64,000 bases of DNA from NCBI GenBank assembly GCA_964651435.1, contig CAZYVU010000010.1:11392-75391 (forward strand). The letters run 5' to 3'. Of the stretch, positions 1-64,000 are shown piece by piece (the first letter of the stretch is position 1; the number at the start of each line of letters is the position of its first letter). The notes under the pieces were generated by a model. The model searched no databases, had not been told where the DNA came from, and worked only from the letters and a program-made list of their open reading frames with translations. The translations under genes were made by a program, and so were the position numbers. The stretch is from an uncultured Pseudomonadota bacterium. GTDB lineage: Bacteria; Desulfobacterota; Syntrophorhabdia; Syntrophorhabdales; CAYQXL01.

Positions 1-230
1 CTGCCAGCCCGATAAGCGACTTCACCTTTTCAGTCTCCGGAGGATCTTTTGCTGCTCAACGAGGCCGGAACTTGCGGCCGGCCTATGGTGCAGAAGCGCA
101 GATTCGAAGGCATCATCAAGGCCCTCTATGGCCCCCTGGGTGCTTATGACGTCGGTGCCGCGCTGCCGTTCAGTATTAAGGCGCTCCTCCACCCTTCGCC
201 ATCTCTGGACAAACGCTGCGAGAATGGTCC

Positions 231-412
231 CCGGGGTCACATCTTCAATTGTCAATTTTCGGCTACCTGTATTATCCTGGAAGCGAGAAGAGCCCAGGAT
301 GGTCTGGGTTTTGAGTTTCGGGTTCTGGGTTCTGGGTTTTTGGGTTCTCAGTTTTGGGGTAACACAAGCCGGAACGGGACATGGGAGATGGAATGCCGGA
401 AATGGGAAGCGG
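231..412. repeat. Composite intergenic repeat, copy L1: 25-nt core (reverse form CCGGGGTCACATCTTCAATTGTCAA) plus a ~150-nt tail with GGGTTYT-type and GGGARAT-type heptamer runs
   Basis: Read directly: 231-257 = CCGGGGTCACATCTTCAATTGTCAATT. The following ~150 nt aligns by eye with 1489-1633 (shared GGCTRCCTGYATTATCC..GCGAGAAGAGCCCAGGATG..TCTGGGTTTTGAGTTT..CCGGAACGGGA). It fills the gap downstream of the GT2 stop at 439. Confidence 0.9.
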
Positions 413-438
413 TTCAAAATTTTGCCTACCCTCAGCAG

Positions 439-1449
439 TCACGTGGCCTTGAACAGAAGGTCTACAATGGAGCTGTAGACGCCCTTTGAATATCGTTGGT
501 AGTGGCCTGTGCTCAACTCCCTTGCGATGGGCACCACCCTTCGGAACAGGCTTCCCGGCAAATGGCCGCGCACCCGAAGGTGGCTGAGCTTGCTATCGAT
601 TTTCGATAGGGCATCGGGGGCTGCCGGCCGGGCCGAGGCTTCCGCTACGCGACGGCGAAGCATCATGAATTGTTCAAACTGCCGATCGTAGGCCGAAGGG
701 GGGGCTTGCAGCGCCCCTCTTACCTTTCCCCAAAAGGTGAGCCTTCTGCCCCCGGCCTGATTGGCGGCGTGCTGGCGATACTTTGCCAAAGGCCTTTCAA
801 CCATGCCTACCCTGCCGAAAACCGCGATGACCAGACCGATCCAGTGGTCGTGCATCCACTCTGCCGGGATGGGAAGGAGCACCTCTCTGAACCGGGCCCG
901 GAAGGCCATTGTCATGCCTGTTGCCACGTTGTGGCGCAGGAGAACCTCCAGGGCATGGCCCTCCCGGACAAGCTTTCTGCTGCCGACGGGAAAGAATGTG
1001 GTGCTCTTGTCCCAGAGCAGGAGACCCATGGGCTCAAGCCCTTCACGGACCAGCTCCGCATCGGAAAACAGCGCATCGAGGTCCGGGTGCTCCAGGAAGG
1101 CCGCCGACAGCGCCGCAATCTTTTCCGGGTGCCACACGTCATCCTGGTCGCAGAGAGCGATAACGTCGCCGCTGCAGAGGCCTATTGCTTTCTCGAAGTT
1201 CTTCGTCGAGCCCAACCGGACATCGTTCACGGAGATGGACACCGGGAAACCTGCTTCCGCCGCGAAGTCCCTGCAAATCTTCAGGGTACGGTCCGTCGAG
1301 CAGTCATCGGAGATGACGACCTCGTCAGGCAGCCTGGTCTGAGCCGCAATGCTCTGAAGTTGTTCGGCGAGATAGAGCTCACCATTGTACGTACATAGAG
1401 CCACCGATATTCCCGTCCCCGGGCCCGTCCCCGGCGTCCCCGGGGTCAC
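439..1449 (-). CDS. Family 2 (GT-A fold) glycosyltransferase
   Basis: ISVALCTYNGELYLAEQLQSI, ISDDCSTD and CDQDDVW motifs are typical of GT2 enzymes. The ORF track gives 439..1500, but that start is the TTG of the repeat core. The GTG at 1449 (also repeat-derived) is my preferred start; the start is uncertain and the stop is firm. Confidence 0.8.
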   Translation of the reverse strand: MTPGTPGTGPGTGISVALCTYNGELYLAEQLQSIAAQTRLPDEVVISDDCSTDRTLKICRDFAAEAGFPVSISVNDVRLGSTKNFEKAIGLCSGDVIALCDQDDVWHPEKIAALSAAFLEHPDLDALFSDAELVREGLEPMGLLLWDKSTTFFPVGSRKLVREGHALEVLLRHNVATGMTMAFRARFREVLLPIPAEWMHDHWIGLVIAVFGRVGMVERPLAKYRQHAANQAGGRRLTFWGKVRGALQAPPSAYDRQFEQFMMLRRRVAEASARPAAPDALSKIDSKLSHLRVRGHLPGSLFRRVVPIARELSTGHYQRYSKGVYSSIVDLLFKAT

Positions 1450-1633
1450 ATTCCTGTCCCTGTCCCCGTAAGGGGGCCCGAATGGGGGTTCAATTGTCAA
1501 TTTTGGCTGCCTGCATTATCCCGGAGGCGAGAAGAGCCCAGGATGTTCTGGGTTTTGAGTTTTGGGTTTTGGGTTCTCGGTTTTAGGTTAACAGAAACCG
1601 GAACGGGAAATGGGAAATGGGAAATGGGAGAGG
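1439..1633. repeat. Composite intergenic repeat, copy L2 (core split by a 36-bp insertion, plus heptamer tail)
   Basis: The core halves CCGGGGTCACAT (1439-1451) and TTCAATTGTCAATTTT (1489-1504) are separated by TCCTGTCCCTGTCCCCGTAAGGGGGCCCGAATGGGGG. The tail 1505-1633 is similar to L1 and ends in GGGAAATGGGAAATGGGAAATGGGAGAGG, 3 nt before the fcl stop. Confidence 0.9.
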
Positions 1634-1636
1634 CCG

Positions 1637-2947
1637 TTACTGCACGGCCTTCACATACCACTCATAGGCCTTGCCGATGCCGCGGCCAAGCTCTACCTTG
1701 TGGTGCCAGCCGAGGCCGTGAAGGCGGGACACATCCATGAGCTTTCTCGGGGTGCCGTCGGGCTTCGATACGTCGAAGGCAATGGCGCCCTTGAAGCCGA
1801 CCACTTGGGCGACCATGAGCGCAAGGTCCCGAATGGTCAAGTCTTTTCCCATCCCGATATTGATCTGCGAAATACCGTTTTCGTAGAGGTCCGGCGCGTT
1901 TATGCGCTCCGCGATGTAGTATATGGCATCGGCCACGTCATCGACGTAGAGGAACTCCCGAAGGGGGCTCCCCGTGCCCCAGACGGTGACGGTGACCGAA
2001 GAGGGGTCCGAAGGGCCCGATGGATGGGCGGCAATCGGTGACCCGGCATTGGTCGAGGGCGCGGCGGCGTTCGGTGACCCGGCGGCTCCTGCAAGGCCCG
2101 TTGTCGCCCCGAGGCCGGTGGCGGGCCGCGAAGGGTCCGTCCCCTGAGTACTAATATTGACAATTGAAGATGTGACCCCGGCAGGGTCCGTGCCCTGAAT
2201 GCCGAAGGCGCCCAGGACGGCCAGAACGTCCGCCTCGGGCGACTGGCGGGAAATCACAATCTCCCTCCCCCCGGACCGGAGCCGGCCATTGCCGTATCTG
2301 AGAAAGTCGGCTCTGATGGCATCCCATTCTCCCTCGGCAAGAAGGCGGGCAAGGTGAAACTTGCGGATCAGCGCCGGCAGGACGTGAGACGTCTCCAGAT
2401 TGTAATTGTCGTTAGGGCCATAGAGGTTCGTGGGCATGACAGAAATGAAGTTGTCCCTGTATTGGCGGTAGTAGCTTTCGCACAGCTTGATGCCTGCTAT
2501 CTTCGCGATGGCATAGGGCTCGTTCGTGTATTCAAGGTAGCCGGAGAGCAGGCACTCTTCCCGCAACGGCTGGGGTGCGAGCTTCGGGTAGATGCAGGAG
2601 CTGCCGAGGAAGATGAGCTTCTTCACGCCGTGCTGGTGGGCCGCCTCGATGAGGTTGGCCTCGATCATGAGGTTCTGGTAAATGAATTCGGCCCGATAGG
2701 TGTTGTTGGCCATGATGCCGCCCACGCGGGCTGCGGCGATGATAACGTATTCCGGTCGCACCTCGGCGAAGAAGCGTTCCGTAGCGTCCTGGCGGATCAG
2801 ATCGAGCTCGTCCAACTCTCGCGTAACGATATTCTTGTGGCCTTCCGCAGCAAACTTGCGCAGGATCGCCGATCCCACCATTCCGGCATGGCCGGCTATG
2901 TATATCTTTGCATCCTTGTTGATTCCGTGTTGGTCTGCTTGCGACAT
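1637..2947 (-). CDS. fcl: GDP-L-fucose synthase (GDP-4-keto-6-deoxymannose 3,5-epimerase/4-reductase) carrying a ~65-codon in-frame insert
   Basis: N-terminal Rossmann [14 protein letters not shown], then [47 protein letters not shown] and [18 protein letters not shown] all match the Fcl/WcaG family as I remember it. The length is 436 aa. Confidence 0.9.
2147..2182. repeat. Core repeat copy inside fcl, bracketed by 15-nt direct repeats
   Basis: 2157-2181 = TTGACAATTGAAGATGTGACCCCGG. Flanks are AGGGTCCGTCCCCTG (2132-2146) and AGGGTCCGTGCCCTG (2183-2197), 51 nt apart. Confidence 0.9.
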
Positions 2948-3227
2948 GATGCCTCCGCCCAGCTTAAGGTCGAGCAGAAAGGGCCGATGCTTAAGACCGC
3001 TCTTTCAAAAAACCTTACTGCTTCGGACTGCTTCGGAAGAATTGCGTTGCTTTTGTCCGTGCTCGAGAAACTGAATGTGCGGCTTCCGTCGTACGAAATA
3101 TCTTCGAAGCGCCGGCATCGAGCACGCCCTCGGCCCTTTCGGTAAAGAATACCACAAGAAGCCTCGAATTCATAGAATGTCCGATAAAGGTCCGATAGTG
3201 ATCTCGCAGGGCCCCGCACGCCTTCGA

Positions 3228-4403
3228 TCACTGCCCGAACATGGCGACGGGCGCAGACACGGGTGCGCCGACATAGGAGAGGATGATGTGGCGGATGCGC
3301 TCTGCCGCCTTGCCGTCTCCGTAAGGATTGTGGGCATGGGACATCGTTGCGTATTCATTGCCGTCGGCCATGAGGCGGGTCACCTCTTCGACGATCGTTC
3401 CGTAATCGGTGCCAACAAGCCTGACCGTTCCTGCCGCCACCCCCTCGGGCCTCTCTGTCGTGTTGCGCATGACGAGCACGGGCTTGCCGAGGCCCGGCGC
3501 CTCCTCCTGAACGCCGCCCGAGTCGGTGAGGATGAGGTGCGCTCGGTTCATGAGGGCCACGAAGGGCAGATAGGGAAGGGGCTCGATAAGATGGATGTTC
3601 TGCGATGGCCGCTCGGCGAGGCCCAGAATGCGTTTCACGGGCTCCCGCACATTGGGGTTAAGGTGCACGGGATAGACGAACTGGGTCTCGGGGAAACGCC
3701 GGCCAAGCTCTGCGATGGCGTTGCAGATGTTCTCGAAGCCTTCCCCGAAGTTTTCCCGGCGGTGGCCCGTGATGAGGACGACGGGCTTGCCGTCCCAGGA
3801 GACAAAGGACTTGTCGGGCAATCCGTCTATGGCGGGTGGGGCTGTCCTCACCCGCTCCACCGCCATCAGGAGGGCGTCGATGACCGTATTGCCCGTGACG
3901 AAAATTCCGTCGGGCTTCACGCCCTCAGCCAGAAGGTTCTGCCTGTTCGTTTCGGTGGGCGCGAAATGGAGTGTCGTGATGCGCGTCGCTAACTGCCGGT
4001 TTATCTCCTCCGGCCATGGCGAATAGATGTCGCCGGTGCGCAGCCCCGCCTCCACGTGCCCGACCGGTATCTTGTGGTAGAAGGCGGCAAGGGCGGCGCA
4101 GAAAACCGTCGTCGTATCGCCCTGTACGAGGACAAGGTCGGGACGGTGCTCGGCCATGTAGCGGTCGAGGGCTCTGATCGCTCGGGCCGTCAGGTCGCCA
4201 AGCGTCTGGTTTTTCTGCATAAGGTTCAAGTCTACATCCGGCACGATGCCGAATATCTCCAGGACCTGGTCGAGCATCTCGCGGTGCTGGGCCGTCACAC
4301 AGACGTGAGAGATGATGTCAGGGCTCTTTTTAAGCCCAAGGATAACCGGCGCCAGCTTGATAGCCTCCGGTCGCGTGCCGAATATGATGGATACTTTTTT
4401 CAT
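3228..4403 (-). CDS. wecB: UDP-N-acetylglucosamine 2-epimerase family (non-hydrolysing; WecB/WbpI-like)
   Basis: [60 protein letters not shown] and [12 protein letters not shown] are hallmark WecB-family motifs. ATG start. Confidence 0.9.
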
Positions 4404-4637
4404 CTATAGTCCTCAGCGTTCCCTTGCATGGTGTTGCTTCGGTAACGAACCTTTCCGCAGCAAGATGTGGAGACGGTCTCCTGCCGCATCTCCTACCCTA
4501 TCGCTTGCCTCCGCCTCCGGCCTCTGTTTCTGACCTCTATCGCTTGCCCATCTCCTACCACATCTCCGACTCTACCCCCGCTTACTCCTCCCCCATCGAG
4601 GGGAGAGGATTGAGGTGGGGGTCAAAAGGGTGCCGGC

Positions 4638-5555
4638 TTATGGTGCGTCAGGCCTTGCCAATCCCGAATATTGACAATTGAAGATGTGACCCCGAGGAAG
4701 GCGGAGGAAGGCGGAGAGGGCATCGCGCCAGGGCCGCATGGTGATGCCAAGCTCGCGGGCAAGCTTCGCCTTCGACATGTAGGAGTTCCTCGGTCGCGTT
4801 GCCTTCGTCGGATACTCCTCGGTGGATATGGGGACAATGCGCACGTCCCTCGTCACGAGGCCCCTTTCCCGGGCCAGGCGGTAGATTTCGGCGGCAAATG
4901 CGTGCCAGTTGGTTCTGCCCTCGTTCGTCACGTGATAGGTGCCGAAGCTGCTCGCATCGGCCTCGATGATCTGGGCGATTGTCCGGGCAAGGTCCACGGC
5001 GTAGGTGGGGCTTCCCCACTGATCGCAAACCACCCGCACCTCGTCTCTCTCGTTGAAGAGCCTGAGCATGGTGACGACAAAGTTGCCTCCGTACCTGCCG
5101 TAGAGCCAGGCGGTACGCAGAATAAAATGCCTGTCCCACGTAGCCTCCACGTATTGCTCGCCCAGGGCCTTGCTTTCACCGTATACGCAGAGAGGGTGAA
5201 GGGGGTCGGTCTCGCAGAGCTCTGCCCTATCGTCGCCGCCGCCTCCGAAGACGTAATCCGTGGAAATGTGGATCAGCCGCGCCCCCATATGGCGGGCAAT
5301 CTCGGCTACATTCCTGGCCCCGTCCGCGTTCAGCTCAAAGGCTCGGCCCCGTTCATCTTCCGCCCGGTCCACCGCCGTATAGGCGGCACAGTTGACGATC
5401 CATGAGAGCGGCTTGTGGCGGGCGAATTGCTCGAGGATCGCTTTATCTGCGATATCCACCTCGGCATCCGTGGCGGCGAAGGCCAAGCCGCGCTCCTTGA
5501 GGCACTCCTCCACCTCTCGGCCGAGCATGCCTTTATTTCCGATGAGCCAGATCAT
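4638..5555 (-). CDS. rmlD: dTDP-4-dehydrorhamnose reductase with a repeat-encoded C-terminal tail
   Basis: MIWLIGNKGMLGREV, NCAAYTAVDRAEDE, HISTDYVFGG, VYGESKALGE and RTAWLYG are the RmlD pattern. The last ~20 codons ([20 protein letters not shown]) are a translation of the repeat core at 4671-4694. Confidence 0.88.
   Translation of the reverse strand: MIWLIGNKGMLGREVEECLKERGLAFAATDAEVDIADKAILEQFARHKPLSWIVNCAAYTAVDRAEDERGRAFELNADGARNVAEIARHMGARLIHISTDYVFGGGGDDRAELCETDPLHPLCVYGESKALGEQYVEATWDRHFILRTAWLYGRYGGNFVVTMLRLFNERDEVRVVCDQWGSPTYAVDLARTIAQIIEADASSFGTYHVTNEGRTNWHAFAAEIYRLARERGLVTRDVRIVPISTEEYPTKATRPRNSYMSKAKLARELGITMRPWRDALSAFLRLPRGHIFNCQYSGLARPDAP
4655..4694. repeat. Core repeat copy with an upstream inverted-repeat arm (TTGCCAAT-N7-ATTGACAA)
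   Basis: 4671-4694 = TTGACAATTGAAGATGTGACCCCG. 4655-4662 TTGCCAAT is an imperfect complement of 4670-4677 ATTGACAA. Confidence 0.9.
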
Positions 5556-5785
5556 ATGAGTTCGGGGTTGGAAGTTACGAGTTCGGAGATTGGAGGAAGG
5601 ACAAAAAGCGACGAATGTCCCCTCAGGCGAAAAACCAACTCACCGAAATCCTTGTCGGTCGTGATTAGCAGGGCCTGTTTGTTGCGCGCCCCGAGATACG
5701 GTTGTCAGGGCTCTCCGAGAGACAAGCTTTCTGTCGTGCCTTATCCGGCATCAAGTATCCAGCGACCAGTATCCAAGACAACAAA

Positions 5786-5864
5786 TTGACAATTGAAGAT
5801 GTGACCCCGGAGAGAGGCAGGCCTTGTCAATCCGTAATATTGACAATTGAAGATGTGACCCCGG
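5786..5864. repeat. Two tandem core repeat copies (5786-5810 and 5840-5864), the second with the hairpin arm TTGTCAAT (5824-5831)
   Basis: Both copies read TTGACAATTGAAGATGTGACCCCGG exactly. The second ends flush against the GT4 stop codon (TTA on plus, 5865-5867). Confidence 0.95.
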
Positions 5865-7082
5865 TTAGGCCCCGGAGAGGACGCTGTCGAAGACGGCCGC
5901 CAGTTTGCCCGTCAGGCCTTCGCTCGAATATTGGCGGTCGATGGCATCATAGTCGGGCTGAAAGAAGTCGTACCGGCCCTTTTGCGCGATGATCTTCCTG
6001 AGCACGGCAGCTATCTCCTCCACCCGGTAGGGGTTGACGCATATCCCTGTCCGCGTCTCGCCGATGAACCGCTCCGCCTCGCTTCCTGCCGTGAGGGCCA
6101 GTATGGGTTTCCGTGCGCCGAAGTACTCATAGAGTTTCCCGGGCGCCGCGCTGGCTATCCCCTCCCCCGCAAAGAGGAGCAGAACATCGGCCGATACCTG
6201 GTATGTCAGGGCCTCCTCCCTCGGGACAGGGCCGTCACACCGAACCAGGTCGCGGTAGCGATCCGAGCCGAAGAGGGCCTTCTCCTCCTCCGTAAAGTCG
6301 CCCACCATCTGGATCGCCAGCCGGGCCTGCTCGTCCTTCTGCAGGCTTGCCGCGGCCTTGAGCAGAGGCTCGATGGTGGCCACGGCCCGGCTCTTGTACA
6401 GCCTGCCCGTAAATACGATGTTCATCTTCCCTCCCAGGTCCCGGGGCTTGATATGCTCATAGTCGGACCGGTCGAAGCCGTTGGTGATGGTCACGGCGTT
6501 ACAGCCCGGCCTTTGGAGGCAGAAGTAGTTCGTGATGGGATCGGACACGGCCGTAACAGCGGCGGCACGATTCACAACCTCGCTCTCGACACGAAGGTAC
6601 TTTTTCGATACAAGCGGCGGTTGGCTCTTCACCGGCTCAAAGGCAAGGCCGTCCCGGAAATCGGCAACGAGAGGAATAGAGTGTCTTCCGGCAACTTCAA
6701 GCCCTATGGCAAGGTTGTCGACGATGGGGTAAGTGGCGAAAATGAGCTGTACGTCGGCGGCCTTCAGGAGGCCCGAGAGTCCGTCGAGAACGGCCCTCTG
6801 CCAAAGACGCCGCCAGCCGGGCCACATGCCCGCCCGCCATGCAACTGCCCTGACGCCCTGCCAAAAGAGGCTCTTCGCATCCTTCGATCCCTCCATGGCA
6901 TCCATGGGGTCGGCGAAACGGAGGATGTCTTTCTCCCCCGGAGCCGTCAGGCCCACGTCGACGGTGGCCACGATGGCGCGATAGCCATAGCGCGGCAGAT
7001 AGGCGGCAAACTTCACGGGCCGGTGCACGCCGCCGTTGTTCATTGGCGCGTAGTAGTAGGCGATGAACAGGACGTTACGCAT
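5865..7082 (-). CDS. GT-B fold glycosyltransferase (GT4-like)
   Basis: The N-terminus MRNVLFIAYYYAPMNNGGVHRP is typical of GT4 N-domains. The C-domain shows NIVFTGRL..ADVLLLFAGEG..PGKLYEYFGARKPILAL (an E-x7-E-like region). ATG start, 3 nt from the next gene. Confidence 0.8.
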   Translation of the reverse strand: MRNVLFIAYYYAPMNNGGVHRPVKFAAYLPRYGYRAIVATVDVGLTAPGEKDILRFADPMDAMEGSKDAKSLFWQGVRAVAWRAGMWPGWRRLWQRAVLDGLSGLLKAADVQLIFATYPIVDNLAIGLEVAGRHSIPLVADFRDGLAFEPVKSQPPLVSKKYLRVESEVVNRAAAVTAVSDPITNYFCLQRPGCNAVTITNGFDRSDYEHIKPRDLGGKMNIVFTGRLYKSRAVATIEPLLKAAASLQKDEQARLAIQMVGDFTEEEKALFGSDRYRDLVRCDGPVPREEALTYQVSADVLLLFAGEGIASAAPGKLYEYFGARKPILALTAGSEAERFIGETRTGICVNPYRVEEIAAVLRKIIAQKGRYDFFQPDYDAIDRQYSSEGLTGKLAAVFDSVLSGA

Positions 7083-7085
7083 CTT

Positions 7086-8213
7086 TTATCGGCCCGCAGG
7101 GCCGGACTCATTCTCCCTTTCCCACCAGCGGCCTATCTCCTTTGCCGGAGCGAACCAGGGGCCGTTTTTCGCGAGGGCTTCCAGAACCCTTCCGTAGAGC
7201 TGGAACGAGTCTTTCCGTACGCCGTAGCCTGCGTGCCAGGAAAGGGTCAGCACGCCGCCCACTCCCTCGACGGCCGAGGCAAGGCGCAGGACATACCGAA
7301 AGGCGGTCTCCGTGTCCAGCCTCAGGCCCTTCGAAGGGTTGAGCATGGCGCTGTCCTGGACGATAAGGGGTACCTCCAGGACGGACGTCCCTGCGGCCGC
7401 CCTCTCGCCCCGGAAGCGCCACGGGTAACAGGTTCCGAACCGAAAACCGACGTTGTCGTTAAAGCCTCCTGTCGAATCGTACCGGAGCCCCGCCCGGGCC
7501 TGCGCAGAAGGCGTGCAGCGGACGTCGTAGTGGAGGTAATGCTGCCGAACGCTTACCACGTCGCTGCCGATGGAGTCTTCCAGGCGTTCCCTTTCCCGCG
7601 CCATGGCGGCGCCGTCGTCAAAGGAATGCCACGCCGGATGAAGGCCTATTTCCCATCCCTGCGAGTGAATGAGCCGAAAGACCTCGCCCACCTCCCGCTC
7701 CCCTCCCGCGAAAACGACGGTATCCGACAGCTCGTAGGTGAGGTCCGAGACGTGGCGCTTCGTTACGCCGCTGAAACCGGACCCGACAAAGAATGTGGAG
7801 CGGACCCCCACCTCGCGCTCGACGTCCAGCCAAGGATTGAGGCTGTCGACAAAGAGGCCGTCCCGGTTTCCACCCTTTCCCATGAGGTAAGCGGCCCCTT
7901 TTGAAAGGGCGTGCCGCGCCGCCGCCTTGCCGGACAGCATCTTGGCGGCCCGCCTGGCCTCCCTGGCCGATTGCGGGGCCATGAAGTCCACGTCGTGGGT
8001 GAGGCAAACGGCAAAGGGCCTACCGTCGGGCCAGCGGGGCCGCACCCCGCCCTTGTCGAGATAGGCCTCGTCGACCACCGGCCTGTAGAGCAGCCCCAGA
8101 GGGTTGAGGACGTTGTAGCCGAAATCGGGAACGATGCCCTCCAGGAAGCGGCCCTCGTTGAGCTGCTCCGCCTCGTACCCGCCCGCCAGGAGCTTGTCCA
8201 GGTCAATTTCCAT
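7086..8213 (-). CDS. Polysaccharide deacetylase-fold protein (HDVD motif)
   Basis: CLTHDVDFMAP, STFFVGSG and EIGLHPAWHSF resemble CE4-like deacetylase-family proteins. I start at the ATG at 8213 (MEIDLDKLL), overlapping the upstream gene end by 11 nt; the ORF-track start at 8315 lies inside the upstream gene. Confidence 0.7.
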   Translation of the reverse strand: MEIDLDKLLAGGYEAEQLNEGRFLEGIVPDFGYNVLNPLGLLYRPVVDEAYLDKGGVRPRWPDGRPFAVCLTHDVDFMAPQSAREARRAAKMLSGKAAARHALSKGAAYLMGKGGNRDGLFVDSLNPWLDVEREVGVRSTFFVGSGFSGVTKRHVSDLTYELSDTVVFAGGEREVGEVFRLIHSQGWEIGLHPAWHSFDDGAAMARERERLEDSIGSDVVSVRQHYLHYDVRCTPSAQARAGLRYDSTGGFNDNVGFRFGTCYPWRFRGERAAAGTSVLEVPLIVQDSAMLNPSKGLRLDTETAFRYVLRLASAVEGVGGVLTLSWHAGYGVRKDSFQLYGRVLEALAKNGPWFAPAKEIGRWWERENESGPAGR

Positions 8214-9429
8214 CGGACGGAACGGCGGAGAGGCCGTTGATGAGCGCCTTGGGGAGGTTTGCGTGGGGCGACGCATCGCCGCCCCGCATGAGCATGCGCG
8301 CCACACCGTAGGCACGCGTCATGTCGAACTTCAGGTCCTTTCCATCGATGTCCGTAAAGGTCCTCCTGTACGGGGCCCGGTCGATGGCTCCCCACACGCC
8401 GAACTCCCTCACCAACTGCCGGTAGGCAATAGCGGCCTGCGGAAACCAGAATTTGTATCGGAGACCGGCTTCATACGTGGGTTCGCGCGCGGGTGCCCGG
8501 CCCAGAAGGGCGTCCCGTATCATGCCGGGGAAGTCAACGCCCGCCTTGATGGAGAGATCGAGGGTGCCCCACAGCTTGGGGTTGATCTCGATGAGCTTGT
8601 ACTTCCCGTCCCGCTCGTCGAACTTGAACTCAATCTGTGCCGGGCCGTGCCACTTCAGCGCCTCCAGGATGCGCGTCGCGTGCCCCCGCACCGTCCTGTT
8701 GTGGGTTGTCACATTGACGGCGCCCACACCCCCGTAGATGGGATACATGATATGGCGGCGCTGTGTGAGAACGGCGAGGACGCGGCCACGGTCGGTGACG
8801 GTGCAGGCGTCATGGATAAAACCGGGGACGAATTCCTGAATGAGGGGCAGCGTAAAGTCGAAGGCGCCCGTCCGGGCCTCGAAGGAGGTGACCTCCCGAT
8901 AGAAGCGCAGCAGCTCCACCTTGTCATTGGCATAGCGCAGCCCCGTTGAGACACCCACGCCGCTTCGCGCCTTAATGACGACGGGATACCGGAGCTCCCC
9001 CGCAATTTCCTCAAGGCCTTTCTCGTCAAGACCGACGAAGGATTGCGGCGTTTCAATCCCCAGGGAACGGCACAAATCAAGGGTCTTCGCCTTGTCGTGG
9101 GCGAACCGGAAGGTCTCAAAATCCGGTGCCATGAACCTGACGCCGGCCCTTTTAAGCCTGTCGCAGTGTTTCGACACGGCATAGCAAGACGTGTTCCCGA
9201 AGGGAAGGATGAAATCGTAGCCCTTCTCCCTACACAGGCCGATAACATCGGCTATGTAGGCCTCGTCATCGACGTCCGACGGCGTGATGCGGATGAAATC
9301 ATTGACGTAGACGCTCCTGACGCCGCAGAAACCCCAGGCGAGATCGCAGGTGTCCCCTCTCCTGACGAGGGCCCGCATACCCGCCCTGACCTGGGGGCCC
9401 AGATATTCAGGCACGAGCACCCTGGCCAT
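8203..9429 (-). CDS. ATP-grasp domain ligase
   Basis: YPVVIKARSGVGVSTGLRYANDKVEL, LIQEFVPG and GPAQIEFKFDERDGKYKLIEINPKLWG match the ATP-grasp fold pattern. Its ATG directly follows the stop of the ABC ATPase gene (TAG-ATG). Confidence 0.8.
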   Translation of the reverse strand: MARVLVPEYLGPQVRAGMRALVRRGDTCDLAWGFCGVRSVYVNDFIRITPSDVDDEAYIADVIGLCREKGYDFILPFGNTSCYAVSKHCDRLKRAGVRFMAPDFETFRFAHDKAKTLDLCRSLGIETPQSFVGLDEKGLEEIAGELRYPVVIKARSGVGVSTGLRYANDKVELLRFYREVTSFEARTGAFDFTLPLIQEFVPGFIHDACTVTDRGRVLAVLTQRRHIMYPIYGGVGAVNVTTHNRTVRGHATRILEALKWHGPAQIEFKFDERDGKYKLIEINPKLWGTLDLSIKAGVDFPGMIRDALLGRAPAREPTYEAGLRYKFWFPQAAIAYRQLVREFGVWGAIDRAPYRRTFTDIDGKDLKFDMTRAYGVARMLMRGGDASPHANLPKALINGLSAVPSDGN

Positions 9430-10218
9430 CTACGGCCGATCCATGCGAATCTCTTTGTCCACCTCTTCCTCCAGCGACGTAAGCACCCGCTTGCGGAGGC
9501 TTATGTATGCGTCGCTCACGTAGTCCCTCGGCCGCGTGATGGAGGACTCGAATATGTGCTTCACGGTGCCGGGCCTGGCCGTCATGACGACGATTATGTC
9601 GGAAAGAAAGGTGGCCTCGATGACGCTGTGCGTCACGAAGATGACGGTCTTTCTGAGCCGCTCCCATATGCGCACCAGCTCACCCTGCATATACTTTTTT
9701 GTCTGCGCGTCCAGGGCGCCGAAGGGCTCGTCCATCAGGAGCACGTCGGGCTCGTAGGCCAGCGCCCGCGCAATGGCAACCCGCTGTTTCATGCCGCCCG
9801 ACAACGTGTGGGGGTAGGCGTTCTCAAAGCCCTGTAGGTTCACCAGCTCCACATATTGCATGGCGATCTCCCTGGCCTCCCTTTTCGTCCGGCCGTTGCT
9901 CCTGAGGCCGAACATGATGTTACCGAGGACGGTCTTCCAGGGGAAGAGCGCGTAGTCCTGAAAAACGAACCCGCGGTCCGGCGCCGGGCCCTCTATCGCC
10001 TTGCCATTCAGCAGGATCTCGCCGGACGTCGGCCTCTCGAATCCCGCTATGAGGTTGAGAAGGGTGGATTTGCCGCACCCCGAAGGGCCGACGAGCGTGA
10101 CAAACTTCCCGTCGGGAACGGCGAAGGTGATATCTTCCAGGGCCTGTATGTGTGCGCCTTCGTGGCGGTAGACCTTCGAGACCTTTCGGAGCTCTATCCT
10201 TAAGGGGTCCTGACTCAT
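9430..10218 (-). CDS. ABC transporter ATP-binding protein (NitT/TauT nitrate/sulfonate/taurine family type)
   Basis: Walker A GPSGCGKST, signature LSGGMKQRVAIARAL and Walker B LLMDEPFGALD. The ATG at 10218 forms an ATGA overlap with the permease stop. Confidence 0.9.
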   Translation of the reverse strand: MSQDPLRIELRKVSKVYRHEGAHIQALEDITFAVPDGKFVTLVGPSGCGKSTLLNLIAGFERPTSGEILLNGKAIEGPAPDRGFVFQDYALFPWKTVLGNIMFGLRSNGRTKREAREIAMQYVELVNLQGFENAYPHTLSGGMKQRVAIARALAYEPDVLLMDEPFGALDAQTKKYMQGELVRIWERLRKTVIFVTHSVIEATFLSDIIVVMTARPGTVKHIFESSITRPRDYVSDAYISLRKRVLTSLEEEVDKEIRMDRP

Positions 10219-11006
10219 GAGCCCGCCACGATGCCCCACCGGCGCAGCGTGCCCGCTTCCACCCTCTGGAGGACGGCCCGGTCCAGAAGGGCGCCGATGA
10301 TACCGATGGAGGCAAGCCCGACAAGCATTATTCCGGCGTCATTCCAGAATCGCGCATCGTAGATCATCTTGCCCAGGCCCCAGCCTACGGCCGCGGCCAG
10401 CATCTCGCTCCCCACCAGCGCCCGCCAGCAGTAACCCACGGAAAGGCGAAGGGCGGGCAGAACATAGACCAGGGTGCCCGGCAAAATGACCTCCAGGTAG
10501 AGCCGCGGGCCGCCGACGCCCATGATGCGGGCCGCGTTGACCTGGCGGGGGCTTAGTGCGGCCATGCCTGCCATGGTGCTCATGGTGATCTCAAAAACGC
10601 CCCCGAGAAAAACGGCCATGATGACGGTGCCGCTCCCGAGGCCTGCAGTCACGAGCAGTAGGGGCACCCAGGCGATGGTGGGCACTGCCATGAGGAAGCT
10701 CAGGGTGGGCGAGAAGGCCTCCCGGGCCGTTCTGCTCAACCCCAGGAGGGTACCCGCCGCTATGCCCGCAGCGGCCGCCAGCAGGTACCCCACGGAAAGG
10801 CGGCCCAGGCTGTTAAGCATATGGCGCATCAGCGTCCCTTTCTCGAAGAGAAGCACGGCAAACTGGCCGGCGATGGCCGTAGGGGGTGGCAGTATGGCAG
10901 GGTTCACGATGCCCGTCCTGCAAAGGGCCTCCCAGGCCGCGCAGATGACGAGCCAGGGGAGAATGATGTCGACGACGGTTCTCCTCACCGGCCCACCATG
11001 CCCCAC
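10215..11006 (-). CDS. ABC transporter permease (NitT/TauT type), copy 2
   Basis: Multi-pass hydrophobic protein with the EAA-like loop region AALSPRQVNAARIMGVGGPRLYLEVILP. An alternative GTG start at 10988 would make a GTGA overlap with the upstream stop. Confidence 0.85.
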   Translation of the reverse strand: MGHGGPVRRTVVDIILPWLVICAAWEALCRTGIVNPAILPPPTAIAGQFAVLLFEKGTLMRHMLNSLGRLSVGYLLAAAAGIAAGTLLGLSRTAREAFSPTLSFLMAVPTIAWVPLLLVTAGLGSGTVIMAVFLGGVFEITMSTMAGMAALSPRQVNAARIMGVGGPRLYLEVILPGTLVYVLPALRLSVGYCWRALVGSEMLAAAVGWGLGKMIYDARFWNDAGIMLVGLASIGIIGALLDRAVLQRVEAGTLRRWGIVAGS

Positions 11007-11761
11007 TTGCGCACCGTCGCGCGCTCAAGCGCCGCCATGAGCCCCTTATCGATAACGGTGAAGGTGATACCCAGCAGAATGATGCCCCCGAAAACGACGC
11101 TGACGCGCAGGTGCTCCGCCGCGTCCCAGATCATGTAGCCCATTCCGAGGCCAGTGGCGGCGACAAGCTCGACGGCCACAACCGTTCGCCAGCACCGGGC
11201 AAGCCCTTGTCTAACACCCGTGAGAATGTGGATGGCAGCCCAGGGCACGTACACGTGAAGCACCATGGCAGGCCCCCGCACGCCCATTACCAGGGCCGCG
11301 CGCACCAGTCTCCTGTCGACGCTGCGCACCCCGGCCGATGCATTGTAGGCAAGGGGAAAAAAGCTCGCAACAGCCCCGATGGCGACGATCGTTCCGTCGC
11401 CGAAGCCCATCCAGATGATGAAGAGCGGCGCCATGGCGATGCCCGGTATGGGGAGGATCACGGCAAGGACAGGGGAAAGCAGCCGGTTCAGGCGGTCAAA
11501 AAGGCCCATGAGGACACCCGCCACTATACCCAGCGAGATGCCGATGAGCGAACCCAGCAGAAGGCGCCGCAACGTTGCCAGGAAATGGCCCAGCAGAACC
11601 GGTTTGCCTCCGGCCGAGAGGCGTTCGAGGCCCAGCATGTCGCTGAAGACCTGCGCGGGGGACGAGAAAAGGCCTTGTTCGAGCATGCCTGCCCATGCCA
11701 GGGCCTGCCAGAGGAGCAGGATGCCTGCCGGCGGCGCCAGAGCCAAGAGCATCTTTCTCAC
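10985..11761 (-). CDS. ABC transporter permease (NitT/TauT type), copy 1
   Basis: Hydrophobic multi-pass protein with SVDRRLVRAALVMGVRGPAMVLHVYVP. The ORF-track start at 11761 is a GTG touching the repeat core; an ATG lies at 11752. Confidence 0.85.
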   Translation of the reverse strand: MRKMLLALAPPAGILLLWQALAWAGMLEQGLFSSPAQVFSDMLGLERLSAGGKPVLLGHFLATLRRLLLGSLIGISLGIVAGVLMGLFDRLNRLLSPVLAVILPIPGIAMAPLFIIWMGFGDGTIVAIGAVASFFPLAYNASAGVRSVDRRLVRAALVMGVRGPAMVLHVYVPWAAIHILTGVRQGLARCWRTVVAVELVAATGLGMGYMIWDAAEHLRVSVVFGGIILLGITFTVIDKGLMAALERATVRKWGMVGR

Positions 11762-11784
11762 GGGGTCACATCTTCAATTGTCAA
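11761..11784. repeat. Core repeat copy (reverse form) between the SBP and permease genes
   Basis: 11761-11784 = CGGGGTCACATCTTCAATTGTCAA. The extended match CAGTATCCARGACAACAAATTGACAATTGAAG is shared with 5768-5797 (reverse complement). Confidence 0.95.
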
Positions 11785-11886
11785 TTTGTTGTCCTGGATA
11801 CTGGGGGCTGGTGATTGGGTTTGTCTGGTTTGTCTCGTTGTGAACAAAATAAACCTAACAAACCATATAGACCATATAAACCGCCT

Positions 11887-12885
11887 CTATTTCGCAGTTC
11901 GGCGCTCCCGTTCGCGAAGGGCCTTGGCCTCGGCAAGCAGGGAGGCGTCCCACTTGATGGCGGGGATACGGTCGATCTTCTTCTCGGCGTGGAGGAACCT
12001 TGCCGCCTCCTGCACGTCCTTTACAATCCCTTCATCAAGGTCCAGAGAGAAGTCGATGCGCTTAAACACCCGCTCGAAGACCTCGGGGGACACGTTGTAG
12101 CCTTTCTGATTTGCGGCCTGCGCCGCCACCTTGGCCGCCCTTTTCGGGTCGGTCCGGATGAAATCGGCCTTATCGAGGTGGGCGGCCAGAAACCGCACGA
12201 TCTCCGCCCGGTTCGTACGAACAAAGTCCGCTGTTGTGTGGAGGAGGACGGGAACACGCGAAACGTCGCCGTATGTCCGGAGCACCCGGCCCGACCCTTG
12301 AGCCTCCGCGATGGCGCAGGTCGGCTCCCATGCCGTGAAGGCCTCGATGGAGCCGCCTTTGAGCGCCGCACCCATGTCCTCGATCTTCAGGTTCACCCAC
12401 CGAAAGTCGTCCCAGGAGAGGCCTTTTGTCCTCTCGAAATACTTCCTCAGCACCTGTTCGGCCCCGGTGCCGAGACGCGTCGCCACCGTCTTGCCCTTGA
12501 GGTCGCTCCACGAGCCGTATTTCGAGTTGGCCCTCACCACCGTGGCGTATCGGTCGCCCCGCTGAACGACGCCGACGATGACGGCCCGGTCGCCGAGGGC
12601 ATTGAAGAGTTCTACGCTCTTGCTGTCGCTTCCACAGTTGATCTTGCAGCGCCCGGCAATGAGGGCCTGGTTGCCCTCCGTACCGGAACTGAAGAGGAGG
12701 TGCTCCACCGCCAGCCCGTAGCGTTTCCAAAGCTCAGGCTGCCCCTGGAGCAGAAACTCCTCCGGATAATACTGCCCTGCGTAGCAGAAGGGGCTGCTCT
12801 TCTGGGCCCAAGCCGTCGTGCCATGCCCTGCCAGGAGAAGTGCAAAAATGACGATACCAATGGATAAAGCGGTTCCTGTCTTCAT
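11887..12885 (-). CDS. ABC transporter periplasmic substrate-binding protein (NMT1/THI5-like, NitT/TauT type)
   Basis: Signal peptide MKTGTALSIGIVIFALLLAGHGTTAWA. The size, alternating pattern and gene context with two permeases and an ATPase fit this family. Confidence 0.8.
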   Translation of the reverse strand: MKTGTALSIGIVIFALLLAGHGTTAWAQKSSPFCYAGQYYPEEFLLQGQPELWKRYGLAVEHLLFSSGTEGNQALIAGRCKINCGSDSKSVELFNALGDRAVIVGVVQRGDRYATVVRANSKYGSWSDLKGKTVATRLGTGAEQVLRKYFERTKGLSWDDFRWVNLKIEDMGAALKGGSIEAFTAWEPTCAIAEAQGSGRVLRTYGDVSRVPVLLHTTADFVRTNRAEIVRFLAAHLDKADFIRTDPKRAAKVAAQAANQKGYNVSPEVFERVFKRIDFSLDLDEGIVKDVQEAARFLHAEKKIDRIPAIKWDASLLAEAKALRERERRTAK

Positions 12886-12888
12886 TCT

Positions 12889-13539
12889 CTAATGATCCTT
12901 TGAAAAATGAAAGTATCTCCACGATAGATACTCAAGGGTCTCCCCCGGCACAAAGCCACGGGAGACACATTCGCGGCCCAGCCTCTTTTCGTCAAAACCC
13001 CCATAGCCCAGCTCCCACCTGTGGTTCTTAGTCTCCAGCCGGCTCTTTTTCCACCTGACGTACATGCTCTTTCTCAACCGGAGCACTTTGACGTCAAAGA
13101 TGCACCTGCGCACGGAAAAAAGCGGCAGGCTTATGAACAGGCCCCCGGTGACGTAGTCCTTGATATTGTCCAGCACGACGCCCAACTCCTCAAACTCCAT
13201 ATGCTCGAATACCTCGAAGGCACAGAAATGATCGAAGGGTCCGGCGGGGCGGTAGTCAACGGCGTCGATGACGATATCGGGCGACTTTGCCGGATCGATG
13301 TCCAGCGTAGTCACCGTGACGCCCTTTGTCCTCAGGTAATTGGCCAGGAAGCCCGTCCCGATGCCAAGCTCCACGACAGAATCCCCCGGCCTAACGTGGC
13401 CCTCCATGAGCTTCAACTGATACCAGTAGGAATTCCAGTGCTCGATCCGTTCGAGACTGTGAATCCATTCCGAATCGTAGCTTCTCTTTCGGTCTGCCAA
13501 ACCGTTACCGGATGAAGCCGTGCCTTCTGAGCAGGGCAA
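12889..13539 (-). CDS. Class I SAM-dependent methyltransferase
   Basis: Motif I VVELGIGTGFLANYL followed by the acidic TLDID. The start is a TTG in the ORF track and is uncertain. Confidence 0.75.
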   Translation of the reverse strand: MPCSEGTASSGNGLADRKRSYDSEWIHSLERIEHWNSYWYQLKLMEGHVRPGDSVVELGIGTGFLANYLRTKGVTVTTLDIDPAKSPDIVIDAVDYRPAGPFDHFCAFEVFEHMEFEELGVVLDNIKDYVTGGLFISLPLFSVRRCIFDVKVLRLRKSMYVRWKKSRLETKNHRWELGYGGFDEKRLGRECVSRGFVPGETLEYLSWRYFHFSKDH

Positions 13540-15082
13540 AGGCAGGTCTTCGCAGCTCGTCGTCTCTCAGAAAAACAAGGAGGTAGTAGCCGAGCGTTGC
13601 GGCCGCCATGACCGCCACCAACGGAAAATGTGACAGTCCGAACCACCACTTGCCGATTGCGATGGCTGCCAGGAAGGGGCTGCCGACGAGACAGCATCTT
13701 GCCAGGTGGAATAACGTCCGTCCGGCCGAAAGCCCGACCATGGTATTGAGCCACACGCAGAGGGCACCATAGCAGAGGGCGCTGGACACAGTGAACAAAG
13801 CGAGCGTCAGCATAATGTTGCCCGTCAGGCCGCCTATTACGAGCGACAGAAGCCTGACCGTGAAGAGTATGGCGTTAAATAGAAGGGCCTGGCTCTGCTT
13901 CTCCATGACGCTGGTGAGGGTGCTCATGGGGGACGAAATAAACTGGAGAAAGAGCCACACCCCCGTAATCTGAACGTACGTTCCAGCCTCCGCCCATTTG
14001 TCCCCGAAAACGATGATGAAGAGCTCCCGGCCCGCTATCGTGAGCAGGAGGATGGGAAACATGCCGTAGCCGATAAGCCTCTTGTACACGTCATCAACGA
14101 GCCCGGCAAGGTTGTCCCGCGACCGGAACGCCTCTGCCGTCCTCTGAAAAAAGACCTGCGCTATGGCCCCCCCGGCCAGGACCATGGGTGCGGCGAGCAC
14201 CGTTCGCCCAAGGTCGTAGAAGCCCACGATAGCCGGTGAAAAATAGATGGCCAGGACCCAGGTGGGGACGCTGTGGGACGCCGCGTTCAGCAGGGCGGAC
14301 CAGGAACCGAAAAGCGGAAACCTCTTATAGCGCCTCAGGCCCACCTGCACGGACCGCCAATTGACACCGGGACGGAGCCTTCGCCGGTCATCCCTTAAGA
14401 TTTGGCCGCCCAGAAAGAGGACCGACAGGAGGTTGCCGAGAACGGCCGAGCAGATCAGAACGCCCCCGCTCACGAAGCCCGAAAACCCGAGGCCCAGCTT
14501 GGTCCCCTGGGCGAAGATCGATGAAAGGCCCTGGGCAACGGAGAGGCGGCCGAACCGCCTCCTCCTCGTGTTCCACGAATTGAGTGCCAGAAAAAAACCT
14601 CCAAGGCACACGGACAGGGGCATGAGCCAGAGGTATTTGAGGAGCATGGGCGCATTGAGGGCCCTCGCCAGGTCCTTTCCGAAAAAGAAAAGCAGTATCG
14701 AGACGAGGGCGGTCATTGCGATGGTAAGCAGAATGCAGAGCACGAAGAGACCCGCCGCCTCCTCGTCCGTCTCGGGCAGCATGATGGCGAGCTCGTACCG
14801 CAAGCAGGTCACGAGGGTGATGACGACGGATATGGAGACAAAGAGCGCGGCAACGCCGAAGGCCTCCGGCGCAAAGAGGCGCGTTGTTACCGGGGCCGCC
14901 AGGATGCCGATGGCGTGGGCGAAGACGTTGCCCGTGATGAGCTTGAACACACTGCCGGCAAAGCTGTAAGGCCTTCCCGTTTCCGGCCCTGCCTCCGGCC
15001 CGTCAGCCTGCAACAGGGGTCTCCAGGGCAGCGCGAAGCGCCTCGGCGACGACGGCCTGCTGACCCTCCGCCAGAAAGGCAC
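13505..15082 (-). CDS. Polysaccharide flippase, MOP/Wzx-like
   Basis: About 12-14 hydrophobic segments. The N-terminal LITGNVFAHAIGILAAPVTTRLFAPEAFG is typical of polysaccharide-biosynthesis (Wzx/RfbX) proteins. The annotated GTG start overlaps the upstream gene by 80 nt, so the true start is probably further in. Confidence 0.75.
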   Translation of the reverse strand: MPFWRRVSRPSSPRRFALPWRPLLQADGPEAGPETGRPYSFAGSVFKLITGNVFAHAIGILAAPVTTRLFAPEAFGVAALFVSISVVITLVTCLRYELAIMLPETDEEAAGLFVLCILLTIAMTALVSILLFFFGKDLARALNAPMLLKYLWLMPLSVCLGGFFLALNSWNTRRRRFGRLSVAQGLSSIFAQGTKLGLGFSGFVSGGVLICSAVLGNLLSVLFLGGQILRDDRRRLRPGVNWRSVQVGLRRYKRFPLFGSWSALLNAASHSVPTWVLAIYFSPAIVGFYDLGRTVLAAPMVLAGGAIAQVFFQRTAEAFRSRDNLAGLVDDVYKRLIGYGMFPILLLTIAGRELFIIVFGDKWAEAGTYVQITGVWLFLQFISSPMSTLTSVMEKQSQALLFNAILFTVRLLSLVIGGLTGNIMLTLALFTVSSALCYGALCVWLNTMVGLSAGRTLFHLARCCLVGSPFLAAIAIGKWWFGLSHFPLVAVMAAATLGYYLLVFLRDDELRRPAFALLRRHGFIR

Positions 15083-16121
15083 CCATTGGAAGGCTCATGA
15101 CCTCCCGGCTCGTTTCTTCGGCCACGGGAAAACTGTTCTTCCCATGGCCCAGGTGCGCATAGGCGGGCTGGAGGTGGACAGGCGTTTCATAGTAGACGGC
15201 GACGGAAATGCCGCCGGCGCGCAACGCCCTCACCACAGCGTCCCGGCGGGGTACGAGGATGGAGTACTGGGCGAAAACCGGTCTCACCCCTTCTCGAATG
15301 ACGGGCCTCTTTAGGCCCGGCAGACCGGCCAAGAGCGCCCCGTAGCGGGCGGCGGCCTCCTCTCTTCTCGCGATCTCATCATCGAGGCGTCTCAGTTTGA
15401 CCCTGAGGATCGCCGCCTGGATGGCATCCAGCCTCGAGTTCAGCCCGACCGAATAAGCCTCGCCTTTCCCGTCTAATCCGTGGCGCCTCAACTCTTTCAG
15501 CTTCAGGGCCAGGGAGGGATCGTCCGTAAAAACGGCCCCACCGTCGCCGTAGCCGCCCAGGGGCTTGGACGGAAAAAAGCTTGTGCAGCCTATGCCGGAA
15601 AGGGCGCAGGACCGCGTCCCCTTGTAACGGGCGCCAAAGCTTTGGGCACCGTCCTCTATCACAGGAAGGGAGTGGCGGGCGGCGACGGCGTTAATCTCAT
15701 CAAAATCGGCCGGTTGTCCGAAGAGGCCGACGGCAACGATGGCCTTGGTCCGCTCCGTAATCTTCGGCTCAATCCGGGCGGCGTCGATGTTGAACGTCTC
15801 CTTGTCGATATCGGCGAAAACGGGTGTTGCCCCGCGCAGCGCGATGGCCCCTGCCGTTGCCGCGAAGGTAAACGGCGTGGTGATCACCTCATCCCCCGCC
15901 CCTATCCGGAGGGCCATGAGGCTCAGGACGAGCGCATCGGTGCCGCTGGCGCAGGTAACGGCATGCCTAACGCCCACATAGGAGGAAAGCTCCGTCTCCA
16001 GCGCCTCCACCTCTTCTCCGCCGATAAAGGCGGCAGAATCGAGGACACGCTGAATGGCGCCGTCGATCTCTTCCTTGTATGCGCGATACTGGGCCTTTAG
16101 GTCAACAAGGGGGATCTTCAT
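15003..16121 (-). CDS. wbpE: DegT/DnrJ/EryC1 family sugar aminotransferase, WbpE-like
   Basis: MKIPLVDLKAQY, CASGTDAL, VIEDGAQSFGA, CTSFFPSKPLGGYGDGGA and NSRLDAIQAAIL closely follow the P. aeruginosa WbpE sequence as I recall it. Confidence 0.88.
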   Translation of the reverse strand: MKIPLVDLKAQYRAYKEEIDGAIQRVLDSAAFIGGEEVEALETELSSYVGVRHAVTCASGTDALVLSLMALRIGAGDEVITTPFTFAATAGAIALRGATPVFADIDKETFNIDAARIEPKITERTKAIVAVGLFGQPADFDEINAVAARHSLPVIEDGAQSFGARYKGTRSCALSGIGCTSFFPSKPLGGYGDGGAVFTDDPSLALKLKELRRHGLDGKGEAYSVGLNSRLDAIQAAILRVKLRRLDDEIARREEAAARYGALLAGLPGLKRPVIREGVRPVFAQYSILVPRRDAVVRALRAGGISVAVYYETPVHLQPAYAHLGHGKNSFPVAEETSREVMSLPMGAFLAEGQQAVVAEALRAALETPVAG

Positions 16122-16127
16122 GGCGAT

Positions 16128-16793
16128 CTACGATTCGCGTAACGGCCGAAGCACTCCGTCTTGGAGGCTGTATTGGTTGCCGCAGGCGCGGCACCTTACC
16201 TCTCCTCCGGCCATGGCAGGCGCCCGGTAGTCGTCTGCCGGCAACGCCCCGGCCACACCGGACGGGGTAAACCCGATCTCAAGCGTCGTGCCGCACTTAC
16301 AGACCCAGCCCTTCTGTACGGCGGGCACGCCGGCCACAAGGGCATAGTCGGGCACGCCGGCCGTAACGACGGCGCCGGCCGCCACCATTGCGTAACACCC
16401 GATGGTGTTTCCGCACAGTATGGTGGCGTTGGCCCCGATGGTGGCGCCTTGCCTCACCAGGGTTTTCCTGAACTCATGCTTCCTTTCGATGAATGCCCTG
16501 GGGTTGTAAACGTTTGTGAAAACACACGAGGGGCCACAGAAGACCTCGTCCTCCAGGGTGACGCCCGTGAAGACGGACACGTTGTTCTGGATCTTGCAAC
16601 GGTCGCCGACAGAGACGTCGGGACCGATGGAGACGTTCTGCCCGATGGTGCAACCTTCGCCGATAACGGAGTTGCGGAGAATGTGGGAAAAGTGCCATAT
16701 CTTCGTGCCCCGGCCGATCTTGACGCCGTCATCGACGCTGGCGCTTTCGTGAACGAACATTTGCGGTTCCGATCCGTTTTGTGGGGAGGTCAT
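16128..16793 (-). CDS. wbpD: Hexapeptide-repeat N-acetyltransferase, WbpD-like
   Basis: VWHF-type region [39 protein letters not shown] and [13 protein letters not shown] are the WbpD/WlbB pattern. ATGA overlap with the upstream gene at 16790-16793. Confidence 0.85.
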
Positions 16794-17554
16794 TCGCCCT
16801 CGATAATCAGCCGTCCGTCCCTGCGGGACACAAAGGCGAGGTTTCCGCAGAGGTAGTCCTCTGCCGCCTCACCTTCTGCGGCGAGGTAGGCCCGGAGCAC
16901 CTCCGACCGCGTTGCCGGTCTTGTGGTCCACCAGATGGGATGGATGACAAGCTGGAGAGGCTGCCCCTCAAAGGATGGGACCTCCGAGCAGACACAGCCC
17001 GTCCTCCAGACCCTTCGCGAATCCGTTCTGGTGACAAAGACGCCGGACTGGCTCATGGCGTGAGCGTCCGGGGGAAGGTGCGCCGGCAACCGGCCCTCCG
17101 GTAACCCATCAAGCATCCCGTGGGTAAGGGGGCGGTGCCAGCTAAAGGAGTCGAGGGTGCCAAGCTCCAGGCGGGCCAGGGAGAAGAGCGAAAGCAGGGC
17201 CTCGCCGGCATCGGGCCGACCGTCGCCGTCGCCGAAAAGGGCCTTTGCGTCCACATGCAGCCCGACGTGGTGCCCCAGAGACCTCAGCTCTTCGATGATT
17301 GCCCGTGAACCGCCCGTGGCCGGATTGTAGGCATCGGACGTAACCATAACGTGGTATACGGCCGAGATACCCATCTCGGCCTCAATGCGGGCCATACGCA
17401 GGGCTTCTCGCAGGCTCAGATCCACATCGTGACGCATGACGATCCTATGGGGCCGGCCCGCCTCGGGCGACGAAAAGCAGGTGAACCGGTATCCCGCAGA
17501 CAGGAAGGCCCGGACAATCTCTTTGTAATGCTCCTCGGTAAACGCACAGGTCAT
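16790..17554 (-). CDS. Polysaccharide deacetylase-fold protein (second HDVD-motif paralogue)
   Basis: [32 protein letters not shown] and [13 protein letters not shown] overlap with the upstream gene (17551-17554). Confidence 0.6.
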
Positions 17555-18537
17555 TTGACTATCTTTTCATCCTCGTCGCCGCGTTCGGGGTAGCGCTTCC
17601 GGAGCCTCCTCGCGGGCACCCCTGCCACGATCTCGTTTTCCCCCACGGACCGCGTGACGATCGATCCGAGGCCGGTCATCGACCGGTCACCGAAGGTGAT
17701 GCCGTTCATGAGCGTCGTCGAAGGGGCAAGCCAGGCCGAAGCTCCGACGACGCTGCTACCGCCGAGCACATCGCTTCCCGTAACCAGGGCCCCCCGCCCG
17801 ATCAGCACGTTGTGTCCCACGTTGACCAGGTGGCCGATCTTGACGTGATCCTCGATGATCGTATCGTTCAGGGAGCCCCTGCAGACGCAGGCGTTGGAAA
17901 GGATCTCCACGTCCTCTCCGATGCGCACCAGGCCGAAGTGGACGAACTTCACCGCCTCGCCCGTGGCCTCGTCGAGCTCGTATCCGAAACTGTCCAGGCC
18001 GATGGTGCAGTTGGCACCGATGACGCAGTTGGGGCCGATTCTGGCATGGTCGATGACCGTGTTGGGGCCGATGACGCAGTTAGGGCCGATCTGCGTGTCG
18101 GGGCCGATGACCACCCCCGGCCCGAGACGGACCCCGGCCGCTATCGTGGCGCTTCGGCTGATGCGCTGTCTCTGCCTGGCCACCGGCTCGTCGGACCGGA
18201 ACGGCAGCAGAAGGAGCGCCATGACAAACCGCGGCTTCGCGGTGATGATCAGCACGCGGCCGGTGGAAAAGTCGTCCGGCAGGAGGCGGGCAAGGACGGG
18301 CGGGAGAACGATGAAGCAGGATTGTGAGGCCAGCAGCGCCTTGAGCCTCGCCGGTCCATCGTCCTTGCAGAAGACCAGGTCCGTCTCGGCGGCAAGCTCC
18401 AGAGACCTGCCGCCCGAAATGGCCAGCTCGCGCCTCAGCCCTCTCCTGTCCCGGATCTCAGCGATGAGCTCGCGCCACCGGGGCCGGATGGTCTCCAGAA
18501 GATCATCGAGGAAGAGGTTTTTGGGCTTCCTATTCAT
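17551..18537 (-). CDS. Left-handed beta-helix (LbH) acyltransferase, LpxD-like
   Basis: Long run of hexapeptide repeats (GVRLGPGVVIGPDTQIGPNCVIGPNTVIDHARIGPNCVIGANCTIG ...) with an N-terminal non-repeat domain. Confidence 0.8.
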   Translation of the reverse strand: MNRKPKNLFLDDLLETIRPRWRELIAEIRDRRGLRRELAISGGRSLELAAETDLVFCKDDGPARLKALLASQSCFIVLPPVLARLLPDDFSTGRVLIITAKPRFVMALLLLPFRSDEPVARQRQRISRSATIAAGVRLGPGVVIGPDTQIGPNCVIGPNTVIDHARIGPNCVIGANCTIGLDSFGYELDEATGEAVKFVHFGLVRIGEDVEILSNACVCRGSLNDTIIEDHVKIGHLVNVGHNVLIGRGALVTGSDVLGGSSVVGASAWLAPSTTLMNGITFGDRSMTGLGSIVTRSVGENEIVAGVPARRLRKRYPERGDEDEKIVK

Positions 18538-18570
18538 AACTCTAAGTCTCCGGAAGCAATGCGGGAGTCG

Positions 18571-19527
18571 CTACGGCGAATCCTTTACGAGGGGGTGATA
18601 GTCGCCTTTGAGCCCCACGGGTACGGCATGGCGGATTGCATAGACGATGTCGATCGACGGCCTCACGTCGTCGAGGCCGAAGCCGCTGCCCGAGAGGATC
18701 TCCTCGTAGCTGGCGGTGTGCAGGTCGAACATGCCCTCGGAAAAATCTATTCTGGTATCGTCAACGACCATGTATCGCAGCGATTTGGGGAGCGGGCAAT
18801 CCGGGGTTTGGGGAAGGTCCCGCCCGTCGATGGAGAGAAACCATCGCACCCGGGCCCTTTTGAACTCCAGGTATCCGGCGGCGCGGGACGGCTCCGACAG
18901 GTGAACCTTCAGGTCTTCGAAGGGTCCGAAAATCCACTGAAGCGCATCGAAAAAGTGGATACCGATGTTGGTGGGCAGGCCGCCCGACTTGGGCGTCTCG
19001 CCCTTCCACGAGTAGAGGTACCAGCGCCCTCTCGGCGTAATGTAGGTCAGGTCGATGTCGGCCTTGCGATCGCTGGGCCGCCTAAGCACCTCGCTCTTCA
19101 GGGCAACGACGGACGGGTGGAGGCGAAGCTGCAGAATGGCGTTCACACGCCGGCCCGTTTCCGCCTCCAATTCCTTGAGGGCATCGACATTCCAGGGGTT
19201 GAGCACAAGCGGCTTTTCGCAGACGGCATCGGCTCCCACCCTCAGGGCGAAGCGAATATGGGCATCGTGAAGGTAGTTGGGAGACGTGATGCTGACGTAG
19301 TGAATCCGGCGGTCCTCTCCCATTCTCTTCAGCTTCTCGACGTGCCTGTCGAACCGTTCGAATTCAACGAAAAAAGAGGCATCGGGAAAGTAGCTGTCCA
19401 TGACGCCCACGGCATCGTGCGGGTCCATGGCCGCAACGAGCCTGTTGCCCGTCTCCTTGATCGCTTTCATGTGCCTGGGTGCGATGTATCCTGCCGCTCC
19501 AAGAAGTGCAAAGTTTTTCATTGTCAT
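18571..19527 (-). CDS. wbpB: Gfo/Idh/MocA oxidoreductase, WbpB-like (UDP-GlcNAcA 3-dehydrogenase type)
   Basis: MKNFALLGAAGYIAPRHMKAIKETGN, SPNYLH, CEKPLV, ILQLR, DLTYIT.RG.WY..SWKG, TNIGIHFFD, AGYLEF..ARVRWFLS and SYEEIL track WbpB almost motif for motif. Confidence 0.9.
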   Translation of the reverse strand: MTMKNFALLGAAGYIAPRHMKAIKETGNRLVAAMDPHDAVGVMDSYFPDASFFVEFERFDRHVEKLKRMGEDRRIHYVSITSPNYLHDAHIRFALRVGADAVCEKPLVLNPWNVDALKELEAETGRRVNAILQLRLHPSVVALKSEVLRRPSDRKADIDLTYITPRGRWYLYSWKGETPKSGGLPTNIGIHFFDALQWIFGPFEDLKVHLSEPSRAAGYLEFKRARVRWFLSIDGRDLPQTPDCPLPKSLRYMVVDDTRIDFSEGMFDLHTASYEEILSGSGFGLDDVRPSIDIVYAIRHAVPVGLKGDYHPLVKDSP

Positions 19528-21824
19528 CTTCTCCGGCTCATGCTCCGCAACTGCTCCATGCCCTGGAGTGCGTACTGGTCTTCGGGGGCGTAAACGAGTA
19601 TACGCTCGAAGGCGCTGCGCGCCTTGGCAATGTCGCCGAGAGAACCGTAAGCACCGCCCACGATGAGGAGTGCTATTGCGTTATTGGGATCTTCCTTGAG
19701 CACATCCTCGGCCTCCTTTAAAGCCTCGGCGAAACGCCCCTGCTGGCTCAGGATGAGCGCCAGTGTGAGCTTGGCCGTCTCCCACTCTTCTTCTCGGTCT
19801 CCACGGGCCTCCAGGGCATGGACGCGGGCGCGATAGGTCCGCTCGGAAGCGGCAAACCCGCCCGCCGCTTCGAGAATCTCCGCCTCCAAAAGATAATGCG
19901 AGAAGTCGCCCGGCCGCATCTCCTTGGCCCGGCGGGCGGAGGAGAGCGCTTGGTCAAGCTTGTTCTGCTGCTTGTAATAAACGGCCAGCACCATGTGGAC
20001 CGTGTCGTTGTTCGGATCCATCGCCAGGACTTGCCGAACGGCCTCTTCGGCATCGGCGTCCGGTTCGGAGGCCCTTCCGTGGGCGAGCTCGGCAGATTCC
20101 AGGTTTATCTGATGGAGCAGCACGTAGGCGTCAAAGGGGTTTGCCCGTTCGGCCTCGTCGAGCACCGTTGCGGCCGCCTCGTGGGCCTTGAGGTCGCCCG
20201 TCTCGGCAAACCGGGCCGAATAGATCTGCCCGGCCACGTCGTAATAGTGGTAATCGCTGCCGGCCAGCTCGAGGCCGGACTGTATGTTCGACTCGATCCG
20301 GGGCCACTGCCTCTTCACGTCCATGGACAGGCTCTGCCAGAATAGGCGGTCGACGACCATCGTTCGCGCCGTGTCTGCACATAAGAGGACCAGAAATATG
20401 ATGGTGATGGACGCCCCGGCGAGGGCAGCACGCCTTGTCGACGGATGGGGCTGAGCGGCAGGCTTGGGGACCTCAAAAGGTACCGCTGCGGCGACGGCAA
20501 GGCCGAGAATGGCCCAGAAATATGCCGCATGGGAGATCTCCGGCCATCCCGTGAGGTCCTCTGCCAGGTAGCTCACAATGGCGGCCAGAAAGGCGGCCTT
20601 TAGGAGAGGAGGCGCGCCTGCGTTGTTAGGAGAGGGCCTGCGGAGGAGCAGAGAGAGCACGGCAGCGATGAGCAATAGGTAAAGGAGGAGGCCGGGGATA
20701 CCGCTTTCGACGGCCACCTGGAGATACATGTTATGCACTTTCGTGGGGGTCATATCCTTGGTCTGAGCCAGTCGGCCCTCGGCCTCAAGACGATACCGCG
20801 GGTAGGTGAGCCGGAAACCGTCGAATCCCACACCAAACCAGGGATAGTCCCTTATGCTCAGCGCTGCGCCCCTGTACCAGTAGCCCCTGTCTGTCGTGGC
20901 CAGCTCGTCCTTCAGGGAAATGATGGCCCGGAAGCGCTCGCCGACCTGGACGACGCTTCTCCAGTTGGTCGCCAGGATGACCGACAGCCCCAGGAGGAAC
21001 AGTGCGGCGACGATGAGCGCCTTTTTGCGATCCATACCTTTTTGGAGCAGCAACGCGCCGACCATGATCACGGCCGACAAGAGGCTGCCGACGAGCGGCG
21101 CCCTGCTCAGGGTCGCCACAACGGCCGAAAGCAGAATGAATGCCGCAACCGCCCACAGAATGCGCTCAAAGGGCCTGGCGGCGGAGATGGCAAAGAACAG
21201 CGCAAAGGGAAAGCACAGGGAGAGCAACGTCGCCGTTACCGTCGGATTGCCGATCGTCGACCCTCCGTTCCTGACAACACCCCTCCACGCCATGAAATCC
21301 ATGCCGTAGCACTGGGCGATGGCATAGAGGGCTACCGGAATAAAGGTGCAGACCAGGATCCCCAGAATCCTCTTCAGCTTTCCCTCGTCGATGGGGAGGG
21401 TCGAGCAGGTCACAAAGAGGATGAGATAGTTTATGTGCGTCCAAAGGCCCTTGTACCCGTCGTGCACGCCGGAGAGCGCCGTGGGCTTGTGGAGGGCAAA
21501 AAAGGTGCTGAACACCCACCAGGCAAAGAGGGCGAACAGCGGGTAGGAGACAACCCTCGGCGGAAACCGGAGCCGGCCCTGCCTCAGCCGGTAGACCCAC
21601 AGAATGACCAGAAGGAGCGTCGATATCCTGAGCGCGAAGAGCTTCGCGAGGATGAACTGTGACGCCAAGCCGGTGGAAAAGACGAAGGCGACGGATAGGA
21701 AGAGAATGGCAAGGGCTGCCTCTTCGAGGCCGAAGCCGGTGCCTGTCCGGGCGATAGCGGTACGGCCGGGAGTCGTCGCGGCACGGCCGGGGGCTCGAGC
21801 TGCCGGGGCTGATTTCTTACTCAT
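19524..21824 (-). CDS. O-antigen ligase/polymerase-like (Wzy_C) membrane domain fused to C-terminal TPR repeats
   Basis: About 12 hydrophobic helices over the first ~480 aa with the TLSRAPLVGSLL loop, then ~280 aa of TPR-like helical repeats (AVYYKQQNKLDQALSSARRAKEMRP ..). Confidence 0.8.
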   Translation of the reverse strand: MSKKSAPAARAPGRAATTPGRTAIARTGTGFGLEEAALAILFLSVAFVFSTGLASQFILAKLFALRISTLLLVILWVYRLRQGRLRFPPRVVSYPLFALFAWWVFSTFFALHKPTALSGVHDGYKGLWTHINYLILFVTCSTLPIDEGKLKRILGILVCTFIPVALYAIAQCYGMDFMAWRGVVRNGGSTIGNPTVTATLLSLCFPFALFFAISAARPFERILWAVAAFILLSAVVATLSRAPLVGSLLSAVIMVGALLLQKGMDRKKALIVAALFLLGLSVILATNWRSVVQVGERFRAIISLKDELATTDRGYWYRGAALSIRDYPWFGVGFDGFRLTYPRYRLEAEGRLAQTKDMTPTKVHNMYLQVAVESGIPGLLLYLLLIAAVLSLLLRRPSPNNAGAPPLLKAAFLAAIVSYLAEDLTGWPEISHAAYFWAILGLAVAAAVPFEVPKPAAQPHPSTRRAALAGASITIIFLVLLCADTARTMVVDRLFWQSLSMDVKRQWPRIESNIQSGLELAGSDYHYYDVAGQIYSARFAETGDLKAHEAAATVLDEAERANPFDAYVLLHQINLESAELAHGRASEPDADAEEAVRQVLAMDPNNDTVHMVLAVYYKQQNKLDQALSSARRAKEMRPGDFSHYLLEAEILEAAGGFAASERTYRARVHALEARGDREEEWETAKLTLALILSQQGRFAEALKEAEDVLKEDPNNAIALLIVGGAYGSLGDIAKARSAFERILVYAPEDQYALQGMEQLRSMSRRR

Positions 21825-22124
21825 AGGTTTGAAATAATGTTACGGCAATTAGGTCTTGACAGTGCTTGTTCGAGCAGGCTACCGCCCTCGATGTCTTAAA
21901 ACACCCGGTATTGAACACGACTTCACAACAGCAAAAAAGGCCTGCGTCATACCCCAAGGGAGTATCGCATCAGCCCCTCATTCCTTCCTGCCCAAAAGGC
22001 CAACGATATCCCTCCGGAACAGGTCCCAGCATGCCAATGTATTATTCGTTGTTATATCCCACATGGTTAGTTGCCGTCAAGCTTGAGACCCCTTGATAGA
22101 CAACGGAAAAGGGGGCATGGGGCG

Positions 22125-23072
22125 CTATTTTGCCAACGGCCGGCCCGAGGGCTGCGAACCGTCCGACACGATCTTTCGGGGGGTGGCCCCGGGAAAGAGG
22201 TCGAGGTACCAGAGATCGGATGTGGCCCTCGAATCGGCACCAGGCCTTTCGAAAATGATGGCCCTGCCGTGGCTCACGAAGGTGGGGTTCGACCCCTCGG
22301 TGATTCTGCGCTTTGTGCCCTTCTGAACGTTGACCAGATAGATTGTGCCCCGGGAGGATTCATAGTTGCCCGGACCGTAGCAGAGGATTGCGCTCCCATC
22401 CCGATCAAAACGAGGGCGCCAATAGGGGGTGCTATCGGTGCCTTGGGGGAAATGAAAAACAGGCTTTCCGCCCGACTCTATGACCTCCAACCCTCCGGAC
22501 AGGTCATTCGTGTGCTCGCTGTATGCCACCTGCCTGCCGTCAGGCGAAAAGGAAGGCCAGGCATATACGCGGCCCGTGTCTATCAACACGTCGGAGCTGC
22601 CCGCAAAAACGGACGATGTGAGGCTCAGCAAATCGATGACGATAAGGGCCACATTGGCAAATGAAATGGAGTCGTCGCCGATCCAATATGTTTTCATGTT
22701 GGAAACGCCCGCAAAGATGAGACTCGTACCGTCGGGTGAAAAGGCGGGGTGGGCCCCTCCCCGTATGCCGCGCAGCGAAAATCGCTTGGCGGGGCCGCCT
22801 CTTGCGGGAACGAGATAGATGCTTCCGAGATCCGGCGATTCGTCGGTGCCGGTAATATAGGCCACCCACTTTCCGTCGGGCGAAATGGCGGGGTGGGTAT
22901 CCTGCCCCGAAAAGGTCAATTGCTTCTCCCAGCTCCCCTTCGCATTGGCGACCCATATGTTGCCCCGGCGGACAAAAGCGATAGCAGCCTCTTCGGCCGC
23001 CGCGGGGATGGTCAAAAGGAGGGACGCGAAAATAACAAAGAATACCAACAAGCGGACTGGGGCACGACTCAT
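22125..23072 (-). CDS. Periplasmic PD40/TolB-like beta-propeller protein
   Basis: Signal peptide MSRAPVRLLVFFVIFASLLLTIPAAA. Repeated P.xSPDG motifs (HPAISPDGKWVAY, HPAFSPDGTSLIF, WPSFSPDGRQVAY). I use the ATG at 23072. Confidence 0.85.
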   Translation of the reverse strand: MSRAPVRLLVFFVIFASLLLTIPAAAEEAAIAFVRRGNIWVANAKGSWEKQLTFSGQDTHPAISPDGKWVAYITGTDESPDLGSIYLVPARGGPAKRFSLRGIRGGAHPAFSPDGTSLIFAGVSNMKTYWIGDDSISFANVALIVIDLLSLTSSVFAGSSDVLIDTGRVYAWPSFSPDGRQVAYSEHTNDLSGGLEVIESGGKPVFHFPQGTDSTPYWRPRFDRDGSAILCYGPGNYESSRGTIYLVNVQKGTKRRITEGSNPTFVSHGRAIIFERPGADSRATSDLWYLDLFPGATPRKIVSDGSQPSGRPLAK

Positions 23073-23151
23073 AGGTACCTCATTATACCACGGAGCGGAC
23101 CGGGAAAGTCCATGCATACCTCGCCTATCTCCGGAGCTGTCCCTATATTCT

Positions 23152-23180
23152 TTGACAATCGGTTTTGCACCTGGTACCAT
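23152..23180 (+). promoter_or_regulatory. Putative sigma70-type promoter (TTGACA-N17-TACCAT) ending 6 nt before the ATG
   Basis: TTGACA at 23152-23157 and TACCAT at 23175-23180 with a 17-nt spacer. The ATG of the TPR lipoprotein is at 23187. Confidence 0.4.
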
Positions 23181-23186
23181 GCTTGT

Positions 23187-23702
23187 ATGTTACGGGTTAC
23201 AGCGCTTATGGCGGTTCTGGTGGGGACCCTTTTCCTCCCCGGTTGCTTCAACTACGTCTACGACATGAACCGGGAGGCCGACGAGGCCATCACCGCCGGC
23301 AATTACGGCCAAGCCCTCGGGGCCTACGACCGGGCCATCAACCTAAACCCCAGGGATGCCGAAGCCTATATGGGGCGAGGCTACGTGCACCAGCGTCTGG
23401 GCAACTATCATGGGGCGATTGCGGACTTCTCGCGCGCTATCGAACTCATGCCGAACAACGCCACGCCCTTCTTCCTGCGGGGTATGGCCTACAGCATGAG
23501 CGGCGACAACGAGCGGGCCGTGAAGGATTACTGGCAGTCCATAGCCCGCGACCCCGGCAACAGCGACGTCTACTTCAACCTTGCCGAGTCTTACAATGCC
23601 CTCGGCGACAGGGGTAAAGCGCTTGAAAACTATCGCAAAGCGGCCAAGCTCGGCAACGCCGACGCCCAAAACGCATTGAAGCAGCAAGGGTTCGGCTGGT
23701 AA
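23187..23702 (+). CDS. TPR-repeat lipoprotein
   Basis: Lipobox LFLPGC after a hydrophobic N-terminus. Four TPR units (AYDRAINLNPRDAEAYMGRGYV .. ). The ORF-track start at 22749 lies antisense to the neighbouring gene. Confidence 0.8.
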   Translation: MLRVTALMAVLVGTLFLPGCFNYVYDMNREADEAITAGNYGQALGAYDRAINLNPRDAEAYMGRGYVHQRLGNYHGAIADFSRAIELMPNNATPFFLRGMAYSMSGDNERAVKDYWQSIARDPGNSDVYFNLAESYNALGDRGKALENYRKAAKLGNADAQNALKQQGFGW

Positions 23703-23746
23703 GATACCCGTCGTTCCAGGTGCAACCCGGGCAAACTCCCAGCAAA

Positions 23747-23771
23747 TTGACAATTGAAGATGTGACCCCGG
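23747..23771. repeat. Core repeat copy flush against the stop codon of the Moco subunit gene
   Basis: 23747-23771 = TTGACAATTGAAGATGTGACCCCGG, followed immediately by TTA (the stop of the minus-strand gene). Confidence 0.95.
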
Positions 23772-26111
23772 TTAGCGGCGGAGGGCGGTAAAGAGACGCT
23801 CCGCCGTGACGGGCAGCTCGTCGATGCGCACGCCGACGGCATCGTAAATCGCATTCAGTATTGCCGGAATGGTGGGCATGATGGCCCCTTCGCCCACCTC
23901 TTTGGCCCCGAAGGGGCCGTTGGGCTCGTCGCTCTCGATGATGATCGTCTTCACGTTGGGCATGTCGAGAGACGTCGGTATGCGATACTCGCCGAAGGTG
24001 GGGTTGGCCACCCTCCCCGCTGCATCGAACTTCACCTCTTCAAAGAGGGCCTCACCGAGGCCCATGGACAGGGACCCCTGCATCTGCCCCTCCACGTTCG
24101 TCTTGTTGATGGCAAAACCGCAGTCGTGGGCGTCCGTCATGGCATCGACCGTCACCTTTCCCGTGGCCGTATCGACGGTCACCTCTACCACCTGTGCCGA
24201 ACACCCGTATGCGGGCGATGTTCCCACTGCCGCTCCCTTGTACTTGCCGCCAAGCTCGCCGGGCTTGTAGGCGCCTGTGGCGGCGATTGTCCCGCGGGCG
24301 AGAAAGGCGACCCGTGCCGCCTCGGAAAAGGTGAGCACCTCTTCGCCTGGAGGCAAGGTCCAGCCTCGGTGCTCCTGCGCGTACCGTTTTCTCAGCGGCG
24401 TAAAATCGACGCCCGGCTCACGGAACAGGATGAGGCCGTCCTTAATGTCCATCTGGTCCACGGGGACCTTGAGGCTCTCCGAGAGCGCCTCAAGGATCCG
24501 GCCCTTCACCGATTCGGCGGCCTGCTTGACGGCATGTCCCGTCATCAGGGTCTGGCGGGACGAATATGCGCCAAGGTCGACGCCGAAATCGGTGTCTCCC
24601 GAATGGACGCGCACATCCTCGTAACGAACGCCGAGTGCCTCTGCTGCGATCATGGCGAGGGTCGTATCGGACCCTTGTCCTATTTCCGCCGAGGCCGTAT
24701 AAAGGTTGACGGTGCCGCCGTCTTCCGAGACCTTGATCATGCACGTGGAATGGAAGGTGTCGGACCGGTAGATGGGGTAACCGGCGCCCGAAACGAAGAA
24801 GCCGCACGCCATGCCGATGCCTTTCCCCGGCGGCAGCTTGCCCTTCTTGGCCTTCCAGTCCGACCCGTCCCTAACGGCTTCGATGCACTCGCGCATGCCG
24901 AGGCTGCTCATGTTGAAGTCGTTGCACGTAACGTCTCCCCTCTCGATGATGTTTTTCAGACGAAATTCTATAGGATCTATGCCCAAGTCGTTCGCTATGG
25001 TGTCGAGCTGCTGCTCCCATGCCGCCCTGGCCGCCACGCCGCCGTGGCCCCGCTGGGCTCCGCAGGCAGGCTTGTTCGTGTAGATGCGGAATCCGTCGTA
25101 CTTCATGTTGGGCAGCTTGTACGGTGCCCCCAGCAAGGAGCCTGCATAGTAGATCGTGGCGATGCCGAAGCTCGAATAGGCGCCGCCCTCGAGATAGCAG
25201 GTATTGTGTAGGGCCACGAGCGTCCCGTCCTTTTTGACGCCCGTCGTCAGCTCATGGACAAACTGGTGGCGGGACCTGGAATGGAGGAAGACCTGTTCCC
25301 TGGTGAAGCACATCTTGACGGGCCGCCCCGTTCGCATGGACAGCAGGCAGGCGCCGAGCTCCATTGTGTTGGCCGCAGCCTTGGGTCCGAACCCGCCGCC
25401 GACATAGGGCTTCACCACCCGCACCTTGCCGACGGGCAGCCCGAGAACCATGGCGATCGTTCTTTGCACATAGTGAGGCGTCTGGGTCGATGAGTGGAGG
25501 GTCAGGTTCCCGTTAAGGTCGTAAACGGCGACACATGCCTGTGGCTCAAGGAAGGCGGCATCCTGCCTCTTGTTGGTGAAACGGTCCGTCCGGATATAGT
25601 CACACTCTTTGAACGCCTCGTCGACGTCGCCGAAATGTTGGTGCACTTCGGCGCAGATGTTGCCGGGAAAATCGTCATGGACCAAAGGGGCGCCCTCGGC
25701 CATGGCCTCGGAAACGGTAAAAAGCGGTGGCAGCTCCTCATACTCGACGTCGATAAGGGATATGGCCTCCAGGGCCGTCTCCATGTCGACGGCGGCCACG
25801 GCGGCGATCTCGTCACCCACGTACCGCACCTTGTCGATGCAGAAGACCGTTTCGTCATACCGGGCGGGGCTGACGCCGAACCGGACCGGCCCCGCCTCTT
25901 TCGCCGTAACCACATCCTTGACTCCCGGCAGCCTGCGGGCCCTGGATGTATCAATCTTCAGGATCCGTGCATGGGCTATTGGGCTCTGCAGGAGGGCGCC
26001 GAAAAGCATGTTCGGCATGGAGAGGTCCGCGGCATAGCGCGCGTCACCCGTTACCTTCGACCTGGCATCCACCCTCGGAAGCCGCTTATTGATAACACGG
26101 TAGTCGTTCAT
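23772..26111 (-). CDS. Xanthine dehydrogenase/aldehyde oxidoreductase family, molybdopterin-binding large subunit
   Basis: RVDARSKVTGDARYAADL, PQACVAVYD, VGGGFGPK, CGAQRGHGG, SAEIGQGSDT and GAKEVGEGAI are canonical for this family. Start MNDYRV at 26111 with GGAGG upstream. Confidence 0.9.
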   Translation of the reverse strand: MNDYRVINKRLPRVDARSKVTGDARYAADLSMPNMLFGALLQSPIAHARILKIDTSRARRLPGVKDVVTAKEAGPVRFGVSPARYDETVFCIDKVRYVGDEIAAVAAVDMETALEAISLIDVEYEELPPLFTVSEAMAEGAPLVHDDFPGNICAEVHQHFGDVDEAFKECDYIRTDRFTNKRQDAAFLEPQACVAVYDLNGNLTLHSSTQTPHYVQRTIAMVLGLPVGKVRVVKPYVGGGFGPKAAANTMELGACLLSMRTGRPVKMCFTREQVFLHSRSRHQFVHELTTGVKKDGTLVALHNTCYLEGGAYSSFGIATIYYAGSLLGAPYKLPNMKYDGFRIYTNKPACGAQRGHGGVAARAAWEQQLDTIANDLGIDPIEFRLKNIIERGDVTCNDFNMSSLGMRECIEAVRDGSDWKAKKGKLPPGKGIGMACGFFVSGAGYPIYRSDTFHSTCMIKVSEDGGTVNLYTASAEIGQGSDTTLAMIAAEALGVRYEDVRVHSGDTDFGVDLGAYSSRQTLMTGHAVKQAAESVKGRILEALSESLKVPVDQMDIKDGLILFREPGVDFTPLRKRYAQEHRGWTLPPGEEVLTFSEAARVAFLARGTIAATGAYKPGELGGKYKGAAVGTSPAYGCSAQVVEVTVDTATGKVTVDAMTDAHDCGFAINKTNVEGQMQGSLSMGLGEALFEEVKFDAAGRVANPTFGEYRIPTSLDMPNVKTIIIESDEPNGPFGAKEVGEGAIMPTIPAILNAIYDAVGVRIDELPVTAERLFTALRR

Positions 26112-26124
26112 CGTCGCCCCCTCC

Positions 26125-26601
26125 TCACGTACTCTTCTTCGCAGACCGGGAGGCTGACTGAAGGGCCTCGACGATCTTCTGGTAACCCGTGCAGCGGCAA
26201 AGGTTTCCCGAAATGGCCTCCCGAATCTCCGCCTCCGACGGCTCGGAATTTTTGTCCAGAAGACTCTTGCCCACCAGCACCATGCCGGGCGTGCAGAAGC
26301 CGCATTGCACGGCACCGTTCTCGATGAAGGCCTCCTGGACAGGGTGCAGGGTGGGCCCGTCGGCTATCCCTTCTATTGTGGTTACCGTCCGTCCATCGCA
26401 CTGCACCGCCAAAACGAGGCAGGAATTGACGGGGTTGCCGTCGAGGAGAACAGTGCAGGTACCGCAGTCACCGACACCGCAACCCTCCTTTGTACCCAGC
26501 AGGCCCAGGTCTTCCCGAAGAAACTGCGTCAGGGTCCGGTTGGGGATAACGGCCGCTTCATAGTCCCTTTCGTTTACGGTGATCCGGATAAGCCGCTTCA
26601 T
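26125..26601 (-). CDS. Xanthine dehydrogenase family [2Fe-2S] small subunit
   Basis: GCGVGDCGTCTV, NSCL, QCGFCTPG and NLCRCTGY are the two 2Fe-2S cluster motifs. ATGA overlap with the FAD subunit stop. Confidence 0.92.
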   Translation of the reverse strand: MKRLIRITVNERDYEAAVIPNRTLTQFLREDLGLLGTKEGCGVGDCGTCTVLLDGNPVNSCLVLAVQCDGRTVTTIEGIADGPTLHPVQEAFIENGAVQCGFCTPGMVLVGKSLLDKNSEPSEAEIREAISGNLCRCTGYQKIVEALQSASRSAKKST

Positions 26602-27497
26602 CGGCCGGTCCTCCCTCTGTTCAGCCGTCCATGATCGAGCGCCTTTGCAAGCGTTCTCCGCGTCAGCACCTCCACCATGGCGCACCGGTACTCGGCGCTG
26701 CCCCGGCCATCGGTTATGGGGGCGCACTCGGTGGCCGCCTGTGCGGCCGCCTTATCGAAGAGCCCTTCGCCGGGCGCCTCCCCCAGAAGCATCGCCTCCG
26801 CCCTCGATGCGCGAACAGCCGTGGGCGCCACGGAGCTGAGGACGATCTTCGCCCCGCAAATTTTTCCGCCGGGGCTTTCAAGCGTTATGAGGGAGGCAAC
26901 GGCGACAATGGCGATCTCCAGGGCGTTGCGGTGGCCGAGCTTCATGTACTCACCCCCCGTAAACGGCGGTGGTTCGTCAACGAGTATGGCCTCAATCAGC
27001 TCGTCGGCATCGAGAACCGTTTGGCCGGGGCCGACAAAGAACCGGTCCAGCGAAACCTCGCGGGTCCCGCGGAGGCTCGTTACCTTCGCCCGCGCACCGT
27101 AGGCGAGCAGGGCCGGTGGCAGGTCGGCCGCGGGCCTTGCCGTAGCCAGGTTGCCGCCTATGGTGGCACGATTGCGAATGAGAGGCGATCCGAGGCAGGA
27201 CGCCGCCCGGGCAAGGGCCGGAAGAACGGACCCGATGGCGGGAGACTCTTTCAGCTCTGCGGCCGTCACGAGAGGGCCGATGGAAAGGCCACGTCCCGTG
27301 CGTCTGACCCCGGCCAAATCCGGCACCCTGCCAAGGCTCACGAGGGCCCGGGGTTTTTCAACGCCCTGCTTCATCTTTACGAGAATGTCCGTGCCGCCGG
27401 CGATGATCTTGCCGTCTGCCTTTAGCCCAGCCAAACAATCGAGGGCATGAGCAAGGTCGGGCGGCTCGTAATACTCAAATCCGGGTAAGAGCAGCAT
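26598..27497 (-). CDS. Xanthine dehydrogenase family FAD-binding medium subunit (CoxM-like)
   Basis: IIAGGTDILV, ATIGGNLA and a C-terminal SAEYR motif. GGAGG RBS upstream of the ATG at 27497. Confidence 0.88.
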   Translation of the reverse strand: MLLLPGFEYYEPPDLAHALDCLAGLKADGKIIAGGTDILVKMKQGVEKPRALVSLGRVPDLAGVRRTGRGLSIGPLVTAAELKESPAIGSVLPALARAASCLGSPLIRNRATIGGNLATARPAADLPPALLAYGARAKVTSLRGTREVSLDRFFVGPGQTVLDADELIEAILVDEPPPFTGGEYMKLGHRNALEIAIVAVASLITLESPGGKICGAKIVLSSVAPTAVRASRAEAMLLGEAPGEGLFDKAAAQAATECAPITDGRGSAEYRCAMVEVLTRRTLAKALDHGRLNRGRTGR

Positions 27498-27662
27498 GAA
27501 ATATTCCTCCTACGCTAAGCATGCAAAGCATTTTCGCACATCAATCATGGCCGGCGCAAGCGCCTCTGCGGTACACGCGAAGGGTCCCCTTTTTTTTACA
27601 TATCCGACGGGAGACTCTTGCGCGTAAGGGCCCCGATGAAGATGGGGGCCAAACATCCCGCG

Positions 27663-27692
27663 TTGACAAGGGCCCACGCTCTCCGGTACTAT
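27663..27692 (+). promoter_or_regulatory. Putative sigma70-type promoter (TTGACA-N18-TACTAT) for the SYLF/radical-SAM pair
   Basis: Hexamers at 27663-27668 and 27687-27692. AAGGAGG RBS before the ATG at 27745. Confidence 0.4.
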
Positions 27693-27744
27693 TTGCCAGG
27701 TTTGATTGCCGCTGTCATACCTCACACCTTAATAAGGAGGGGCC

Positions 27745-28494
27745 ATGGACCGCAACGATTTTCAGAGGAAAAAGGGGCTTAAAGGAGCGTACGTCGCTTT
27801 CTTGCTGGTTTGCCTCTTCGTCTTTGCGCTCTGCCCGGGCACGGCACGGGCCGCCAGCGCAGAGCTCGACGCCCGCCACCTCGTCGACAAGGCAAGGTTT
27901 ACCTTTGAGAGCTTCATGCAGGCGCGAGAGATGGAGGCCTTCAGGAACCTTCTTAAGAATGCCCGCGCCCTTTATATTGCGCCCCAGGTTCTGCGCGGCG
28001 CCTTCATCTTCGGTGCCTCCGGAGGGAGCGGCGTCCTCATAGCCCGGGAGGGCATGGAGAACAAATGGGTCGGACCGGCCTTTTATACCATCGGGGACGT
28101 AAGCTTCGGGCTCCAGATCGGAGGCGACGCTTCGGAGATCATCCTTCTCATCATGTCCCAGCGCGGGATAACGGCCATGCTCGGAACAAGCCTGAAGCTG
28201 GGCGCAGACTTGAGCGTGGCCTTGGGCCCCGTTGGAATGGGCGCCAAGGCCTCGACGGCAAACCTGAGCGCCGATATCATAGCGTTCTCTCGCTCGAAGG
28301 GCCTTTACGGAGGCATTTCGGTCGACGGCGCCATCGTGGCCGTTCGGGAGAGTCTGAACTCAGCCTACTACAAGAAGCCGACGACACCTTCCGACATCTT
28401 TGTGATGCAGGAGGTCACCAACCCGCACGCCGACGACCTTCTCAACGTCGTGGCGCGGGGAGCCGCATTGGAGCCCCCAACCCCTCAGCCGTAG
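27745..28494 (+). CDS. SYLF (Ysc84/DUF500) lipid-binding domain protein, secreted
   Basis: Signal peptide LLVCLFVFALCPGTARA. FGLQIGGDASEIILLIMS, LKLGADLSVALGPVG and SRSKGLYGGISVDGAIV match the SYLF domain pattern. Confidence 0.8.
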   Translation: MDRNDFQRKKGLKGAYVAFLLVCLFVFALCPGTARAASAELDARHLVDKARFTFESFMQAREMEAFRNLLKNARALYIAPQVLRGAFIFGASGGSGVLIAREGMENKWVGPAFYTIGDVSFGLQIGGDASEIILLIMSQRGITAMLGTSLKLGADLSVALGPVGMGAKASTANLSADIIAFSRSKGLYGGISVDGAIVAVRESLNSAYYKKPTTPSDIFVMQEVTNPHADDLLNVVARGAALEPPTPQP

Positions 28495-28497
28495 AGG

Positions 28498-29781
28498 ATG
28501 ACTGTGCCCCTTGTCGGATGCACCTCCATCGAGCCCTTTGAGGTCTGCTCTATCCGGCCTCCCACGGAGAACTACAGCCTCACCTTCAGACTTACCCGGA
28601 ACTGCGGCTGGAATCGCTGCAAGTTCTGCCCCGTCTACAAGTTGGGGGCCAGGTTCAGCAGGAGAAGCATCGATGAGGTAAAGGGCGATATAGACCGGGC
28701 CCGCCGCATCGATGATCTCCTCGCGGACTTGGGGGTCGACAGCCCATCGCGACGGCACGACCTCTACGGAAAGGTCGGAGCGCTCATCGAAAAGCTGGGT
28801 GCCGGGAAAGGGAATCGGGAGGCCCACGCCACACCTGGCGACAACGATGATGATGAACGGATGGCCTGGTTCGCCTCGTGGTTCAAGGAGAAGCCTTCCC
28901 TGGAAGACAGCATTTACCACGTACTTACGTGGCGGCTTTACGGCGGAGGCACGGCCTTCCTTGGCGATGCCGATTCGCTTCTGCTGCGGCCCGACTTTTT
29001 CTCCGACGTCATGGGGTACGTCAGGGAACGGTTTCCCGCCATAGGACGGTTTACCGTATACGGCCGTACGCGGTCGGCAGTGCGGAAACCCTTCGACGAC
29101 CTTCGTGCATTCGCCCGTGCGGGCCTTCACCGCATCCATTTCGGCATCGAGAGCGGGAGTGACAGGGTACTCACGTTCATGAGTAAAGGCGAAACGGCAG
29201 GGGACCACGTGGAGGGTTGCCGAAAAGCGAGAGAAGCGGGCATCTCCCCGTCCGTTTACGTTATGCCCGGACTCGGAGGGACAGCATGGTCGGAGGAACA
29301 TGCCTACGAGACGGCACGGGTCATCACGGAGGCAAAGCCCGACTACGTGCGACTCCGCACCCTGGAGATCTTTCCGGGGACGCCTCTTGCCGAGGCCGTG
29401 GCCGCCGGAGGGTTTACGGAGGCGACAGAGGAGCAGGTGGTCAGGGAGATCAGGATCATTGTCGCACATGCCGACGGCCCCATGACGCTGGTGAGTGACA
29501 GCGCGTCAAACCTCCTCGACGTGGGCGGCAGACTTCCTCAGGACAGGGAAAAGACGCTTTCAGTGATCGATGGCTACCTGGCCATGAGCGGGCGCGAGAA
29601 GCTCGAGTTCAGCCTCCTGTCACGCCTTCAGTCCTTCCTCGGCCAGTACGGCAACCTGTCGCCTGACATTGCGAGGATCGTCGCGCCCTACCTCGGAGAG
29701 GATAGCATCAACACATCGCGTATGTCCGAGGAACTTCTTCACGGAACGATCAGGCTGATCCGTTCGAAGCTTATGCCTTAG
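28498..29781 (+). CDS. Radical SAM superfamily protein with a CX4CX2C cluster motif
   Basis: RNCGWNRCKFCPVY, then FLGDADSLL (GGE-like region), GLHRIHFGIESGS and YVMPGLGG. It starts 4 nt after the SYLF stop. Confidence 0.8.
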   Translation: MTVPLVGCTSIEPFEVCSIRPPTENYSLTFRLTRNCGWNRCKFCPVYKLGARFSRRSIDEVKGDIDRARRIDDLLADLGVDSPSRRHDLYGKVGALIEKLGAGKGNREAHATPGDNDDDERMAWFASWFKEKPSLEDSIYHVLTWRLYGGGTAFLGDADSLLLRPDFFSDVMGYVRERFPAIGRFTVYGRTRSAVRKPFDDLRAFARAGLHRIHFGIESGSDRVLTFMSKGETAGDHVEGCRKAREAGISPSVYVMPGLGGTAWSEEHAYETARVITEAKPDYVRLRTLEIFPGTPLAEAVAAGGFTEATEEQVVREIRIIVAHADGPMTLVSDSASNLLDVGGRLPQDREKTLSVIDGYLAMSGREKLEFSLLSRLQSFLGQYGNLSPDIARIVAPYLGEDSINTSRMSEELLHGTIRLIRSKLMP

Positions 29782-30707
29782 GCCGCCGACCGTCCCGGGC
29801 CCCAGCCCTTCTTCGCTTCGAGCCATACGACATAGAGGATTGCCACCACCGACGTCACTGTTGCGGGAACGACTGCCGTCTCGTTGAAAAAAAAGAGCGC
29901 CAGGCCCCCTGCGAGCCCGAAGTTCTTGAAGGTCCCGAGGAGAAGGAGGCTCGTGGACCGTGGACCGGGAACCCCCATGGTTCGGGCCACCACCTTGATG
30001 ATCGATCCGAGCACAAAGGTGCTCAGAACGGCGATTGCGGTAACCGGAAGGAGCCCCAGGGGATCGGACAAAAAGAGCCCCCTGTTGAGCCCAACCATGG
30101 TGTAGGTGAGGATGAAAAAGCTCCAGTTCGTAAGGGGTCCTTTGAGGAACTCGATCCTGGCTGCCGCACCGGTTCGAATAAGAATACGCGACAGGATCAG
30201 GGGGCCGGCGATGAGCTCCAGCAGGGTGATGATGAGCTTCCAGGGACTGACAAATCCGGCACCGAGAAGGGCCACGACGATGAGGGGCTGGATGGCAAGG
30301 GCACCGACGTAGCCACCGACGGTGCCTATAAGCGCGTACTCGTTGTCTCCCCCAAGGAAGAAGGAGAAGGGGATGACGGCCACTGCCGGCGGAACGGCGG
30401 CCAGAACGACGAACCCCGTCCAGAGGTCCGTATCGTCAATGAGAAACCGGGCCAGGAGAAGGAGCACCGTCGCATGAAGGGCATAGCTCATGAGGATGCC
30501 GGCCAAGGCCGGCTTGAGGATGTGCCTCGTCGATCGCAGCGATGCACCGGTCACGCCGAGCGTCGATATGGTCATGATGATCGCAAGCGCGGGCAGCGTG
30601 GCCCCACTCGTCCACCGGGCGGCCCCGTCCCAGACAAGGCCGAGCACGATGCCCAGCAGCATGACGGCGTTTCGGTTCTTCACAATGGTAAGAAAGGAAA
30701 TTTTCAT
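29778..30707 (-). CDS. Integral membrane permease, BASS/AEC-like fold (function uncertain)
   Basis: About 9-10 hydrophobic segments. LGTFKNFGLAGGLALFF resembles the bile-acid:Na+ symporter / auxin-efflux-carrier superfamily. ATG start. Confidence 0.6.
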   Translation of the reverse strand: MKISFLTIVKNRNAVMLLGIVLGLVWDGAARWTSGATLPALAIIMTISTLGVTGASLRSTRHILKPALAGILMSYALHATVLLLLARFLIDDTDLWTGFVVLAAVPPAVAVIPFSFFLGGDNEYALIGTVGGYVGALAIQPLIVVALLGAGFVSPWKLIITLLELIAGPLILSRILIRTGAAARIEFLKGPLTNWSFFILTYTMVGLNRGLFLSDPLGLLPVTAIAVLSTFVLGSIIKVVARTMGVPGPRSTSLLLLGTFKNFGLAGGLALFFFNETAVVPATVTSVVAILYVVWLEAKKGWGPGRSAA

Positions 30708-30839
30708 GTTGCCCCTTCACCTTCAACGCGTTATCAAAAAAAGTTAGGCAGCGGTGAGAACCGGAAACAAGTATGCCACAGGAGGCCGGCCCTGACAAGA
30801 AGCGCCGCGCAAGAGATAGGATGGTGGAGTGACGGCCCG

Positions 30840-30868
30840 TTGACAGATTAGAGGGTCGCTGCTACAAT
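30840..30868 (+). promoter_or_regulatory. Near-consensus sigma70 promoter (TTGACA-N17-TACAAT) upstream of the giant RCC1 gene
   Basis: TTGACA at 30840-30845 and TACAAT at 30863-30868 with an exact 17-nt spacer. AGGAGGA RBS at 31001-31007. Confidence 0.5.
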
Positions 30869-31014
30869 TCAAAAAAGGGAGTGGTGGTAAAATGGGCGGG
30901 GTAGATATCGAGGCACGGTCATTTCAGACTATTGAGGGGACATGGACCCTCATCTGCCGGGTTGTCTCTCACAACATAAGTACATCGAATCATTGCGCGA
31001 ATTAGGAGGACCAC

Positions 31015-34000
31015 ATGGGCCGCCGTCTTTGCTTGTTCACCTGGACAGTCATTGCTGTCATTTTCTTTACATTTCAGGCATACGCTCACGCGTCCGGCGT
31101 ACCCGGCGCGCCACAGGATGCGCTGGAGGACGCCAGCGACAACACCGTCTGGACGTGGGGCGCAAATTTCAGCGGCGAACTGGGGAATGGTACGTGGGAG
31201 CCCGGCACAAGAACCCCCGGCGAGCTGGCCGACTTTGCGGACGTAACATCCGTCGCCGCCGGCGACGCTTTCACGGTTGCCCTCAAATCGGACGGCACCG
31301 TCTGGACCTGGGGGAACAATGCGTTCGGCCAGCTCGGTGATGGGACGACAGTGAACAAGAATGTGCCGACCCAGGTGCCGACCCTCTCCGACATCATCGC
31401 GATGGCGGCCGGGCCGTATCACACCGTCGCCCTTACATCGGCCGGCACGGTCTGGGCCTGGGGCAGGAATGATTACGGTCAGGTCGGCGATGGGACGACG
31501 ACAAACCGGCTGAGCCCCGTCGTCGTCGCGGGCGTTACGGGGGTTACGGCCATTGCGGCCGGGTATGAGCACACCTTGGCAGTCAGATCGGACGGCACCG
31601 TCTGGACCTGGGGACGCAACAATGGCGGCCAGCTCGGTGACGGGACGACGACAAACCGGCTGAGCCCCGTCCAGGTGTCGGTGCTCACGGGCGCTGTGCG
31701 CTTGGCGGGCGGGGGCTGGCACTCCATGGCCCTCAAGTCGGACGGCACCGTCTGGACCTGGGGGTCGAACCTCCACGGCCAGTTGGGTGACGGCTCGTAC
31801 GACTGGAGCGTCATCCCCAAGGTGGTGCCTGGCTTCGCGGGCATAGCGAACATCGCATGCGGCGGCGACTACTCCATGGCCCTCAAGTCTGACGGCACCG
31901 TGTGGACCTGGGGTTTCGGCGGCCAAGGGTCTCTGGGGACGGGCGAGTGGACCAACAGGCTAAGCCCCGTTCAGGTGCCGGGGCTTACAGGCGTCGGAGG
32001 TGCCACCGCCAGGGCGTGCACGACAATAGCCTGGAAATCAGACGGTTCAGGCTTCTGGGCATGGGGCTGTAACGAAGCCGGCCAGTTCGGGGACGGCACA
32101 TTCGGATACCAGAATCCGAGCCCCACCGCCGTGTCGGCGCTTTCGGGCATCGCGACCATGGCAAGCGGCGCCGGTCACACGGTCGCCCTTGCAAACCCGG
32201 CACCGCCCTCGTCCTACATCCTCACCGTTGCCAAGTCGGGGACAGGAGCGGACGCCGTGACATCGTCTCCGGCTGGCATCGACTGCGGCGCCACGTGCAG
32301 CTATGTCTTTACGGCTGGAACGGTCGTCACGTTGACGGCGACCCCTGCCGCAGGCTCCATGTTCACCGGCTGGTCAGGCGGGGGCTGCTCGGGCACGGGA
32401 ACGTGCACGGTGACGCTTGATGCCGATGTTACGGTCACGGCAACCTTTGCAGCCATGCCGATCCTTACCGTTGCCACGTCAGGGACAGGGTCGGGAACGG
32501 TAACGTCGTCGCCGGCGGGCATCGACTGCGGCGCCACGTGCAGCTATGCCTTTACGGCTGGAACGGTCGTCACGTTGACGGCGACCCCTGCCGCAGGCTC
32601 CATGTTCACCGGCTGGTCAGGCGGGGGCTGCTCGGGCACGGGAACGTGCACGGTGACGATGAACAGCGCTACGGCCGTCACTGCAACCTTCGGCAATACG
32701 GCGGTCTTGACCCTCACGAGATTCGGTACCGGCCTGGGAACCGTCACGTCTTCCCCCGCGGGCATCATTTGCGGGAACACCTGCAGCGCCTCCTTCAGCC
32801 CCGGCTCCGTCGTTACCTTGACCGCAACGCCTGCGGCCGGTTCCACCTTTCTGGGCTGGCTTGGCGGCGGCTGCTCGGGCACGGGAACGTGCACGGTGAC
32901 GCCCGGCGCCGCCACGATGGTGGCCGCCATTTTCTCGTCTGCCGCAACGGGTAACATGGTCTGGGCATGGGGAGACAATTATTATTGTCAGATTGGTGAC
33001 GGGACGACGACGGACCGGCTGAGCCCCGTCCAGGTACCGGGGCTGACGGGCGTCGTGGCTGTTGCCGGAGGGGGCTATCACTCCATGGCCCTCACATCGG
33101 CCGGCACCCTATGGACCTGGGGACTCAATGAGGATGGTCAGCTCGGGGATGGGACAAGAACGCAGAGGTGCAGTCCTGTTCAGGTGCCAGGGCTTACCGG
33201 TGTTACGGCCATTTCGGGAGGTTGGGGTCACTCTCTGGCCGTGAAGGCTGACGGCACCGTCTGGGTATGGGGCGGCAACGGTTACGGTCAGCTTGGGGAT
33301 GGGACGACGACGGACCGGCTGAGCCCCGTCCAGGTACCGGGCATGGCGGGCGTTGTGGCCGCGGCTGGAGGCGGCTATCACTCCCTGGTGTTGACATCTG
33401 ATGGAACCGTATGGGCGTTCGGGCACAATACGAATGGCCAGCTCGGGGACGGCACAACGACGGACCGGCTGAGCCCCGTCCAGGTGCCGGGGCTGACGGG
33501 CATCGTGGCCGTAGCAGCAGGGGGCAGCTATTCTGCGGCCCTTAGATCGGATGGCACGGTCTGGGCATGGGGGGACAATTATTATTGCCAGATCGGGGAC
33601 GGGACGACGACGGACCGGTTGAGCCCCGTCCAGGTGCCGGGGCTGACGGACGTTGCCGGGATAGCGGGCGGCGATGCCCACGTTGTAGCAAAAAAGACGG
33701 ACGGCACCGCCAGGGCATGGGGATACAACGCTTACGGTCAGCTTGGGGATGGGACGACAACAAAGAGGTGCAGCCCCGTTCAGGTGTCGGGGCTGACAAA
33801 TGTTGCCGGCATGGCCGGGGGGTACGGGCACAGCCCGGCGCTCACATCAAGCGGTACCTTTTGGGCCTGGGGCCGCAATTTTAACGGTCAGCTTGGGGAT
33901 GGGACGACAACAAACAGATCAAGTCCTGGCCAGGTACCGGGGCTGACGGGAGGTCTCAGCGTTTCAGCGGGCTGGGAACACAGCATCGCCCTTCGGGCCG

Positions 34001-37000
34001 GTGAGACGCCCTCTTCCTACGCCCTTGCTGTCACAAGGACCGGTACCGGCGCGGGCGCGGTAGCCTCCTCCCCGGCCGGCATCGACTGCGGGGCCACCTG
34101 CAGCGCCTCCTTCAGCGCCGGCACCGTCGTTACCTTGACCGCAACGCCCGATGCCGGTTCCATCTTTACGGGCTGGTTGGGCAGCGGGTGCTCGGGCACG
34201 GGAACATGTACGGTGACACTGAACAGCAATACGGTGGTTGCCGCCCTCTTTTCACCGGAGGCAACCAGCAATGTGGTGTGGACCTGGGGACACAACGAAT
34301 ATGGCCAGCTCGGGGATGGAACGACGGCGGACAGACACAGCCCGATTGCTGTATCGGGCGTCACGAATGCCGTTGGGATTACCGGTGGGGATGCCCATAC
34401 GCTGGCTGTCACATCGGCCGGTACGGTCTGGGCGTGGGGGTGGAACCTCTATGGCCAGCTCGGGGACGGAACGACGGCGGACAGGCTGAGCCCCGTCCAG
34501 GTGCCGGGCATGGCGGGCGTTGCCGATGCTGGGGCCGGCGCCTCTCATACCGTCGCGGTGAAGTTCGACAGCACGGTCTGGGCCTGGGGAAGCAACAACT
34601 CCGGCCAAGTCGGGGACGGGACGACGACAAACAGGCTAAGCCCCGTTCAGGTGCCGGGGCTGACGGGTGTGGTGGCCATCGCGGCCGGTGGTTACCACTC
34701 CATGGCCCTCAAATCGGACGGGACCGTCTGGGCGTGGGGATGGAATGCATTCGGTCAAATCGGGGACGGGACGACGACAAACAGGCTAAGCCCCGTTCAG
34801 GTGCCGGGGCTGACGGGTGTGGTGGCCATCGCGGCCGGTGCTTACCACTCCATGGCCCTCAAATCGGACGGGACCATCTGGGCGTGGGGAGGAAATATGT
34901 ACGGCCAGGTCGGTGACGGGACAGTGACGGACAGGCTGAGTCCCGTTCAGGTGCCCGCCTTCACCGGTACTAAGGGTATTGCAGCGGGGGGCTTTCACTC
35001 TGTGGCCCTCAAATCGGATGGGACCATCTGGGCGTGGGGGGACAACACCCTGGGACAAATCGGGGACGGCACGACAACGGAACGGCGCAGTCCCGTTCAG
35101 GTGCCGGGCATGGCAGCAGTTGCACGAATCGGAGGCGGCGGCGGACACACGGTAGCCCTCGCGTCGAACGGCACCCTCTGGACTTGGGGCAACAACTCCA
35201 AGGGTCAGATCGGGGACGGAACGACGACGAACAGGCTGAGCCCCGTCCAGGTGCCGGGGCTGACGGCGGTTACGGGGATTGCCGGCGGGTGGAAGCACAC
35301 AATGGCCGTCAGGGCCGGAGGAGAGCCCACTTCCCACACCCTTACCGCCACAAGGACCGGTACCGGCGCGGGCGCGGTAGCCTCCTCCCCGGCCGGCATC
35401 GACTGCGGGGCCACCTGCAGCGCCTCCTTCAGCGCCGGCACCGTCGTTACCTTGACCGCAACGCCCGATGCCGGTTCCATCTTTACGGGCTGGTTGGGCA
35501 GCGGGTGCTCGGGCACGGGAACATGCACAATAACGCTCAGCGGCGACAGCATCGTCGTTGCCCTATTCTCACAGCAGGGAACGGATAGCAGCCTCTGGAC
35601 CTGGGGCAACAACGAGAATGGCCAGCTCGGGGACGGAACGACGACGAACAGGCTAAGCCCCGTTCAGGTGCCGGGGCTGACGGGTCTGCAAGGAACGGCG
35701 GGCGGAGCGGAACACTCAATGGCCCTGAAGTCGGACGGCACGGTCTGGGCATGGGGCAACAATTTCTACGGCCAGCTCGGGGATGGGACGACGACGGACA
35801 GCCTGAGCCCTATCCAGGTGCCGGGGCTCGCGGGCATAGTTGCCGTGGCAGCCGGGGACTATCACAGTGCGGCCTTGAAGTATGATGGTACGGTCTGGAC
35901 CTGGGGATCAAACGGCAACGGACAGCTCGGGGACGGTACGACGACGGACAGCCTGAGCCCTATCCAGGTGCCGGGGCTCGCGGGTGTCATCGACCTTGCG
36001 AGCGGCGGTTATCACATTGTGGCGCTCAAATCGGATGGCACGGTCCGGGCCTGGGGTTGGAACGAGGACGGCCAGATTGGGGACGGAACCACTACAGAGA
36101 GACTGAGCCCTGTCCAGGTGCCGGGGCTCGCGGGTGTTAAAGCTATCGCCACCGGCGACTATCATTCTATGGCCATCAAGTCCGACGGAACGGTCTGGGC
36201 CTGGGGCTGGAATGAGAATGGTCAACTTGGGGATGGGACGACGACGAACGGGCTGAGCCCTGTTCAGGTACCGGGGCTTGCGGGTATGACAGCAGTCGCT
36301 GGCGGGAACTCCCACACCGTTGCCCTAAAATCGGACGGTACGGTCTGGGCCTGGGGTTGGAACGAAGCGGGTCAGCTTGGGGACGGAACGACAACCCAGC
36401 GGCTGAGCCCTGTCCAGACAACGGGGCTGACGGGCGCTGTCACTGTCGCCACCGGCGGCTATCATTCCCTGGCCATCAAGTCGGACGGTACCCTCTGGAC
36501 CTGGGGCTGGAACGAGGACGGTCAACTTGGGGACGGGACGACGACGAACAGGCTGAGCCCTGTCCAGGTACCGGGGCTTGCGGGTATCGCGAAGATTGCC
36601 GCGGGATACGTCCATTCCCTTGCCCTCAAGTTTCCCTCCTCCTATATGCTCACCGTTACTAAGACGGGGGCCGGCACGGGCACCGTGACGTCGTCACCGG
36701 CGGGCATCGACTGCGGGGCCGTCTGCAGCGCCCAGTTCATCCAAACTACGGTCATTACCCTCACTGCCACGGCAGCATCCAACTCCTCCCTAACGGGCTG
36801 GTCAGGCTGTGACAGCACCCCTGCTGCAAACCAATGTGTGGTAACCATGAATGCCGCACGGTTTGTAGAAGCGTCATTCGCGCTGAAGACCTACGTCGTC
36901 ACCCCGTCTGCGGGCGCCAACGGCACGATGACACCTAACACGCCACAGACCGTCACCCATAACGCCACCACCTCTTTTACCGTTACCCCCGCCACGGGCT

Positions 37001-38571
37001 ACCACATCGACTCCGCAACGGGCTGCGGCGGGACCCTTTCGGGCTCCACCTACACCACGGGCCCCATCACCGCCGACTGCACGGTCAGTGCCACCTTTGC
37101 CATTAACACGTACACCATCTCCGCCTCCGTCTCCGGAGGCCACGGCACGGTCACCGTCGTAACCCCTACGGTTCCCCATGGCGGCACGGCTACTATTAAT
37201 ATTTCCCCCGACACGGGTTACCACATAGCAGGCATTACGGACAACGGCATCTCCGTGAGGATAATAAACCCCTACACCATCCAGAACGTCACGGCGGCCC
37301 ACACCATCGTCGCCACCTTTGAAGTGAACAGGTACACGCTCACGGCTACTACATCCGGACCGGGCACCGTAAGCGCCGCCGGCCTCATATGCTCCGGAAG
37401 CACGTGCACGGGCACGTATGATTACGGCACAACCGTGGCAGTGACGGCCGCACCCGCTGCGGGCTCCATGCTGAGCGGCTGGTCAGGCTGTGACAGCTCA
37501 TCGGGTAACACGTGTTCGGTGAGCATGACGTCCGACCGGAGTATCAGCGCAACCTTCATCGTTATCAAGACCTTGACCGTTTCCAAAGCCGGTTCCGGTA
37601 CCGTTGCCTCGGCCCCTCCGGGCATCGCTTGCGGCAGCGCCTGCAGTGCACCGTTCACGCCCGGCACCGTCGTAACGCTCACCCCAACTCCTGACACAGG
37701 GAATGTCTTTGCTTACTGGTCGGGGGCCTGCACGGGTAAGCTTGCGACCTGTCTTGTAACGATGGACGCCGACAAGACGGTGGGGGCCGTCTTCGTGCCG
37801 GCGAAAACAAAGACAGTAAAGCTCACCGTCACAAAGGTGAAGACAGCCAAAGGGGACGGCACCGTCGAGAGCAGCGACGGTACGATCAATTGCGGAAAGG
37901 ATTGCTCGGAACTTTTTTATCCCAATACACCCGTCCTTCTCCGCGCCACCCCCAACGCCGACTCGGTGTTTACCGGCTGGTCGGGCACAGGCATTACCTG
38001 TCCCGGTACGGGGACCTGCTCCGTTACCATGGACAAGGCCTATACGGTGAAGGCTACATTTGTCGGGCCGTCGCTTCTGAAGGTCCAAAAGGCCCCAAAG
38101 AACAAGGGAACGGGCGTCATCACCAGCAGCGACGGCGCCATTGACTGCGGAGAGGAGTGTCAGAAGAGTTATGTTTACAACACCGCCGTCACCCTGACGG
38201 CAACGCCTGATCCCGGCTCCGTCTTCATCTCCTGGACGGGCTGTGATGCTGTGTCGGCAAACGTGTGCACCTTTGCGATGAAAAAAGCGAGGACCGCCAA
38301 GGCCACTTTTGAAGGCCCCGTCATCGTCACGGTGACAAGGGCATACCAGAAGAAGGGCGCGGGGACCGTTACGTCTTCCCCGTCCGGCATCGACTGCGGA
38401 ACCACATGCAAGGCCGGGTTTACGAAGGGGACTGAGGTCACCCTGACGGCTACCCCTGCTGCCGGCTCGGTCTTTGGCGGCTGGTCAGGGGGCGGTTGTT
38501 CGGGGACGGGGACGTGTACCATCACCGCCGAGAAGACTACGACCGTGAGGGCGACGTTTATCGGGAGGTGA
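31015..38571 (+). CDS. Giant secreted protein: 4 x seven-bladed RCC1-like beta-propellers interleaved with 13 Ig-like (divergent InlB B-repeat-type) modules
   Basis: Signal-like N-terminus MGRRLCLFTWTVIAVIFFTFQAYAHA. There are 28 blades with the signature DGTVWxWGxNxxGQLGDGTTxxRxSPVQVxGL, counted 7+7+7+7. The modules are of the type GTVTSSPAGIDCGxxCS..TLTATPxxGSxFxGWSGxxCSGTGTCTVT. Confidence 0.9.
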   Translation: MGRRLCLFTWTVIAVIFFTFQAYAHASGVPGAPQDALEDASDNTVWTWGANFSGELGNGTWEPGTRTPGELADFADVTSVAAGDAFTVALKSDGTVWTWGNNAFGQLGDGTTVNKNVPTQVPTLSDIIAMAAGPYHTVALTSAGTVWAWGRNDYGQVGDGTTTNRLSPVVVAGVTGVTAIAAGYEHTLAVRSDGTVWTWGRNNGGQLGDGTTTNRLSPVQVSVLTGAVRLAGGGWHSMALKSDGTVWTWGSNLHGQLGDGSYDWSVIPKVVPGFAGIANIACGGDYSMALKSDGTVWTWGFGGQGSLGTGEWTNRLSPVQVPGLTGVGGATARACTTIAWKSDGSGFWAWGCNEAGQFGDGTFGYQNPSPTAVSALSGIATMASGAGHTVALANPAPPSSYILTVAKSGTGADAVTSSPAGIDCGATCSYVFTAGTVVTLTATPAAGSMFTGWSGGGCSGTGTCTVTLDADVTVTATFAAMPILTVATSGTGSGTVTSSPAGIDCGATCSYAFTAGTVVTLTATPAAGSMFTGWSGGGCSGTGTCTVTMNSATAVTATFGNTAVLTLTRFGTGLGTVTSSPAGIICGNTCSASFSPGSVVTLTATPAAGSTFLGWLGGGCSGTGTCTVTPGAATMVAAIFSSAATGNMVWAWGDNYYCQIGDGTTTDRLSPVQVPGLTGVVAVAGGGYHSMALTSAGTLWTWGLNEDGQLGDGTRTQRCSPVQVPGLTGVTAISGGWGHSLAVKADGTVWVWGGNGYGQLGDGTTTDRLSPVQVPGMAGVVAAAGGGYHSLVLTSDGTVWAFGHNTNGQLGDGTTTDRLSPVQVPGLTGIVAVAAGGSYSAALRSDGTVWAWGDNYYCQIGDGTTTDRLSPVQVPGLTDVAGIAGGDAHVVAKKTDGTARAWGYNAYGQLGDGTTTKRCSPVQVSGLTNVAGMAGGYGHSPALTSSGTFWAWGRNFNGQLGDGTTTNRSSPGQVPGLTGGLSVSAGWEHSIALRAGETPSSYALAVTRTGTGAGAVASSPAGIDCGATCSASFSAGTVVTLTATPDAGSIFTGWLGSGCSGTGTCTVTLNSNTVVAALFSPEATSNVVWTWGHNEYGQLGDGTTADRHSPIAVSGVTNAVGITGGDAHTLAVTSAGTVWAWGWNLYGQLGDGTTADRLSPVQVPGMAGVADAGAGASHTVAVKFDSTVWAWGSNNSGQVGDGTTTNRLSPVQVPGLTGVVAIAAGGYHSMALKSDGTVWAWGWNAFGQIGDGTTTNRLSPVQVPGLTGVVAIAAGAYHSMALKSDGTIWAWGGNMYGQVGDGTVTDRLSPVQVPAFTGTKGIAAGGFHSVALKSDGTIWAWGDNTLGQIGDGTTTERRSPVQVPGMAAVARIGGGGGHTVALASNGTLWTWGNNSKGQIGDGTTTNRLSPVQVPGLTAVTGIAGGWKHTMAVRAGGEPTSHTLTATRTGTGAGAVASSPAGIDCGATCSASFSAGTVVTLTATPDAGSIFTGWLGSGCSGTGTCTITLSGDSIVVALFSQQGTDSSLWTWGNNENGQLGDGTTTNRLSPVQVPGLTGLQGTAGGAEHSMALKSDGTVWAWGNNFYGQLGDGTTTDSLSPIQVPGLAGIVAVAAGDYHSAALKYDGTVWTWGSNGNGQLGDGTTTDSLSPIQVPGLAGVIDLASGGYHIVALKSDGTVRAWGWNEDGQIGDGTTTERLSPVQVPGLAGVKAIATGDYHSMAIKSDGTVWAWGWNENGQLGDGTTTNGLSPVQVPGLAGMTAVAGGNSHTVALKSDGTVWAWGWNEAGQLGDGTTTQRLSPVQTTGLTGAVTVATGGYHSLAIKSDGTLWTWGWNEDGQLGDGTTTNRLSPVQVPGLAGIAKIAAGYVHSLALKFPSSYMLTVTKTGAGTGTVTSSPAGIDCGAVCSAQFIQTTVITLTATAASNSSLTGWSGCDSTPAANQCVVTMNAARFVEASFALKTYVVTPSAGANGTMTPNTPQTVTHNATTSFTVTPATGYHIDSATGCGGTLSGSTYTTGPITADCTVSATFAINTYTISASVSGGHGTVTVVTPTVPHGGTATINISPDTGYHIAGITDNGISVRIINPYTIQNVTAAHTIVATFEVNRYTLTATTSGPGTVSAAGLICSGSTCTGTYDYGTTVAVTAAPAAGSMLSGWSGCDSSSGNTCSVSMTSDRSISATFIVIKTLTVSKAGSGTVASAPPGIACGSACSAPFTPGTVVTLTPTPDTGNVFAYWSGACTGKLATCLVTMDADKTVGAVFVPAKTKTVKLTVTKVKTAKGDGTVESSDGTINCGKDCSELFYPNTPVLLRATPNADSVFTGWSGTGITCPGTGTCSVTMDKAYTVKATFVGPSLLKVQKAPKNKGTGVITSSDGAIDCGEECQKSYVYNTAVTLTATPDPGSVFISWTGCDAVSANVCTFAMKKARTAKATFEGPVIVTVTRAYQKKGAGTVTSSPSGIDCGTTCKAGFTKGTEVTLTATPAAGSVFGGWSGGGCSGTGTCTITAEKTTTVRATFIGR
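32275..32658 (+). repeat. Intragenic direct repeat: two 141-nt copies (32275-32415, 32518-32658), 1 mismatch
   Basis: Read directly. The offset is 243 nt (81 codons). It covers adjacent Ig-like modules. Confidence 0.9.
34032..35525 (+). repeat. Intragenic long-range direct repeat: identical 177-nt blocks at 34032-34208 and 35349-35525
   Basis: Read directly. The offset is 1317 nt (439 codons). Both encode TRTGTGAGAVASSPAGIDCGATCSASFSAGTVVTLTATPDAGSIFTGWLGSGCSGTGTC. Confidence 0.85.
34610..34890 (+). repeat. Intragenic tandem repeat: two 131-nt copies (34610-34740, 34760-34890), 2 mismatches
   Basis: Read directly. The offset is 150 nt, which is one RCC1 blade. Confidence 0.85.
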
Positions 38572-38641
38572 AGAACTGCCAAAAGAACAGCGTATACGAT
38601 TTTTGACCTGAAGAGGCTTTTGTAGAGTCGCGACTTTGAAG

Positions 38642-39517
38642 ATGCGTGTTTATAGCAGGCACATTCTGTTCCTTGTCGTCTCAGCCGCCCTGTTCATGGC
38701 CGCGGCGACGGGGGCGAAGGGCTGCACCCTATGGGCTGCTGCCGGCGACCGAGTGGAAGGCGGCGGCACGCTCCTCGCCAAAAACCGCGACATGCCTCCT
38801 CAGGTCAGCGAGCTGAGGATATACACGCCGAAGGCGGGAAACCGCTTTCTTGGCCTCTTCCACGTAAAAGGCGCCAAGTCTTTTCCCGTGGCCGGCGTTA
38901 ACGAGAAAGGGCTTGCCATTGTGTCCGCCACGGCGAGCAGCATTCCCAGGGCCGAGAGGTACGCAACAGGGCGGGGCCTCAACGAAAAGCTGCTCACGGC
39001 CTTCGATTCTGTCGACGGCCTTCTTGCGAGCCCGGATGCCCTGTCGGCAAGCCACCCCACCTTCTATGTGGTGGCCGACCGCACAAAGATTGCCGTCATC
39101 GAGATAGGCCCCAAGGGGCAGGTTGCAACGAAAACCGAGAACAGCGGCGTGCTCTTTCATACAAACCACTACCTCGACCCTAAGCTCCTCTGGGTAAACG
39201 AAAGAACCGGCAGGAGCTCGCAGGTTCGCCTCGACCGCATCCGCGAACTCCTGGCCTCACATGCCGGACCTTTGACCCTGGAGGCCTTCACCGCCTTCAG
39301 CGAAGACACGAAGGGGGGGCCCGATGACGGCATATGGAGAACGGGCAGCGCCCCCAACAAGGAGAGAACCCTTGCCACATGGATCGTCTCCCTGCCGAAA
39401 ACCGCTGATCCCGTCGTCGCCGTTAAATTGGCCAATCCGGGGGAGCCGGTGAAGACCTTTACCTTCACCCTCGACAACTCTTTCTGGACAGATCGCTCCA
39501 AAGCCATAGTATACTGA
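38642..39517 (+). CDS. Ntn-hydrolase, peptidase C45 / acyl-CoA:6-APA acyltransferase-like, secreted
   Basis: A signal peptide is followed by GCTLWAA (candidate nucleophile Cys), then LLAKNRD and FHTNHY. The ORF-track start at 38636 is TTG; an ATG lies at 38642. Confidence 0.7.
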   Translation: MRVYSRHILFLVVSAALFMAAATGAKGCTLWAAAGDRVEGGGTLLAKNRDMPPQVSELRIYTPKAGNRFLGLFHVKGAKSFPVAGVNEKGLAIVSATASSIPRAERYATGRGLNEKLLTAFDSVDGLLASPDALSASHPTFYVVADRTKIAVIEIGPKGQVATKTENSGVLFHTNHYLDPKLLWVNERTGRSSQVRLDRIRELLASHAGPLTLEAFTAFSEDTKGGPDDGIWRTGSAPNKERTLATWIVSLPKTADPVVAVKLANPGEPVKTFTFTLDNSFWTDRSKAIVY

Positions 39518-39588
39518 GTGATACATTTACACAGGCTTTTTGCGGGGTGAGGGGGGGCAATGTGAACCTCTTTAATCGGTGAGGAACG

Positions 39589-40194
39589 ATGACGGAAGAA
39601 GACCTTCGTTGCGTCAAGGAGCTTTACCACCTTTGGAAGCCCGTTTACCCCTTCCTGGCCCGGCACGTTGCCGGACTCTATGGGAGGCACGGGGGCCGGG
39701 CCGTTGAGCTGGGGCCCTTCGCGGGCGCAATCTACGCCCTTGCGGACAGGGGCGTGGCAGAACATTTCACCCTGGCACCCTTTTCCACCGAGCTGGCCAC
39801 CTTCTTCCGGGAAGAGACGAACCATTCGGGTTACGGGTCGAGGATAGAAGTCTTGTCAACGGATCAGTCCTTTACCAACATTCCATCCTTCGGGGCTGAT
39901 CTTATCGTTTTTCGCGGAGCTTTCTTCTTTCCCGGCCATTTTCATGCCGACCTGAAGGCCGTCGGCCGCATTCTCAGCCCCGGCGGCATGGCCTTTGTCG
40001 GCGGCGGGTTCGGCAGAGACACCCCTGCAGGCGTCATCTCCTCGATAGCGGCCCGCAGCCACGAACTCAATGAACGGCTCGGAAAACAAGATGTGCACCC
40101 CCATGACCTTAAGGGCAGGATAGCGGAGGCAGGCCTTGAGGGCATGGCAACGGTGACGACGGAAGGGGGGCTCTGGGTGGTACTGAGGAAATGA
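39589..40194 (+). CDS. Methyltransferase-fold protein (degenerate motif I), function unknown
   Basis: RAVELGPFAGAIYAL..ADLIVFRGAFFF..ILSPGGMAFVGGG resembles a class I MTase layout. ATGA overlap with the downstream permease. Confidence 0.5.
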   Translation: MTEEDLRCVKELYHLWKPVYPFLARHVAGLYGRHGGRAVELGPFAGAIYALADRGVAEHFTLAPFSTELATFFREETNHSGYGSRIEVLSTDQSFTNIPSFGADLIVFRGAFFFPGHFHADLKAVGRILSPGGMAFVGGGFGRDTPAGVISSIAARSHELNERLGKQDVHPHDLKGRIAEAGLEGMATVTTEGGLWVVLRK

Positions 40195-41495
40195 ACGTAA
40201 GGTACGGCCTCGATGACCGCCCCCCGCTCAAACAGCTTATCGCCTTCGGTATCCAGTGGTTTGCCGTTTCCGTTCCCGCGCTTGTCATTATCGGCAAGAT
40301 CGTGGCGGACGTCCACTCAGCCGATGACGCCGCTCAGGTGCTTTACCTGCAGAAGATGACGTTTATTATCGGCTTTACCCTTTTTGGCCAGATCCTCTGG
40401 GGCCACCGCCTTCCACTTCTCGCCGGCCCTTCCACGGCCATTCTTATCGCCGTCCTGGCCTCCCGCCAATCGGGCACGGCGGCCATCTACGGATCGGTCC
40501 TGGCCGGCGGCCTCATACTTACCGGCATCGGCCTGACTGGGCTCTTCGGCAGGCTGCGGCGCCTCTTCACCCCCCGGGTCGTTGCCGTAGTCTTGCTTCT
40601 CATCGCATTCACCCTCATACCTACGGTGCTGCAGCTCATGATGGGGAGCGGTGCGTCGAGCAGGCCCCTGTCAAACCTCCTCTTTTCTCTTGCCCTCCTG
40701 CTCTCCATGGCCATAGCATACCAATTCCTCAGGGGCACCTTAAGGCTCACGCTCATCATCTGGACCATGGTCGCCGGTTCGGTCTCCCATCACCTCCTCC
40801 TCGCAGGCACGCCGCCCCAGGGCGCCCTTGACAGCCCTGCGGTCTTTTCGTTTTTTTTCTCGGGCCTTACCACATCCCCCGCCTTCGAGTCGGGCGTACT
40901 CCTTTCCTTTCTTTTCTCCTTCCTGGCCCTCATCGTCAACGACTTCGGCTCCATCCAGTCGCTCAACGAGATCCTCAGACCGCAAGGTGCGGCGAGAAGG
41001 ATAGACCGCGGCATAACGGCAACGGGGCTTGCCAATGTGGCTGCCGGATTTTTGGGGGTCCTGGGGCCTGTCAACTTCTCCCTCTCCCCGGGCATCATCA
41101 TGGCTACCCGGTGCGCCTCACGATTCACCCTTCTGCCGGCCGCAGCGCTTCTCTGCGTGATCTCCTTCTCGCCCGCCCTCATCGGCGTCATGGGCGCCAT
41201 TCCCGCATCCGTCATCGGCGCCGTCCTCGCCTACATCCTGTCGTCCCAGATCGCAGCCGGCCTCGGCGTGCTTATGCAGCAACAGATCCCTCTCGACTTC
41301 GAGGGAGGCCTCGTTGTGGGCATCCCCGTGCTCGTGTCGATTCTCATAGCCTTTCTCCCTGGGGCGATTCTCGGCGATGTGCCTCCATTCCTCAAGCCTT
41401 TGCTGGGAAACGGATTTGCGGCAGGCCTTCTGGTCTGTCTCGTCCTGGAGCACGTCGTTTTCCGCCGCCGGAGAGAGGTCCCTCCAACGTCATAA
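40191..41495 (+). CDS. NCS2 (xanthine/uracil/vitamin C permease) family transporter
   Basis: N-terminus PPLKQLIAFGIQWFAVSVPALVII and ~12-14 hydrophobic segments, as expected for nucleobase:cation symporter-2 proteins. Confidence 0.7.
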   Translation: MNVRYGLDDRPPLKQLIAFGIQWFAVSVPALVIIGKIVADVHSADDAAQVLYLQKMTFIIGFTLFGQILWGHRLPLLAGPSTAILIAVLASRQSGTAAIYGSVLAGGLILTGIGLTGLFGRLRRLFTPRVVAVVLLLIAFTLIPTVLQLMMGSGASSRPLSNLLFSLALLLSMAIAYQFLRGTLRLTLIIWTMVAGSVSHHLLLAGTPPQGALDSPAVFSFFFSGLTTSPAFESGVLLSFLFSFLALIVNDFGSIQSLNEILRPQGAARRIDRGITATGLANVAAGFLGVLGPVNFSLSPGIIMATRCASRFTLLPAAALLCVISFSPALIGVMGAIPASVIGAVLAYILSSQIAAGLGVLMQQQIPLDFEGGLVVGIPVLVSILIAFLPGAILGDVPPFLKPLLGNGFAAGLLVCLVLEHVVFRRRREVPPTS

Positions 41496-41570
41496 CCCCC
41501 ATTCTTGCGCTGCCATTTGCCTTCTGTTACAATTGATAGGCAGTTCAATACGTTACTACGAGGGGGAATA

Positions 41571-42008
41571 ATGAAGCTTCCGGAGTACATCACACAAGAA
41601 GAAGTGAAGAGGGTCTGCAAGGAGATCAAGGTCCGCGACTGGACAACCCTCAAAGAACCGAAGACGACACCAAAGGAGGCAAAAACCATCCTCGACCTCG
41701 TCAATACGGAGAAGATGCCCATCGACGTCAGTGAATTCCGGGCGGGCCTCGACGTGGAGCTCGAACACGGGACCCGCTTTAAGGATGCCAACGTGACGAA
41801 CAACCACCCCATCATCACGGGCATGATCGTCCTCGCGCACCTGAAGGAATCTCTCGATTACTACAAGCTCCTCGATGTAGCCGAGCTGGAGGGCGACCTT
41901 CTGAAGGCCGTCGCCAAGGGCGACATGAAGAAGACAAAGGAGAAATACAAAAAACTCGCCGCGGCGAGGATCGTCCTTGCCAAGGCGGAGGCGGCACAGG
42001 TCAAATAG
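41571..42008 (+). CDS. Conserved hypothetical protein (VELEHG motif; DUF5661-like by recollection)
   Basis: GAGGGGG RBS then ATG at 41571. Good coding pattern with GLDVELEHGTRFKDANVTNNHP. Confidence 0.6.
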   Translation: MKLPEYITQEEVKRVCKEIKVRDWTTLKEPKTTPKEAKTILDLVNTEKMPIDVSEFRAGLDVELEHGTRFKDANVTNNHPIITGMIVLAHLKESLDYYKLLDVAELEGDLLKAVAKGDMKKTKEKYKKLAAARIVLAKAEAAQVK

Positions 42009-42137
42009 GAGAAATTTGATCCGGGGCATCCATGTCTTTCGTAAGAAAACAGATGATATTCTCACCCTGATAGGCTATATTTATGACCGGGGAAGCTTCT
42101 GGAGGTGATTACAAATCATCACAAGGAGGCTTTACCT

Positions 42138-42695
42138 ATGGAAGAGAAGCTCGCAAACCCGGCACCGCTCGGCCTCATGGGATTCGGCATGACAACGGTG
42201 CTCCTCAACATCCACAATGCCGGCTTTTTCCCCATCGGGTCCATGATCCTCGCCATGGGCTTGTGCTACGGGGGGCTGGCCCAGATCATTGCCGGCATCA
42301 TGGAGTTCAAGAAGGGCAACACCTTCGGATTTACCGCTTTTACGTCATACGGCCTCTTCTGGTGGACCCTCGTGTTTATCCTCGTTTTCAAGGCCCTTCC
42401 CGGCAATCCCGAACCTTTTATGGGCTGGTATCTCTTCATGTGGGGACTCTTCACCTTCTTCATGTGGTTCGGCACCTTCGGCAAGAACAGGCTCATCCAG
42501 TTCGTATTTCTGAGTCTCACCATCCTCTTCTGGCTCCTGGCCATTCGCGATTGGACGGGAAGTCACACCGTCGGCACCATAGCGGGCTGGGAAGGCATCA
42601 TCTGCGGCCTTTCGGCGGTCTACCTCGCCATGGCTGAGGTGCTCAACGAGGCAAAGGGTCGGACCGTTCTGCCAATCGGGGACCTGGGCAAGTAA
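42138..42695 (+). CDS. satP: GPR1/FUN34/YaaH family acetate/succinate transporter
   Basis: [23 protein letters not shown] is the family signature. There are six hydrophobic segments. AGGAGG RBS before the ATG at 42138. Confidence 0.88.
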
Positions 42696-42785
42696 GTTCG
42701 GAGTGGGGAGTTCGGAGTGAAAGGCAGAAGCGGGGAAACGGCGAGAAGAGTTCGGAGTTCGGAGACCGCAGCAAGTGAGTTCGGG
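42694..42785. repeat. Cluster of GAGTTCGGRG short repeats
   Basis: AAGTTCGGAG 42694-42703, GAGTTCGGAG 42708-42717, GAGTTCGGAGTTCGGAG 42748-42764 and GAGTTCGGG 42777-42785. The same decamer occurs at 5558-5567 and 5579-5588. Confidence 0.85.
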
Positions 42786-42867
42786 TGCTAAAGAGCGTTC
42801 TCTTGCTCTGCGCTCCTAAAATTCAACGCTCTTGAAGGCCGTCAGACCGCTCGTCGAGTCCCGCAGT

Positions 42868-43614
42868 CTACCGCCGGTTTACGCTCCGGAGGAGTGCCTC
42901 CTGTGCCTTGGGTGAAAGACCAAGGCCAGGCAGGTCCTTCCGCAGGGATTCGACAGTACCGAAGCCCCCCACGTATCCGTTGACCCGCGTAACGGCCGGG
43001 GAAGCAATAAAATCCTTAAGGTCCGGATACCTGGCATAGTATTCCTTCGCGATCTCCGGCCGGCCTCGCAGGTAATACTTCTGGTGGTAGTCCTCGGCAA
43101 GATAGAACTTGCGAAAGGGTACGACCTCCGTTTGGGCCTTGTGGCCCACTTTCTTTTCAAGCTGTCCCAAAAAGGCCGCGGCGGCCTTCTGCTGCTCGGC
43201 GCTGTGGTAAAAGATGACAGAGGCATACTGACGTGACCACGACCGGCTGAAGGGTTCGTGGCTGTCGGCAAAAACCTTAAGAAGCCCTTCATAGGTCACC
43301 CTTGCCGGGTCAAAGTCTATCTGAATCGTCTCGGAATGGTCACCCAAACTTCGGTAGGTTGGATTTTCTTTGGTCCCGCCGCTGTAGCCGACACGCGTCC
43401 TCACCACTCCATCGATAAGCCCGAACCGGGCATCGGGACCCCAAAATCACCCAAGGGCAAAGGTGGCTGTTTCAAGCGCCTTCTTTTCGCCGGCCCGGCT
43501 GTGGTCGACCACTCCTGGGAGCATAAGCATGCAGATGGCCGTGAGTCCAACAAGGGATAGGTGGGCCAAGAGGCTGCCCGGGGACTTTACCCTGATACGC
43601 AATCTGCTTTTCAT
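42868..43614 (-). CDS. msrA: Peptide methionine-S-sulfoxide reductase MsrA with in-frame UGA (selenocysteine) at the catalytic position and an N-terminal signal/anchor
   Basis: ORFs 43447..43725 and 42868..43407 are in the same frame and are separated only by TGA at 43447-43449. The read-through gives ..ETATFALG-U-FWGPDARFGLIDGVVRTRVGYSGG, i.e. the GCFWG active-site motif with U for C. The start MKSRLRIRV is at 43614. Confidence 0.8.
43413..43435 (-). promoter_or_regulatory. Candidate bacterial SECIS hairpin
   Basis: Minus-sense CGAUGCCCG-GUU-CGGGC-UU-AUCG begins 12 nt after the UGA codon. It has a GC-rich upper stem, a GU-containing apical loop and a UU bulge. Confidence 0.5.
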
Positions 43615-43762
43615 GCTCACAATATAAGTCCTTTTGGCCGTTTCGCAAGGGATGGTTGCGATGGACTCCGGTGAAGGGGCGCTTGCCGGCTCCAGCATTG
43701 ATACGGAGGGAAATCGCAAAGGCAAAGAAGGGCGCGTCGTTCGTAAGGGAATTGGGGCGGAG

Positions 43763-43793
43763 AAAAAGCCGGCCCGGCATTATCCGGGCCGGC
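43763..43793 (-). terminator. Rho-independent terminator downstream of csp
   Basis: Perfect 10-bp stem GCCGGCCCGG/CCGGGCCGGC (43768-43777 / 43784-43793) with a 6-nt loop, followed on the minus strand by TTTTT (43763-43767). Confidence 0.8.
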
Positions 43794-43804
43794 TTCGAGA
43801 TGGC

Positions 43805-44005
43805 TTACCTTTTTACTACGTTTGCTGCTGCAGGACCCTTCGGTCCGCTGACAACGTCAAAAGTCACCGCATCCCCTTCTGATAAGGATCTGAAACCACT
43901 GCCCTGAATGACCGTATGATGAACAAAAACATCGGAGCCATCGTCTGTGGTAATAAATCCAAATCCTTTTGCATCATTAAACCACTTCACTGTACCTCTT
44001 GCCAT
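43805..44005 (-). CDS. Cold-shock domain protein (CspA family)
   Basis: [15 protein letters not shown] (RNP1) and DVFVHH (RNP2). 66 aa. Confidence 0.95.
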
Positions 44006-44170
44006 ATTGGCACCTCTTTGTTTGAATTTGAAGGATACGGAGTCTAAGTTAAGAAGAAACGAGAAACAAGAAAATTTCTGCGGTTGCTACTAACCGATAC
44101 TTCCGGCTGCTTCGACCATTATTATCGCACAGACCGGCGAGAATTACAAGAGCCGTTAAAAAAAGCCACG

Positions 44171-45919
44171 CTATGAATCCTGCTTTGCCCTCTTTTGCCG
44201 GTACATCATCTTGTCGGCACGGCCAAGAATCTCGTCGAGGGTCAAAGGTGCATCGGGGTTGTAGCGGGCCGCACCCATGCTCGCCGAGAGGGCATATCGT
44301 CTGGTCCTGAAACGGTTAAATTCCTGAACGGCTGAAGACCATCGCCCGGCAATGACCTCTCGGGTCTCCTGAGAGGCGTCGATGACAAGGACGGCAAACT
44401 CGTCTCCCCCCATGCGGGCAAGAATATCGGACTCGCGAAACGTCTTCCTTAAAATGTCGGCCATGTCTACAAGGGCCATGTCGCCCTCGTGGTGCCCCAG
44501 CGTGTCGTTTATCCATTTCATGTTGTCCAGATCAAAAAAGAAAAGCTCCATGGCCCTGCCCGTTCTTTCGGCCAGCTTCATCTGTCTCTGAGCAAGGGCA
44601 AAGAACCCCCGTCGATTGTAGAGCCCTGTCAACTCGTCCATAACGGACATGGTGCGAAGCCTCTCCTCCAGCCTTTTTCGATCCGTCACGTCCCTGAGGT
44701 GAGCGAGAGAAACCCGTTGTCCATGATAGGCAATGCCGGCCACGGAGGTTTCTACGGTAAGAACCGAACCATCCTTGCGGACGCCTTTGAATTCGTACCG
44801 GGGAGGCACAGGCTCGCACCGTTGCCGCCTGCGGTTGAGCTCCATGACTCTCTGGCGGTCGTCGGGATGAACGACCACAAAGGGGTCTTGGCCCACAACG
44901 TCCTCGGGCTTGTCATACCCGAACATCTCAAGGAACTTTTGGTTCACATAGATGTGCTGGTCTCCCGAAACAAGTGCTATGCCGTCATTTGAGTGCTCGA
45001 TCGCCATTCTGCAACGCTCTTCCGATTCCAGCAGCTTCTCCTCCGTCTCCTTTCGTTCCGTGATATTCTCGTGGGTGCCCTCGTAGTAGAGCAGGCTCCC
45101 TCTCCCGTCCCGAACGACCCGCGCGTTGACGGAGACCCAGACGGCCCCGCCATCCTTCTTCCGTATCTGGTGCTCAAAGTTTCGCACCGATCCCTGTTCG
45201 GCCAGCAGTTTCTTGAAGAGTTTCCTCTTCCCCGGATCGACATAGTGCTGCGTGGCGATGTCGGTAATGCTTTCCATCATCTCCCTGGCCGAATCATACC
45301 CGCACATCTTGACGAAGGCAGGGTTGACGCTTAGGAAACGCCCCTCCGGGGTGCTCTGGAAAATGCCTTCAACGGCGTTCTCAAAAATGCTCCGGTACTT
45401 CTCCTCGCTTTTTTTTAGGGCTTCCTCCGCCGCCCTCTTTCTGGTCACATCACGCCACACGACATGGGTCAACGTCCTGCCACGAAAGGGAATTAACGTC
45501 AGGGCCACCTCCACCAACAGGTCCTGGTCTTCCGCTGTCCGGTGAAGCCACTCGAAATGGCTGCCGCCATCCCTCTGGGCCACAGACAGCAGACCCTTCT
45601 CCTTCTCCGAAGAGCTTTGGCCGTCGGGCTGGAACTCAGGAGACAGCTCCGATGGGCGCCTCCCTATGACCTGGCCCTTTGTCGAAAGACCTAAAACCCG
45701 CACCGCAGCCTCGTTGGCATCAATAAAATTGTCACCGTCGATAAGAAGGACGGGGTCAGCCGATTTTTCAAAGATGAGATGAAACTTGTTCTCACTTTCC
45801 TCAAGCTGCTTTTCCACGCCTGCGAATCGGAGGAGGTCCGCTTCCAGCTCGGAAACGCGTTTCCGAAGCGCGTTAAGTTCCTGCTGAAGAGCAGTCATTC
45901 GGGGGTTTGGGTTTTTCAT
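44171..45919 (-). CDS. PAS-domain diguanylate cyclase (coiled coil + 3 PAS + GGDEF)
   Basis: C-terminal RMGGDEFAVL with the RESD (RxxD I-site) five residues upstream. There are repeated PAS-like blocks (FENAVEGIFQSTPEGRFLSVNPAF..) and an N-terminal heptad-rich segment. Confidence 0.88.
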   Translation of the reverse strand: MKNPNPRMTALQQELNALRKRVSELEADLLRFAGVEKQLEESENKFHLIFEKSADPVLLIDGDNFIDANEAAVRVLGLSTKGQVIGRRPSELSPEFQPDGQSSSEKEKGLLSVAQRDGGSHFEWLHRTAEDQDLLVEVALTLIPFRGRTLTHVVWRDVTRKRAAEEALKKSEEKYRSIFENAVEGIFQSTPEGRFLSVNPAFVKMCGYDSAREMMESITDIATQHYVDPGKRKLFKKLLAEQGSVRNFEHQIRKKDGGAVWVSVNARVVRDGRGSLLYYEGTHENITERKETEEKLLESEERCRMAIEHSNDGIALVSGDQHIYVNQKFLEMFGYDKPEDVVGQDPFVVVHPDDRQRVMELNRRRQRCEPVPPRYEFKGVRKDGSVLTVETSVAGIAYHGQRVSLAHLRDVTDRKRLEERLRTMSVMDELTGLYNRRGFFALAQRQMKLAERTGRAMELFFFDLDNMKWINDTLGHHEGDMALVDMADILRKTFRESDILARMGGDEFAVLVIDASQETREVIAGRWSSAVQEFNRFRTRRYALSASMGAARYNPDAPLTLDEILGRADKMMYRQKRAKQDS

Positions 45920-46137
45920 TCGCTATGCCTGACGGCAGGCCTGTCCTTGCAGGTAGGGGCCGATTCATTATACCATGTGCAGGCCGCCCTTCCAACCCTA
46001 TTGCCGAAGCGGCCTGCCTGTCGGCGCGGGGAGATCGTTGCCGGAGAGCGGCCCTCGGAGGAGAGGTGCAGGGTCTTTTCTGATATAATCTGTAACAGGC
46101 CGGGTGGTGCCACAGCCGCGACAACAAAGGAGGGGAC

Positions 46138-46338
46138 ATGCCGTACGTTAACATCAGGATCACGAAGGATGGAGCAACAGCGGAACAGAAGGCAAGGCTG
46201 ATCGCCGGGACGACCCAGCTCCTCGTCGATGTGTTGGGGAAAAACCCCCAGACCACTTTCGTCGTCATCGACGAAGTGGATACGGACAACTGGGGCATCG
46301 GGGGCGAAAGCGTGACGGTAAGGCGCAGACGGGGCTGA
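46138..46338 (+). CDS. 4-oxalocrotonate tautomerase family protein
   Basis: MPYVNIRITK (catalytic Pro1 after Met removal). 66 aa. GGAGG RBS. Confidence 0.85.
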   Translation: MPYVNIRITKDGATAEQKARLIAGTTQLLVDVLGKNPQTTFVVIDEVDTDNWGIGGESVTVRRRRG

Positions 46339-46360
46339 TGGGAGCCCACTCAGGTTTCCA

Positions 46361-47947
46361 GTGGCGTCCAAAAAGCAGAAGCGGCAACAGGCCTCGGCGC
46401 CTATTGCCCTGACCGAGGAACAAAGGGATATCATCAGGCGTATTGAGGAGACGACCCAGACATTCTTCATTACCGGCAGGGCGGGCACGGGAAAGTCGAC
46501 CATCATCGACCATTTCATGGGCCTGACGAAGAAGACCGCCGTCAAGCTGGCCCCGACGGGCGTGGCAGCCCTCAACATAGGCGGCCACACGATCCACAGC
46601 TTTTTTGGCTTTCCAACAAACCTGACGGAAGAGAAATTTCTGAAGCTGCGCAAGGACGAGGAAAAGTACCGGGCCCTCGACACGATCATCATCGATGAGA
46701 TATCCATGGTCAGGGCCGACATGCTCGATTTTATCGACCGGTTCCTCGGCGAGGCGCGGCGAAAACCGAAGGCACCTTTTGGCGGCTGTCAGATGGTCTT
46801 CATCGGTGACCTCTATCAGCTTCCCCCCGTCGTTGAGCAGAGGGAGCGCGGCTACTTTCGGGAGGCATACGGAAGCGAGTATTTTTTCAGCGCCCAGGTG
46901 GTGCAGAAGCATAAGTTCAGGATTGTTGAGCTCAACGACATCTTCCGCCAGAGAGACCTCCAGTTTATCCAAATCTTGAATGCAATCCGACACAACGACG
47001 TGGGCAATGAACATCTGGCAATCCTCAACAGCCGCTGCGACCCCGAGTTTGAGCCTCCGGAGGAGGAATTCTTCCTCACCCTTTGCACGCGCCGGGACCT
47101 CGCCGCGCAGATCAACACAAGCAAGCTCGAACGCCTAAGGGGACCGCTCTTCGTAAGTCACGCCGAGATCGTCGGGGACGTGGAGCCCGGCGACTTTCCG
47201 GCTGAGGCGGAGCTTAACCTGAAAAAGAATGCCCAGGTCATGTTCATCCGGAACGACCCGTACGGACGGTGGGTCAACGGCTCCATCGGTATCGTAACGG
47301 CCATCGACACAGAAAACCAGTGTATTTACGTGGAGCTTTCGACGGGCGACGAGGTGGAGGTGGAAAGGGAGACATGGATTATCGAGCAGGTCGAGTACGA
47401 CAAGCGACGCAAGCGTCTTCAGTCAGTCGCCGTGGGTCAGTTCATCCAGTTTCCCCTTTCCTTGTCGTGGGCCATCACGATCCATAAAAGCCAGGGAAAA
47501 ACCTTTGAAAAGGTGATTGTCGACCTGGGAAAAGGCATCTTTGCAGGGGGGCAGCTCTATGTGGCGCTGAGCCGGTGTACGAGCCTCGACGGCCTCGTGC
47601 TCAGACAAAGAATCGAACCGAAACACATTCGGCTCGACCACACGGTATTGCGGTTTTTCTCCAACTACTACGTAGAGCTTGCCGAAACCATCATGACCTA
47701 TGAAGCGAAGCGTCGCCTTCTTGAGGAATCGATACAAAGGCAGATTCCTATCGACATCCGGTACCTCAACGCCCGCAACATAGTAAGTACGCGGCGCATC
47801 CTCCCCCACTCCCTGGAGGAAAAGGAGTACCGGGGAACGACCTTCGTGGGGCTAACGGCCTTCGACCACAAGAGAGGGGAGGTGAGGACCTTCCAGCCGA
47901 AGAGAATCCTTGAAATACTGAACATCCAGGATATCCTCACGGCCTAG
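46361..47947 (+). CDS. Pif1/RecD-like SF1B helicase with a C-terminal WYL-like domain
   Basis: Walker A GRAGTGKST, then APTGVAALNIGG, IIIDEISMV, FIGDLYQLPPV and HKSQGKTF..LYVALSRC. The last ~80 aa (IDIRY..TRRILPH..VGLTAFDHKRGEVRTFQPKRI) look WYL-like. GTG start. Confidence 0.8.
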   Translation: MASKKQKRQQASAPIALTEEQRDIIRRIEETTQTFFITGRAGTGKSTIIDHFMGLTKKTAVKLAPTGVAALNIGGHTIHSFFGFPTNLTEEKFLKLRKDEEKYRALDTIIIDEISMVRADMLDFIDRFLGEARRKPKAPFGGCQMVFIGDLYQLPPVVEQRERGYFREAYGSEYFFSAQVVQKHKFRIVELNDIFRQRDLQFIQILNAIRHNDVGNEHLAILNSRCDPEFEPPEEEFFLTLCTRRDLAAQINTSKLERLRGPLFVSHAEIVGDVEPGDFPAEAELNLKKNAQVMFIRNDPYGRWVNGSIGIVTAIDTENQCIYVELSTGDEVEVERETWIIEQVEYDKRRKRLQSVAVGQFIQFPLSLSWAITIHKSQGKTFEKVIVDLGKGIFAGGQLYVALSRCTSLDGLVLRQRIEPKHIRLDHTVLRFFSNYYVELAETIMTYEAKRRLLEESIQRQIPIDIRYLNARNIVSTRRILPHSLEEKEYRGTTFVGLTAFDHKRGEVRTFQPKRILEILNIQDILTA

Positions 47948-48002
47948 CCCTCCCATCCTCTCGCGAGGAGGATCCTACAAGAGGCGGGGGCCACCTCCAG
48001 CC

Positions 48003-49424
48003 TTACTGCTGCCTGGAGAATTCCAACCTGAGGTTCCCCGTTCCAATCACCCCCGTGTCGGCGTGTATCGTCGCCTTTCCCGTGATAATGACAGACATGA
48101 CCTGCCCCGAAGCGTCCTTCTTCATCGTCCCCTTGGCCTCGAACATGGAGAAGCCGGGATAGTACCGGTCAGGCGGCAGAAGGATCGCTCCCGGGCCGCT
48201 TCCGTTCACCATCACCTGCTCCGTTTTCATCTTCGGCATCTCCGTTCCAAGGTGGCTGAGGTTTTCAAGCATAAAATAGGTACCGTCGAGGGCATAGCAG
48301 GAAAGCGCCGTCGGCCGTCTATAGGTGGCCGTCATGTAACAGGTGCCCTGTATTGCCTTTGTCGTGGTCTTGAATTTGACGTTGCCGCTCTTGTCCTCCT
48401 CCAGGGACGTGACCCTAAGGGACGCCGAGAGGGGGGCCGTCCAGAGCGTACTCGTACTAATGAACCGGCCGGCGCCGCTGGGGTTCGCTCCGACGGGTAC
48501 CGTGGCGGCCACATACTGGGCCTTCCAATCGACAACCGACACCGTGTTGTCGAGGGTGTTCATCGTGTAGAGATACCGGTCCGACCGGTCTACGTCGATG
48601 TTGTAAGGGTAGTCCCCCACAGGTATCGTGGCCACCACCGTGCCCGTCGCTGTCTTGATGACGGAAACGGTATCGGACAGGCTGTTTGTCACAAATGCAT
48701 ATGTGCCGGAACGGTTGAAGACAACCGAGGTGGGCCCCGATCCGACAGGGATCTTGGAGAACGAATAGGTGTAAGGATTGACAACTGCAACTGCCCCTTC
48801 GCCATAATCGCAGACGAAGACCGATGCCCCCGACGGATGGACGGCTACACCGGCAAGAGATGTGCCGACGGCAATGGTGGCTATGATCGACTTGTAACGA
48901 GTGTCAACGATAGAAAGGCCATCGCCTCCTGAGACATAGACGTACCTATTTGACGGGTCAACGGCAATGTAGCTGCAAAGCCGGCCCATGGGAATAGTCG
49001 CCGTCACGGTCTGCGAGAAGAGGTCGAGAACCTGGACAGAATGGCTCGGCCCATCTATAACGTAGGCCGTCGTTTCCGTGCTGTTGACGGCAAGTGCCCC
49101 CGGTCCTCCCCCTCCCGTTGGAATGGTGGCCCACACCGCGTTGCTGACCGTGTCGATTACGGAGATGGTTTGGTCAGTGCGGTTCGTCACGTACACATTG
49201 TAACCGCCGGCGCCGACGGCGACTCCGCTGGGCTCACCGCCCACGGGGATCGTTGCGGTGACAACCCAGGCGTCCGTATCAACGACGGAAACGCTACTGC
49301 CGGCCCAATTGACGACGTACGCAAAGTGCCCCGGTGGAGGTGTAAGTGCCGCTGCGGGCGACAGGGTGAGCAACGAAAGTATAAATGCTGCCGATACCGA
49401 TGCCTTTACAAGAAATCGATTCAT
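48003..49424 (-). CDS. Secreted YVTN-family beta-propeller repeat protein with an extra C-terminal domain
   Basis: Signal peptide MNRFLVKASVSAAFILSLLTLSPAAA. Repeated blocks of the form YVTNxxxxTVSVID (VYVTNRTDQTISVIDT, AFVTNSLSDTVSVIKT, LYTMNTLDNTVSVVD). Confidence 0.8.
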   Translation of the reverse strand: MNRFLVKASVSAAFILSLLTLSPAAALTPPPGHFAYVVNWAGSSVSVVDTDAWVVTATIPVGGEPSGVAVGAGGYNVYVTNRTDQTISVIDTVSNAVWATIPTGGGGPGALAVNSTETTAYVIDGPSHSVQVLDLFSQTVTATIPMGRLCSYIAVDPSNRYVYVSGGDGLSIVDTRYKSIIATIAVGTSLAGVAVHPSGASVFVCDYGEGAVAVVNPYTYSFSKIPVGSGPTSVVFNRSGTYAFVTNSLSDTVSVIKTATGTVVATIPVGDYPYNIDVDRSDRYLYTMNTLDNTVSVVDWKAQYVAATVPVGANPSGAGRFISTSTLWTAPLSASLRVTSLEEDKSGNVKFKTTTKAIQGTCYMTATYRRPTALSCYALDGTYFMLENLSHLGTEMPKMKTEQVMVNGSGPGAILLPPDRYYPGFSMFEAKGTMKKDASGQVMSVIITGKATIHADTGVIGTGNLRLEFSRQQ

Positions 49425-49777
49425 GGCGCAACCCCCTTTGTGTAATGTGCTCATTTCCTTAGTATGCACCACAAATCCGTTTTTGTGAAGACCATACACA
49501 CGGTCATTTTACGGGCCTCCGTGTCTCCATCGGCAGCCCTGCCTTTTGAATTTACTTGTCAAAGGCCCTTCCTTGAGCTAAGATTGCGGTGCAGAAGGAA
49601 ACTGCCCCGGCGCCGTGCCACGGCCGGGGGCAAATTGGCTGGCGGTTACACCGCCTCCGTAGGGCAGGACCACACGGTCGCGCCTCGGAGAGCGGGAGAT
49701 CCCGGGGCACCGGCGGGAAGACAGGCCCGCCGATAGGGCACCGTCCGAATCACTGACTTGGAGGTAGGGGTTTTACG

Positions 49778-50023
49778 ATGGAACTAACTGCGGCCGAAAG
49801 GGACATGCTCGTCAAGATAGCAAACAATCAATTCACGGGGGGTGCCTACCGGCGCGCCACATTTATCGATAGGGTCTGCAGGAGCAAGGAGGACAGGGCC
49901 GTCCTTGACGAGCTCTGCCGGAAGGGACTGGCTGAAACGGGACTCGGCGGAACGGTGGCGGGCGATGTCTATGACGGCTGCTGGCTTACCGAGCAGGGCA
50001 AGGCAGAGGCGGGCATCGGTTAG
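49778..50023 (+). CDS. Hypothetical 81-aa protein
   Basis: ATG preceded by GGAGGTAGGGG. No motif recognised. Confidence 0.45.
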   Translation: MELTAAERDMLVKIANNQFTGGAYRRATFIDRVCRSKEDRAVLDELCRKGLAETGLGGTVAGDVYDGCWLTEQGKAEAGIG

Positions 50024-50053
50024 CCGGTGGGCTTGAGTCTCCAACCCGGCCTG

Positions 50054-50899
50054 TCAGTTTTTGAACCAATACGCTGACGCCGGGCGCTCGCCGCCAATGG
50101 GCTTCTTCGCCCCAATCCACGCAAAGGCCTCCTCGGCCGTTCCCAAGTAGTGGTACTTGGCGAAAATTTCCCGGCTCTCCTTCGACACCATAAAACTCTT
50201 AAACCTTTCGGCCAAGGAAATATTCTCGGCGTGGGCAAGGACGGCTGCCTGTCCGGCCCCGATTCTCTGAACTTCGCTTGCCTTCAGCTTGATTGTGTCG
50301 ATCTTCTCCGGGTACAGATCGCTCATGTTGTGAAGCCCGATGATTGCATCTACATTCTTGAAAGTGAGGGCCATCGCAAGCCTGTTGGCGTCGATGGGAT
50401 AGGCGACCACGTTTCTCCTGAAGGCAGCCAGTTGCTCTGCGTTGAACGCCTTTTCTACAATCTCGGCAGCCACCATGCCCGCAAACACCACCTCCGGATT
50501 GGCAATGGCCACCTTCAGTGATGGCCTCGTAAGATCCTGGAGCCCCTTAATGTTCTTAGGGTTGCCCTTCTGTACGTTAATGGCGGGGACAAAATATGCA
50601 ATCGGCTCTGCCGGTGATGTCGCCAGCAACCCTTTTGTTCTGGCCTGCTCCATGGCATAGACCGACGGCCCGACAAAGAGGTCGCCCTTCTTCGTAAGGG
50701 AGATTTGGGCAAGGAGCGTACCCACGCCCCCATAGCTCACCTGCACATTCACCTTGGTCCGCGATGCAAAAGCCTTGCTTATCTCCTCTATCGGCTGCTT
50801 AAATGCGGCCCCGCAAAAAACCATGAGCCGATCTTCCGCCTGAGCGGCAGCGGTCCATGTCAGTATCGCAACAACGAGCACAAAACCTACAAGCCTCAT
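50054..50899 (-). CDS. Periplasmic molybdate/tungstate-type (ModA-like) substrate-binding protein, orphan
   Basis: Signal peptide MRLVGFVLVVAILTWTAAAQA. FCGAAFKQPIEEI..YGGVGTLLAQI..GDLFVGPS resembles ModA-type PBPs. A ModE-box-like palindrome lies upstream. Confidence 0.6.
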   Translation of the reverse strand: MRLVGFVLVVAILTWTAAAQAEDRLMVFCGAAFKQPIEEISKAFASRTKVNVQVSYGGVGTLLAQISLTKKGDLFVGPSVYAMEQARTKGLLATSPAEPIAYFVPAINVQKGNPKNIKGLQDLTRPSLKVAIANPEVVFAGMVAAEIVEKAFNAEQLAAFRRNVVAYPIDANRLAMALTFKNVDAIIGLHNMSDLYPEKIDTIKLKASEVQRIGAGQAAVLAHAENISLAERFKSFMVSKESREIFAKYHYLGTAEEAFAWIGAKKPIGGERPASAYWFKN

Positions 50900-50949
50900 G
50901 AAGCTCACGATGCCCCTCCTTGATCCCAAGCCGATTCTTGTTTTGGCAC

Positions 50950-50976
50950 ATCGTTATATACTAATTTATATAACGC
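50950..50976. promoter_or_regulatory. ModE-box-like palindromic operator
   Basis: ATCGTTATATA-CTAATT-TATATAACGC has perfect 8-bp arms GTTATATA/TATATAAC with a 6-bp spacer, ~50 bp upstream of the ModA-like gene. It matches the CGnTATATA-N6-TATATAnCG Mo-box pattern as I recall it. Confidence 0.6.
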
Positions 50977-51042
50977 ACTGTCAAGAGGTTTTCAGTACAG
51001 GGGACCGACGGGACACATACCGGCCTGCCTGATGGTCTTAAA

Positions 51043-51609
51043 TTATTGCGTTGGAAGGGGTGCGAAAATCGCCAGAACCCCCAGCACGATGAACAGGGCG
51101 GCGGCTATCCAGTGCATCACCTTCATATTGATCCGGTGCGTGAGTTTTTCCCCTACCCATACGGCCGGCACGTTGGCGATCATCATGCCGAGGGTGGTTC
51201 CCATAACCACGGCCGTCAATGAATTATATCTCGCCGCCAGCGCAACGGTTGCCAACTGCGTCTTATCGCCCATCTCCACGAGGAAAAAGGCGATCAGCGT
51301 TGTGACAAATACGCCCGTACCCCTGAGCTTCTGGTCGTCACCCAGCTTGTCCGGCTTCAGGGCCCATATGCCAAAGGCAAAGAAGGAGAGTGCCACAATC
51401 CACTTCAGCGTCGTCGGCGAAACAAGTGAGGCAAGCCACGAGCCTACATAGCCGGCAAAGAAATGGTTGGCCACAGTGGCAAAAAAGATGCCCAGGATGA
51501 TTGCCAGCCTGTGTTTCAGCTTGGCGGCAAGAACGAAAGATAGTAGCTGCGTCTTATCGCCCATCTCGGCGAGCGTCACAATCGACGTGGACAGAAAAAA
51601 GGCTTCCAT
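51043..51609 (-). CDS. UPF0016/GDT1/TMEM165 family cation (Mn2+/Ca2+) transporter
   Basis: Two copies of the family signature E-x-G-D-K-T (LAEMGDKTQLL and LVEMGDKTQLA) in a 6-TM protein. ATG at 51609. Confidence 0.88.
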   Translation of the reverse strand: MEAFFLSTSIVTLAEMGDKTQLLSFVLAAKLKHRLAIILGIFFATVANHFFAGYVGSWLASLVSPTTLKWIVALSFFAFGIWALKPDKLGDDQKLRGTGVFVTTLIAFFLVEMGDKTQLATVALAARYNSLTAVVMGTTLGMMIANVPAVWVGEKLTHRINMKVMHWIAAALFIVLGVLAIFAPLPTQ

Positions 51610-51929
51610 TACGCGGTTTTCCTTTGCTGAAGATGAAGTCAGCTTGTGCCGGCTGGGCGGAACAAGGATCATACGAGTGAGCGCTAAACCGTAGAGTCTT
51701 TACCCTCCGGTATGGCCGGCAAGCCACCGCGCCCTTGCGGCGAGCTGCACTCAAGTATAACCAAAAATCCTCAACTGGGCAAGGGGCGGGAACAGGGCGC
51801 AGCCTCTGATTATGGCTCTCGTGGGCATGACAGGCATATGGTTTTGCTATGGCCGGAACAACAGCGGAACCATCCTTGCCCGAGTGCCGCAAGCAGGATG
51901 GCCCCAGGAGCCCCACGATGCCGGGAAAC

Positions 51930-52514
51930 TCACAAGCCTTCTGCCAAACTGACAAGCCCTGCTGCCACGTTCTTGAAAGCAGCTATGAGAGACAGGTACA
52001 GGTACGATGCCTTGGGCATGCACGCGCCCGTGATAAGCCTCCCCTCATGCATCAATGCGCACCTGTCGGCCATTTCGATGATCTTCTCCCTCCCTGTCCT
52101 GATGTTTACCTTGAGGGTGGGATTCCTCGTGAGAATGAAGTCGTGTGTTTCCTTGAACTGTTGCTTCATCGCCACAAAAAGGTCCGATATCTCTACGGTG
52201 GCCTTCACGCTAAGCATAATGTTGAGCTGCAGGATCGTCTTCTGTCTGGCTGTCATGTCCCGAACGGCCAATGCAACACGTTGCAGGGGCACCAATAGGC
52301 CCAAAAACTTCTTTTCTATTTCGTTTTTCTGCTCTTTGGCCGCAATCTCTTCAAACACCGGAAGGTTGGAAGAAAGGACGGTCACGAACTGCTGCTCCCC
52401 CTGCAACAGCATCTTTTGATCCTGTGTCAAAAACCCTTTCGAAATATTCTCTAAAGCGGGCATTGCTGCATCGAAAATCTCATGAAGCTTCTGTGTCAAA
52501 TCTTTTTCTTCCAT
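51930..52514 (-). CDS. Hypothetical helical protein (194 aa)
   Basis: Long ORF with an ATG start in a more AT-rich stretch. Heptad-rich and helical-looking, with no diagnostic motif. Confidence 0.5.
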   Translation of the reverse strand: MEEKDLTQKLHEIFDAAMPALENISKGFLTQDQKMLLQGEQQFVTVLSSNLPVFEEIAAKEQKNEIEKKFLGLLVPLQRVALAVRDMTARQKTILQLNIMLSVKATVEISDLFVAMKQQFKETHDFILTRNPTLKVNIRTGREKIIEMADRCALMHEGRLITGACMPKASYLYLSLIAAFKNVAAGLVSLAEGL

Positions 52515-52985
52515 GGCTTACACCTCCTCGATGAACCATCTGAGGCTCGCCTTCTGCCATGAGGCTGCGATTTCCGGCTCCGCACGTCTCCGAAACGGCA
52601 TTCGGGCGCTGTGCTATTTAATGGAGCGCATACTATTCCTAATAGCACGCACAACCTATTTGTCAATCGGGATCCGACAGCGCCCCCCGTACCGGCCTCT
52701 ACCCGTCTTTTTGGCAAGGCCACGCGGATAGCTCTTCTGGCGTCACCATTGGCGCTATGGGCCACTTTGTCGATGAAACCCTATCTCCCCTTTCGCCGTG
52801 CATCTGCTATGCCCTTGGCGAGAACGTCACTCCGAAAGCAACTATGCGGGGAAGAATGAAGGGATGGAGTTTGCTCTACTCTGCGGCCATCGACAACGGA
52901 TGACATTCTTCCTTGGAAGTGTTATAAGCCTTGAAGGAGCACTGCTTCGGCAGACTAACGTTTCGAGAAAGCTTTTGGAGGGGTT

Positions 52986-53960
52986 ATGAAGATTGTAACG
53001 TTGGAAGAGGGGTTTCTGACCCCGGATGTACTGAAGATATTTGGCGAGAAGGCCGACACAGATCCGTACACCATGAAGACTTCCGCCGCCCTCGTCGGCA
53101 CCAATGTGATGGAGGCGTATCTGGACCTGGGGGAAGGGCGGATTGCCGCCATGGACGAAGCGGGAATCGATATGCAGGTCCTTTCCTTTTCCGCGCCCCA
53201 GATTGCAGATACCGAGACGGCCATTCACATCATGACGGAGGCCAACGATAAGGCCGCAGAAGCCGTCAGCAAATATCCATCGCGATTTGCCGCCTTTGCA
53301 GCACTGACGGCAACGGATCCCTCGGCCGTCGTTACGGAATTTGAGCGGGTCTTGGCTAAGCCGGGCTTTGTGGGCGGATTCATCTGCGGAACCATGAACG
53401 GCGAATTCCTCGATGAGAGGAAATATTGGCCCATTCTTGAGTGCGCCGAGGCGCATCGTGCGCCCATCTATCTCCATCCGTATTTTCCTCTTCCCGGGGT
53501 TATGCAGACCTATTTCAAAGGGCGGGAAGAGCTATCGGCGCCGGTATGGGGCTTCATGGTCGACGCGAGCTGTCATTTTCTTCGGCTGCTGACGGCCGGG
53601 GTCTTTGACCAGTTCCCGGAACTGAAGATCATCCTGGGGCACCTCGGCGAATCGATCCCCTACAACCTTGACAGGATCAACACGCGCCTATCCGCCTTCG
53701 CACGCGAGAAGCTAAAAAGAAGCCCGGCGGACTATATTCTGAACAATCTGGTCATCACGACCAGCGGCAACTTCTCTCCTCAGTCGCTGCTATGCGCAAT
53801 GAACACGATCGGCGCAGACAATATTCTATTTTCGGCTGACTGGCCCAACGAATCGAACAAAACGGCCGTCGATTTCCTGGAACACCTGCCCGTCAGCAGA
53901 CCCGATCTGGAAAAGATTGCTTACAGGAACGCGGAACGGGTGCTCGGGTTAACGTCATAA
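52986..53960 (+). CDS. Amidohydrolase-2 (ACMSD-like decarboxylase/hydrolase) family protein
   Basis: Size and pattern (IDMQVLS.., YLHPYFP, ILGHLGE, FSADWP) are typical of PF04909-type TIM-barrel metal hydrolases. GGAGG RBS. Confidence 0.75.
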   Translation: MKIVTLEEGFLTPDVLKIFGEKADTDPYTMKTSAALVGTNVMEAYLDLGEGRIAAMDEAGIDMQVLSFSAPQIADTETAIHIMTEANDKAAEAVSKYPSRFAAFAALTATDPSAVVTEFERVLAKPGFVGGFICGTMNGEFLDERKYWPILECAEAHRAPIYLHPYFPLPGVMQTYFKGREELSAPVWGFMVDASCHFLRLLTAGVFDQFPELKIILGHLGESIPYNLDRINTRLSAFAREKLKRSPADYILNNLVITTSGNFSPQSLLCAMNTIGADNILFSADWPNESNKTAVDFLEHLPVSRPDLEKIAYRNAERVLGLTS

Positions 53961-54221
53961 GGGAGAGGGCCGCCTCGGACATCCTTTCGCTCATCTGCCA
54001 AGAACAAGTGCCAAACGGTCAGGTACTGGAGCGGCAAGTTCGCCGCTGCGATGTCCCGTTCCCTGGGGGAGTCGCGAGACACTCCTGATGGGCCGGCACC
54101 CGTTCTAAGAGATTGGGTTCGTACCAGAACCGCATGTCAAACCCACACCGTTGCCATAGTGGCAGTCCTGCGTTGCTACTGAGCCATCATCACAGCCTGT
54201 CATTCCGCTGCCCGTTGCTAC

Positions 54222-54368
54222 CTAGACCGTCGGCATACACCATCCCGAAGCCGAAACGCCATCTCCGTTGGAGCAGTGTCCATCATTGACCGCATCAGAA
54301 CCACTTATGCACTGTCCCACGGCGAGTCTACTGGAAAGCGAAATACATTGCGGCACTTCGTATCGCAT
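54222..54368 (-). CDS. Small Cys-periodic peptide (48 aa; continues in frame past a TAG to 54105)
   Basis: GGGGAG RBS then ATG at 54368, giving MRYEVPQCISLSSRLAVGQCISGSDAVNDGHCSNGDGVSASGWCMPTV. Cys residues fall at 8, 20, 32 and 44. A promoter-like element lies upstream. Confidence 0.45.
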   Translation of the reverse strand: MRYEVPQCISLSSRLAVGQCISGSDAVNDGHCSNGDGVSASGWCMPTV

Positions 54369-54407
54369 AGCTACTCCCCCTTTCCCCTTGACCTCATTGA
54401 AGAGCAA

Positions 54408-54521
54408 CGTATGTTTTGAAAATAGCAGCGATTTTACCGATCGTCAAGGGATAGTTTTCCCCTTCCCTGTTTCCCAATGCGTACAACAGAACTTTTTTCT
54501 GCGGTTAGAACCCGGTTAGAA
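54408..54521. repeat. 114-bp direct repeat, copy A (partner at 58555-58668)
   Basis: CGTATGTTTTGAAAATAGCAGCGATTTTAYCGATCGTYAAGGGATAGTTTTCCCC ... TTCTGCGGTTAGAACCCGGTTAGAA is shared. The ends are nearly identical and the middle is diverged. Weaker similarity extends ~37 bp further left in both copies. Confidence 0.9.
54419..54447 (-). promoter_or_regulatory. Putative sigma70-type promoter (TTGACG-N17-TATTTT) for the peptide gene
   Basis: On the minus strand the -35 is at 54447-54442 and the -10 at 54424-54419. Upstream are two TTCTAACCG direct repeats with 11-bp period (plus-strand CGGTTAGAA at 54502-54510 and 54513-54521). Confidence 0.45.
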
Positions 54522-54576
54522 TCTCTCTCCTGCACCAAAAACGTCCCGGGAACTTTCCCTGAGCCGTTGTCTGCGT

Positions 54577-54626
54577 TGGTTGCGGGGATTGGATTTGAAC
54601 CAATGACCATCGGGGATGAGCCGGTT
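54577..54626 (-). pseudogene. tRNA-fMet-like 3' half remnant (anticodon arm to CCA), no 5' half
   Basis: Minus-sense AACCGGCTCATCCCCGATGGTCATTGGTTCAAATCCAATCCCCGCAACCA. The T-arm ATTGG-TTCAAAT-CCAAT and the 3' end CCCCGCAACCA mirror the initiator tRNA 3' end. A CAT anticodon lies in a degenerate loop. No matching CGCGGGG 5' strand occurs within 350 nt. Confidence 0.6.
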
Positions 54627-55065
54627 AAGTGACCTTAAATCAAGCAATGACAGGTATCGCGAGGAGAGACCACGACTTACCCCTGCTCTACGGTGTGTCG
54701 TGAGATTGGTCTTTGTGGATGACAAAAAGACATTTTTCAGGAATACTCAAAATGGTATAGTTTTGGATATCAATAATGCCGACGGACTCTCTATATGAAC
54801 GCGGGCTCAAGGGAAAGAGTTGCCCATGCATATTAGATTAAAGATCCGGGAGCCCTCCGGGATTGTTGGTATCTACAAGAAGCGCTCACTATACCTATCC
54901 ATGACGGGGTACCGATAATTATGCCCGAAATGAAAGAAGATCTGTCGGTTGAGTCTTCAGAGGAGGATTAGGTTTTGTCCGTAGAAACCGAAGACCCCAT
55001 TGGGACAAACGCCTGAGGCTTATTCAACAATTGGTTGCGGCTCATTGCAGAGACAGGAGGAATCC

Positions 55066-57432
55066 ATGGATAAAGACATCACTCAGGGTCGGTTTGACGG
55101 CCTGTCGCGTCGAAGATTTCTTGCAATGCTGGGGGCTGCCGGCGCAACTCTTGCTGCATACAAGATCGGTGCAAAGAGGGCGTCTGCCGCCGAGAGTATT
55201 GAACCCGTTTCCGTTCAGGACGTACAACAGGGCGAGGACATCTTTGCATACATAAAGAGAATGAAAGGCGGTTTTGATCAGAGATTCTTCCAGCAGGTTA
55301 TCGGCGCCGCCAATGAGTTCAAAGAAGGAGACTTGACGATCGGAGTAGGTGCTAAGGATGACGCTGCCCGTCACAATGCCCGCGCTCTTCTGTCGAGCAC
55401 GAAGATCAAAGACCTCTATGAGCATCCCCTTCTCGTAGACAGCCTCCAGAAATTGATCTGGCAGACTACCGACCAGGCCCGGTATGCCGAGATTAAAGAG
55501 TGGACCATGGGGCGGTTGAAAGAATTTCTCCTTACACAGCCCGAGGTCGAGATTAAAGCCATTATGGCTGGTCTCACAAGCGACACCATCGGCTGCGTGC
55601 CCAAGCTGATGACCAATGAAGAGCTTATAAAACTGAGTCAAAAGATCTTCAACGTGCTGCCCGGCGCCAAAATAGGGGCAAAAGGCTACATGGGCGCCCG
55701 CATCCAGCCCAATTCACCAACAGACCATCCCGATGATGTGGCGTGGCAGGTTTTTGACGCATTTTCCTATGCAACTGGTGATATCGTCATCGGGACCAAC
55801 CCCGTCGACAGCCAGGTCAAGAATAACCTTGCGGTGCAAAAGACCCTCAGAGAGATTGTGGAAGCATTCCAACTCCAGGATACGATCCCCTGGTGCGTGC
55901 TTGCCCATATCGACGTGCAGGCAGAGGTGAGAAAACAATATCCCGGAATGGTCGAAACGATGTTCCAAAGCATCGCCGGAACGGATGACTGCAACAAGAC
56001 CTTCGATGTCACCGTTGATAAGATTCTGCATTATGCGAGATCGAAGAGGGGCGAAAGATACGGGCTTTACTTCGAGACAGGGCAGGGTTCCGAGTTCACC
56101 AACGGGGCGGCAAAGGGCGTCGATATGATGGTGCTCGAGTCCCGTAAATACGGTTTTTCCAGGGCCGTCGGCATGGAGCTGGCCAAAGTTCAGCCCAAAG
56201 GCGCCTGGCTCCACGTCAATGATGTGGCAGGCTTTATCGGGCCTGAAGTCTTCAAGACACGCGATCAATTGGTGCGGTGCTGCCTTGAAGACCTGGCAAT
56301 GGGCAAACTCCATGGACTGACTATCGGCCTCGATATTTGTTCCACCCTTCACATGACAGTGAGTTTGGATGATCTGGATTGGTGCCAGGATCAGATCATG
56401 CCGGCTAACCCCGTGTACCTCATTGCGCTGCCTACCAAGAACGATCCCATGCTTGGGTATCTGACAACGGCCTTTCAGGACCATGTTCGCTTGAGAGATA
56501 GATTCGGCTATAAAGTTGACGATGCAATGTGGAGTTTCTATAAAAGGATCGGGATCGTCGATAAGAACAACGGATATACAGGCCATTTCGGGGATCCGCT
56601 CTGGGTCTATTACCAGTATTGTCTTGCCAAGGAAGACGCACGCTCGAAGGACGCCATCTATGCCGAGGGGAAACGAAAAATGAAAGAGGTGGAGGAGAGA
56701 GGCGTTGATTTGGCCACCGGTCATGGCAAACATCTCTGGGATCTCAATCCCGAACTGGCGGCCAAAGTTACAACGCTCTACCATGATGCAAAAAAATGTA
56801 TCCGGACGGAACTCACCCCCGAGTTCGTAAAAACAATACCCAATGCGTTGCCGATCAAGACTCTATCCGGGAGCCGCGATGAGTACATTTCCCACCCCGA
56901 AACAGGTGAAAAGTTACGCCCTCAGTCGATAACGGCCCTGGTAAAACTGAGAGATTCCTGGGTAGACCCGGCTAACCCGGTCAAAGGCCAAATCGTCATT
57001 TCCGACGGTCTGAACGCCAACGCCATTATGGACGAGAACCACCTTGCCCCGTATCTCGCTGAAATACGAAAACTCTTTGCCGAGGCCGGCGTTACGCTGA
57101 GCAATACAAACATCGTCGTCACCGGAGGAAGGGTCCGCGCAGGATACAGGATTGGGGAGCTGCTCTTTGAAAAGTCGAACGCCAACGAGTTTAGAGCCGT
57201 CCTGCACATCATCGGCGAACGGCCCGGAACCATGCATCATTCCTATTCCGTCTACATCACGGTTGTAAGGGGCAGCGTGTGGGCGCAGAAAAAAATCGAC
57301 CATGACATAACAAAGGTCGTCTCCAATATCGCCGATACGGCCTTACCGCCCAAGGAAGCGGCTCGGGAGACGTTGATGATCATACGGGAGCTGGTAGGGA
57401 AAGAAGCCCATAACAGCCGCCGCCTCCGCTGA
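55066..57432 (+). CDS. Ethanolamine ammonia-lyase-like EutB-EutC fusion with an N-terminal twin-arginine (Tat) signal
   Basis: Tat signal SRRRFLAMLGAAGATLAA...ASAAE. The EutB part has ARIQPN, GDIVIGTNPV, VLAHI, LYFETGQGSEF, GFIGPEV and YLTTAFQDH. The EutC part has VISDGLNANAI, GGRVRAGYRIGELL, IIGERPG and VSNI. AGGAGG RBS before the ATG at 55066. Confidence 0.85.
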   Translation: MDKDITQGRFDGLSRRRFLAMLGAAGATLAAYKIGAKRASAAESIEPVSVQDVQQGEDIFAYIKRMKGGFDQRFFQQVIGAANEFKEGDLTIGVGAKDDAARHNARALLSSTKIKDLYEHPLLVDSLQKLIWQTTDQARYAEIKEWTMGRLKEFLLTQPEVEIKAIMAGLTSDTIGCVPKLMTNEELIKLSQKIFNVLPGAKIGAKGYMGARIQPNSPTDHPDDVAWQVFDAFSYATGDIVIGTNPVDSQVKNNLAVQKTLREIVEAFQLQDTIPWCVLAHIDVQAEVRKQYPGMVETMFQSIAGTDDCNKTFDVTVDKILHYARSKRGERYGLYFETGQGSEFTNGAAKGVDMMVLESRKYGFSRAVGMELAKVQPKGAWLHVNDVAGFIGPEVFKTRDQLVRCCLEDLAMGKLHGLTIGLDICSTLHMTVSLDDLDWCQDQIMPANPVYLIALPTKNDPMLGYLTTAFQDHVRLRDRFGYKVDDAMWSFYKRIGIVDKNNGYTGHFGDPLWVYYQYCLAKEDARSKDAIYAEGKRKMKEVEERGVDLATGHGKHLWDLNPELAAKVTTLYHDAKKCIRTELTPEFVKTIPNALPIKTLSGSRDEYISHPETGEKLRPQSITALVKLRDSWVDPANPVKGQIVISDGLNANAIMDENHLAPYLAEIRKLFAEAGVTLSNTNIVVTGGRVRAGYRIGELLFEKSNANEFRAVLHIIGERPGTMHHSYSVYITVVRGSVWAQKKIDHDITKVVSNIADTALPPKEAARETLMIIRELVGKEAHNSRRLR

Positions 57433-57487
57433 GAATACATGCAAGGCCGAAGGCACAGGCCAAGGCGGTGAACAGAGGAAGCCGGCA

Positions 57488-58519
57488 ATGAAAGAAGAGG
57501 CGCAGATGAATGCCCTTTGTGTATCAATTGTTTTCGCATTATTTCTGGCAGGTTTTGCCATCCCCGGCGACTCGTACGGAAAAGATGAGGCGGTGCGGTA
57601 TGCTGTTGTGGACAACCACATCCACTTCCTCGATTTTGTCCAGGAAACGGACGGCTTCGAACGGCTCATTCAGGCCATGGACAAGGCCGGCGTTGAGAAG
57701 GCGGTCATCTTCGGTGTGCCGGTCGTAAAAACCTGGACAGAGGCAGACCCGGTTCGGCCGGTCTACTACCTTGACACGGATTCTCCCGCTTACTATTTCA
57801 GCGGCACAGACTTCATCCTTGCCCACGACCTCTCACGGCAACCGCCCGAGGTAAGGAGAAGATTCTTCCCCTTTCTGTGCGGATTCAACCCCGTAGACAT
57901 GAACGCTGCAAAGCAGATCGAGTTGATGCTGAAGACGTACCCGGGGTTCTGGAGGGGCATCGGCGAGATCATGTCTCGCCACGACGAATTGACCGCCTTC
58001 ATCCATGGTCAGACCCCCCGTGCGGACCACCCGGCGCTGATGCTCGTCTACAAGTTTGCAGCCGCTCAAGGGCTCCCCGTTCTTATCCACCATAACATCT
58101 CCTCCGCCCGGAAGGAAGATCCTATCTATTTGAGAGAACTGGAGCATGCCATACGGGAAAATCCCCGGACGGTCTTTATCTGGGCGCATGGCGGTATCTC
58201 GCGGCGCCTTGAGGTCCCCTCTTTGCTCACCGATCTCAGGAGAATGCTATCGGCTTACCCGAACCTCTCCATCGATATCTCGTGGGTCATTTACCCTGAC
58301 TATATAGCAAAAGACAAAGAATCAATGGCGAGGTGGGTCGCTTTCATAGAAGAGTTCCCGGACAGGGTCGTGATCGGCTCCGATATGGTCGGGCACTGGA
58401 AAACATATCCCCGGGAAATCATGAAGTACTACCGCCTGCTCGACTCCCTCAAGCCCGCCACGGCGGAGAAAGTTGCGAGAAGCAACATCCTGCGCCTCCT
58501 CGGCGAGAAGGCTCCTTAG
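57488..58519 (+). CDS. Periplasmic amidohydrolase (TIM-barrel metal-dependent hydrolase)
   Basis: Sec-type signal NALCVSIVFALFLAGFAIPG. VVDNHIHFLDF (HxH metal motif), LIHHN, FIWAHGG and VIGSDM. Confidence 0.8.
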   Translation: MKEEAQMNALCVSIVFALFLAGFAIPGDSYGKDEAVRYAVVDNHIHFLDFVQETDGFERLIQAMDKAGVEKAVIFGVPVVKTWTEADPVRPVYYLDTDSPAYYFSGTDFILAHDLSRQPPEVRRRFFPFLCGFNPVDMNAAKQIELMLKTYPGFWRGIGEIMSRHDELTAFIHGQTPRADHPALMLVYKFAAAQGLPVLIHHNISSARKEDPIYLRELEHAIRENPRTVFIWAHGGISRRLEVPSLLTDLRRMLSAYPNLSIDISWVIYPDYIAKDKESMARWVAFIEEFPDRVVIGSDMVGHWKTYPREIMKYYRLLDSLKPATAEKVARSNILRLLGEKAP

Positions 58520-58554
58520 CTGCTCCCCCTTCCCTCCATTTCATTAAGGAGTAC

Positions 58555-58668
58555 CGTATGTTTTGAAAATAGCAGCGATTTTATCGATCGTTAAGGGATA
58601 GTTTTCCCCCTCTCTGCACGTCAATGCATACAAGAAAACTTCTTTCTGCGGTTAGAACCCGGTTAGAA
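58555..58668. repeat. 114-bp direct repeat, copy B
   Basis: See copy A. It carries the same promoter-like hexamers (TTAACG-N17-TATTTT on minus, 58594-58566), pointing antisense into the amidohydrolase gene. Confidence 0.9.
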
Positions 58669-58673
58669 CAGGA

Positions 58674-59204
58674 TCACTTCCCCGGCAGCGTGTAGGTCCA
58701 GGTAAAATCGCTAAAGACCCGTGCAGCCTCTTTTTCTCCTGGCGGGAAATTTCTGCCCGTAGCAGAGCCCGTTCCTTTGATCCCTTCAAAACGTCCTGTC
58801 CCTTTGACGAATTCGCTGGTAGTCTTGGCGGAGTAAGTTCCGCTGCTGTCGGGAACGAGCAGCCGCTTGCTTCGGTTGACGACGGTGGAACCATCATCGA
58901 AGGTCCAAATGTTGTACGTGATTGCCTGAGAACTTTTTCCCGGCATCATGTCGATAACGCTGTGGCTTCTCAGCTTTGCCACGTCTCCGTTCTCGAAGAA
59001 CGCCAAGCCTTCATATACTGCCAACTCAAGGTGATGCCCGGGTTCGTCGTTCACTGCGATTGTCTCGTCTTTCGTAGCCGTGGCGACACTCCTCCCCTTA
59101 AGCGTCTCGGCCGCCTGCGCCAGAGCGCCAAGCAGGAAGCCTGCTATAACCACGATGCTTATGAAACCCAGAACTGCGCCCTTCGCCTTCATTCCTCTCT
59201 TCAT
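58674..59204 (-). CDS. Secreted hypothetical protein (176 aa)
   Basis: Strong RBS GAAAGGAGGAAGAACC before the ATG at 59204. Signal peptide AVLGFISIVVIAGFLLGALAQA. No diagnostic motif. Confidence 0.65.
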   Translation of the reverse strand: MKRGMKAKGAVLGFISIVVIAGFLLGALAQAAETLKGRSVATATKDETIAVNDEPGHHLELAVYEGLAFFENGDVAKLRSHSVIDMMPGKSSQAITYNIWTFDDGSTVVNRSKRLLVPDSSGTYSAKTTSEFVKGTGRFEGIKGTGSATGRNFPPGEKEAARVFSDFTWTYTLPGK

Positions 59205-59463
59205 GGTTCTTCCTCCTTTCTCGGTTAACACTCAGAAAACATATTCTTCCCGCATACCGCTCAATGGAAACGAGAATCGCCGAAGCCGGTAGGGGGTGCA
59301 GAATAACTCTTGTCGATCGGTCACAGCCTCTATTTCTTGCACTCCCGATATCGTTCTCGAAGTATAACTCAACTTGTTGGTGGGTGCGTGATTGATAATG
59401 GCGTGAGAAATGAATTTGTCAATATCATGTCACTGCGCCACAGATGCAAACCATTCTCCTCGA

Positions 59464-59612
59464 AAGGCAGGCCTCCATCATGTCTCGCTTCACAGCGCCA
59501 GACATACCAGCGCCGGCATGAGGACACATGCAGGCCAGAACATCAAGCGCGTATCGAGTCAGTTGGGGCATGCTTCGATCAAGAGATCACCCTCGACACC
59601 TACAGCAACCCG
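59464..59612 (+). pseudogene. Tyrosine recombinase/integrase C-terminal remnant, frameshifted
   Basis: KAGLHHVSLHSARHTSAG..AGQNIKRVSSQLGHASIK is read in one frame, followed by ITLDTYSNP in the -1 frame. This matches the box II region (H-x-x-R-H-T ... LGHasi..T..tY) of phage-type integrases. No N-terminal part is present. Confidence 0.65.
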
Positions 59613-59815
59613 TCTCAAGGTGTAGCGTCCATCAAGCAGCAGGTGGAGCTGCTGGGGGGATCGCAGCCACATCGAAAGAGGGCGACAAGTCCCAAGTTCA
59701 TTCTCCATTGATATGACCAAATACAGGAGCAGGCCAACCCGGACAGTTGCATCGGCGGATCAGGCGACGAGGCTCAGAGCATCAAGAAGCCTGAACCAGG
59801 GTGGATTGTCGACTT

Positions 59816-59841
59816 CCGCCGTTCACTTCGGCGGTTTATTT
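59816..59841 (+). terminator. Hairpin plus T-tract (plus-strand rho-independent terminator candidate) overlapping the mltF stop
   Basis: CCGCCG-TTCACTT-CGGCGG followed by TTTATTT. Confidence 0.4.
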
Positions 59842-61413
59842 ACTCTCGTCCTTCACTTCCTCAACGGCTCGCTTCTTCTCTTCCCGGGCATCCATGATGA
59901 GCCGGTAGGCAATGTAGTACTTGTAGATGTTACTTACATAGGTTACCGTTTCCGCGCCGATTTTCTCTGCGGCGACATATTCGACGTTGTGAAACCAGAC
60001 GTTTGGGTCCAGTCCGCGTTTCTCCGCCTCCCTGCGTAACTGCGAAATCCGACCCGCTCCCGCATTGTATGAAGCGAAGGCAAACAGGGCTTTGTCCAAC
60101 TGTGTCATCGGTTCTTTGCCGTAGTATTGATCGATCATCCAGCGCATGTATTTGACGCCTGCGTGGATGTTCGGCTCCACCTGGGCGATGTCCCCCACCC
60201 CGAGATCCTTGCCTGTTTCGGGCATGATCTGCATCACTCCAACGGCGCCCACCGAGCTGCGGGCGGCCTGATTGAGCTGGGATTCCTGATACCCCTGGGC
60301 GGCCATGAGCAGCCAGTCCACATCATATTGGTCTCCGTACTTCTGAAAATACTGGATCAAAGCAATGAATTTCCTGCGCTCAGCTTCAGAGGCGGCGTCC
60401 TTCACATACTTTGCACTCTTGAAGTACCGTGCCAGGATTCGACTCCCCACCGCCGTTTCTTGACCGTGGCGTTTCAAAAAATCGTCGAGGGCGGCCTTGA
60501 GGTGTGGGCTCCCCTTTCGGATAGCCCAACCGATATCTCCTCCGGCCCTCAGGGAAACCCCGTCGTGCACCATAATCCCCGGGAAGACCTGCTTCCAGAA
60601 AACCGCCTTATGACTGTCCACAACAATGAGAGAAACAAGGCCCGCGCTCACCATCTCGATGAGATCCTCGTCCTCCAGCGTCTCCGGAGCGTCCCTGAGG
60701 ATGACTGCCGGCTTTTTCTCTGTTGAGAAGCGCTTGTTAAGAGCAGTCAGGCTCTCGTAATAGCTCGAGGACTTACGGACGAAGACTTCCTTTCCGGCAA
60801 GGTCATCCAAGCTGGACACCTGAGGAGACGCAGGACCGGACACCAGCAGTTCTCTCACACCGGAGTAGACAGGCGAAGAGAAGTCTACCAGCTTCTGCCT
60901 TTCCGGGGTAACCGTGAGGTTGGCCGCGGCAATGTCCCCCTTGCCGGCAACGAGGGCGTTCAGCAATTCGTCCCTGGCCACGGGAATGAACAGCACCCGC
61001 ACCTTGAGATGCCTGTGTTTCAGCTTCTTCTGCTTTGCCAGTTTCTTGTTGAGGTCCTCCTCGAAGAGGCGAAACGCGTCGTAGGTCGCGCCGCGCTGGG
61101 TCGCCTTGTCGAGAAAATAGAAGGTCTTGCTGTACGCCGTCAGCACCCGGATGGTTCTCCGGTTGATCATTCCGTCGAGATCGCCTTTCCAGGGCTTCAT
61201 GGCTTCGGAAGGACTGAGGGTGAGCTCTTCACGTTGCTGCTTCTGAGCTAACGGCTTGGGCTTAGGAGCTGCATGAATGGGGCCGGCAAGAAGAAAGCAG
61301 AGAACGCACACGGTGGAGACAAGGGCCGCTAATGGCGCGATCGACAATGCAACCCTGCAGCATGTCGGCCTGCACAGAGCAGAGACAGGGTCCTGGGTGC
61401 GCCTGTTCAGCAT
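59836..61413 (-). CDS. mltF: Membrane-bound lytic murein transglycosylase F-like (SBP_bac_3 domain + SLT domain)
   Basis: The N-terminal half is periplasmic-binding-protein type 3-like (TIRVLTAYSKTFYF..). The C-terminal SLT domain has GYQESQLNQAARSSVGAVGVMQIMPETG and ASYNAGAGRI. Confidence 0.85.
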   Translation of the reverse strand: MLNRRTQDPVSALCRPTCCRVALSIAPLAALVSTVCVLCFLLAGPIHAAPKPKPLAQKQQREELTLSPSEAMKPWKGDLDGMINRRTIRVLTAYSKTFYFLDKATQRGATYDAFRLFEEDLNKKLAKQKKLKHRHLKVRVLFIPVARDELLNALVAGKGDIAAANLTVTPERQKLVDFSSPVYSGVRELLVSGPASPQVSSLDDLAGKEVFVRKSSSYYESLTALNKRFSTEKKPAVILRDAPETLEDEDLIEMVSAGLVSLIVVDSHKAVFWKQVFPGIMVHDGVSLRAGGDIGWAIRKGSPHLKAALDDFLKRHGQETAVGSRILARYFKSAKYVKDAASEAERRKFIALIQYFQKYGDQYDVDWLLMAAQGYQESQLNQAARSSVGAVGVMQIMPETGKDLGVGDIAQVEPNIHAGVKYMRWMIDQYYGKEPMTQLDKALFAFASYNAGAGRISQLRREAEKRGLDPNVWFHNVEYVAAEKIGAETVTYVSNIYKYYIAYRLIMDAREEKKRAVEEVKDESK

Positions 61414-61580
61414 CTAAACGTATTACTATTCCCGGAAGCAGATATCAAGCCAAAAGTTTGAAAGCCGTGTTGCTCATTACATGTCGGTGTTCATCCCTGT
61501 CTATCGGTAACACGTTCGCCTCGGTCTTGCCTTTGAACAGCAGCAGAGCGCGCCTGTTCACCGGCTGCCTCATTTCAAAA

Positions 61581-62096
61581 TCACTTTTGATCCTTACTGC
61601 TTATCTGCGCAAACGTCGATTTGATGAATTCGAGTACCGTTGCCGAAAGGTTCTTGAAGAGGTCTTGCAGCGAATCTTCGTAATCGCTGACGGTAGCCAC
61701 TTGAATGTTCCCTGTCTTTCCTTTCTCAACGATGGATTCTTTGCGGACTATCTGGGACCCTTTATTCAGTTGGAGTTCGCCGTGCATCGTCGAATCAATG
61801 CCGGCATTCCAGAAGCCTATTCTCGCGCGAGAGTCCAACGAGAGAATCCTCCCAGACAACACAAATTCGCTATCATTCACCAGTTTAATGCCTGCATTTT
61901 CAGCCGTTTTCCTAACCACTTCAGCAACAAAATCAACTACAGCGACATCCTCGCTCGTCAGTCTCCCCATGGACTGCCCCATATTGCTGTTTTTGTAATA
62001 CACAAATTTCGGATCATCCACCTTTCTCGAATCTGTGAAAGTTTTTACGGTAATTGCAGGTATTGAATCGAGCTTCTCAACCGTGATTCCTGGCAT
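61581..62096 (-). CDS. Hypothetical protein (171 aa)
   Basis: GAGGGG RBS before the ATG at 62096. AT-richer coding region with no motif recognised. Confidence 0.5.
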   Translation of the reverse strand: MPGITVEKLDSIPAITVKTFTDSRKVDDPKFVYYKNSNMGQSMGRLTSEDVAVVDFVAEVVRKTAENAGIKLVNDSEFVLSGRILSLDSRARIGFWNAGIDSTMHGELQLNKGSQIVRKESIVEKGKTGNIQVATVSDYEDSLQDLFKNLSATVLEFIKSTFAQISSKDQK

Positions 62097-62156
62097 CCAG
62101 CCCCTCGCGAGGGCCTACGAGAATGCCTTCGGATAGGATGGATAGGCTAAGCGGAC

Positions 62157-63779
62157 TAGGAGCCTGTCGGACTTTTCCCGTCCAATAACCATCGTAATAG
62201 GTTATAATCATTCATCTTTAAAGCAACTACCCCCAGGAGCGTACGAGAATGAGTGTGCGGTTTGTCGACTGCGATCGAGCCACCCCCTACTTACTTCCTC
62301 CCTCACTGGAAGACTGGCTGCCCGAAGGCCATCTTGCCAGGTTTGTGGTGGAGATTGTGGAACGCCTTGACCTTCGTTCAATACGAGACTCCTATACCGG
62401 CCGGGGGTCTTACCCCTACGAGCCTGCGATGCTCGCAGCGCTGCTTTTCTACGGCTACGCAATGGGAGTGTTCTCCAGCAGAAAGCTGGAGGCGAGCACC
62501 TATGATTCTGTTGCATTCCGGTACATTGCCGCCAACAGTCACCCCGATCACGACACCATCGCCAGTTTCCGGAAGAGATTCCTGCCGGAACTGGAAAGCC
62601 TCTTTACGCAGATCCTTGCCATTGCAGGACAGATGGGGGTTCTCAAGCTGGGGGCCGTGAGTCTCGATGGCACGAAGGTGAAGGCAAATGCATCCAAACA
62701 TAGGGCGCTCAGTTATGGTCATGCGACCGTGCTTGAGGAGCAATTGAGGGCTGAGGTTGCCGACCTGATGCGACGGGCGGAAGCTGCCGACGAGACGGAC
62801 ATTCCCGACGGCATGAGCATTCCCGAAGAGCTGGCCCGACGGGAAAAGCGGCTCACGGCAATTGCCCAAGCGAAGGCCGAGATCGAGCGACGGGCCCAAG
62901 AGCGCCATGCCGCTCAAGCGGAAGCCTATGCGAACAAGGTGGCCGAGCGGGTGAAGCAGGAGCACGCTACCGGCAAGAAGCCTAACGGTCCGGCGCCGCA
63001 GGCGCCCCTTCCGGGCCCTACCGCCAAAGACCAGGTGAACCTGACCGACGGCGAATCGCGGATCATGCCCGCATCGAACGGCTTCACACAGGCCTATAAC
63101 GCCCAGGCTGCTGTGGATGTGGGTTCCATGCTCATCGTTACCGGACAGATAAGCCAGCACCCCAATGATAAACAGGAGCTGAAGCCGATGCTCGACGCCA
63201 TTGCCTGCCTGCCCGATGCGCTTGGCGCAATCGGCGTCCTGCTTGCCGACAGCGGTTATTTCAGCGAAGCGAACGTGGCGGGCTGCGAAGCAAGGAAGAT
63301 AACCCCCTACATCGCCCCGGGCCGTGAAGCCCACAATCAGTCACTCGTGGAACGATTTACCGAACCGCCCCCCATTCCCTGTGAGGCCGATTGCGTCACT
63401 ACGATGCGACACCGGCTCAAGACGGCTGCCGGCAAAGCGCTCTATGCCCTCCGGAAGAGCACGGCGGAACCGGTGTTCGGGATTATCAAATCGGTGATGG
63501 GGTTCCGCTCTTTTCTCCTGCGTGGTGTTACGGCCGTGAGCGGCGAATGGAACCTGGTATGTATCGCCTGGAACCTGAAGCGGCTTCACGCATTACAGAG
63601 GTAAGAGGAAGTAGATGAGAAGCTCTTCACCAAACACCGCCTACTCTACGGCAGCGAGCAGCGGGCTGAAACAAATGGGGAACAGATGACCGGCACAGAA
63701 GGTGCGCGCGCTCCTTTTTTGAGACGATGACAGTATTCCTGGATGGAGCTATCAAGACTTCAAGTCCGACAGGCTCCTA
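62157..63779 (+). mobile_element. IS1182-family (IS5-like DDE) insertion sequence, apparently intact
   Basis: 18-bp terminal inverted repeats TAGGAGCCTGTCGGACTT (62157-62174) and its complement (63762-63779) enclose a single transposase ORF. Confidence 0.85.
62249..63604 (+). CDS. IS1182 family transposase
   Basis: The N-terminal LLPPSLEDWLPEGHLARFV..YTGRGSYPYEPAMLAALLFYGY..SSRKLE is characteristic of IS1182/IS5-type transposases. The C-terminal DDE region has LADSGYFS and EPVFGIIK. Confidence 0.9.
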   Translation: MSVRFVDCDRATPYLLPPSLEDWLPEGHLARFVVEIVERLDLRSIRDSYTGRGSYPYEPAMLAALLFYGYAMGVFSSRKLEASTYDSVAFRYIAANSHPDHDTIASFRKRFLPELESLFTQILAIAGQMGVLKLGAVSLDGTKVKANASKHRALSYGHATVLEEQLRAEVADLMRRAEAADETDIPDGMSIPEELARREKRLTAIAQAKAEIERRAQERHAAQAEAYANKVAERVKQEHATGKKPNGPAPQAPLPGPTAKDQVNLTDGESRIMPASNGFTQAYNAQAAVDVGSMLIVTGQISQHPNDKQELKPMLDAIACLPDALGAIGVLLADSGYFSEANVAGCEARKITPYIAPGREAHNQSLVERFTEPPPIPCEADCVTTMRHRLKTAAGKALYALRKSTAEPVFGIIKSVMGFRSFLLRGVTAVSGEWNLVCIAWNLKRLHALQR

Positions 63780-63896
63780 TCAACAGGCTCTTACATCATT
63801 ACCCCAAGCAAGGTAGATTACAGCTTTAGCCCCTTTAGTCTGACTGTACCAATAGAGGACAGGAGCGTGCTGGGACAAAGATTTGTAGGGAATTGA
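63780..63896 (+). pseudogene. C-terminal fragment of a carboxypeptidase-regulatory/Big-like domain protein, cut by the IS
   Basis: The frame opens at the IS boundary and reads S-TGSYIITPSKVDYSFSPFSLTVPIEDRSVLGQRFVGN-stop. The pattern GxYxITPSKxGYxFxP is typical of such beta-sandwich modules. Confidence 0.4.
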
Positions 63897-64000
63897 AGAA
63901 AGAAGAGCTCTTTGGTTTTGCCGGTCTCTATAATCACTGGCACACTCCCGACGGCAGCGAAATCTCTACCTGTACCATCATCACCACGGAAGCCAACGAG
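63897..64000 (+). pseudogene. SOS-response-associated peptidase (SRAP/YedK) internal fragment, 5'-truncated, runs off the window
   Basis: KKEELFGFAGLYNHWHTPDGSEISTCTIITTEANE matches the mid-protein FAGLW..W...G....T.TIiTt.aN block. The N-terminal catalytic Cys region is absent upstream. Confidence 0.45.

Follow-up and report, generated by a model that had tools for sequence, protein, structure and literature searches.

A predicted exported protein with four RCC1-type propellers and 13 PF18998 modules, a candidate multivalent binding protein of a Desulfobacterota-like anaerobe

Introduction

The closest described relatives of the protein analyzed here are the bacterial multi-propeller RCC1 proteins (COG5184, "alpha-tubulin suppressor-like RCC1 family protein"). 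They also have blades of ~50 aa with the same signature, and they likewise carry several full seven-bladed propellers per chain. Most have a signal peptide, lack a catalytic domain and are predicted to be extracellular. To our knowledge, a function has been established experimentally for the RCC1 class only in special cases (BLIP-II, Legionella effectors). Among highly repetitive propellers, the RCC1/BLIP-II group ranks third in size and is mostly bacterial (PMC9218822). Giant extracellular proteins consisting only of RCC1 repeats have already been described from Oscillospiraceae (bioRxiv 10.1101/2023.11.21.568195).

The seven-bladed RCC1 fold is also that of the eukaryotic RCC1-like domains (RLDs) of UVR8 and HERC1/HERC2 and of RCC1 itself. 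The superfamily also includes BLIP-II of the bacterium Streptomyces exfoliatus, a secreted propeller which acts purely by binding its target through one propeller face. BLIP-II has a single propeller with shorter blades; in the solved structure it is a single chain of 273 residues that is devoid of spacer modules. Spacer modules are known from another group of proteins. InlB B-repeat-type domains are regarded as spacer or "periscope" domains, which project functional domains from the cell (bioRxiv 10.1101/2024.12.31.630911).

Here, we describe a gene for a protein of 2518 aa which combines both elements. It is located in a window of 64,000 nucleotides, which is the whole stretch of DNA that was analyzed. 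We propose that a Desulfobacterota-like diderm anaerobe exports it via Sec as a multivalent binding protein (adhesin or matrix scaffold) devoid of enzymatic activity, and we assign a probability of about 0.55 to this reading.

Domain architecture and predicted fold

The gene and its repeat regions are as follows.

31015..38571, + strand: complete ORF with ATG start, 2518 aa plus stop, devoid of internal stops
31138..32196, + strand: RCC1-like propeller 1, aa 42-394, with blades of 51 aa, five times 50 aa, and 52 aa
32218..32946, + strand: PF18998 (divergent InlB B-repeat) modules 1-3, each with 81 aa and 4 Cys
32950..33999, + strand: RCC1-like propeller 2, aa 646-995, 7 blades, each exactly 50 aa long
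34021..34263, + strand: PF18998 module 4
34267..35316, + strand: RCC1-like propeller 3, aa 1085-1434, 7 x 50 aa
35338..35580, + strand: PF18998 module 5
35584..36633, + strand: RCC1-like propeller 4, aa 1524-1873, 7 x 50 aa
36634..38568, + strand: eight PF18998 modules in a C-terminal array, aa 1874-2518

Pfam assigns RCC1 (PF00415) to 28 stretches with 1100 bits (cut-off 21.7), and WD40_RLD (PF25390) reaches 1193 bits (cut-off 150). Flg_new_2 (PF18998) is assigned to 13 stretches with 315.5 bits (cut-off 23.6). All 13 modules could be delimited and aligned; they occupy aa 402-644 (three modules), 1003-1083 (one), 1442-1522 (one) and 1874-2518 (eight). Both repeat types are thus far above the gathering cut-offs, and the blades are assigned to RCC1, not to another propeller family with an enzymatic role. 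The 28 blades have a spacing of 50 aa and are grouped 7+7+7+7. In propellers 2-4, all 21 blades have exactly 50 aa and are free of insertions. Propeller 1 is the most divergent of the four, with 55% sequence identity to the propeller-3 unit.

An AlphaFold2 (AF2) model was analyzed for the segment comprising module 4, propeller 3 and module 5. Within the propeller, pLDDT is mostly >90, and there are 28 strands. These are ordered as one, then six times four, then three, which would fit a 1+3 ("velcro") closure of the ring, with one blade made of N- and C-terminal strands. With this propeller model, Foldseek retrieves UVR8, HERC2, HERC1, RPGR and RCC1 (E-values of 1e-39 to 1e-30, TM 0.8-0.89). 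Superposition on UVR8 gives TM 0.87 with an rmsd of 1.6 Å; for eukaryotic RLDs, TM relative to the target is 0.87-0.89, rmsd 1.5-2.6 Å and sequence identity 29-34%. At the sequence level (phmmer/HMMER), E-values of one propeller against eukaryotic RLDs are as low as 1e-98. The propellers are thus predicted to adopt the seven-bladed RCC1-type fold. Four complete seven-bladed propellers, together with 13 modules arranged 3/1/1/8, had been read from the sequence in the earlier note, and Pfam, the blade map and the AF2/Foldseek results all agree with this. The structure prediction for a single propeller, which that note had suggested, gave a confident model which superposes on UVR8, HERC2 and RCC1.

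The earlier note had called the spacers Ig-like. Their number and arrangement stand, while the label is imprecise. Pfam places the modules in PF18998, a family of divergent InlB B-repeats. A beta-grasp fold is known for the InlB B-repeat prototype. For module 13, the AF2 model (pLDDT 90.5) is all-beta with 7 strands, and a Cys-x3-4-Cys loop replaces the helix that was expected. A PDB structure search with the module model gave no significant match, and InlB was absent from the top 50. The nearest neighbours are stalk domains of adhesins and pilins, but these matches are not significant. Of the 54 cysteines of the protein, 46 are found inside the modules, and 11 of the 13 modules have two conserved Cys pairs. 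Modules 7 and 8 belong to a subtype with few Cys.

Abundance of related proteins

Multi-propeller RCC1 proteins of this regularity had been considered rare in bacteria in the earlier note. The searches contradict this. With one propeller as query, 213,620 cluster representatives were found at E<=1e-3, of which 76,851 persist at E<=1e-30, and 95 of the 124 top cluster representatives have at least 28 blades. A search with the full-length protein resulted in 5455 matches at E<=1e-20 among 8000 candidates scored; among the top 120 of the full-length matches, many have 28-78 blades. The blades are not exceptionally regular: a mean blade identity of 0.587 corresponds to rank 11 among about 95 relatives compared, and the 50-aa spacing is the mode of this set. 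Such proteins are thus very common in bacterial metagenomes, and the 2518-aa protein is an ordinary member of its class.

Bacterial relatives show 41-50% sequence identity to the protein over large parts. The best match has 48% identity over 47% of the query. The databases searched contain no near-identical or orthologous entry, an exact protein look-up gave no record, and a characterized close homologue was not found. Our literature search for functions of extracellular bacterial RCC1 proteins in sludge, EPS or secretomes retrieved nothing specific. The combination of RCC1 and PF18998 is recurrent (14 blades with 13 modules in P0064, 21 with 19 in P0026, 27 with 14 in P0329, 21 with 9 in P0338). 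The 2518-aa protein has precisely four propellers and 13 PF18998 modules, which is a minority architecture compared to its RCC1 relatives.

Candidate binding face

When 26 blades were aligned, the structural positions were found to be invariant. Variation is focused on positions 9, 11, 12, 42 and 43, where entropy peaks at 2.4-3.2 bits. Frequent residues at these positions are W, Y, F, D, E and N, with differences between the four propellers. Position 9 is a Trp in 4 of the 7 blades of propeller 4, and G/Y predominates at positions 42/43. When aligned to UVR8 by HMMER, the variable positions correspond to W94, D96 and F97 as well as to W and R of the GWRHT motif. According to established structural work on UVR8, these residues form the dimer-interface face. 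RCC1, HERC2 RLD2, RPGR and BLIP-II bind their partners through this face as well, complex structures being among the Foldseek matches. By homology to UVR8, the five positions would be the top face of each propeller. It should be noted that high variability at loop positions is also expected from relaxed constraint alone.

We propose that the four self-contained seven-bladed propellers act as binding heads, which would contact ligands through the hypervariable top face, rich in aromatic and acidic residues. The 13 small, all-beta, disulfide-containing PF18998 modules would keep the heads apart and hold them outward, as spacers between propellers and as a stalk at the C-terminus. Since the faces differ from head to head, the protein could have more than one ligand, or bind a single polymeric one with avidity. 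The ligand would be a polysaccharide or protein, either of the matrix or of a partner cell. A catalytic role is improbable: enzyme domains were not detected, with Pfam reporting only the repeat families and NCBIfam and PADLOC nothing.

Host, export and cellular location

The radical SAM protein and the permease encoded in the neighbourhood have 52-62% sequence identity to proteins from Deltaproteobacteria, Syntrophorhabdus and Syntrophaceae. Contigs which match the locus originate from sewage/digester-type metagenomes. Judged from these sequences, the most likely host is an uncultured anaerobe of Desulfobacterota-like affiliation, a diderm that is free-living or syntrophic.

31015..31086, + strand: predicted Sec signal peptide, aa 1-24, consisting of MGRR, the hydrophobic core LCLFTWTVIAVIFFTF and the cleavage site AYA/HA (assigned by eye)

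The N-terminus has two Arg (MGRR), followed by 16 hydrophobic residues and the AxA site in AYA/HA. It is Sec/SPase I-like as judged by eye, which is in line with the signal-like N-terminus reported earlier. Paired cysteines in repeat modules are typical for extracytoplasmic domains. The protein is thus probably exported by the Sec system. Relatives with the same repeats mostly start with a signal peptide, and some carry PF18962, PF00404 or PF00353 (which we take to be a T9SS tail, a dockerin and RTX, respectively), a prepilin N-terminus, an IPTL-type C-terminus, or peptidase domains (S8, M36, C1).

The 2518-aa protein differs from many RCC1 relatives in that it lacks such anchors and tags. It ends (...TTVRATFIGR) with the end of module 13, so that the chain stops flush with its last module. 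NCBIfam assigns no family at all to the protein, and therefore no model for a T9SS CTD, PEP-CTERM, LPXTG, Tat or autotransporter matches. With Pfam reporting only RCC1 and PF18998, there is no sign of T1SS RTX, T5SS, T9SS CTD or PEP-CTERM/exosortase features at the C-terminus. A lipobox, LPXTG, a transmembrane tail or another anchor was found neither in the sequence nor by Pfam and NCBIfam models. The absence of a recognizable C-terminal anchor or secretion tag, as stated in the earlier note, thus persists in model-based searches. Periscope proteins are surface-anchored, in contrast to the 2518-aa protein, which matches no cell-wall or membrane anchor model. Secretion-system genes, including T4SS families, were not found among the ORFs of the window that were scanned against Pfam.

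As neither an outer-membrane anchor or secretion signal nor, among the ORFs scanned, a secretion-system gene was found, the protein might remain periplasmic in a diderm. In this reading, it would be exported by Sec only, reside in the periplasm or in outer-membrane vesicles, and act, for example, as an envelope-internal scaffold or as a binder of envelope polymers. The likely diderm host and the lack of tags for T1SS, T5SS and T9SS are in favor of this. We know, however, of no recognizable linear signal in T2SS substrates, so that a missing tag does not argue against secretion. Furthermore, a beads-on-a-string protein of 2518 aa with an eight-module stalk is typical for surface or extracellular proteins, and extracellular sorting domains occur in relatives. 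We thus consider a periplasmic location unlikely and prefer a binding protein that acts outside of the cell.

Transcription unit and gene neighbourhood

30840..30868, + strand: promoter-like site of the sigma-70 type, TTGACA-17 nt-TACAAT, -10 box preceded by TG, 11/12 matches
31004..31009, + strand: Shine-Dalgarno sequence AGGAGG, 5 nt 5' of the ATG (read from the sequence)
38642..41495, + strand: three co-directional genes 3' of the RCC1 gene, possibly co-transcribed
38642-39517, + strand: C45/AAT-family Ntn-hydrolase-like protein, signal peptide ending ...AKGC
39589-40194, + strand: 201-aa protein, no family given
40191-41495, + strand: NCS2 purine/pyrimidine permease

The near-consensus promoter claimed earlier is present. 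Its 11/12 matches compare with 0.3 such sites expected in shuffled sequences, and it implies a 5' UTR of ~140 nt. An Rfam search with this 5' UTR gave no match, either at the gathering score or at E<=1, and its folding is ordinary compared to shuffled sequences (z = -0.21). A regulatory RNA (a c-di-GMP riboswitch, as found before large adhesins) was thus considered and dismissed. The 70-nt gap between the RCC1 gene and the C45 gene contains neither a terminator-like nor a promoter-like site. The earlier note had placed the gene outside of an operon with an obvious secretion partner. That it is not in an operon is unproven because no terminator precedes the next three genes, with which it is possibly co-transcribed.

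The adjacent gene product, a predicted exported Ntn hydrolase of the C45/penicillin-acylase family, is of interest with respect to BLIP-II, which has been described as a secreted binder (PMC9218822). The RCC1 protein might be a multi-headed inhibitor of the BLIP-II type, the top faces of its propellers blocking secreted enzymes of competitors or of its own cell. The fold search does retrieve BLIP-II, a member of the same superfamily (1jtd_B, E-value 3.7e-22, TM 0.84 relative to the target). At the sequence level, however, phmmer finds no BLIP-II match at E<=0.001. In addition, BLIP-II has neither 50-aa blades nor multiple propellers, nor anything comparable to the 13 spacer modules. Relatives of the C45 gene also do not keep this neighbourhood: at five metagenome loci with a C45 homologue (43-54% sequence identity), there is no RCC1 gene upstream, and therefore a functional link is doubtful. 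Altogether, an inhibitor function is very unlikely.

Further comparisons of the neighbourhood were uninformative. Eleven genome loci with the radical SAM gene (52-62% sequence identity, 27% in one case) contain no RCC1 gene, no C45 gene and no other shared neighbour. The locus of P0053, which is the closest protein with the same architecture, has nothing in common with that of the RCC1 gene. PADLOC defence-system models have no match. Thus, the gene neighbourhood offers no hint to the function of the RCC1 protein. The contig that codes for a permease with 70% sequence identity begins just upstream of the permease gene.

Comparison with eukaryotic and effector propellers

The variable positions of the 2518-aa protein align to the partner face of UVR8, HERC and RCC1, but its blades are idealized 50-aa units that are devoid of the long loops of eukaryotic RLDs. 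Also in contrast to these proteins, it is predicted to be exported and has four propellers in tandem. There is no insertion able to form the beta-wedge of RCC1 proper and of the Legionella effectors, because all blades of propellers 2-4 have exactly 50 aa. The UVR8-type series of three consecutive GWRHT motifs (the Trp triad) is not present in any of the four propellers; W-containing motifs (GW.H[ST] or GGW.H) occur only four times and are scattered over three propellers.

Legionella RCC1-repeat effectors exist (PMC7157520), and the top matches by sequence and by fold are eukaryotic RLDs (HERC1, UVR8, HERC2, RCC1), but the Sec-type signal peptide (by eye), the disulfide-type modules, the missing beta-wedge and GWRHT triad and an anaerobic sewage/digester source with a free-living or syntrophic anaerobic host make it highly implausible that the protein is a eukaryote-like effector or intracellular regulator, be it a Ran-GEF mimic (Legionella LegG1/PieG) or a UVR8-like sensor.

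Integrity of the gene

Independent contigs were recovered via the neighbouring genes of the RCC1 gene. Contig L002, from another sample, covers window positions 24654-36397 at 99.88% and is gap-free; its partial product (1794 aa) differs from the window protein by 1 residue. Contig L017 covers positions 35955-49517 at 99.985%, and on scaffold L016 the whole gene is collinear except for two N-gaps. In total, the gene is covered from end to end at >=99.9% by three or more independent assemblies, which come from different samples and are collinear and in frame. Mis-assembly is therefore excluded, and an interruption of the ORF, which the earlier note had considered as a risk, was not encountered.

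The first spacer is the sole part that varies between assemblies. In assembly L001, it has 2 modules as compared to 3 in the window and in L002, with the frame being kept, and the first PF18998 module is a mosaic in L001 and L016. The number of modules in the first spacer (2 or 3) is thus the one uncertainty in an otherwise reproduced gene. The shorter version in L001 could be due to collapse of a short-read assembly. Adjacent repeats that are alike are also seen in InlB B-repeat/periscope proteins, which consist of tandem modules; here, modules 1 and 2 have 86-92% DNA sequence identity. Periscope proteins vary in repeat number, and the L001 spacer is shorter by exactly one module, if this is not an assembly collapse.

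Although the short-read contigs end within the RCC1 gene and the first spacer varies as described, the collinear tiling, the DNA sequence identity of only 60-77% between repeat copies (modules 1 and 2 excepted), the strong Shine-Dalgarno sequence with a promoter and the native codon usage leave an assembly artefact or a decaying, functionless repeat gene with next to no probability. GC3 of the gene is 0.75 and matches that of adjacent genes.

Horizontal transfer of the gene was also considered; it has no support, with GC3 being equal to that of the neighbours. Other copies of RCC1 or B-repeats were not found elsewhere in the window.

Implications

It is tempting to speculate beyond a multivalent binding protein. 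The propellers may be heads that recognize specific ligands, in a lectin-like or another manner, with four different specificities. Through them, the protein would cross-link matrix polysaccharide, partner cells or both within syntrophic anaerobic aggregates, and its reach might be tuned as spacers are gained or lost. We consider this extension doubtful, but if true, it would be the first functional handle on the large class of bacterial extracellular multi-RCC1 proteins.

The RCC1 gene alone is of little weight, as cluster representatives of the class number in the tens of thousands, and 4-11 propellers are frequent among them. The 2518-aa protein may, however, be a tractable representative, with its 50-aa blades, clean domains, four distinct faces and a gene that is intact in multiple samples. 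Identification of its ligand would aid the annotation of the "RCC1 family" genes in metagenomes, and it might expose a component that contributes to the cohesion of anaerobic granules or flocs.

The gene product and its predicted fold

The RCC1 gene and its signals are as follows.

30840-30868 (+): promoter-like site TTGACA-17-TACAAT with an extended -10 TG (11 of 12 matches)
5 nt before the ATG: Shine-Dalgarno sequence AGGAGG
31015-38571 (+): RCC1 repeat protein, a single ORF of 2518 codons with an ATG start

Its GC3 (0.75) is the same as that of the neighbouring genes. Further copies of either repeat do not occur elsewhere in the 64-kb window.

Across the whole protein, the Pfam matches are to repeat families only: RCC1 (PF00415; 28 stretches, 1100 bits), the RCC1-like domain PF25390 (1193 bits), RCC1_2, and Flg_new_2 (PF18998, "divergent InlB B-repeat"; 13 stretches, 315 bits). 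There was no match in NCBIfam or PADLOC. Positional mapping resulted in this layout:

aa 42-394: propeller 1, seven blades
aa 402-644: PF18998 modules 1-3
aa 646-995 (window 32950-33999): propeller 2, seven blades
aa 1003-1083: PF18998 module 4
aa 1085-1434: propeller 3, seven blades
aa 1442-1522: PF18998 module 5
aa 1524-1873: propeller 4, seven blades
aa 1874-2518: PF18998 modules 6-13 (eight modules)

The blade grouping (7+7+7+7) and the 3/1/1/8 module arrangement of the earlier note are thus correct, as is its guess that the modules are PF18998-type repeats. In propellers 2-4, each of the 21 blades has exactly 50 aa; in propeller 1, only blades 1 and 7 are longer, by one or two residues. 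The modules have 73-85 aa. They contain 46 of the 54 cysteines of the protein, and 11 of the 13 carry four of them as two conserved pairs (C-x3-4-C, C-x5-8-C).

Module 4, propeller 3 and module 5 were modelled together with AF2 (mean pLDDT 85.7, mostly above 90 in the propeller). The modelled propeller has 28 strands, ordered as one, then six times four, then three, consistent with seven blades of four strands each and a 1+3 closure. In a Foldseek search of the PDB, UVR8 was matched with E 3e-39 (TM 0.87, rmsd 1.6 A, 34% identity), followed by the RLDs (RCC1-like domains) of HERC2 and HERC1, RPGR and RCC1, while bacterial BLIP-II is more distant (E 4e-22). A PDB sequence search returned the same families.

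Module 13, modelled from the alignment of all 13 modules (pLDDT 90.5), is seven-stranded and all-beta. No significant PDB neighbour was found for this model: its top match is the adhesion-exoprotein domain 2kyw (TM 0.57-0.59, not significant), followed by Gram-positive adhesin and pilin stalk domains (E of 0.1 or more). The InlB B-repeat, prototype of the PF18998 family, has been described as beta-grasp (bioRxiv 10.1101/2024.12.31.630911). "Ig-like", as the modules had been called, is a loose label only.

Variable blade positions

In an alignment of 26 blades of 50 aa, positions W5, W7, G8, N10, G13, Q14, G16, D17, G18, P26, V29, G41, H44 and A47 are near-invariant. Entropy is highest at positions 9, 11, 12, 42 and 43 (2.4-3.2 bits) and moderately elevated at 35-38 and 46. 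When the blades are aligned with UVR8 by HMMER, position 9 corresponds to W94/W198/W250/W302, positions 11 and 12 to D96 and F97 (E43 and D44 in the first blade), and positions 42 and 43 to W and R of the GWRHT motifs. In UVR8, these residues are established as forming the dimer-interface face. Other RLDs and BLIP-II bind their partners via the same face, and complex structures of RLDs/BLIP-II are among the Foldseek matches. W, Y, F, D, E and N are frequent at the five positions, and the residues there differ among the four propellers; in propeller 4, for example, four of the seven blades have W at position 9, and four have Y at position 43.

When blades were compared with one another, those at equivalent positions in different propellers showed no simple orthology, and two neighbouring blades, 3.3 and 3.4, proved very similar (44 of 50 residues identical). 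This pattern fits amplification and conversion at the level of single blades, as described for repetitive propellers (PMC9218822). Only propeller 2 has Cys at position 13 of blades 1 and 5 (YYCQIGDG) and at position 24 of blades 2 and 6 (RCSPVQ). The spacing of four blades points to a segmental duplication within the propeller, and the residues could possibly form inter-blade disulfides.

Integrity of the gene across assemblies

The exact protein is absent from the public gene index. Contigs from other samples were recovered via neighbouring genes, which that index does contain. Contig L002 aligns gap-free to window 24654-36397 at 99.88%, and its partial product (1794 aa) differs from the window protein by one residue. 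Contig L017 matches window 35955-49517 at 99.985%. Scaffold L016 is collinear over the whole gene, with two 100-N gaps. Most short-read contigs end within the gene, as expected because it is repetitive. The independent assemblies rule out an assembly artefact, and collapse is unlikely in the blade regions since blades share only 60-77% DNA identity.

Differences between samples cluster in B-repeat modules 1 and 2 (window 32209-32660; L001 13723-14161; L016 2630-3004), with just 0-4 base differences per contig in the remainder of the gene. Modules 1 and 2, in the first spacer, are 86-92% identical in DNA. In contig L001 this spacer has two modules rather than three; the missing module is 243 nt long, and the reading frame is kept. 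Module 1 of L001 and L016 is a mosaic variant, with about 20 substitutions in a stretch of 100 nt. These differences point to gene conversion, to real copy-number or allelic variation in the spacer, or else to a local collapse in assembly.

Gene neighbourhood and host

An SBF-like permease gene is divergently oriented on one side of the RCC1 gene. On the other side, three co-directional genes follow:

38642-39517 (+): predicted exported C45/AAT-family (penicillin-acylase-like) Ntn-hydrolase homologue
downstream of it (+): 201-aa protein of unknown family
third gene (+): NCS2 permease

The signal peptide of the C45/AAT protein ends ...AKG|C, and the Cys would become the new N-terminal nucleophile upon cleavage. 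The 70-nt gap after the RCC1 stop codon contains no terminator-like or promoter-like site, so the RCC1 gene may be co-transcribed with these three genes. A functional link to the neighbours is unlikely as judged by gene order, because no RCC1 gene was found beside relatives of either the C45 gene (43-54% identity) or the radical SAM gene upstream (52-62% identity).

Beyond a molybdoenzyme operon, a large surface-polysaccharide (O-antigen/EPS-type) biosynthesis cluster occupies window 1-22 kb. Its products include a GT2, sugar epimerases/dehydratases, UDP-GlcNAc 2-epimerase, RmlD, a GFO/IDH oxidoreductase, an ABC transporter ATPase, an ATP-grasp protein, a Wzx-like flippase, hexapeptide transferases and a 766-aa Wzy_C-TPR fusion protein. 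Features further downstream are:

46361-47947 (+): PIF1-like SF1 helicase with a C-terminal WYL domain
48003-49499 (-): YncE/lactonase-like beta-propeller protein, 10 kb downstream of the RCC1 gene
55000-57432 (+): EutB and EutC (ethanolamine ammonia-lyase large and small subunits), apparently fused in one 810-aa ORF
62249-63604 (+): DDE transposase (DUF772/DDE_Tnp_1), near the window end

On the JGI contig of a permease homologue (P0140), a 798-aa protein is encoded two genes downstream of that permease; it weakly matches the propeller families of the YncE/lactonase-like protein and, also weakly, PF18998. B-repeat modules may decorate other propeller types in this lineage. Downstream of roughly 42 kb (window 42000-64000) the G+C content drops to 0.52-0.57, as against about 0.61 before; regions of different origin may meet here.

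The host is most likely a Desulfobacterota-type diderm anaerobe, since two neighbouring proteins have their best named relatives in Deltaproteobacteria MAGs, Syntrophorhabdus and Syntrophaceae. Sample names point to sewage or digester-type metagenomes.

Abundance of the class

The full-length search yielded 5455 proteins at E<=1e-20 among 8000 candidates scored; the best 120 have 1465-4407 aa, many with 28-78 blades by our own blade HMM. A search of 1.84 billion cluster representatives with a single propeller gave 213,620 matches at E<=1e-3, of which 76,851 remained at E<=1e-30. Each of the best 150 is a multi-stretch protein (1132-7235 aa), and 95 of 124 new representatives from the top matches have at least 28 blades. 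The mean blade identity of the query (0.587) ranks 11th of about 95 relatives, among which 50 aa is the commonest blade spacing. The combination of RCC1 blades and PF18998 modules recurs in related proteins (P0064, 14+13; P0026, 21+19; P0075, 21+7; P0053, 35+4; P0329, 27+14; P0338, 21+9). Among the groups of highly repetitive propellers, RCC1/BLIP-II ranks third in size and is mostly bacterial (PMC9218822), and giant extracellular RCC1-only proteins have already been described (bioRxiv 10.1101/2023.11.21.568195). Search counts, regularity ranking, recurring combinations and literature refute the claim that such regular multi-propeller RCC1 proteins are rare in bacteria. What the earlier note observed is confirmed; its interpretation is only partly supported.

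Proposed function

A Sec-exported, non-catalytic, multivalent binding scaffold is the best-supported reading. Each of its four propeller heads would carry a distinct aromatic/acidic top face, with disulfide-containing B-repeat-type modules serving as putative spacers and C-terminal stalk. The architecture, the propeller fold, the intactness of the gene and the location of the variable positions are established by the results above; we infer both the binding function and the face used by the propellers. Export is suggested by the N-terminal sequence, the Cys pattern, and the signal peptides and extracellular tags of relatives (T9SS tail, dockerin, RTX, prepilin N-terminus, IPTL-type C-terminus). 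Pfam and NCBIfam revealed no anchor or secretion tag in the protein itself, and retention in the periplasm or in vesicles is a rival to release. A multi-headed inhibitor like BLIP-II is a further rival, BLIP-II being among the more distant fold matches. A eukaryote-like GEF or photoreceptor is excluded, as the protein lacks a beta-wedge insertion and the GWRHT triad and has a predicted signal peptide.

The protein belongs to a very abundant bacterial kind and will not surprise specialists. It is mainly of value as a clean and tractable representative, for learning what extracellular multi-RCC1 proteins bind.

Follow-up and report, generated by a model that had tools for sequence, protein, structure and literature searches.

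A predicted exported selenoprotein methionine sulfoxide reductase A encoded across an in-frame UGA in a Desulfobacterota bacterium

Introduction

Methionine sulfoxide reductases (Msr) that act outside the cytoplasm include Cys-type systems such as PilB of Neisseria, and genes for CcdA-type and thioredoxin-like proteins adjoin msrAB. Three reports describe further Cys-type systems, namely the extracytoplasmic MsrAB2 of S. pneumoniae with Etrx1/2 and CcdA (PMC3914529), the periplasmic MsrAB of H. influenzae (PMC9404787) and the extracytoplasmic MsrAB of F. nucleatum (PMC9239216), and present these enzymes alongside electron transporters of the CcdA type and partners that resemble thioredoxin (PMC3914529; PMC9404787; PMC9239216). 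Another periplasmic system is MsrPQ, a molybdopterin enzyme that receives electrons from the quinone pool via MsrQ and reduces both diastereomers (PMC6316033).

The MsrA of Clostridium (Alkaliphilus) oremlandii (CoMsrA) is the characterized bacterial selenoprotein MsrA (Kim et al., 2009, cited by PMC13188914 and PMC4333827). It natively contains selenocysteine (Sec) and no other Cys, its helical domain is essential, and it is a cytoplasmic enzyme that is recycled by (seleno)glutaredoxin rather than by thioredoxin (PMC4333827).

In this study, a locus on the minus strand of a 64 kb stretch of DNA (the window) was analyzed, for which a preliminary description had proposed an exported MsrA with Sec at the catalytic position. 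The locus is a real gene and belongs to the known Sec-MsrA family. It is likely a functional monocistronic gene for a 1-Sec MsrA of the C. oremlandii type (a Met-(S)-sulfoxide reductase) with an N-terminal export signal, in which Sec would be inserted at UGA.

Results and discussion

Reading frame and annotation

Translation of the minus strand from 43614 to 42868 meets a single internal stop, a TGA at 43449-43447, which is preceded by ETATFALG, is followed by FWGPDARFGLIDGVVRTRVGYSGG and occupies the place of Cys in the MsrA motif GCFWG. All 248 codons are otherwise free of frameshifts and of a second stop, and the active-site string with Sec reads FALG-U-FWGPDARFG. The coding features are as follows.

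42868..43614, minus strand: entire coding sequence of msrA with 248 codons and a TAG stop, predicted Sec at codon 56 (translation, Pfam/NCBIfam matches)
43447..43449, minus strand: in-frame TGA predicted to be read as Sec (residue 56), in place of the catalytic Cys in G-C-F-W-G
43066..43470, minus strand: MsrA catalytic (PMSR) domain, residues 49-183 (PF01625, TIGR00401)
42871..43065, minus strand: residues 184-248, the helical C-terminal domain that is characteristic of selenoprotein MsrA (PF20939 and CoMsrA alignment)
42868..43407, minus strand: truncated 179-aa ORF with GTG start, a gene-caller product (entries P0001-P0005)

The ORF listing divides msrA into an upstream piece (43447..43725) and a downstream piece (42868..43407; 179 aa, GTG start), and together with the translation this bears out the proposal of two same-frame ORFs parted by TGA alone, across which read-through restores the active site of a complete, conserved MsrA. 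A split or truncated annotation had also been foreseen, and such entries are present in the databases: P0001 is 179 aa long and 99% identical, P0002-P0005 are likewise entries of the truncated form, and the upstream piece is annotated separately as a small gene. In one case (P0012) the homologous TGA was rendered as Trp (GWFWG) by a pipeline. The separate small upstream ORFs and 179-aa products given by gene callers speak in favor of a pseudogene or degenerate MsrA, in which the TGA would be a true stop, the small upstream ORF unrelated and the 179-aa remnant inactive for want of the active site; the absence of a frameshift or second stop from the 248 codons speaks against it.

Domains and similarity to CoMsrA

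Profile searches were performed with C substituted for the TGA. The PMSR profile (PF01625) matched with an E value of 2.4e-40 and 138.7 bits (cut-off 23.7), and TIGR00401 (msrA) with 118.2 bits (cut-off 108.1). The PMSR match begins 7 residues ahead of the TGA and extends across it, which again argues against a pseudogene. In the C-terminal part, the match of residues 208-236 to PF20939 (MsrA_helical, 'selenoprotein MsrA helical domain') is borderline at 23.8 bits against a cut-off of 23.7, and the alignment with CoMsrA, ungapped through the helical domain, reaches residue 200 of the 209 in the chain. PMSR and MsrA_helical were the only Pfam domains in the window protein, with no fused MsrB or thioredoxin domain. 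MsrB-MsrA(Sec) fusions occur in a few relatives (L034, L048, L105 and L127).

The best matches in the PDB are the entries of C. oremlandii Sec-MsrA (4LWJ, 4U66 and 7C13; E ~1e-51), the identity to CoMsrA being 47% over 182 residues without gaps. The comparison with homologues that had been suggested thus yielded CoMsrA as the closest solved structure, and an ungapped homologue at this identity settles the fold of the window protein. In the alignments the motifs RVGY(S/A)GG, LGDHSE and RQY are the same in both proteins, and we take these to contain the conserved Tyr, Glu and Tyr to which the established MsrA literature assigns roles in substrate binding and catalysis. The two proteins also share a nearly identical active-site string, FALG-U-FWGPDA(R/Q)FG, and a two-domain build with a C-terminal helical domain. 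In both, the catalytic position is the sole Cys/Sec (1-Cys/1-Sec type): the window protein has no Cys after residue 28 and hence no resolving Cys, and a Cys after Sec is likewise absent from 93 of 130 distinct TGA relatives. The two differ at the N-terminus, where the window protein carries a 41-residue export signal or anchor and CoMsrA has no extension; if the former were cleaved between SRA and GE, its Sec would be mature residue 15, compared with residue 16 in CoMsrA. The predicted location of the window protein therefore departs from that of the cytoplasmic CoMsrA.

Conservation of the TGA

The homologous codon is TGA in 72 of the 78 genome-derived loci among the closest relatives, a count that takes in three near-identical gene copies and the window itself, and in 70 of 79 metagenome loci. 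Sec-MsrA had been described as known from a few organisms; the TGA form is instead the majority state among the closest relatives. The 72 TGA loci include two orthologues (L085 and L087) at ~75% protein identity, from which the window differs only synonymously in the eight codons for ETATFALG ahead of the TGA. These comparisons indicate that purifying selection is acting on the sequence on both sides of the TGA.

Two alternatives bear on how this codon is read. The first, the pseudogene set out above, is difficult to reconcile with the retention of TGA, in many phyla, by ~90% of the nearest relatives, with the synonymous changes before it in orthologues, and with a specific RNA element directly after it that is conserved at synonymous sites (see below); the upstream codons are thus related coding sequence and the Pfam match spans the stop, contrary to the unrelated upstream ORF and degenerate downstream ORF that had been named as the opposing case. 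The second is read-through with an amino acid other than Sec, either Trp or Gly by an alternative code or Cys or Trp by near-cognate suppression, of which the Trp in P0012 might be taken as an example. TGA serves as an ordinary stop in other genes of the window, so that an alternative genetic code does not apply; many of these genes end in TGA without a plausible continuation, and in a scan of the window msrA was the only credible TGA-interrupted ORF. Furthermore, an enzyme with W or G as its catalytic residue would be dead, the hairpin past the UGA, with its small loop and conserved G, bears the signature of SelB-dependent decoding, and the nearest characterized homologue has native Sec (PMC4333827).

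It counts towards both alternatives that searches of the 64 kb window and of ~20 kb of flank added in two extensions, which are part of the genome only, revealed no tRNA-Sec and no recognizable selA, selB or selD. The window holds no tRNA of any kind, and Pfam scans of ten large genes in it gave nothing relevant to Sec machinery or selenoproteins. Weighing these points, we regard non-Sec read-through as very improbable and a pseudogene as still more so, and the TGA is taken as a Sec codon in what follows.

Stem-loop downstream of the UGA

The SECIS of E. coli fdhF is an example of a bacterial SECIS, a stem-loop located within the coding sequence soon after the UGA. The bacterial SECIS model of Zhang and Gladyshev likewise comprises an in-coding stem-loop close behind the UGA, whose small apical loop includes a G (PMC1088965). 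A candidate for such an element is found in msrA.

43413..43435, minus strand: stem-loop downstream of the UGA, putative bacterial SECIS (fold of -9.6 kcal/mol, conservation)

The hairpin, CGAUGCCCG-GUU-CGGGC-UU-AUCG at 43435-43413, starts at the 12th nucleotide after the UGA and contains a conserved core, GCCCG-GUU-CGGGC, at 43431-43419 with the GUU loop at 43426-43424. The core NCCCG-GUU-CGGGN is common to all 129 of 129 distinct TGA forms and the GUU loop is invariant. Counting the UGA as codon 1, the third-position entropies of codons 7-10 are 0.11, 0, 0.47 and 0.29 bits, and those of adjacent four-fold sites are 1.7-2.0 bits. Covarying pairs are found at positions 19-31 (U-A 51, G-C 45), 18-32 (C-G 55, U-A 25) and 23-27 (G-C 99, A-U 16), with a covariation score above those of all 500 shuffles and all slid registers, although the 19-31 covariation partly matches a coupling of amino acids (Ala/Ser with Leu/Ser) and may thus not be purely RNA-driven. 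The few relatives with a Cys codon lack the hairpin element. This comparative evidence goes far beyond chance and indicates that the hairpin is under selection at the RNA level.

Its thermodynamic stability is ordinary. The local fold of the window hairpin, as drawn in the preliminary description, has a free energy of -9.6 kcal/mol. The z-score against dinucleotide shuffles is +1.0, and an equally stable or more stable fold was obtained with 59% of synonymous-codon shuffles. As this stability is not significant, it is the comparative data that carry the SECIS assignment. In the window, no match to an Rfam family attained the gathering score, and a relaxed threshold near the UGA gave chance matches only. 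The structure as first drawn was confirmed in part: a stem-loop is present and its upper 5-8 bp and GUU loop are conserved, but the lower CGAU/AUCG stem with its UU bulge (43435-43432 / 43416-43413) is not, since three of its four pairs form in just 21-31 of 70 relatives, so that the functional core would be the upper stem.

The element resembles the modeled SECIS (PMC1088965) and that of fdhF in lying within the coding sequence soon after the UGA and in its small apical loop with a G, the GUU loop starting 20 nt after the UGA. It differs from these in its very small loop of 3 nt on a G/C-rich stem of 5-8 bp, and in a 13-nt core that is identical across many phyla and has no curated Rfam match.

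Promoter, start codon and N-terminus

The region upstream of msrA and the N-terminal part of the gene contain the following features.

43763..43793, minus strand: intrinsic terminator of the upstream cold-shock gene (read from the sequence; absent from the list of a simple scan)
43643..43648, minus strand: -35 hexamer TTGCGA of the msrA promoter (the only sigma-70-like site in 42600-44100)
43621..43626, minus strand: -10 hexamer TATATT, ending 6 nt before ATG 43614 (conserved spacing)
43492..43614, minus strand: N-terminal export signal or anchor, residues 1-41 (hydropathy and relatives; cleavage site and topology predicted)

The terminator, GCCGGCCCGG-ATAATG-CCGGGCCGGC-TTTTT, has a 10-bp all-G/C stem and a 6-nt loop, and separates msrA from the cold-shock gene as a transcription unit of its own. 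The promoter consists of TTGCGA, 16 nt and TATATT. CCTTGC is invariant in L085 and L087, the non-coding DNA around it being unconserved, and CTTATATT-N6-ATGAA occurs with identical spacing in the window and both orthologues. With the -10 hexamer ending 6 nt before the ATG, the msrA mRNA is probably leaderless or nearly so, and the N-terminus from ATG 43614 is judged to be translated.

This N-terminus, MKSRLRIRVKSPGSLLAHLSLVGLTAICMLMLPGVV..., comprises an n-region (residues 1-13) with five K/R, a hydrophobic h-region (approximately 14-34) with P-G at its end, and a c-region VVDHSRA that is followed by a possible signal peptidase I site between SRA and GE. Its maximum Kyte-Doolittle hydropathy over 15 residues is 2.23. 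The five K/R before the hydrophobic segment and a net charge of approximately zero after it predict an N-in/C-out topology with an extracytoplasmic catalytic domain. For a cleaved signal the h-region is long, and the orthologues have a much longer linker to the domain. A canonical lipoprotein reading of the window protein was rejected, since its sole Cys, C28, follows T-A-I with Ile at -1; the orthologues do have lipoprotein-like N-termini (VLWGC and LAAGC).

Upstream of the TGA and in its frame, 51 of 71 and 42 of 59 TGA relatives have a strong hydrophobic or lipobox segment, compared with 4 of 142 control frames, and hydrophobic, lipobox or Tat-like N-termini are found in ~70% of TGA relatives, compared with 3% of control frames; at least 24 TGA relatives have lipoboxes and at least seven have twin-arginine motifs. 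Together with the hydropathy and the conserved promoter and ATG, these data agree with the proposed signal peptide or membrane anchor, and the N-terminus behaves, on these predictions, as an export signal that is either cleaved or retained as an anchor. The exported form had been considered less expected; it is instead the commonest in this clade and, common as it is in anaerobe genomes, appears from the relatives to be the dominant natural form of Sec-MsrA. The family itself is known, and no description of an exported member was found in the literature.

The enzyme could instead be a cytoplasmic Sec-MsrA, either because an internal start skips the hydrophobic N-terminus or because an anchored domain faces inward. 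CoMsrA is cytoplasmic and recycled by glutaredoxin (PMC4333827), the hydrophobic N-terminus is absent from a few relatives (L009, L010, L039 and L058), no gene for a periplasmic reductant is linked, and the long h-region resembles a membrane anchor. However, the stretch from the hydrophobic segment to the UGA offers no in-frame starts other than the GTG codons 35 and 36 at the C-terminal edge of this segment, of which GTG 35 overlaps an AGGAG-like sequence and GTG 36 lies only 2 nt past it, and the conserved promoter places the start of transcription at ATG 43614; an internal start was rejected as unlikely on these grounds. The charge distribution, moreover, predicts N-in/C-out, and the lipobox or Tat signals of the orthologues and most relatives are specific to export. 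A cytoplasmic form is accordingly considered improbable, and export of the catalytic domain is the preferred reading.

The predicted enzyme would thus resemble MsrAB2, MsrAB and PilB in carrying an MsrA domain outside the cytoplasm by means of an N-terminal signal or anchor, presumably for the repair of oxidized methionine in envelope proteins. Those systems use Cys and a fused MsrA-MsrB (with or without Trx), whereas this one is a stand-alone Sec-MsrA without a linked partner. MsrPQ shares the presumed compartment and the repair of envelope methionine sulfoxide but is unrelated in fold and cofactor.

Gene neighborhood

The genes neighboring msrA are of the cold-shock, PAS-GGDEF and SatP-like types. 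All-against-all clustering of 595 neighbor ORFs of the relatives gave no conserved partner, and a Pfam tally of the 68 immediate neighbor ORFs gave no recurrent family beyond Lactamase_B (6/68), with one DsbH-like match. No CcdA/DsbD or thioredoxin-like partner adjoins msrA in the window or among the neighbor ORFs of the relatives. In L006, an Oxidored_molyb gene lies directly upstream of the exported Sec-MsrA. Elsewhere in the window, an MltF-like lytic transglycosylase and an O-antigen-ligase-like gene suggest a diderm envelope.

Proposed mechanism

The following scheme, in which we infer the Sec insertion, leaderless start, topology, cleavage site and reductant, is consistent with these observations. 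Transcription would begin from the conserved promoter at or near ATG 43614 and yield a probably leaderless mRNA. During translation, UGA codon 56 would be decoded as Sec by SelB and tRNA-Sec, SelB being recruited by GCCCG-GUU-CGGGC with its loop 20 nt past the UGA. Residues 1 to ~41 would send the catalytic domain across the cytoplasmic membrane, giving either a soluble protein of ~207 residues after release or an N-terminally anchored form. There, the selenolate would attack Met-(S)-O of envelope proteins at its sulfoxide, releasing methionine and leaving a selenenic acid, which, as the mature domain has no Cys, an external thiol donor encoded elsewhere would have to reduce.

Implications

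The msrA gene described here and well over a hundred relatives are stored wrongly in public databases, in three forms: as 179 aa without the active site, as two split genes, or with Trp in place of the catalytic residue. This leads to an under-count of both the selenoproteome and the defenses against envelope stress in anaerobic Desulfobacterota, Dehalococcoidia, Syntrophomonadaceae, Synergistota, Planctomycetota and others. The 13-nt SECIS core, identical across phyla, offers a handy search key for such genes and a compact natural SECIS for engineering.

The sole characterized bacterial Sec-MsrA is cytoplasmic and glutaredoxin-dependent, whereas the dominant form appears to be exported, with neither a resolving Cys nor a linked reductant. 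This raises the questions of what agent in strict anaerobes recycles an extracytoplasmic selenenic acid and why they spend selenium on envelope methionine repair. A broader proposal, which we put forward tentatively and hold to be rather doubtful, is that exported 1-Sec MsrAs form a widespread repair system for envelope methionine sulfoxide in anaerobes, targeted by Sec or Tat signals, often lipid-anchored and without an operon-encoded CcdA/thioredoxin relay. If this were true, the slow decoding of UGA, which falls 56-90 codons from the start of the message, might be coordinated in time with the targeting of the nascent signal peptide to the membrane, and Sec would be favored since its selenenic acid or selenenylsulfide could be recycled directly by an available extracytoplasmic thiol or sulfide reductant.

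Reading frame and family

The msrA gene at 43614..42868 (minus strand) translates directly as one frame of 248 codons plus a terminal stop (MKSRLRIRVKSPGSLLAHLSLVGLTAICMLMLPGVVDHSRAGEKKALETATFALG-TGA-FWGPDARFGLIDGVVRTRVGYSGG...SVNRR-stop), in which the TGA at 43449-43447 (minus strand) is the sole internal stop. Mechanical ORF calling splits this frame into an upstream piece ending at the TGA and a 179-aa piece from GTG 43407; the preliminary description of two same-frame ORFs divided by TGA alone at the MsrA catalytic cysteine is thus accurate to the base. In domain searches, for which Cys was put in place of the internal TGA, Pfam PMSR matched residues 49-183 (E 2.4e-40), starting before the TGA and spanning it; a second Pfam match was to PF20939 ('Selenoprotein methionine sulfoxide reductase A, helical domain'), and the score against NCBIfam TIGR00401 (msrA) exceeded the trusted cut-off.

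The top solved-structure matches are entries for Clostridium oremlandii MsrA (CoMsrA; 4LWJ, 4LWK, 4LWL, 4LWM, 4U66, 7C13 and 4W8C; E ~1e-51), to which the window protein is 47% identical over 182 residues with 0 gaps. The pairwise alignment places the predicted selenocysteine (Sec) at the CoMsrA active-site position, FALG-U-FWGPDARFG in the window protein corresponding to FALG-C-FWGPDAQFG in the crystallised Cys version. CoMsrA natively contains Sec, is 209 residues long, is of the '1-Cys type' without any cysteine, has 20-fold the activity of its Cys version and is recycled via glutaredoxin, not thioredoxin (PMC4333827). The window protein has no Cys after its membrane segment, a feature that CoMsrA shares along with every other at the sequence level; its predicted export signal, in contrast, is lacking in CoMsrA. 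An MsrA selenoprotein of Syntrophobacter fumaroxidans was already counted in an earlier survey (PMC1794560), so that the Sec-MsrA family was already known, and on all features testable in sequence the window gene is a member of this bacterial family, of the CoMsrA type.

Conservation and decoding of the TGA

Sec-MsrA had initially been thought to come from a few organisms; among the closest relatives it is the prevailing form. TGA occupies the catalytic codon in 72 of 78 motif-bearing loci of the genome set (80 closest loci from species-representative genomes, the count also taking in the near-identical copies L001-L003 and the window itself) and in 70/79 of the metagenome set (80 loci on metagenome contigs, 79 with the motif), with TGT/TGC in 6/78 and 9/79, respectively. 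By MAG label, the carriers are delta-proteobacteria/Desulfobacterota, Syntrophorhabdus, Dehalococcoidia, Syntrophomonadaceae, Desulfotomaculum/Desulforamulus, Synergistaceae, Planctomycetota, Nitrospirae, Holophagales, Rokubacteria and Halobacteroidaceae.

Numerous ordinary window genes terminate in TGA, which excludes an alternative genetic code. A decaying pseudogene is ruled out by the retention of TGA across relatives, including L085 and L087 (the only two orthologues at ~75% protein identity available), and by the eight codons directly 5' of it (ETATFALG), where all changes between these orthologues and the window are synonymous. No tRNA gene was found in the 64-kb window, and no recognisable selA, selB or selD in the window or ~20 kb of extra flank, the part of the genome covered. 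The window gene very probably encodes a functional selenoprotein MsrA.

Variant arrangements were also seen. MsrB-MsrA fusions carry the TGA/SECIS in the MsrA half at L034, L048, L105 and L127, some with an N-terminal signal or lipobox (L048), and the database protein P0015 is a lipoprotein MsrB-MsrA in a 394-aa Cys version. Some genomes have two msrA copies (contigs CAVZNY010000007.1, L026 and L044; CAVVCD01, L022 and L031), and at L124 and L125 a TGA msrA shares a contig stretch with an msrA-like gene that has a Cys codon (FAGGC...).

Stem-loop after the UGA

The hairpin originally drawn (CGAUGCCCG-GUU-CGGGC-UU-AUCG, 43435-43413, minus strand) is present and folds as proposed (-9.6 kcal/mol). 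By thermodynamics alone the 73-nt region is unremarkable (stability z-score +1.0), and 59% of synonymous-codon shuffles at window codon usage are no less stable. When 129 distinct TGA forms are aligned without gaps, the loop G24-U25-U26 never varies and the CCC/GGG on either side hardly does. With UGA as codon 1, third-position entropy is 0.11, 0.00, 0.47 and 0.29 bits at codons 7-10 (Ala/Ser, Arg/Gln, Phe, Gly), against 1.7-2.0 bits at four-fold sites immediately outside the stem (codons 4, 5 and 11-21); stem Arg is always CGG and stem Gly nearly always GGG, whereas Gly in the window's own genes prefers GGC. Pairs 18-32 (C-G 55, U-A 25), 23-27 (G-C 99, A-U 16) and 19-31 (U-A 51, G-C 45) covary, the last linking position one of an Ala/Ser codon to position one of a Leu/Gln/Ser codon, where RNA and protein constraint are not fully separable. 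The stem covariation score, 0.223, is higher than that of any of the 500 column shuffles (mean 0.107) and of any slid register. The element is absent from the few Cys-codon relatives, and no Rfam model matches it.

The upper stem and GUU loop of the preliminary description are therefore conserved, but its lower stem is not, three of the four pairs forming in only 21-31 of 70 relatives. Because the comparative signal is strong in the former and the latter is unconserved, the functional core, as read from the alignment, is a G/C-rich stem of 5-8 bp with a 3-nt GUU loop starting 20 nt past the UGA.

Promoter, N-terminus and export

The following features were read upstream of msrA:

43648-43621, minus strand: msrA promoter, TTGCGA-16 nt-TATATT, the only sigma-70-like promoter in 42600-44100
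43793-43763, minus strand: strong terminator of the upstream cold-shock gene, read from sequence

Because of the terminator, msrA is transcribed as a separate unit. In the window, L085 and L087, the blocks CCTTGC and CTTATATT-N6-ATGAA are identical in sequence and spacing, within otherwise unconserved non-coding DNA, and in all three the -10 box TATATT ends exactly 6 nt 5' of the ATG. This spacing establishes ATG 43614 as the start and points to a leaderless mRNA.

Five K/R lie within the first ten residues, and a ~20-residue hydrophobic stretch ends in Pro-Gly, followed by VVDHSRA/GEKK; the positive-inside rule predicts an N-in/C-out topology. S-R-A conforms to the (-3,-1) rule of signal peptidase I, and cleavage at SRA/GE would leave a ~207-residue mature protein with Sec as residue 15, almost the layout of CoMsrA (Sec16 of 209). 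The N-termini of L085 and L087 differ in sequence, are alike in character and end in lipobox-like VLWGC and LAAGC; their linker to the domain is much longer than that of the window protein. The window protein was rejected as a canonical lipoprotein, its TAIC having Ile at -1.

A strong hydrophobic segment (15-residue Kyte-Doolittle >= 2.0, in frame, before the TGA) occurs in 51/71 genome-set TGA relatives and 42/59 metagenome-set TGA relatives with complete upstream sequence, compared with 4/142 control frames of the same DNA. Lipoboxes were found in at least 24 TGA relatives and twin-arginine motifs in at least seven (e.g. NRRSFMKLLG, SRRVFLKGMG), often with a lipobox after; a few (L009, L010, L039, L058) appear cytoplasmic, like CoMsrA. 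Since most TGA relatives bear such N-termini, predicted export is the commonest state of the clade, and not, as first supposed, the less expected one. Together with the conserved promoter and ATG, these counts bear out the signal peptide or anchor, and the catalytic domain of the window MsrA is likely to be extracytoplasmic.

Twin-arginine (Tat) motifs are seen in Sec-MsrAs at L013, L014, L026, L027, L041, L061, L071, L089, L101, L110, L114, L124, L137, L143, L147 and L150, usually followed by a lipobox (NRRSFMKLLG...SAC, SRRVFLKGMG...KAC); such proteins would be selenoprotein lipoproteins exported by Tat, and no cofactor that would call for this route is obvious in them. An (I/V)PP(I/L/V)D motif, conserved 15-25 residues before the catalytic codon in most Sec- and Cys-MsrA relatives, exported or cytoplasmic, is missing from CoMsrA and from the window protein with its shortened linker.

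Proposed mechanism and recycling

Translation would start leaderless from ATG 43614, and the signal would enter the Sec pathway or, because its h-region is long, SRP. SelB and Sec-tRNA would decode UGA-56, placed by the GUU stem-loop, and the MsrA domain would fold beyond the cytoplasmic membrane; MltF-like transglycosylase and O-antigen-ligase-like genes in the window suggest a diderm cell, hence a periplasmic site. The selenolate would then reduce Met-(S)-sulfoxide, yielding selenenic acid.

The MsrA domain has no resolving Cys, as in 93/130 relatives. About 20 of the others end in a short C-terminal tail, lacking in both CoMsrA and the window protein, whose single Cys lies 196-204 residues past Sec (e.g. 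L006, L012, L015, L051, L099, L106, L107); if this Cys is a resolving one, as it may be, these relatives would form a '2-residue' subclass. Glutaredoxin, the known cytoplasmic partner, would not be at hand outside the cytoplasm. In known extracytoplasmic Msr systems, CcdA-type/thioredoxin-like genes adjoin msrAB. Three reports (PMC3914529, PMC7034828, PMC9239216) treat such systems alongside CcdA-type electron transporters and thioredoxin-like proteins. In contrast to these characterised systems, the window MsrA uses Sec and stands alone without a linked reductant: no gene family recurs beside msrA in the window, among 595 clustered neighbour ORFs or in a Pfam scan of 68 immediate neighbours. 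The electron donor would therefore be encoded elsewhere or be a small molecule.

In the Dehalococcoidales MAG locus L006, an Oxidored_molyb (MsrP/YedY-like) gene (2133-2915, plus strand; E 2e-35) lies directly upstream of an exported Sec-msrA, which may place two different envelope sulfoxide reductases side by side.

Other genes in the window

An 810-aa ORF at 55000-57432 (plus strand) fuses EutB (E 3.7e-140) and EutC (E 7e-31), the ethanolamine ammonia-lyase large and small subunits, and opens with a twin-arginine-like signal, MDKDITQGRFDGLSRRRFLAMLGAAGAT; this fused and apparently Tat-targeted B12 lyase is unusual. Amidohydro_2 genes lie on either side (52986-53960 and 57488-58519). A 2518-aa ORF at 31015-38571 (plus strand) has a signal-like N-terminal sequence; its L001 counterpart, called shorter (1224 aa), matches RCC1/WD40-type beta-propeller repeats.

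Annotation and significance

The anticipated splitting or truncation of msrA by annotation is seen as 179-aa database entries (P0001-P0005) and split gene calls. Public calls of the proteins P0012 (locus L168) and P0020 have Trp at the Sec site (GWFWG). A check of the L168 DNA showed TGA at this codon, and the P0012 call must therefore come from a code with UGA as Trp; from its protein sequence, P0020 is probably a like case. Mending this systematic mis-annotation (truncated or divided genes, Trp in place of Sec) is the main practical value of the present analysis.

The frame, TGA, hairpin and N-terminus of msrA first noticed are confirmed, and the interpretation drawn from them is supported, with corrections to the SECIS anatomy and to the commonness of the form. 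Its combined core, an exported functional Sec-MsrA, is regarded as quite probable; finer points, among them cleavage and the leaderless mRNA, are less certain. No description of an exported Sec-MsrA was found in the full-text literature searched; the primary 2009-2011 papers were beyond its reach, and a prior mention is possible. Export is known both for selenoproteins of other families and for Cys-MsrAs, so the combination is an extension rather than a surprise of kind. Scientifically, it is of value for the well-defined question that it raises, how a 1-Sec MsrA is recycled outside the cytoplasm.

Follow-up and report, generated by a model that had tools for sequence, protein, structure and literature searches.

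The minus strand of the stretch analysed here (the window, 64,000 nucleotides in length) carries a 48-codon ORF that is a species-restricted orphan. The reading we favour, which we hold to have about an even chance of being right, is that the ORF is non-functional, a decaying remnant or a proto-gene with expression signals borrowed from an adjoining 154-nt repeat. It has no relatives, its composition is unlike that of a gene, the TAG codon that closes it is an ordinary one and no maturase lies nearby; a non-functional or decaying ORF is therefore the most likely explanation. A sequence-only reading of this DNA had described a small gene for a Cys-periodic peptide that continues in frame through a TAG codon, with recoding of the TAG or a RiPP precursor as possible explanations. 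The observation itself was confirmed, but these interpretations found little support.

The Cys-periodic frame occupies positions 54105-54368, as previously reported, and the minus strand is its coding strand. The ATG start is located at 54368-54366 (minus strand), the first 48 codons encode MRYEVPQCISLSSRLAVGQCISGSDAVNDGHCSNGDGVSASGWCMPTV and the first TAG follows at 54224-54222. Beyond it another 38 codons are free of stops, VATGSGMTGCDDGSVATQDCHYGNGVGLTCGSGTNPIS, and a second TAG at 54107-54105 closes the frame. The Cys numbering of the second half counts the first TAG as codon 49. Frame, Cys positions and ribosome-binding site were all confirmed, the Cys positions exactly; the ribosome-binding site reads GGGGGAG. 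An internal ATG of the second half (M56, 54203) has no Shine-Dalgarno (SD) sequence, and the 38-codon continuation is probably an untranslated tail or a former C-terminus. The features of the locus are as follows.

54222-54368, minus strand: 48-codon ORF with its own TAG stop; Cys at 8, 20, 32 and 44
54105-54221, minus strand: in-frame continuation of 38 codons and second TAG; Cys at 59, 69 and 79
54374-54380, minus strand: SD sequence GGGGGAG, 5 nt before the ATG and inside the 154-nt repeat
54419-54447, minus strand: predicted sigma-70-like promoter site, TTGACG-17-TATTTT with an upstream TG
54368-54521: copy 1 of the 154-nt direct repeat, containing the promoter-like block, the SD sequence and the TTCTAACCG pair
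58517-58668: copy 2 of the 154-nt direct repeat, 84% identical to copy 1
54557-54624, minus strand: sequence resembling the 3′ half of a tRNA (T arm, acceptor, CCA), not an intact tRNA

No homologue was found in any of the collections searched. A word-index search of 5.8 billion clustered proteins with the 87-aa read-through product returned no candidates. An exhaustive phmmer search of 1.84 billion representatives with the 48-aa peptide retrieved only two repeat proteins, one with DUF7151 and one Big_2-like, and both matches were judged compositional or local. Scanning JGI metagenomes and the viral contigs of IMG/VR for the peptide produced nothing related, and neither a PDB sequence search nor PHROGs gave a match. 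Metagenomes searched with a degenerate periodic DNA pattern (CI..CI..GxC..GxC at 36 nt) yielded only minisatellites and out-of-frame repeats. Paralogues were absent from the window and from the 8.6 kb to its right. Synteny was searched via the flanking amidohydrolase, in GTDB genomes and among its closest protein relatives. These relatives (84-65% identity) have other downstream neighbours, with neither the ORF nor the intergenic DNA. A plus-strand amidohydrolase pseudogene, for which blastx gave no similarity, was ruled out.

Codon usage in the ORF is also atypical of a gene. GC content by codon position is flat (0.55/0.56/0.52), the GC3 of neighbouring genes being about 0.69. The codon log-odds score is -0.18, compared to +0.30±0.14 in real genes, and falls below 99.7% of in-frame 48-codon windows drawn from real genes. 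The frequency of G at codon position 1 (0.38-0.45) is a gene-like value. Gene callers left the ORF uncalled on every same-species contig examined, and the exact 48- and 61-aa products, when looked up, proved never to have been called as proteins; since small ORFs are under-called, absence from protein databases is weaker evidence here than for a long gene. Same-species contigs from other samples are identical at the locus except for one (L005), in which the sole SNP inside the ORF, 54241 C>T, changes W43 to TAG. By our own count, nonsense changes make up about 5% of the possible point changes in the ORF. The profile is not that of a gene maintained by selection: there are no orthologues, the codon score is in the lowest 0.3% and a W43* allele is present. 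With no relatives, gene-atypical codon use and no gene call, what had been taken for a small gene is probably a non-functional or decaying ORF, and there is no sign of selection maintaining it.

Expression signals are present in the form of the SD sequence and the promoter-like site. The sequence-only reading had named, as an outcome that would refute it, a lack of homologues combined with a lack of transcription or translation signals; of these, only the lack of homologues is observed, within the reach of the searches. A strong SD sequence was found in only 3 of the 31 mostly intergenic ATG-initiated ORFs of at least 45 codons, one of which is a real cold-shock gene. The two copies of the 154-nt repeat are in direct orientation and have sharp edges, at which homology ends. 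The left edge of copy 1 is the A of the ATG of the ORF; thus the start codon exists only at the junction between repeat and unique DNA. The promoter-like block is nearly identical in copy 2, which begins at the TAG stop of the Amidohydro_2 gene 57488-58519 and is followed on the minus strand by antisense coding sequence with no comparable ORF. As the SD sequence and the promoter-like block belong to a repeat whose second copy precedes no ORF, they constitute no ORF-specific evidence. With these signals inside the repeat and the first letter of its ATG contributed by the repeat edge, the ORF may be transcribed, or even translated, by accident of position.

Two blocks of the repeat are perfectly conserved, the TTGACG/TATTTT promoter-like region and the TTCTAACCG pair with 11-nt spacing, the latter located at 54521-54502 in copy 1, and the two copies bracket a eutBC-amidohydrolase gene pair. 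Could the repeat be a regulatory cassette or an RNA element? The two copies give minimal support for RNA structure, with three compensatory pairs on the minus strand. A structured RNA was rejected: Rfam gave no match, for the repeat either, and the minus-strand RNA folds worse than shuffled sequences (z=+2.3). The core blocks of the repeat were not found in viral contigs. Two further intergenic small ORFs with a strong SD sequence occur in the window, one at 43805-44005 (minus strand), which is cold-shock protein-like with a GFGFI motif, and one of 62 aa at 59528-59716 (plus strand).

The tRNA-like sequence lies some 36 nt past the repeat, with its T arm, acceptor and CCA at 54624-54577 (minus strand). 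The terminal 41 nt (54597-54557) occur a second time about 16.6 kb to the right, where a contig continues beyond the window (L212, 12515-12555). Between the two 41-nt copies are located a Tat-signal EutB-EutC fusion, an amidohydrolase, an MltF-like gene, an IS transposase (62249-63604) and an integrase fragment. No intact tRNA was found at either end, and the interval is probably a degraded genomic island with the tRNA-like sequence as its edge. The ORF lies about 190 bp outside the left edge of this island, where some 600 bp of lower-GC DNA separate an amidohydrolase gene from the island edge, and is the sole occupant of a 1,040-bp intergenic gap. Independent same-species metagenome contigs start or end at 54579/54586, 58649 and 58678. 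These break points coincide with the tRNA-like fragment and with repeat copy 2, pointing either to assembly breaks induced by repeats or to a 4.1-kb eutBC segment that varies structurally.

Several other properties of the surrounding DNA were recorded. The GC content is about 0.60-0.65 up to around position 42000 and about 0.52-0.57 from there onwards; the IS element, a PIF1-like helicase and the island features all lie in this lower-GC right-hand third of the window. The fusion at 55000-57432 (plus strand) joins the large and small subunits of ethanolamine ammonia-lyase in one chain and has a twin-arginine-like N-terminus, RRRFLAMLGAAGA. Ethanolamine ammonia-lyase is normally a cytoplasmic B12 enzyme, and such an N-terminus is unusual. 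Further to the left, 31015-38571 (plus strand) encodes a 2518-aa protein with at least 28 RCC1 repeats and 13 divergent InlB B-repeat domains.

The regular spacing of the Cys residues was evaluated against the window itself. In all 860 six-frame stop-to-stop segments of at least 40 aa within the 64-kb window, there are 817 runs of four consecutive Cys residues, and that of the ORF is the only equally spaced one. By a back-of-envelope estimate about 0.3 such runs are expected per window, so the spacing of the first half taken alone is unremarkable; together with the equally spaced Cys triple behind it, the expectation would fall to about 0.01 per window. At the DNA level the 36-nt periodicity of the first half is marginal (autocorrelation 0.39, p=0.058 corrected over all lags) and that of 30 nt in the second half does not reach significance (p=0.28). 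Neither Tandem Repeats Finder nor a second repeat finder detected a repeat in the ORF DNA. Modules 1 and 2 share 7 of 12 residues, with codons that mostly differ, as read from the sequence. The Cys pattern is thus genuine, only modestly above chance and compatible with an old internal duplication; the periodicity may be the trace of such a duplication of a unit of about 36 nt, for which support is marginal.

The two halves on either side of the TAG resemble each other. The half-to-half score is 45, compared to 27±5.7 for composition-matched shuffles (p≈0.009), and residues 20-46 and 59-85 are identical at 10 of 27 positions. The suggestion that the two parts belong together thus holds under a composition control, and this makes it plausible that a formerly longer frame acquired a nonsense mutation long ago. 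Of the three origins proposed earlier for the interrupted frame (a recent nonsense mutation, read-through or a recoded UAG), recoding of UAG is unsupported, TAG being a normal stop here. The 38 in-frame codons after the TAG would then be the dead tail of the longer frame, or may never have been coding.

Taken together, the locus resembles orphan ORFs, proto-genes and gene remnants found beside mobile-element scars. It is restricted to one species, has an atypical composition and a nonsense allele, takes its start codon from a repeat junction and lies next to a tRNA-fragment island edge. It differs from them in its unusually regular Cys residues and in a structural model that looks confident for a random ORF. 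Indeed, the single-sequence AlphaFold2 model of the 48-aa peptide (pLDDT 74, pTM 0.47) shows four strands with a Cys at the centre of each; the one control examined, an antisense ORF, gave pLDDT 62, pTM 0.14 and no secondary structure.

This model, the periodic modules, the strong SD sequence with ideal spacing and the rightly placed promoter-like site are what speak for a functional orphan protein of 48 aa that stops at the TAG. Such a protein might be a Cys-laddered β-meander, metal-binding or otherwise stabilised through its four Cys residues, and expressed from the putative promoter of the 154-nt element. However, the peptide has no homologue and no fold match in the PDB with E<1 by Foldseek, its codon usage is atypical, a W43* allele exists and the ATG was created at the repeat junction. 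Moreover, there is no signal peptide, which would make cytoplasmic disulfides unlikely. We consider this explanation unlikely. A functional orphan peptide of any kind, a category of which the RiPP precursor discussed below forms a small part, is likewise a distinctly minor prospect.

A more specific version of our preferred explanation is that the ORF is the decayed C-terminal fragment of a larger DUF7151-type Cys repeat protein, whose 5′ side was cut off on arrival of the 154-nt element or of the island. The top phmmer match is a protein with seven DUF7151 repeats (E=2.7e-5, whole library). Residues 18-38 align with the repeat core nCaaGGeAietGlDtNgdGi and score 14.9 bits against a home-made profile built from the repeats of that one protein, above all 1000 shuffles, and BLASTP of the ORF peptide against the protein gives 11/30 identities. 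The local motif C-x2-G-x-(D)A-x3-G-x2-(S/T)NGDG(V/I) is shared, and extending the BLASTP alignment without gaps, as read from the sequences, pairs the TAG with a conserved Tyr from which it differs by a single substitution. However, the Pfam model of the repeat (PF23657, gathering score 27.2 bits) does not match the peptide at E≤10, the second half scores -0.4 bits, and both the Cys spacing (12 in the ORF, 31 in the repeat) and the unit length differ. The shuffle test is also biased, as the match was selected as the top one among 1.84 billion and owes its score to the sum of six weak repeats. Descent from a DUF7151-type protein is accordingly quite doubtful.

That the ORF is a true gene, very young or evolving fast, for a peptide with periodic Cys residues seems to us very improbable; such a gene would be driven by the promoter and SD cassette of the 154-nt repeat, and its product either matured by an enzyme encoded elsewhere or extended through the UAG to 87 aa. 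The first of these variants corresponds to the thioether (ranthipeptide- or sactipeptide-like) substrate proposed previously, for which no precursor family was reached. Like the precursors of ranthipeptides/SCIFF and sactipeptides, the ORF product is a short peptide with regular Cys residues amid small residues, one per module; unlike them, it has no model match, no adjacent rSAM-SPASM gene, no recognisable leader and no conservation. The best precursor-model match was to ScmA (TIGR04252), the putative precursor of the SynChlorMet cassette, with 13.7 bits and E=0.055 for the 48-aa part only, over 41 of 49 model positions, the curated trusted cutoff being 35. NCBIfam and Pfam searches at E≤10 returned only this match and DUF4027 noise, with no SCIFF or sactipeptide precursor. 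ScmA and the ORF product are alike in length (about 49 aa), in having several Cys residues and in the deltaproteobacterial lineage of the host. Literature searches for SynChlorMet, TIGR04252 and ScmA returned no papers.

Known ranthipeptide, sactipeptide and ScmA-like precursors are encoded beside their maturase, and the ScmA cassette comprises two radical SAM/SPASM proteins and companions. None of these cassette partners was found in the 64-kb window, and neither were SPASM, YcaO or LanM genes. As the earlier reading had remarked, no maturase is adjacent: rSAM-SPASM, YcaO, LanM and RRE genes are absent within ±10 kb, and the neighbours of the ORF are Amidohydro_2, the EutBC fusion, a second Amidohydro_2, a GDT1-family protein and a ModA-like protein. 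The sole radical SAM gene of the window (28498-29781) lies 25 kb away and has weak B12-rSAM-type matches but none of SPASM type. The YEVP sequence at residues 3-6, proposed as a YxxP leader motif, may well be a four-residue coincidence; by chance alone a few percent of peptides would be expected to contain such a motif, and no RRE or B1 protein is encoded nearby. A RiPP precursor of the ranthipeptide, sactipeptide or ScmA-like type, with its radical SAM maturase elsewhere in the genome, thus has a slender chance of being the correct explanation.

Finally, TAG behaves as an ordinary stop in this DNA. It terminates 15 of the 53 long ORFs of the window, including adjacent high-GC3 genes and the neighbours 57488-58519 and 44171-45919, which argues against a general recoding of UAG. 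A scan of the window for TAG-interrupted frames returned only adjacent genes and no convincing interrupted gene. Genes that decode UAG as pyrrolysine share with the ORF an in-frame TAG with an open frame beyond, but TAG is a common stop here and no pyl genes were found among the approximately 50 proteins scanned in the 64-kb window. The only recoding observed is that of UGA in MsrA, a system separate from UAG. This gene (42868-43530, minus strand) has an in-frame TGA at 43449-43447 in the catalytic motif ALG-U-FWG, matches the Pfam 'selenoprotein MsrA helical domain' and likely encodes a selenocysteine-containing protein. UAG read-through or pyrrolysine insertion yielding an 87-aa product with seven Cys residues is hence most improbable: the 38 open codons after the TAG have a composition like that of the first half and a detectable similarity to it, one strain has a second in-frame TAG and the genome does recode UGA, but 38 codons would stay open by chance with a probability of about 0.16, and within the second half no periodicity is significant.

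Among the features of this stretch, the more tangible ones are the 154-nt repeat and the island boundary. Were the ORF functional, it would represent an orphan Cys-ladder peptide without a family and a possible case of stop-codon read-through. On the reading we prefer, that of a non-functional orphan ORF, the locus illustrates how an ORF with the outward marks of a gene, an SD sequence, a promoter and periodic Cys residues, can be present in scar DNA, next to a repeat and the edge of an island, and yet not be a maintained gene.
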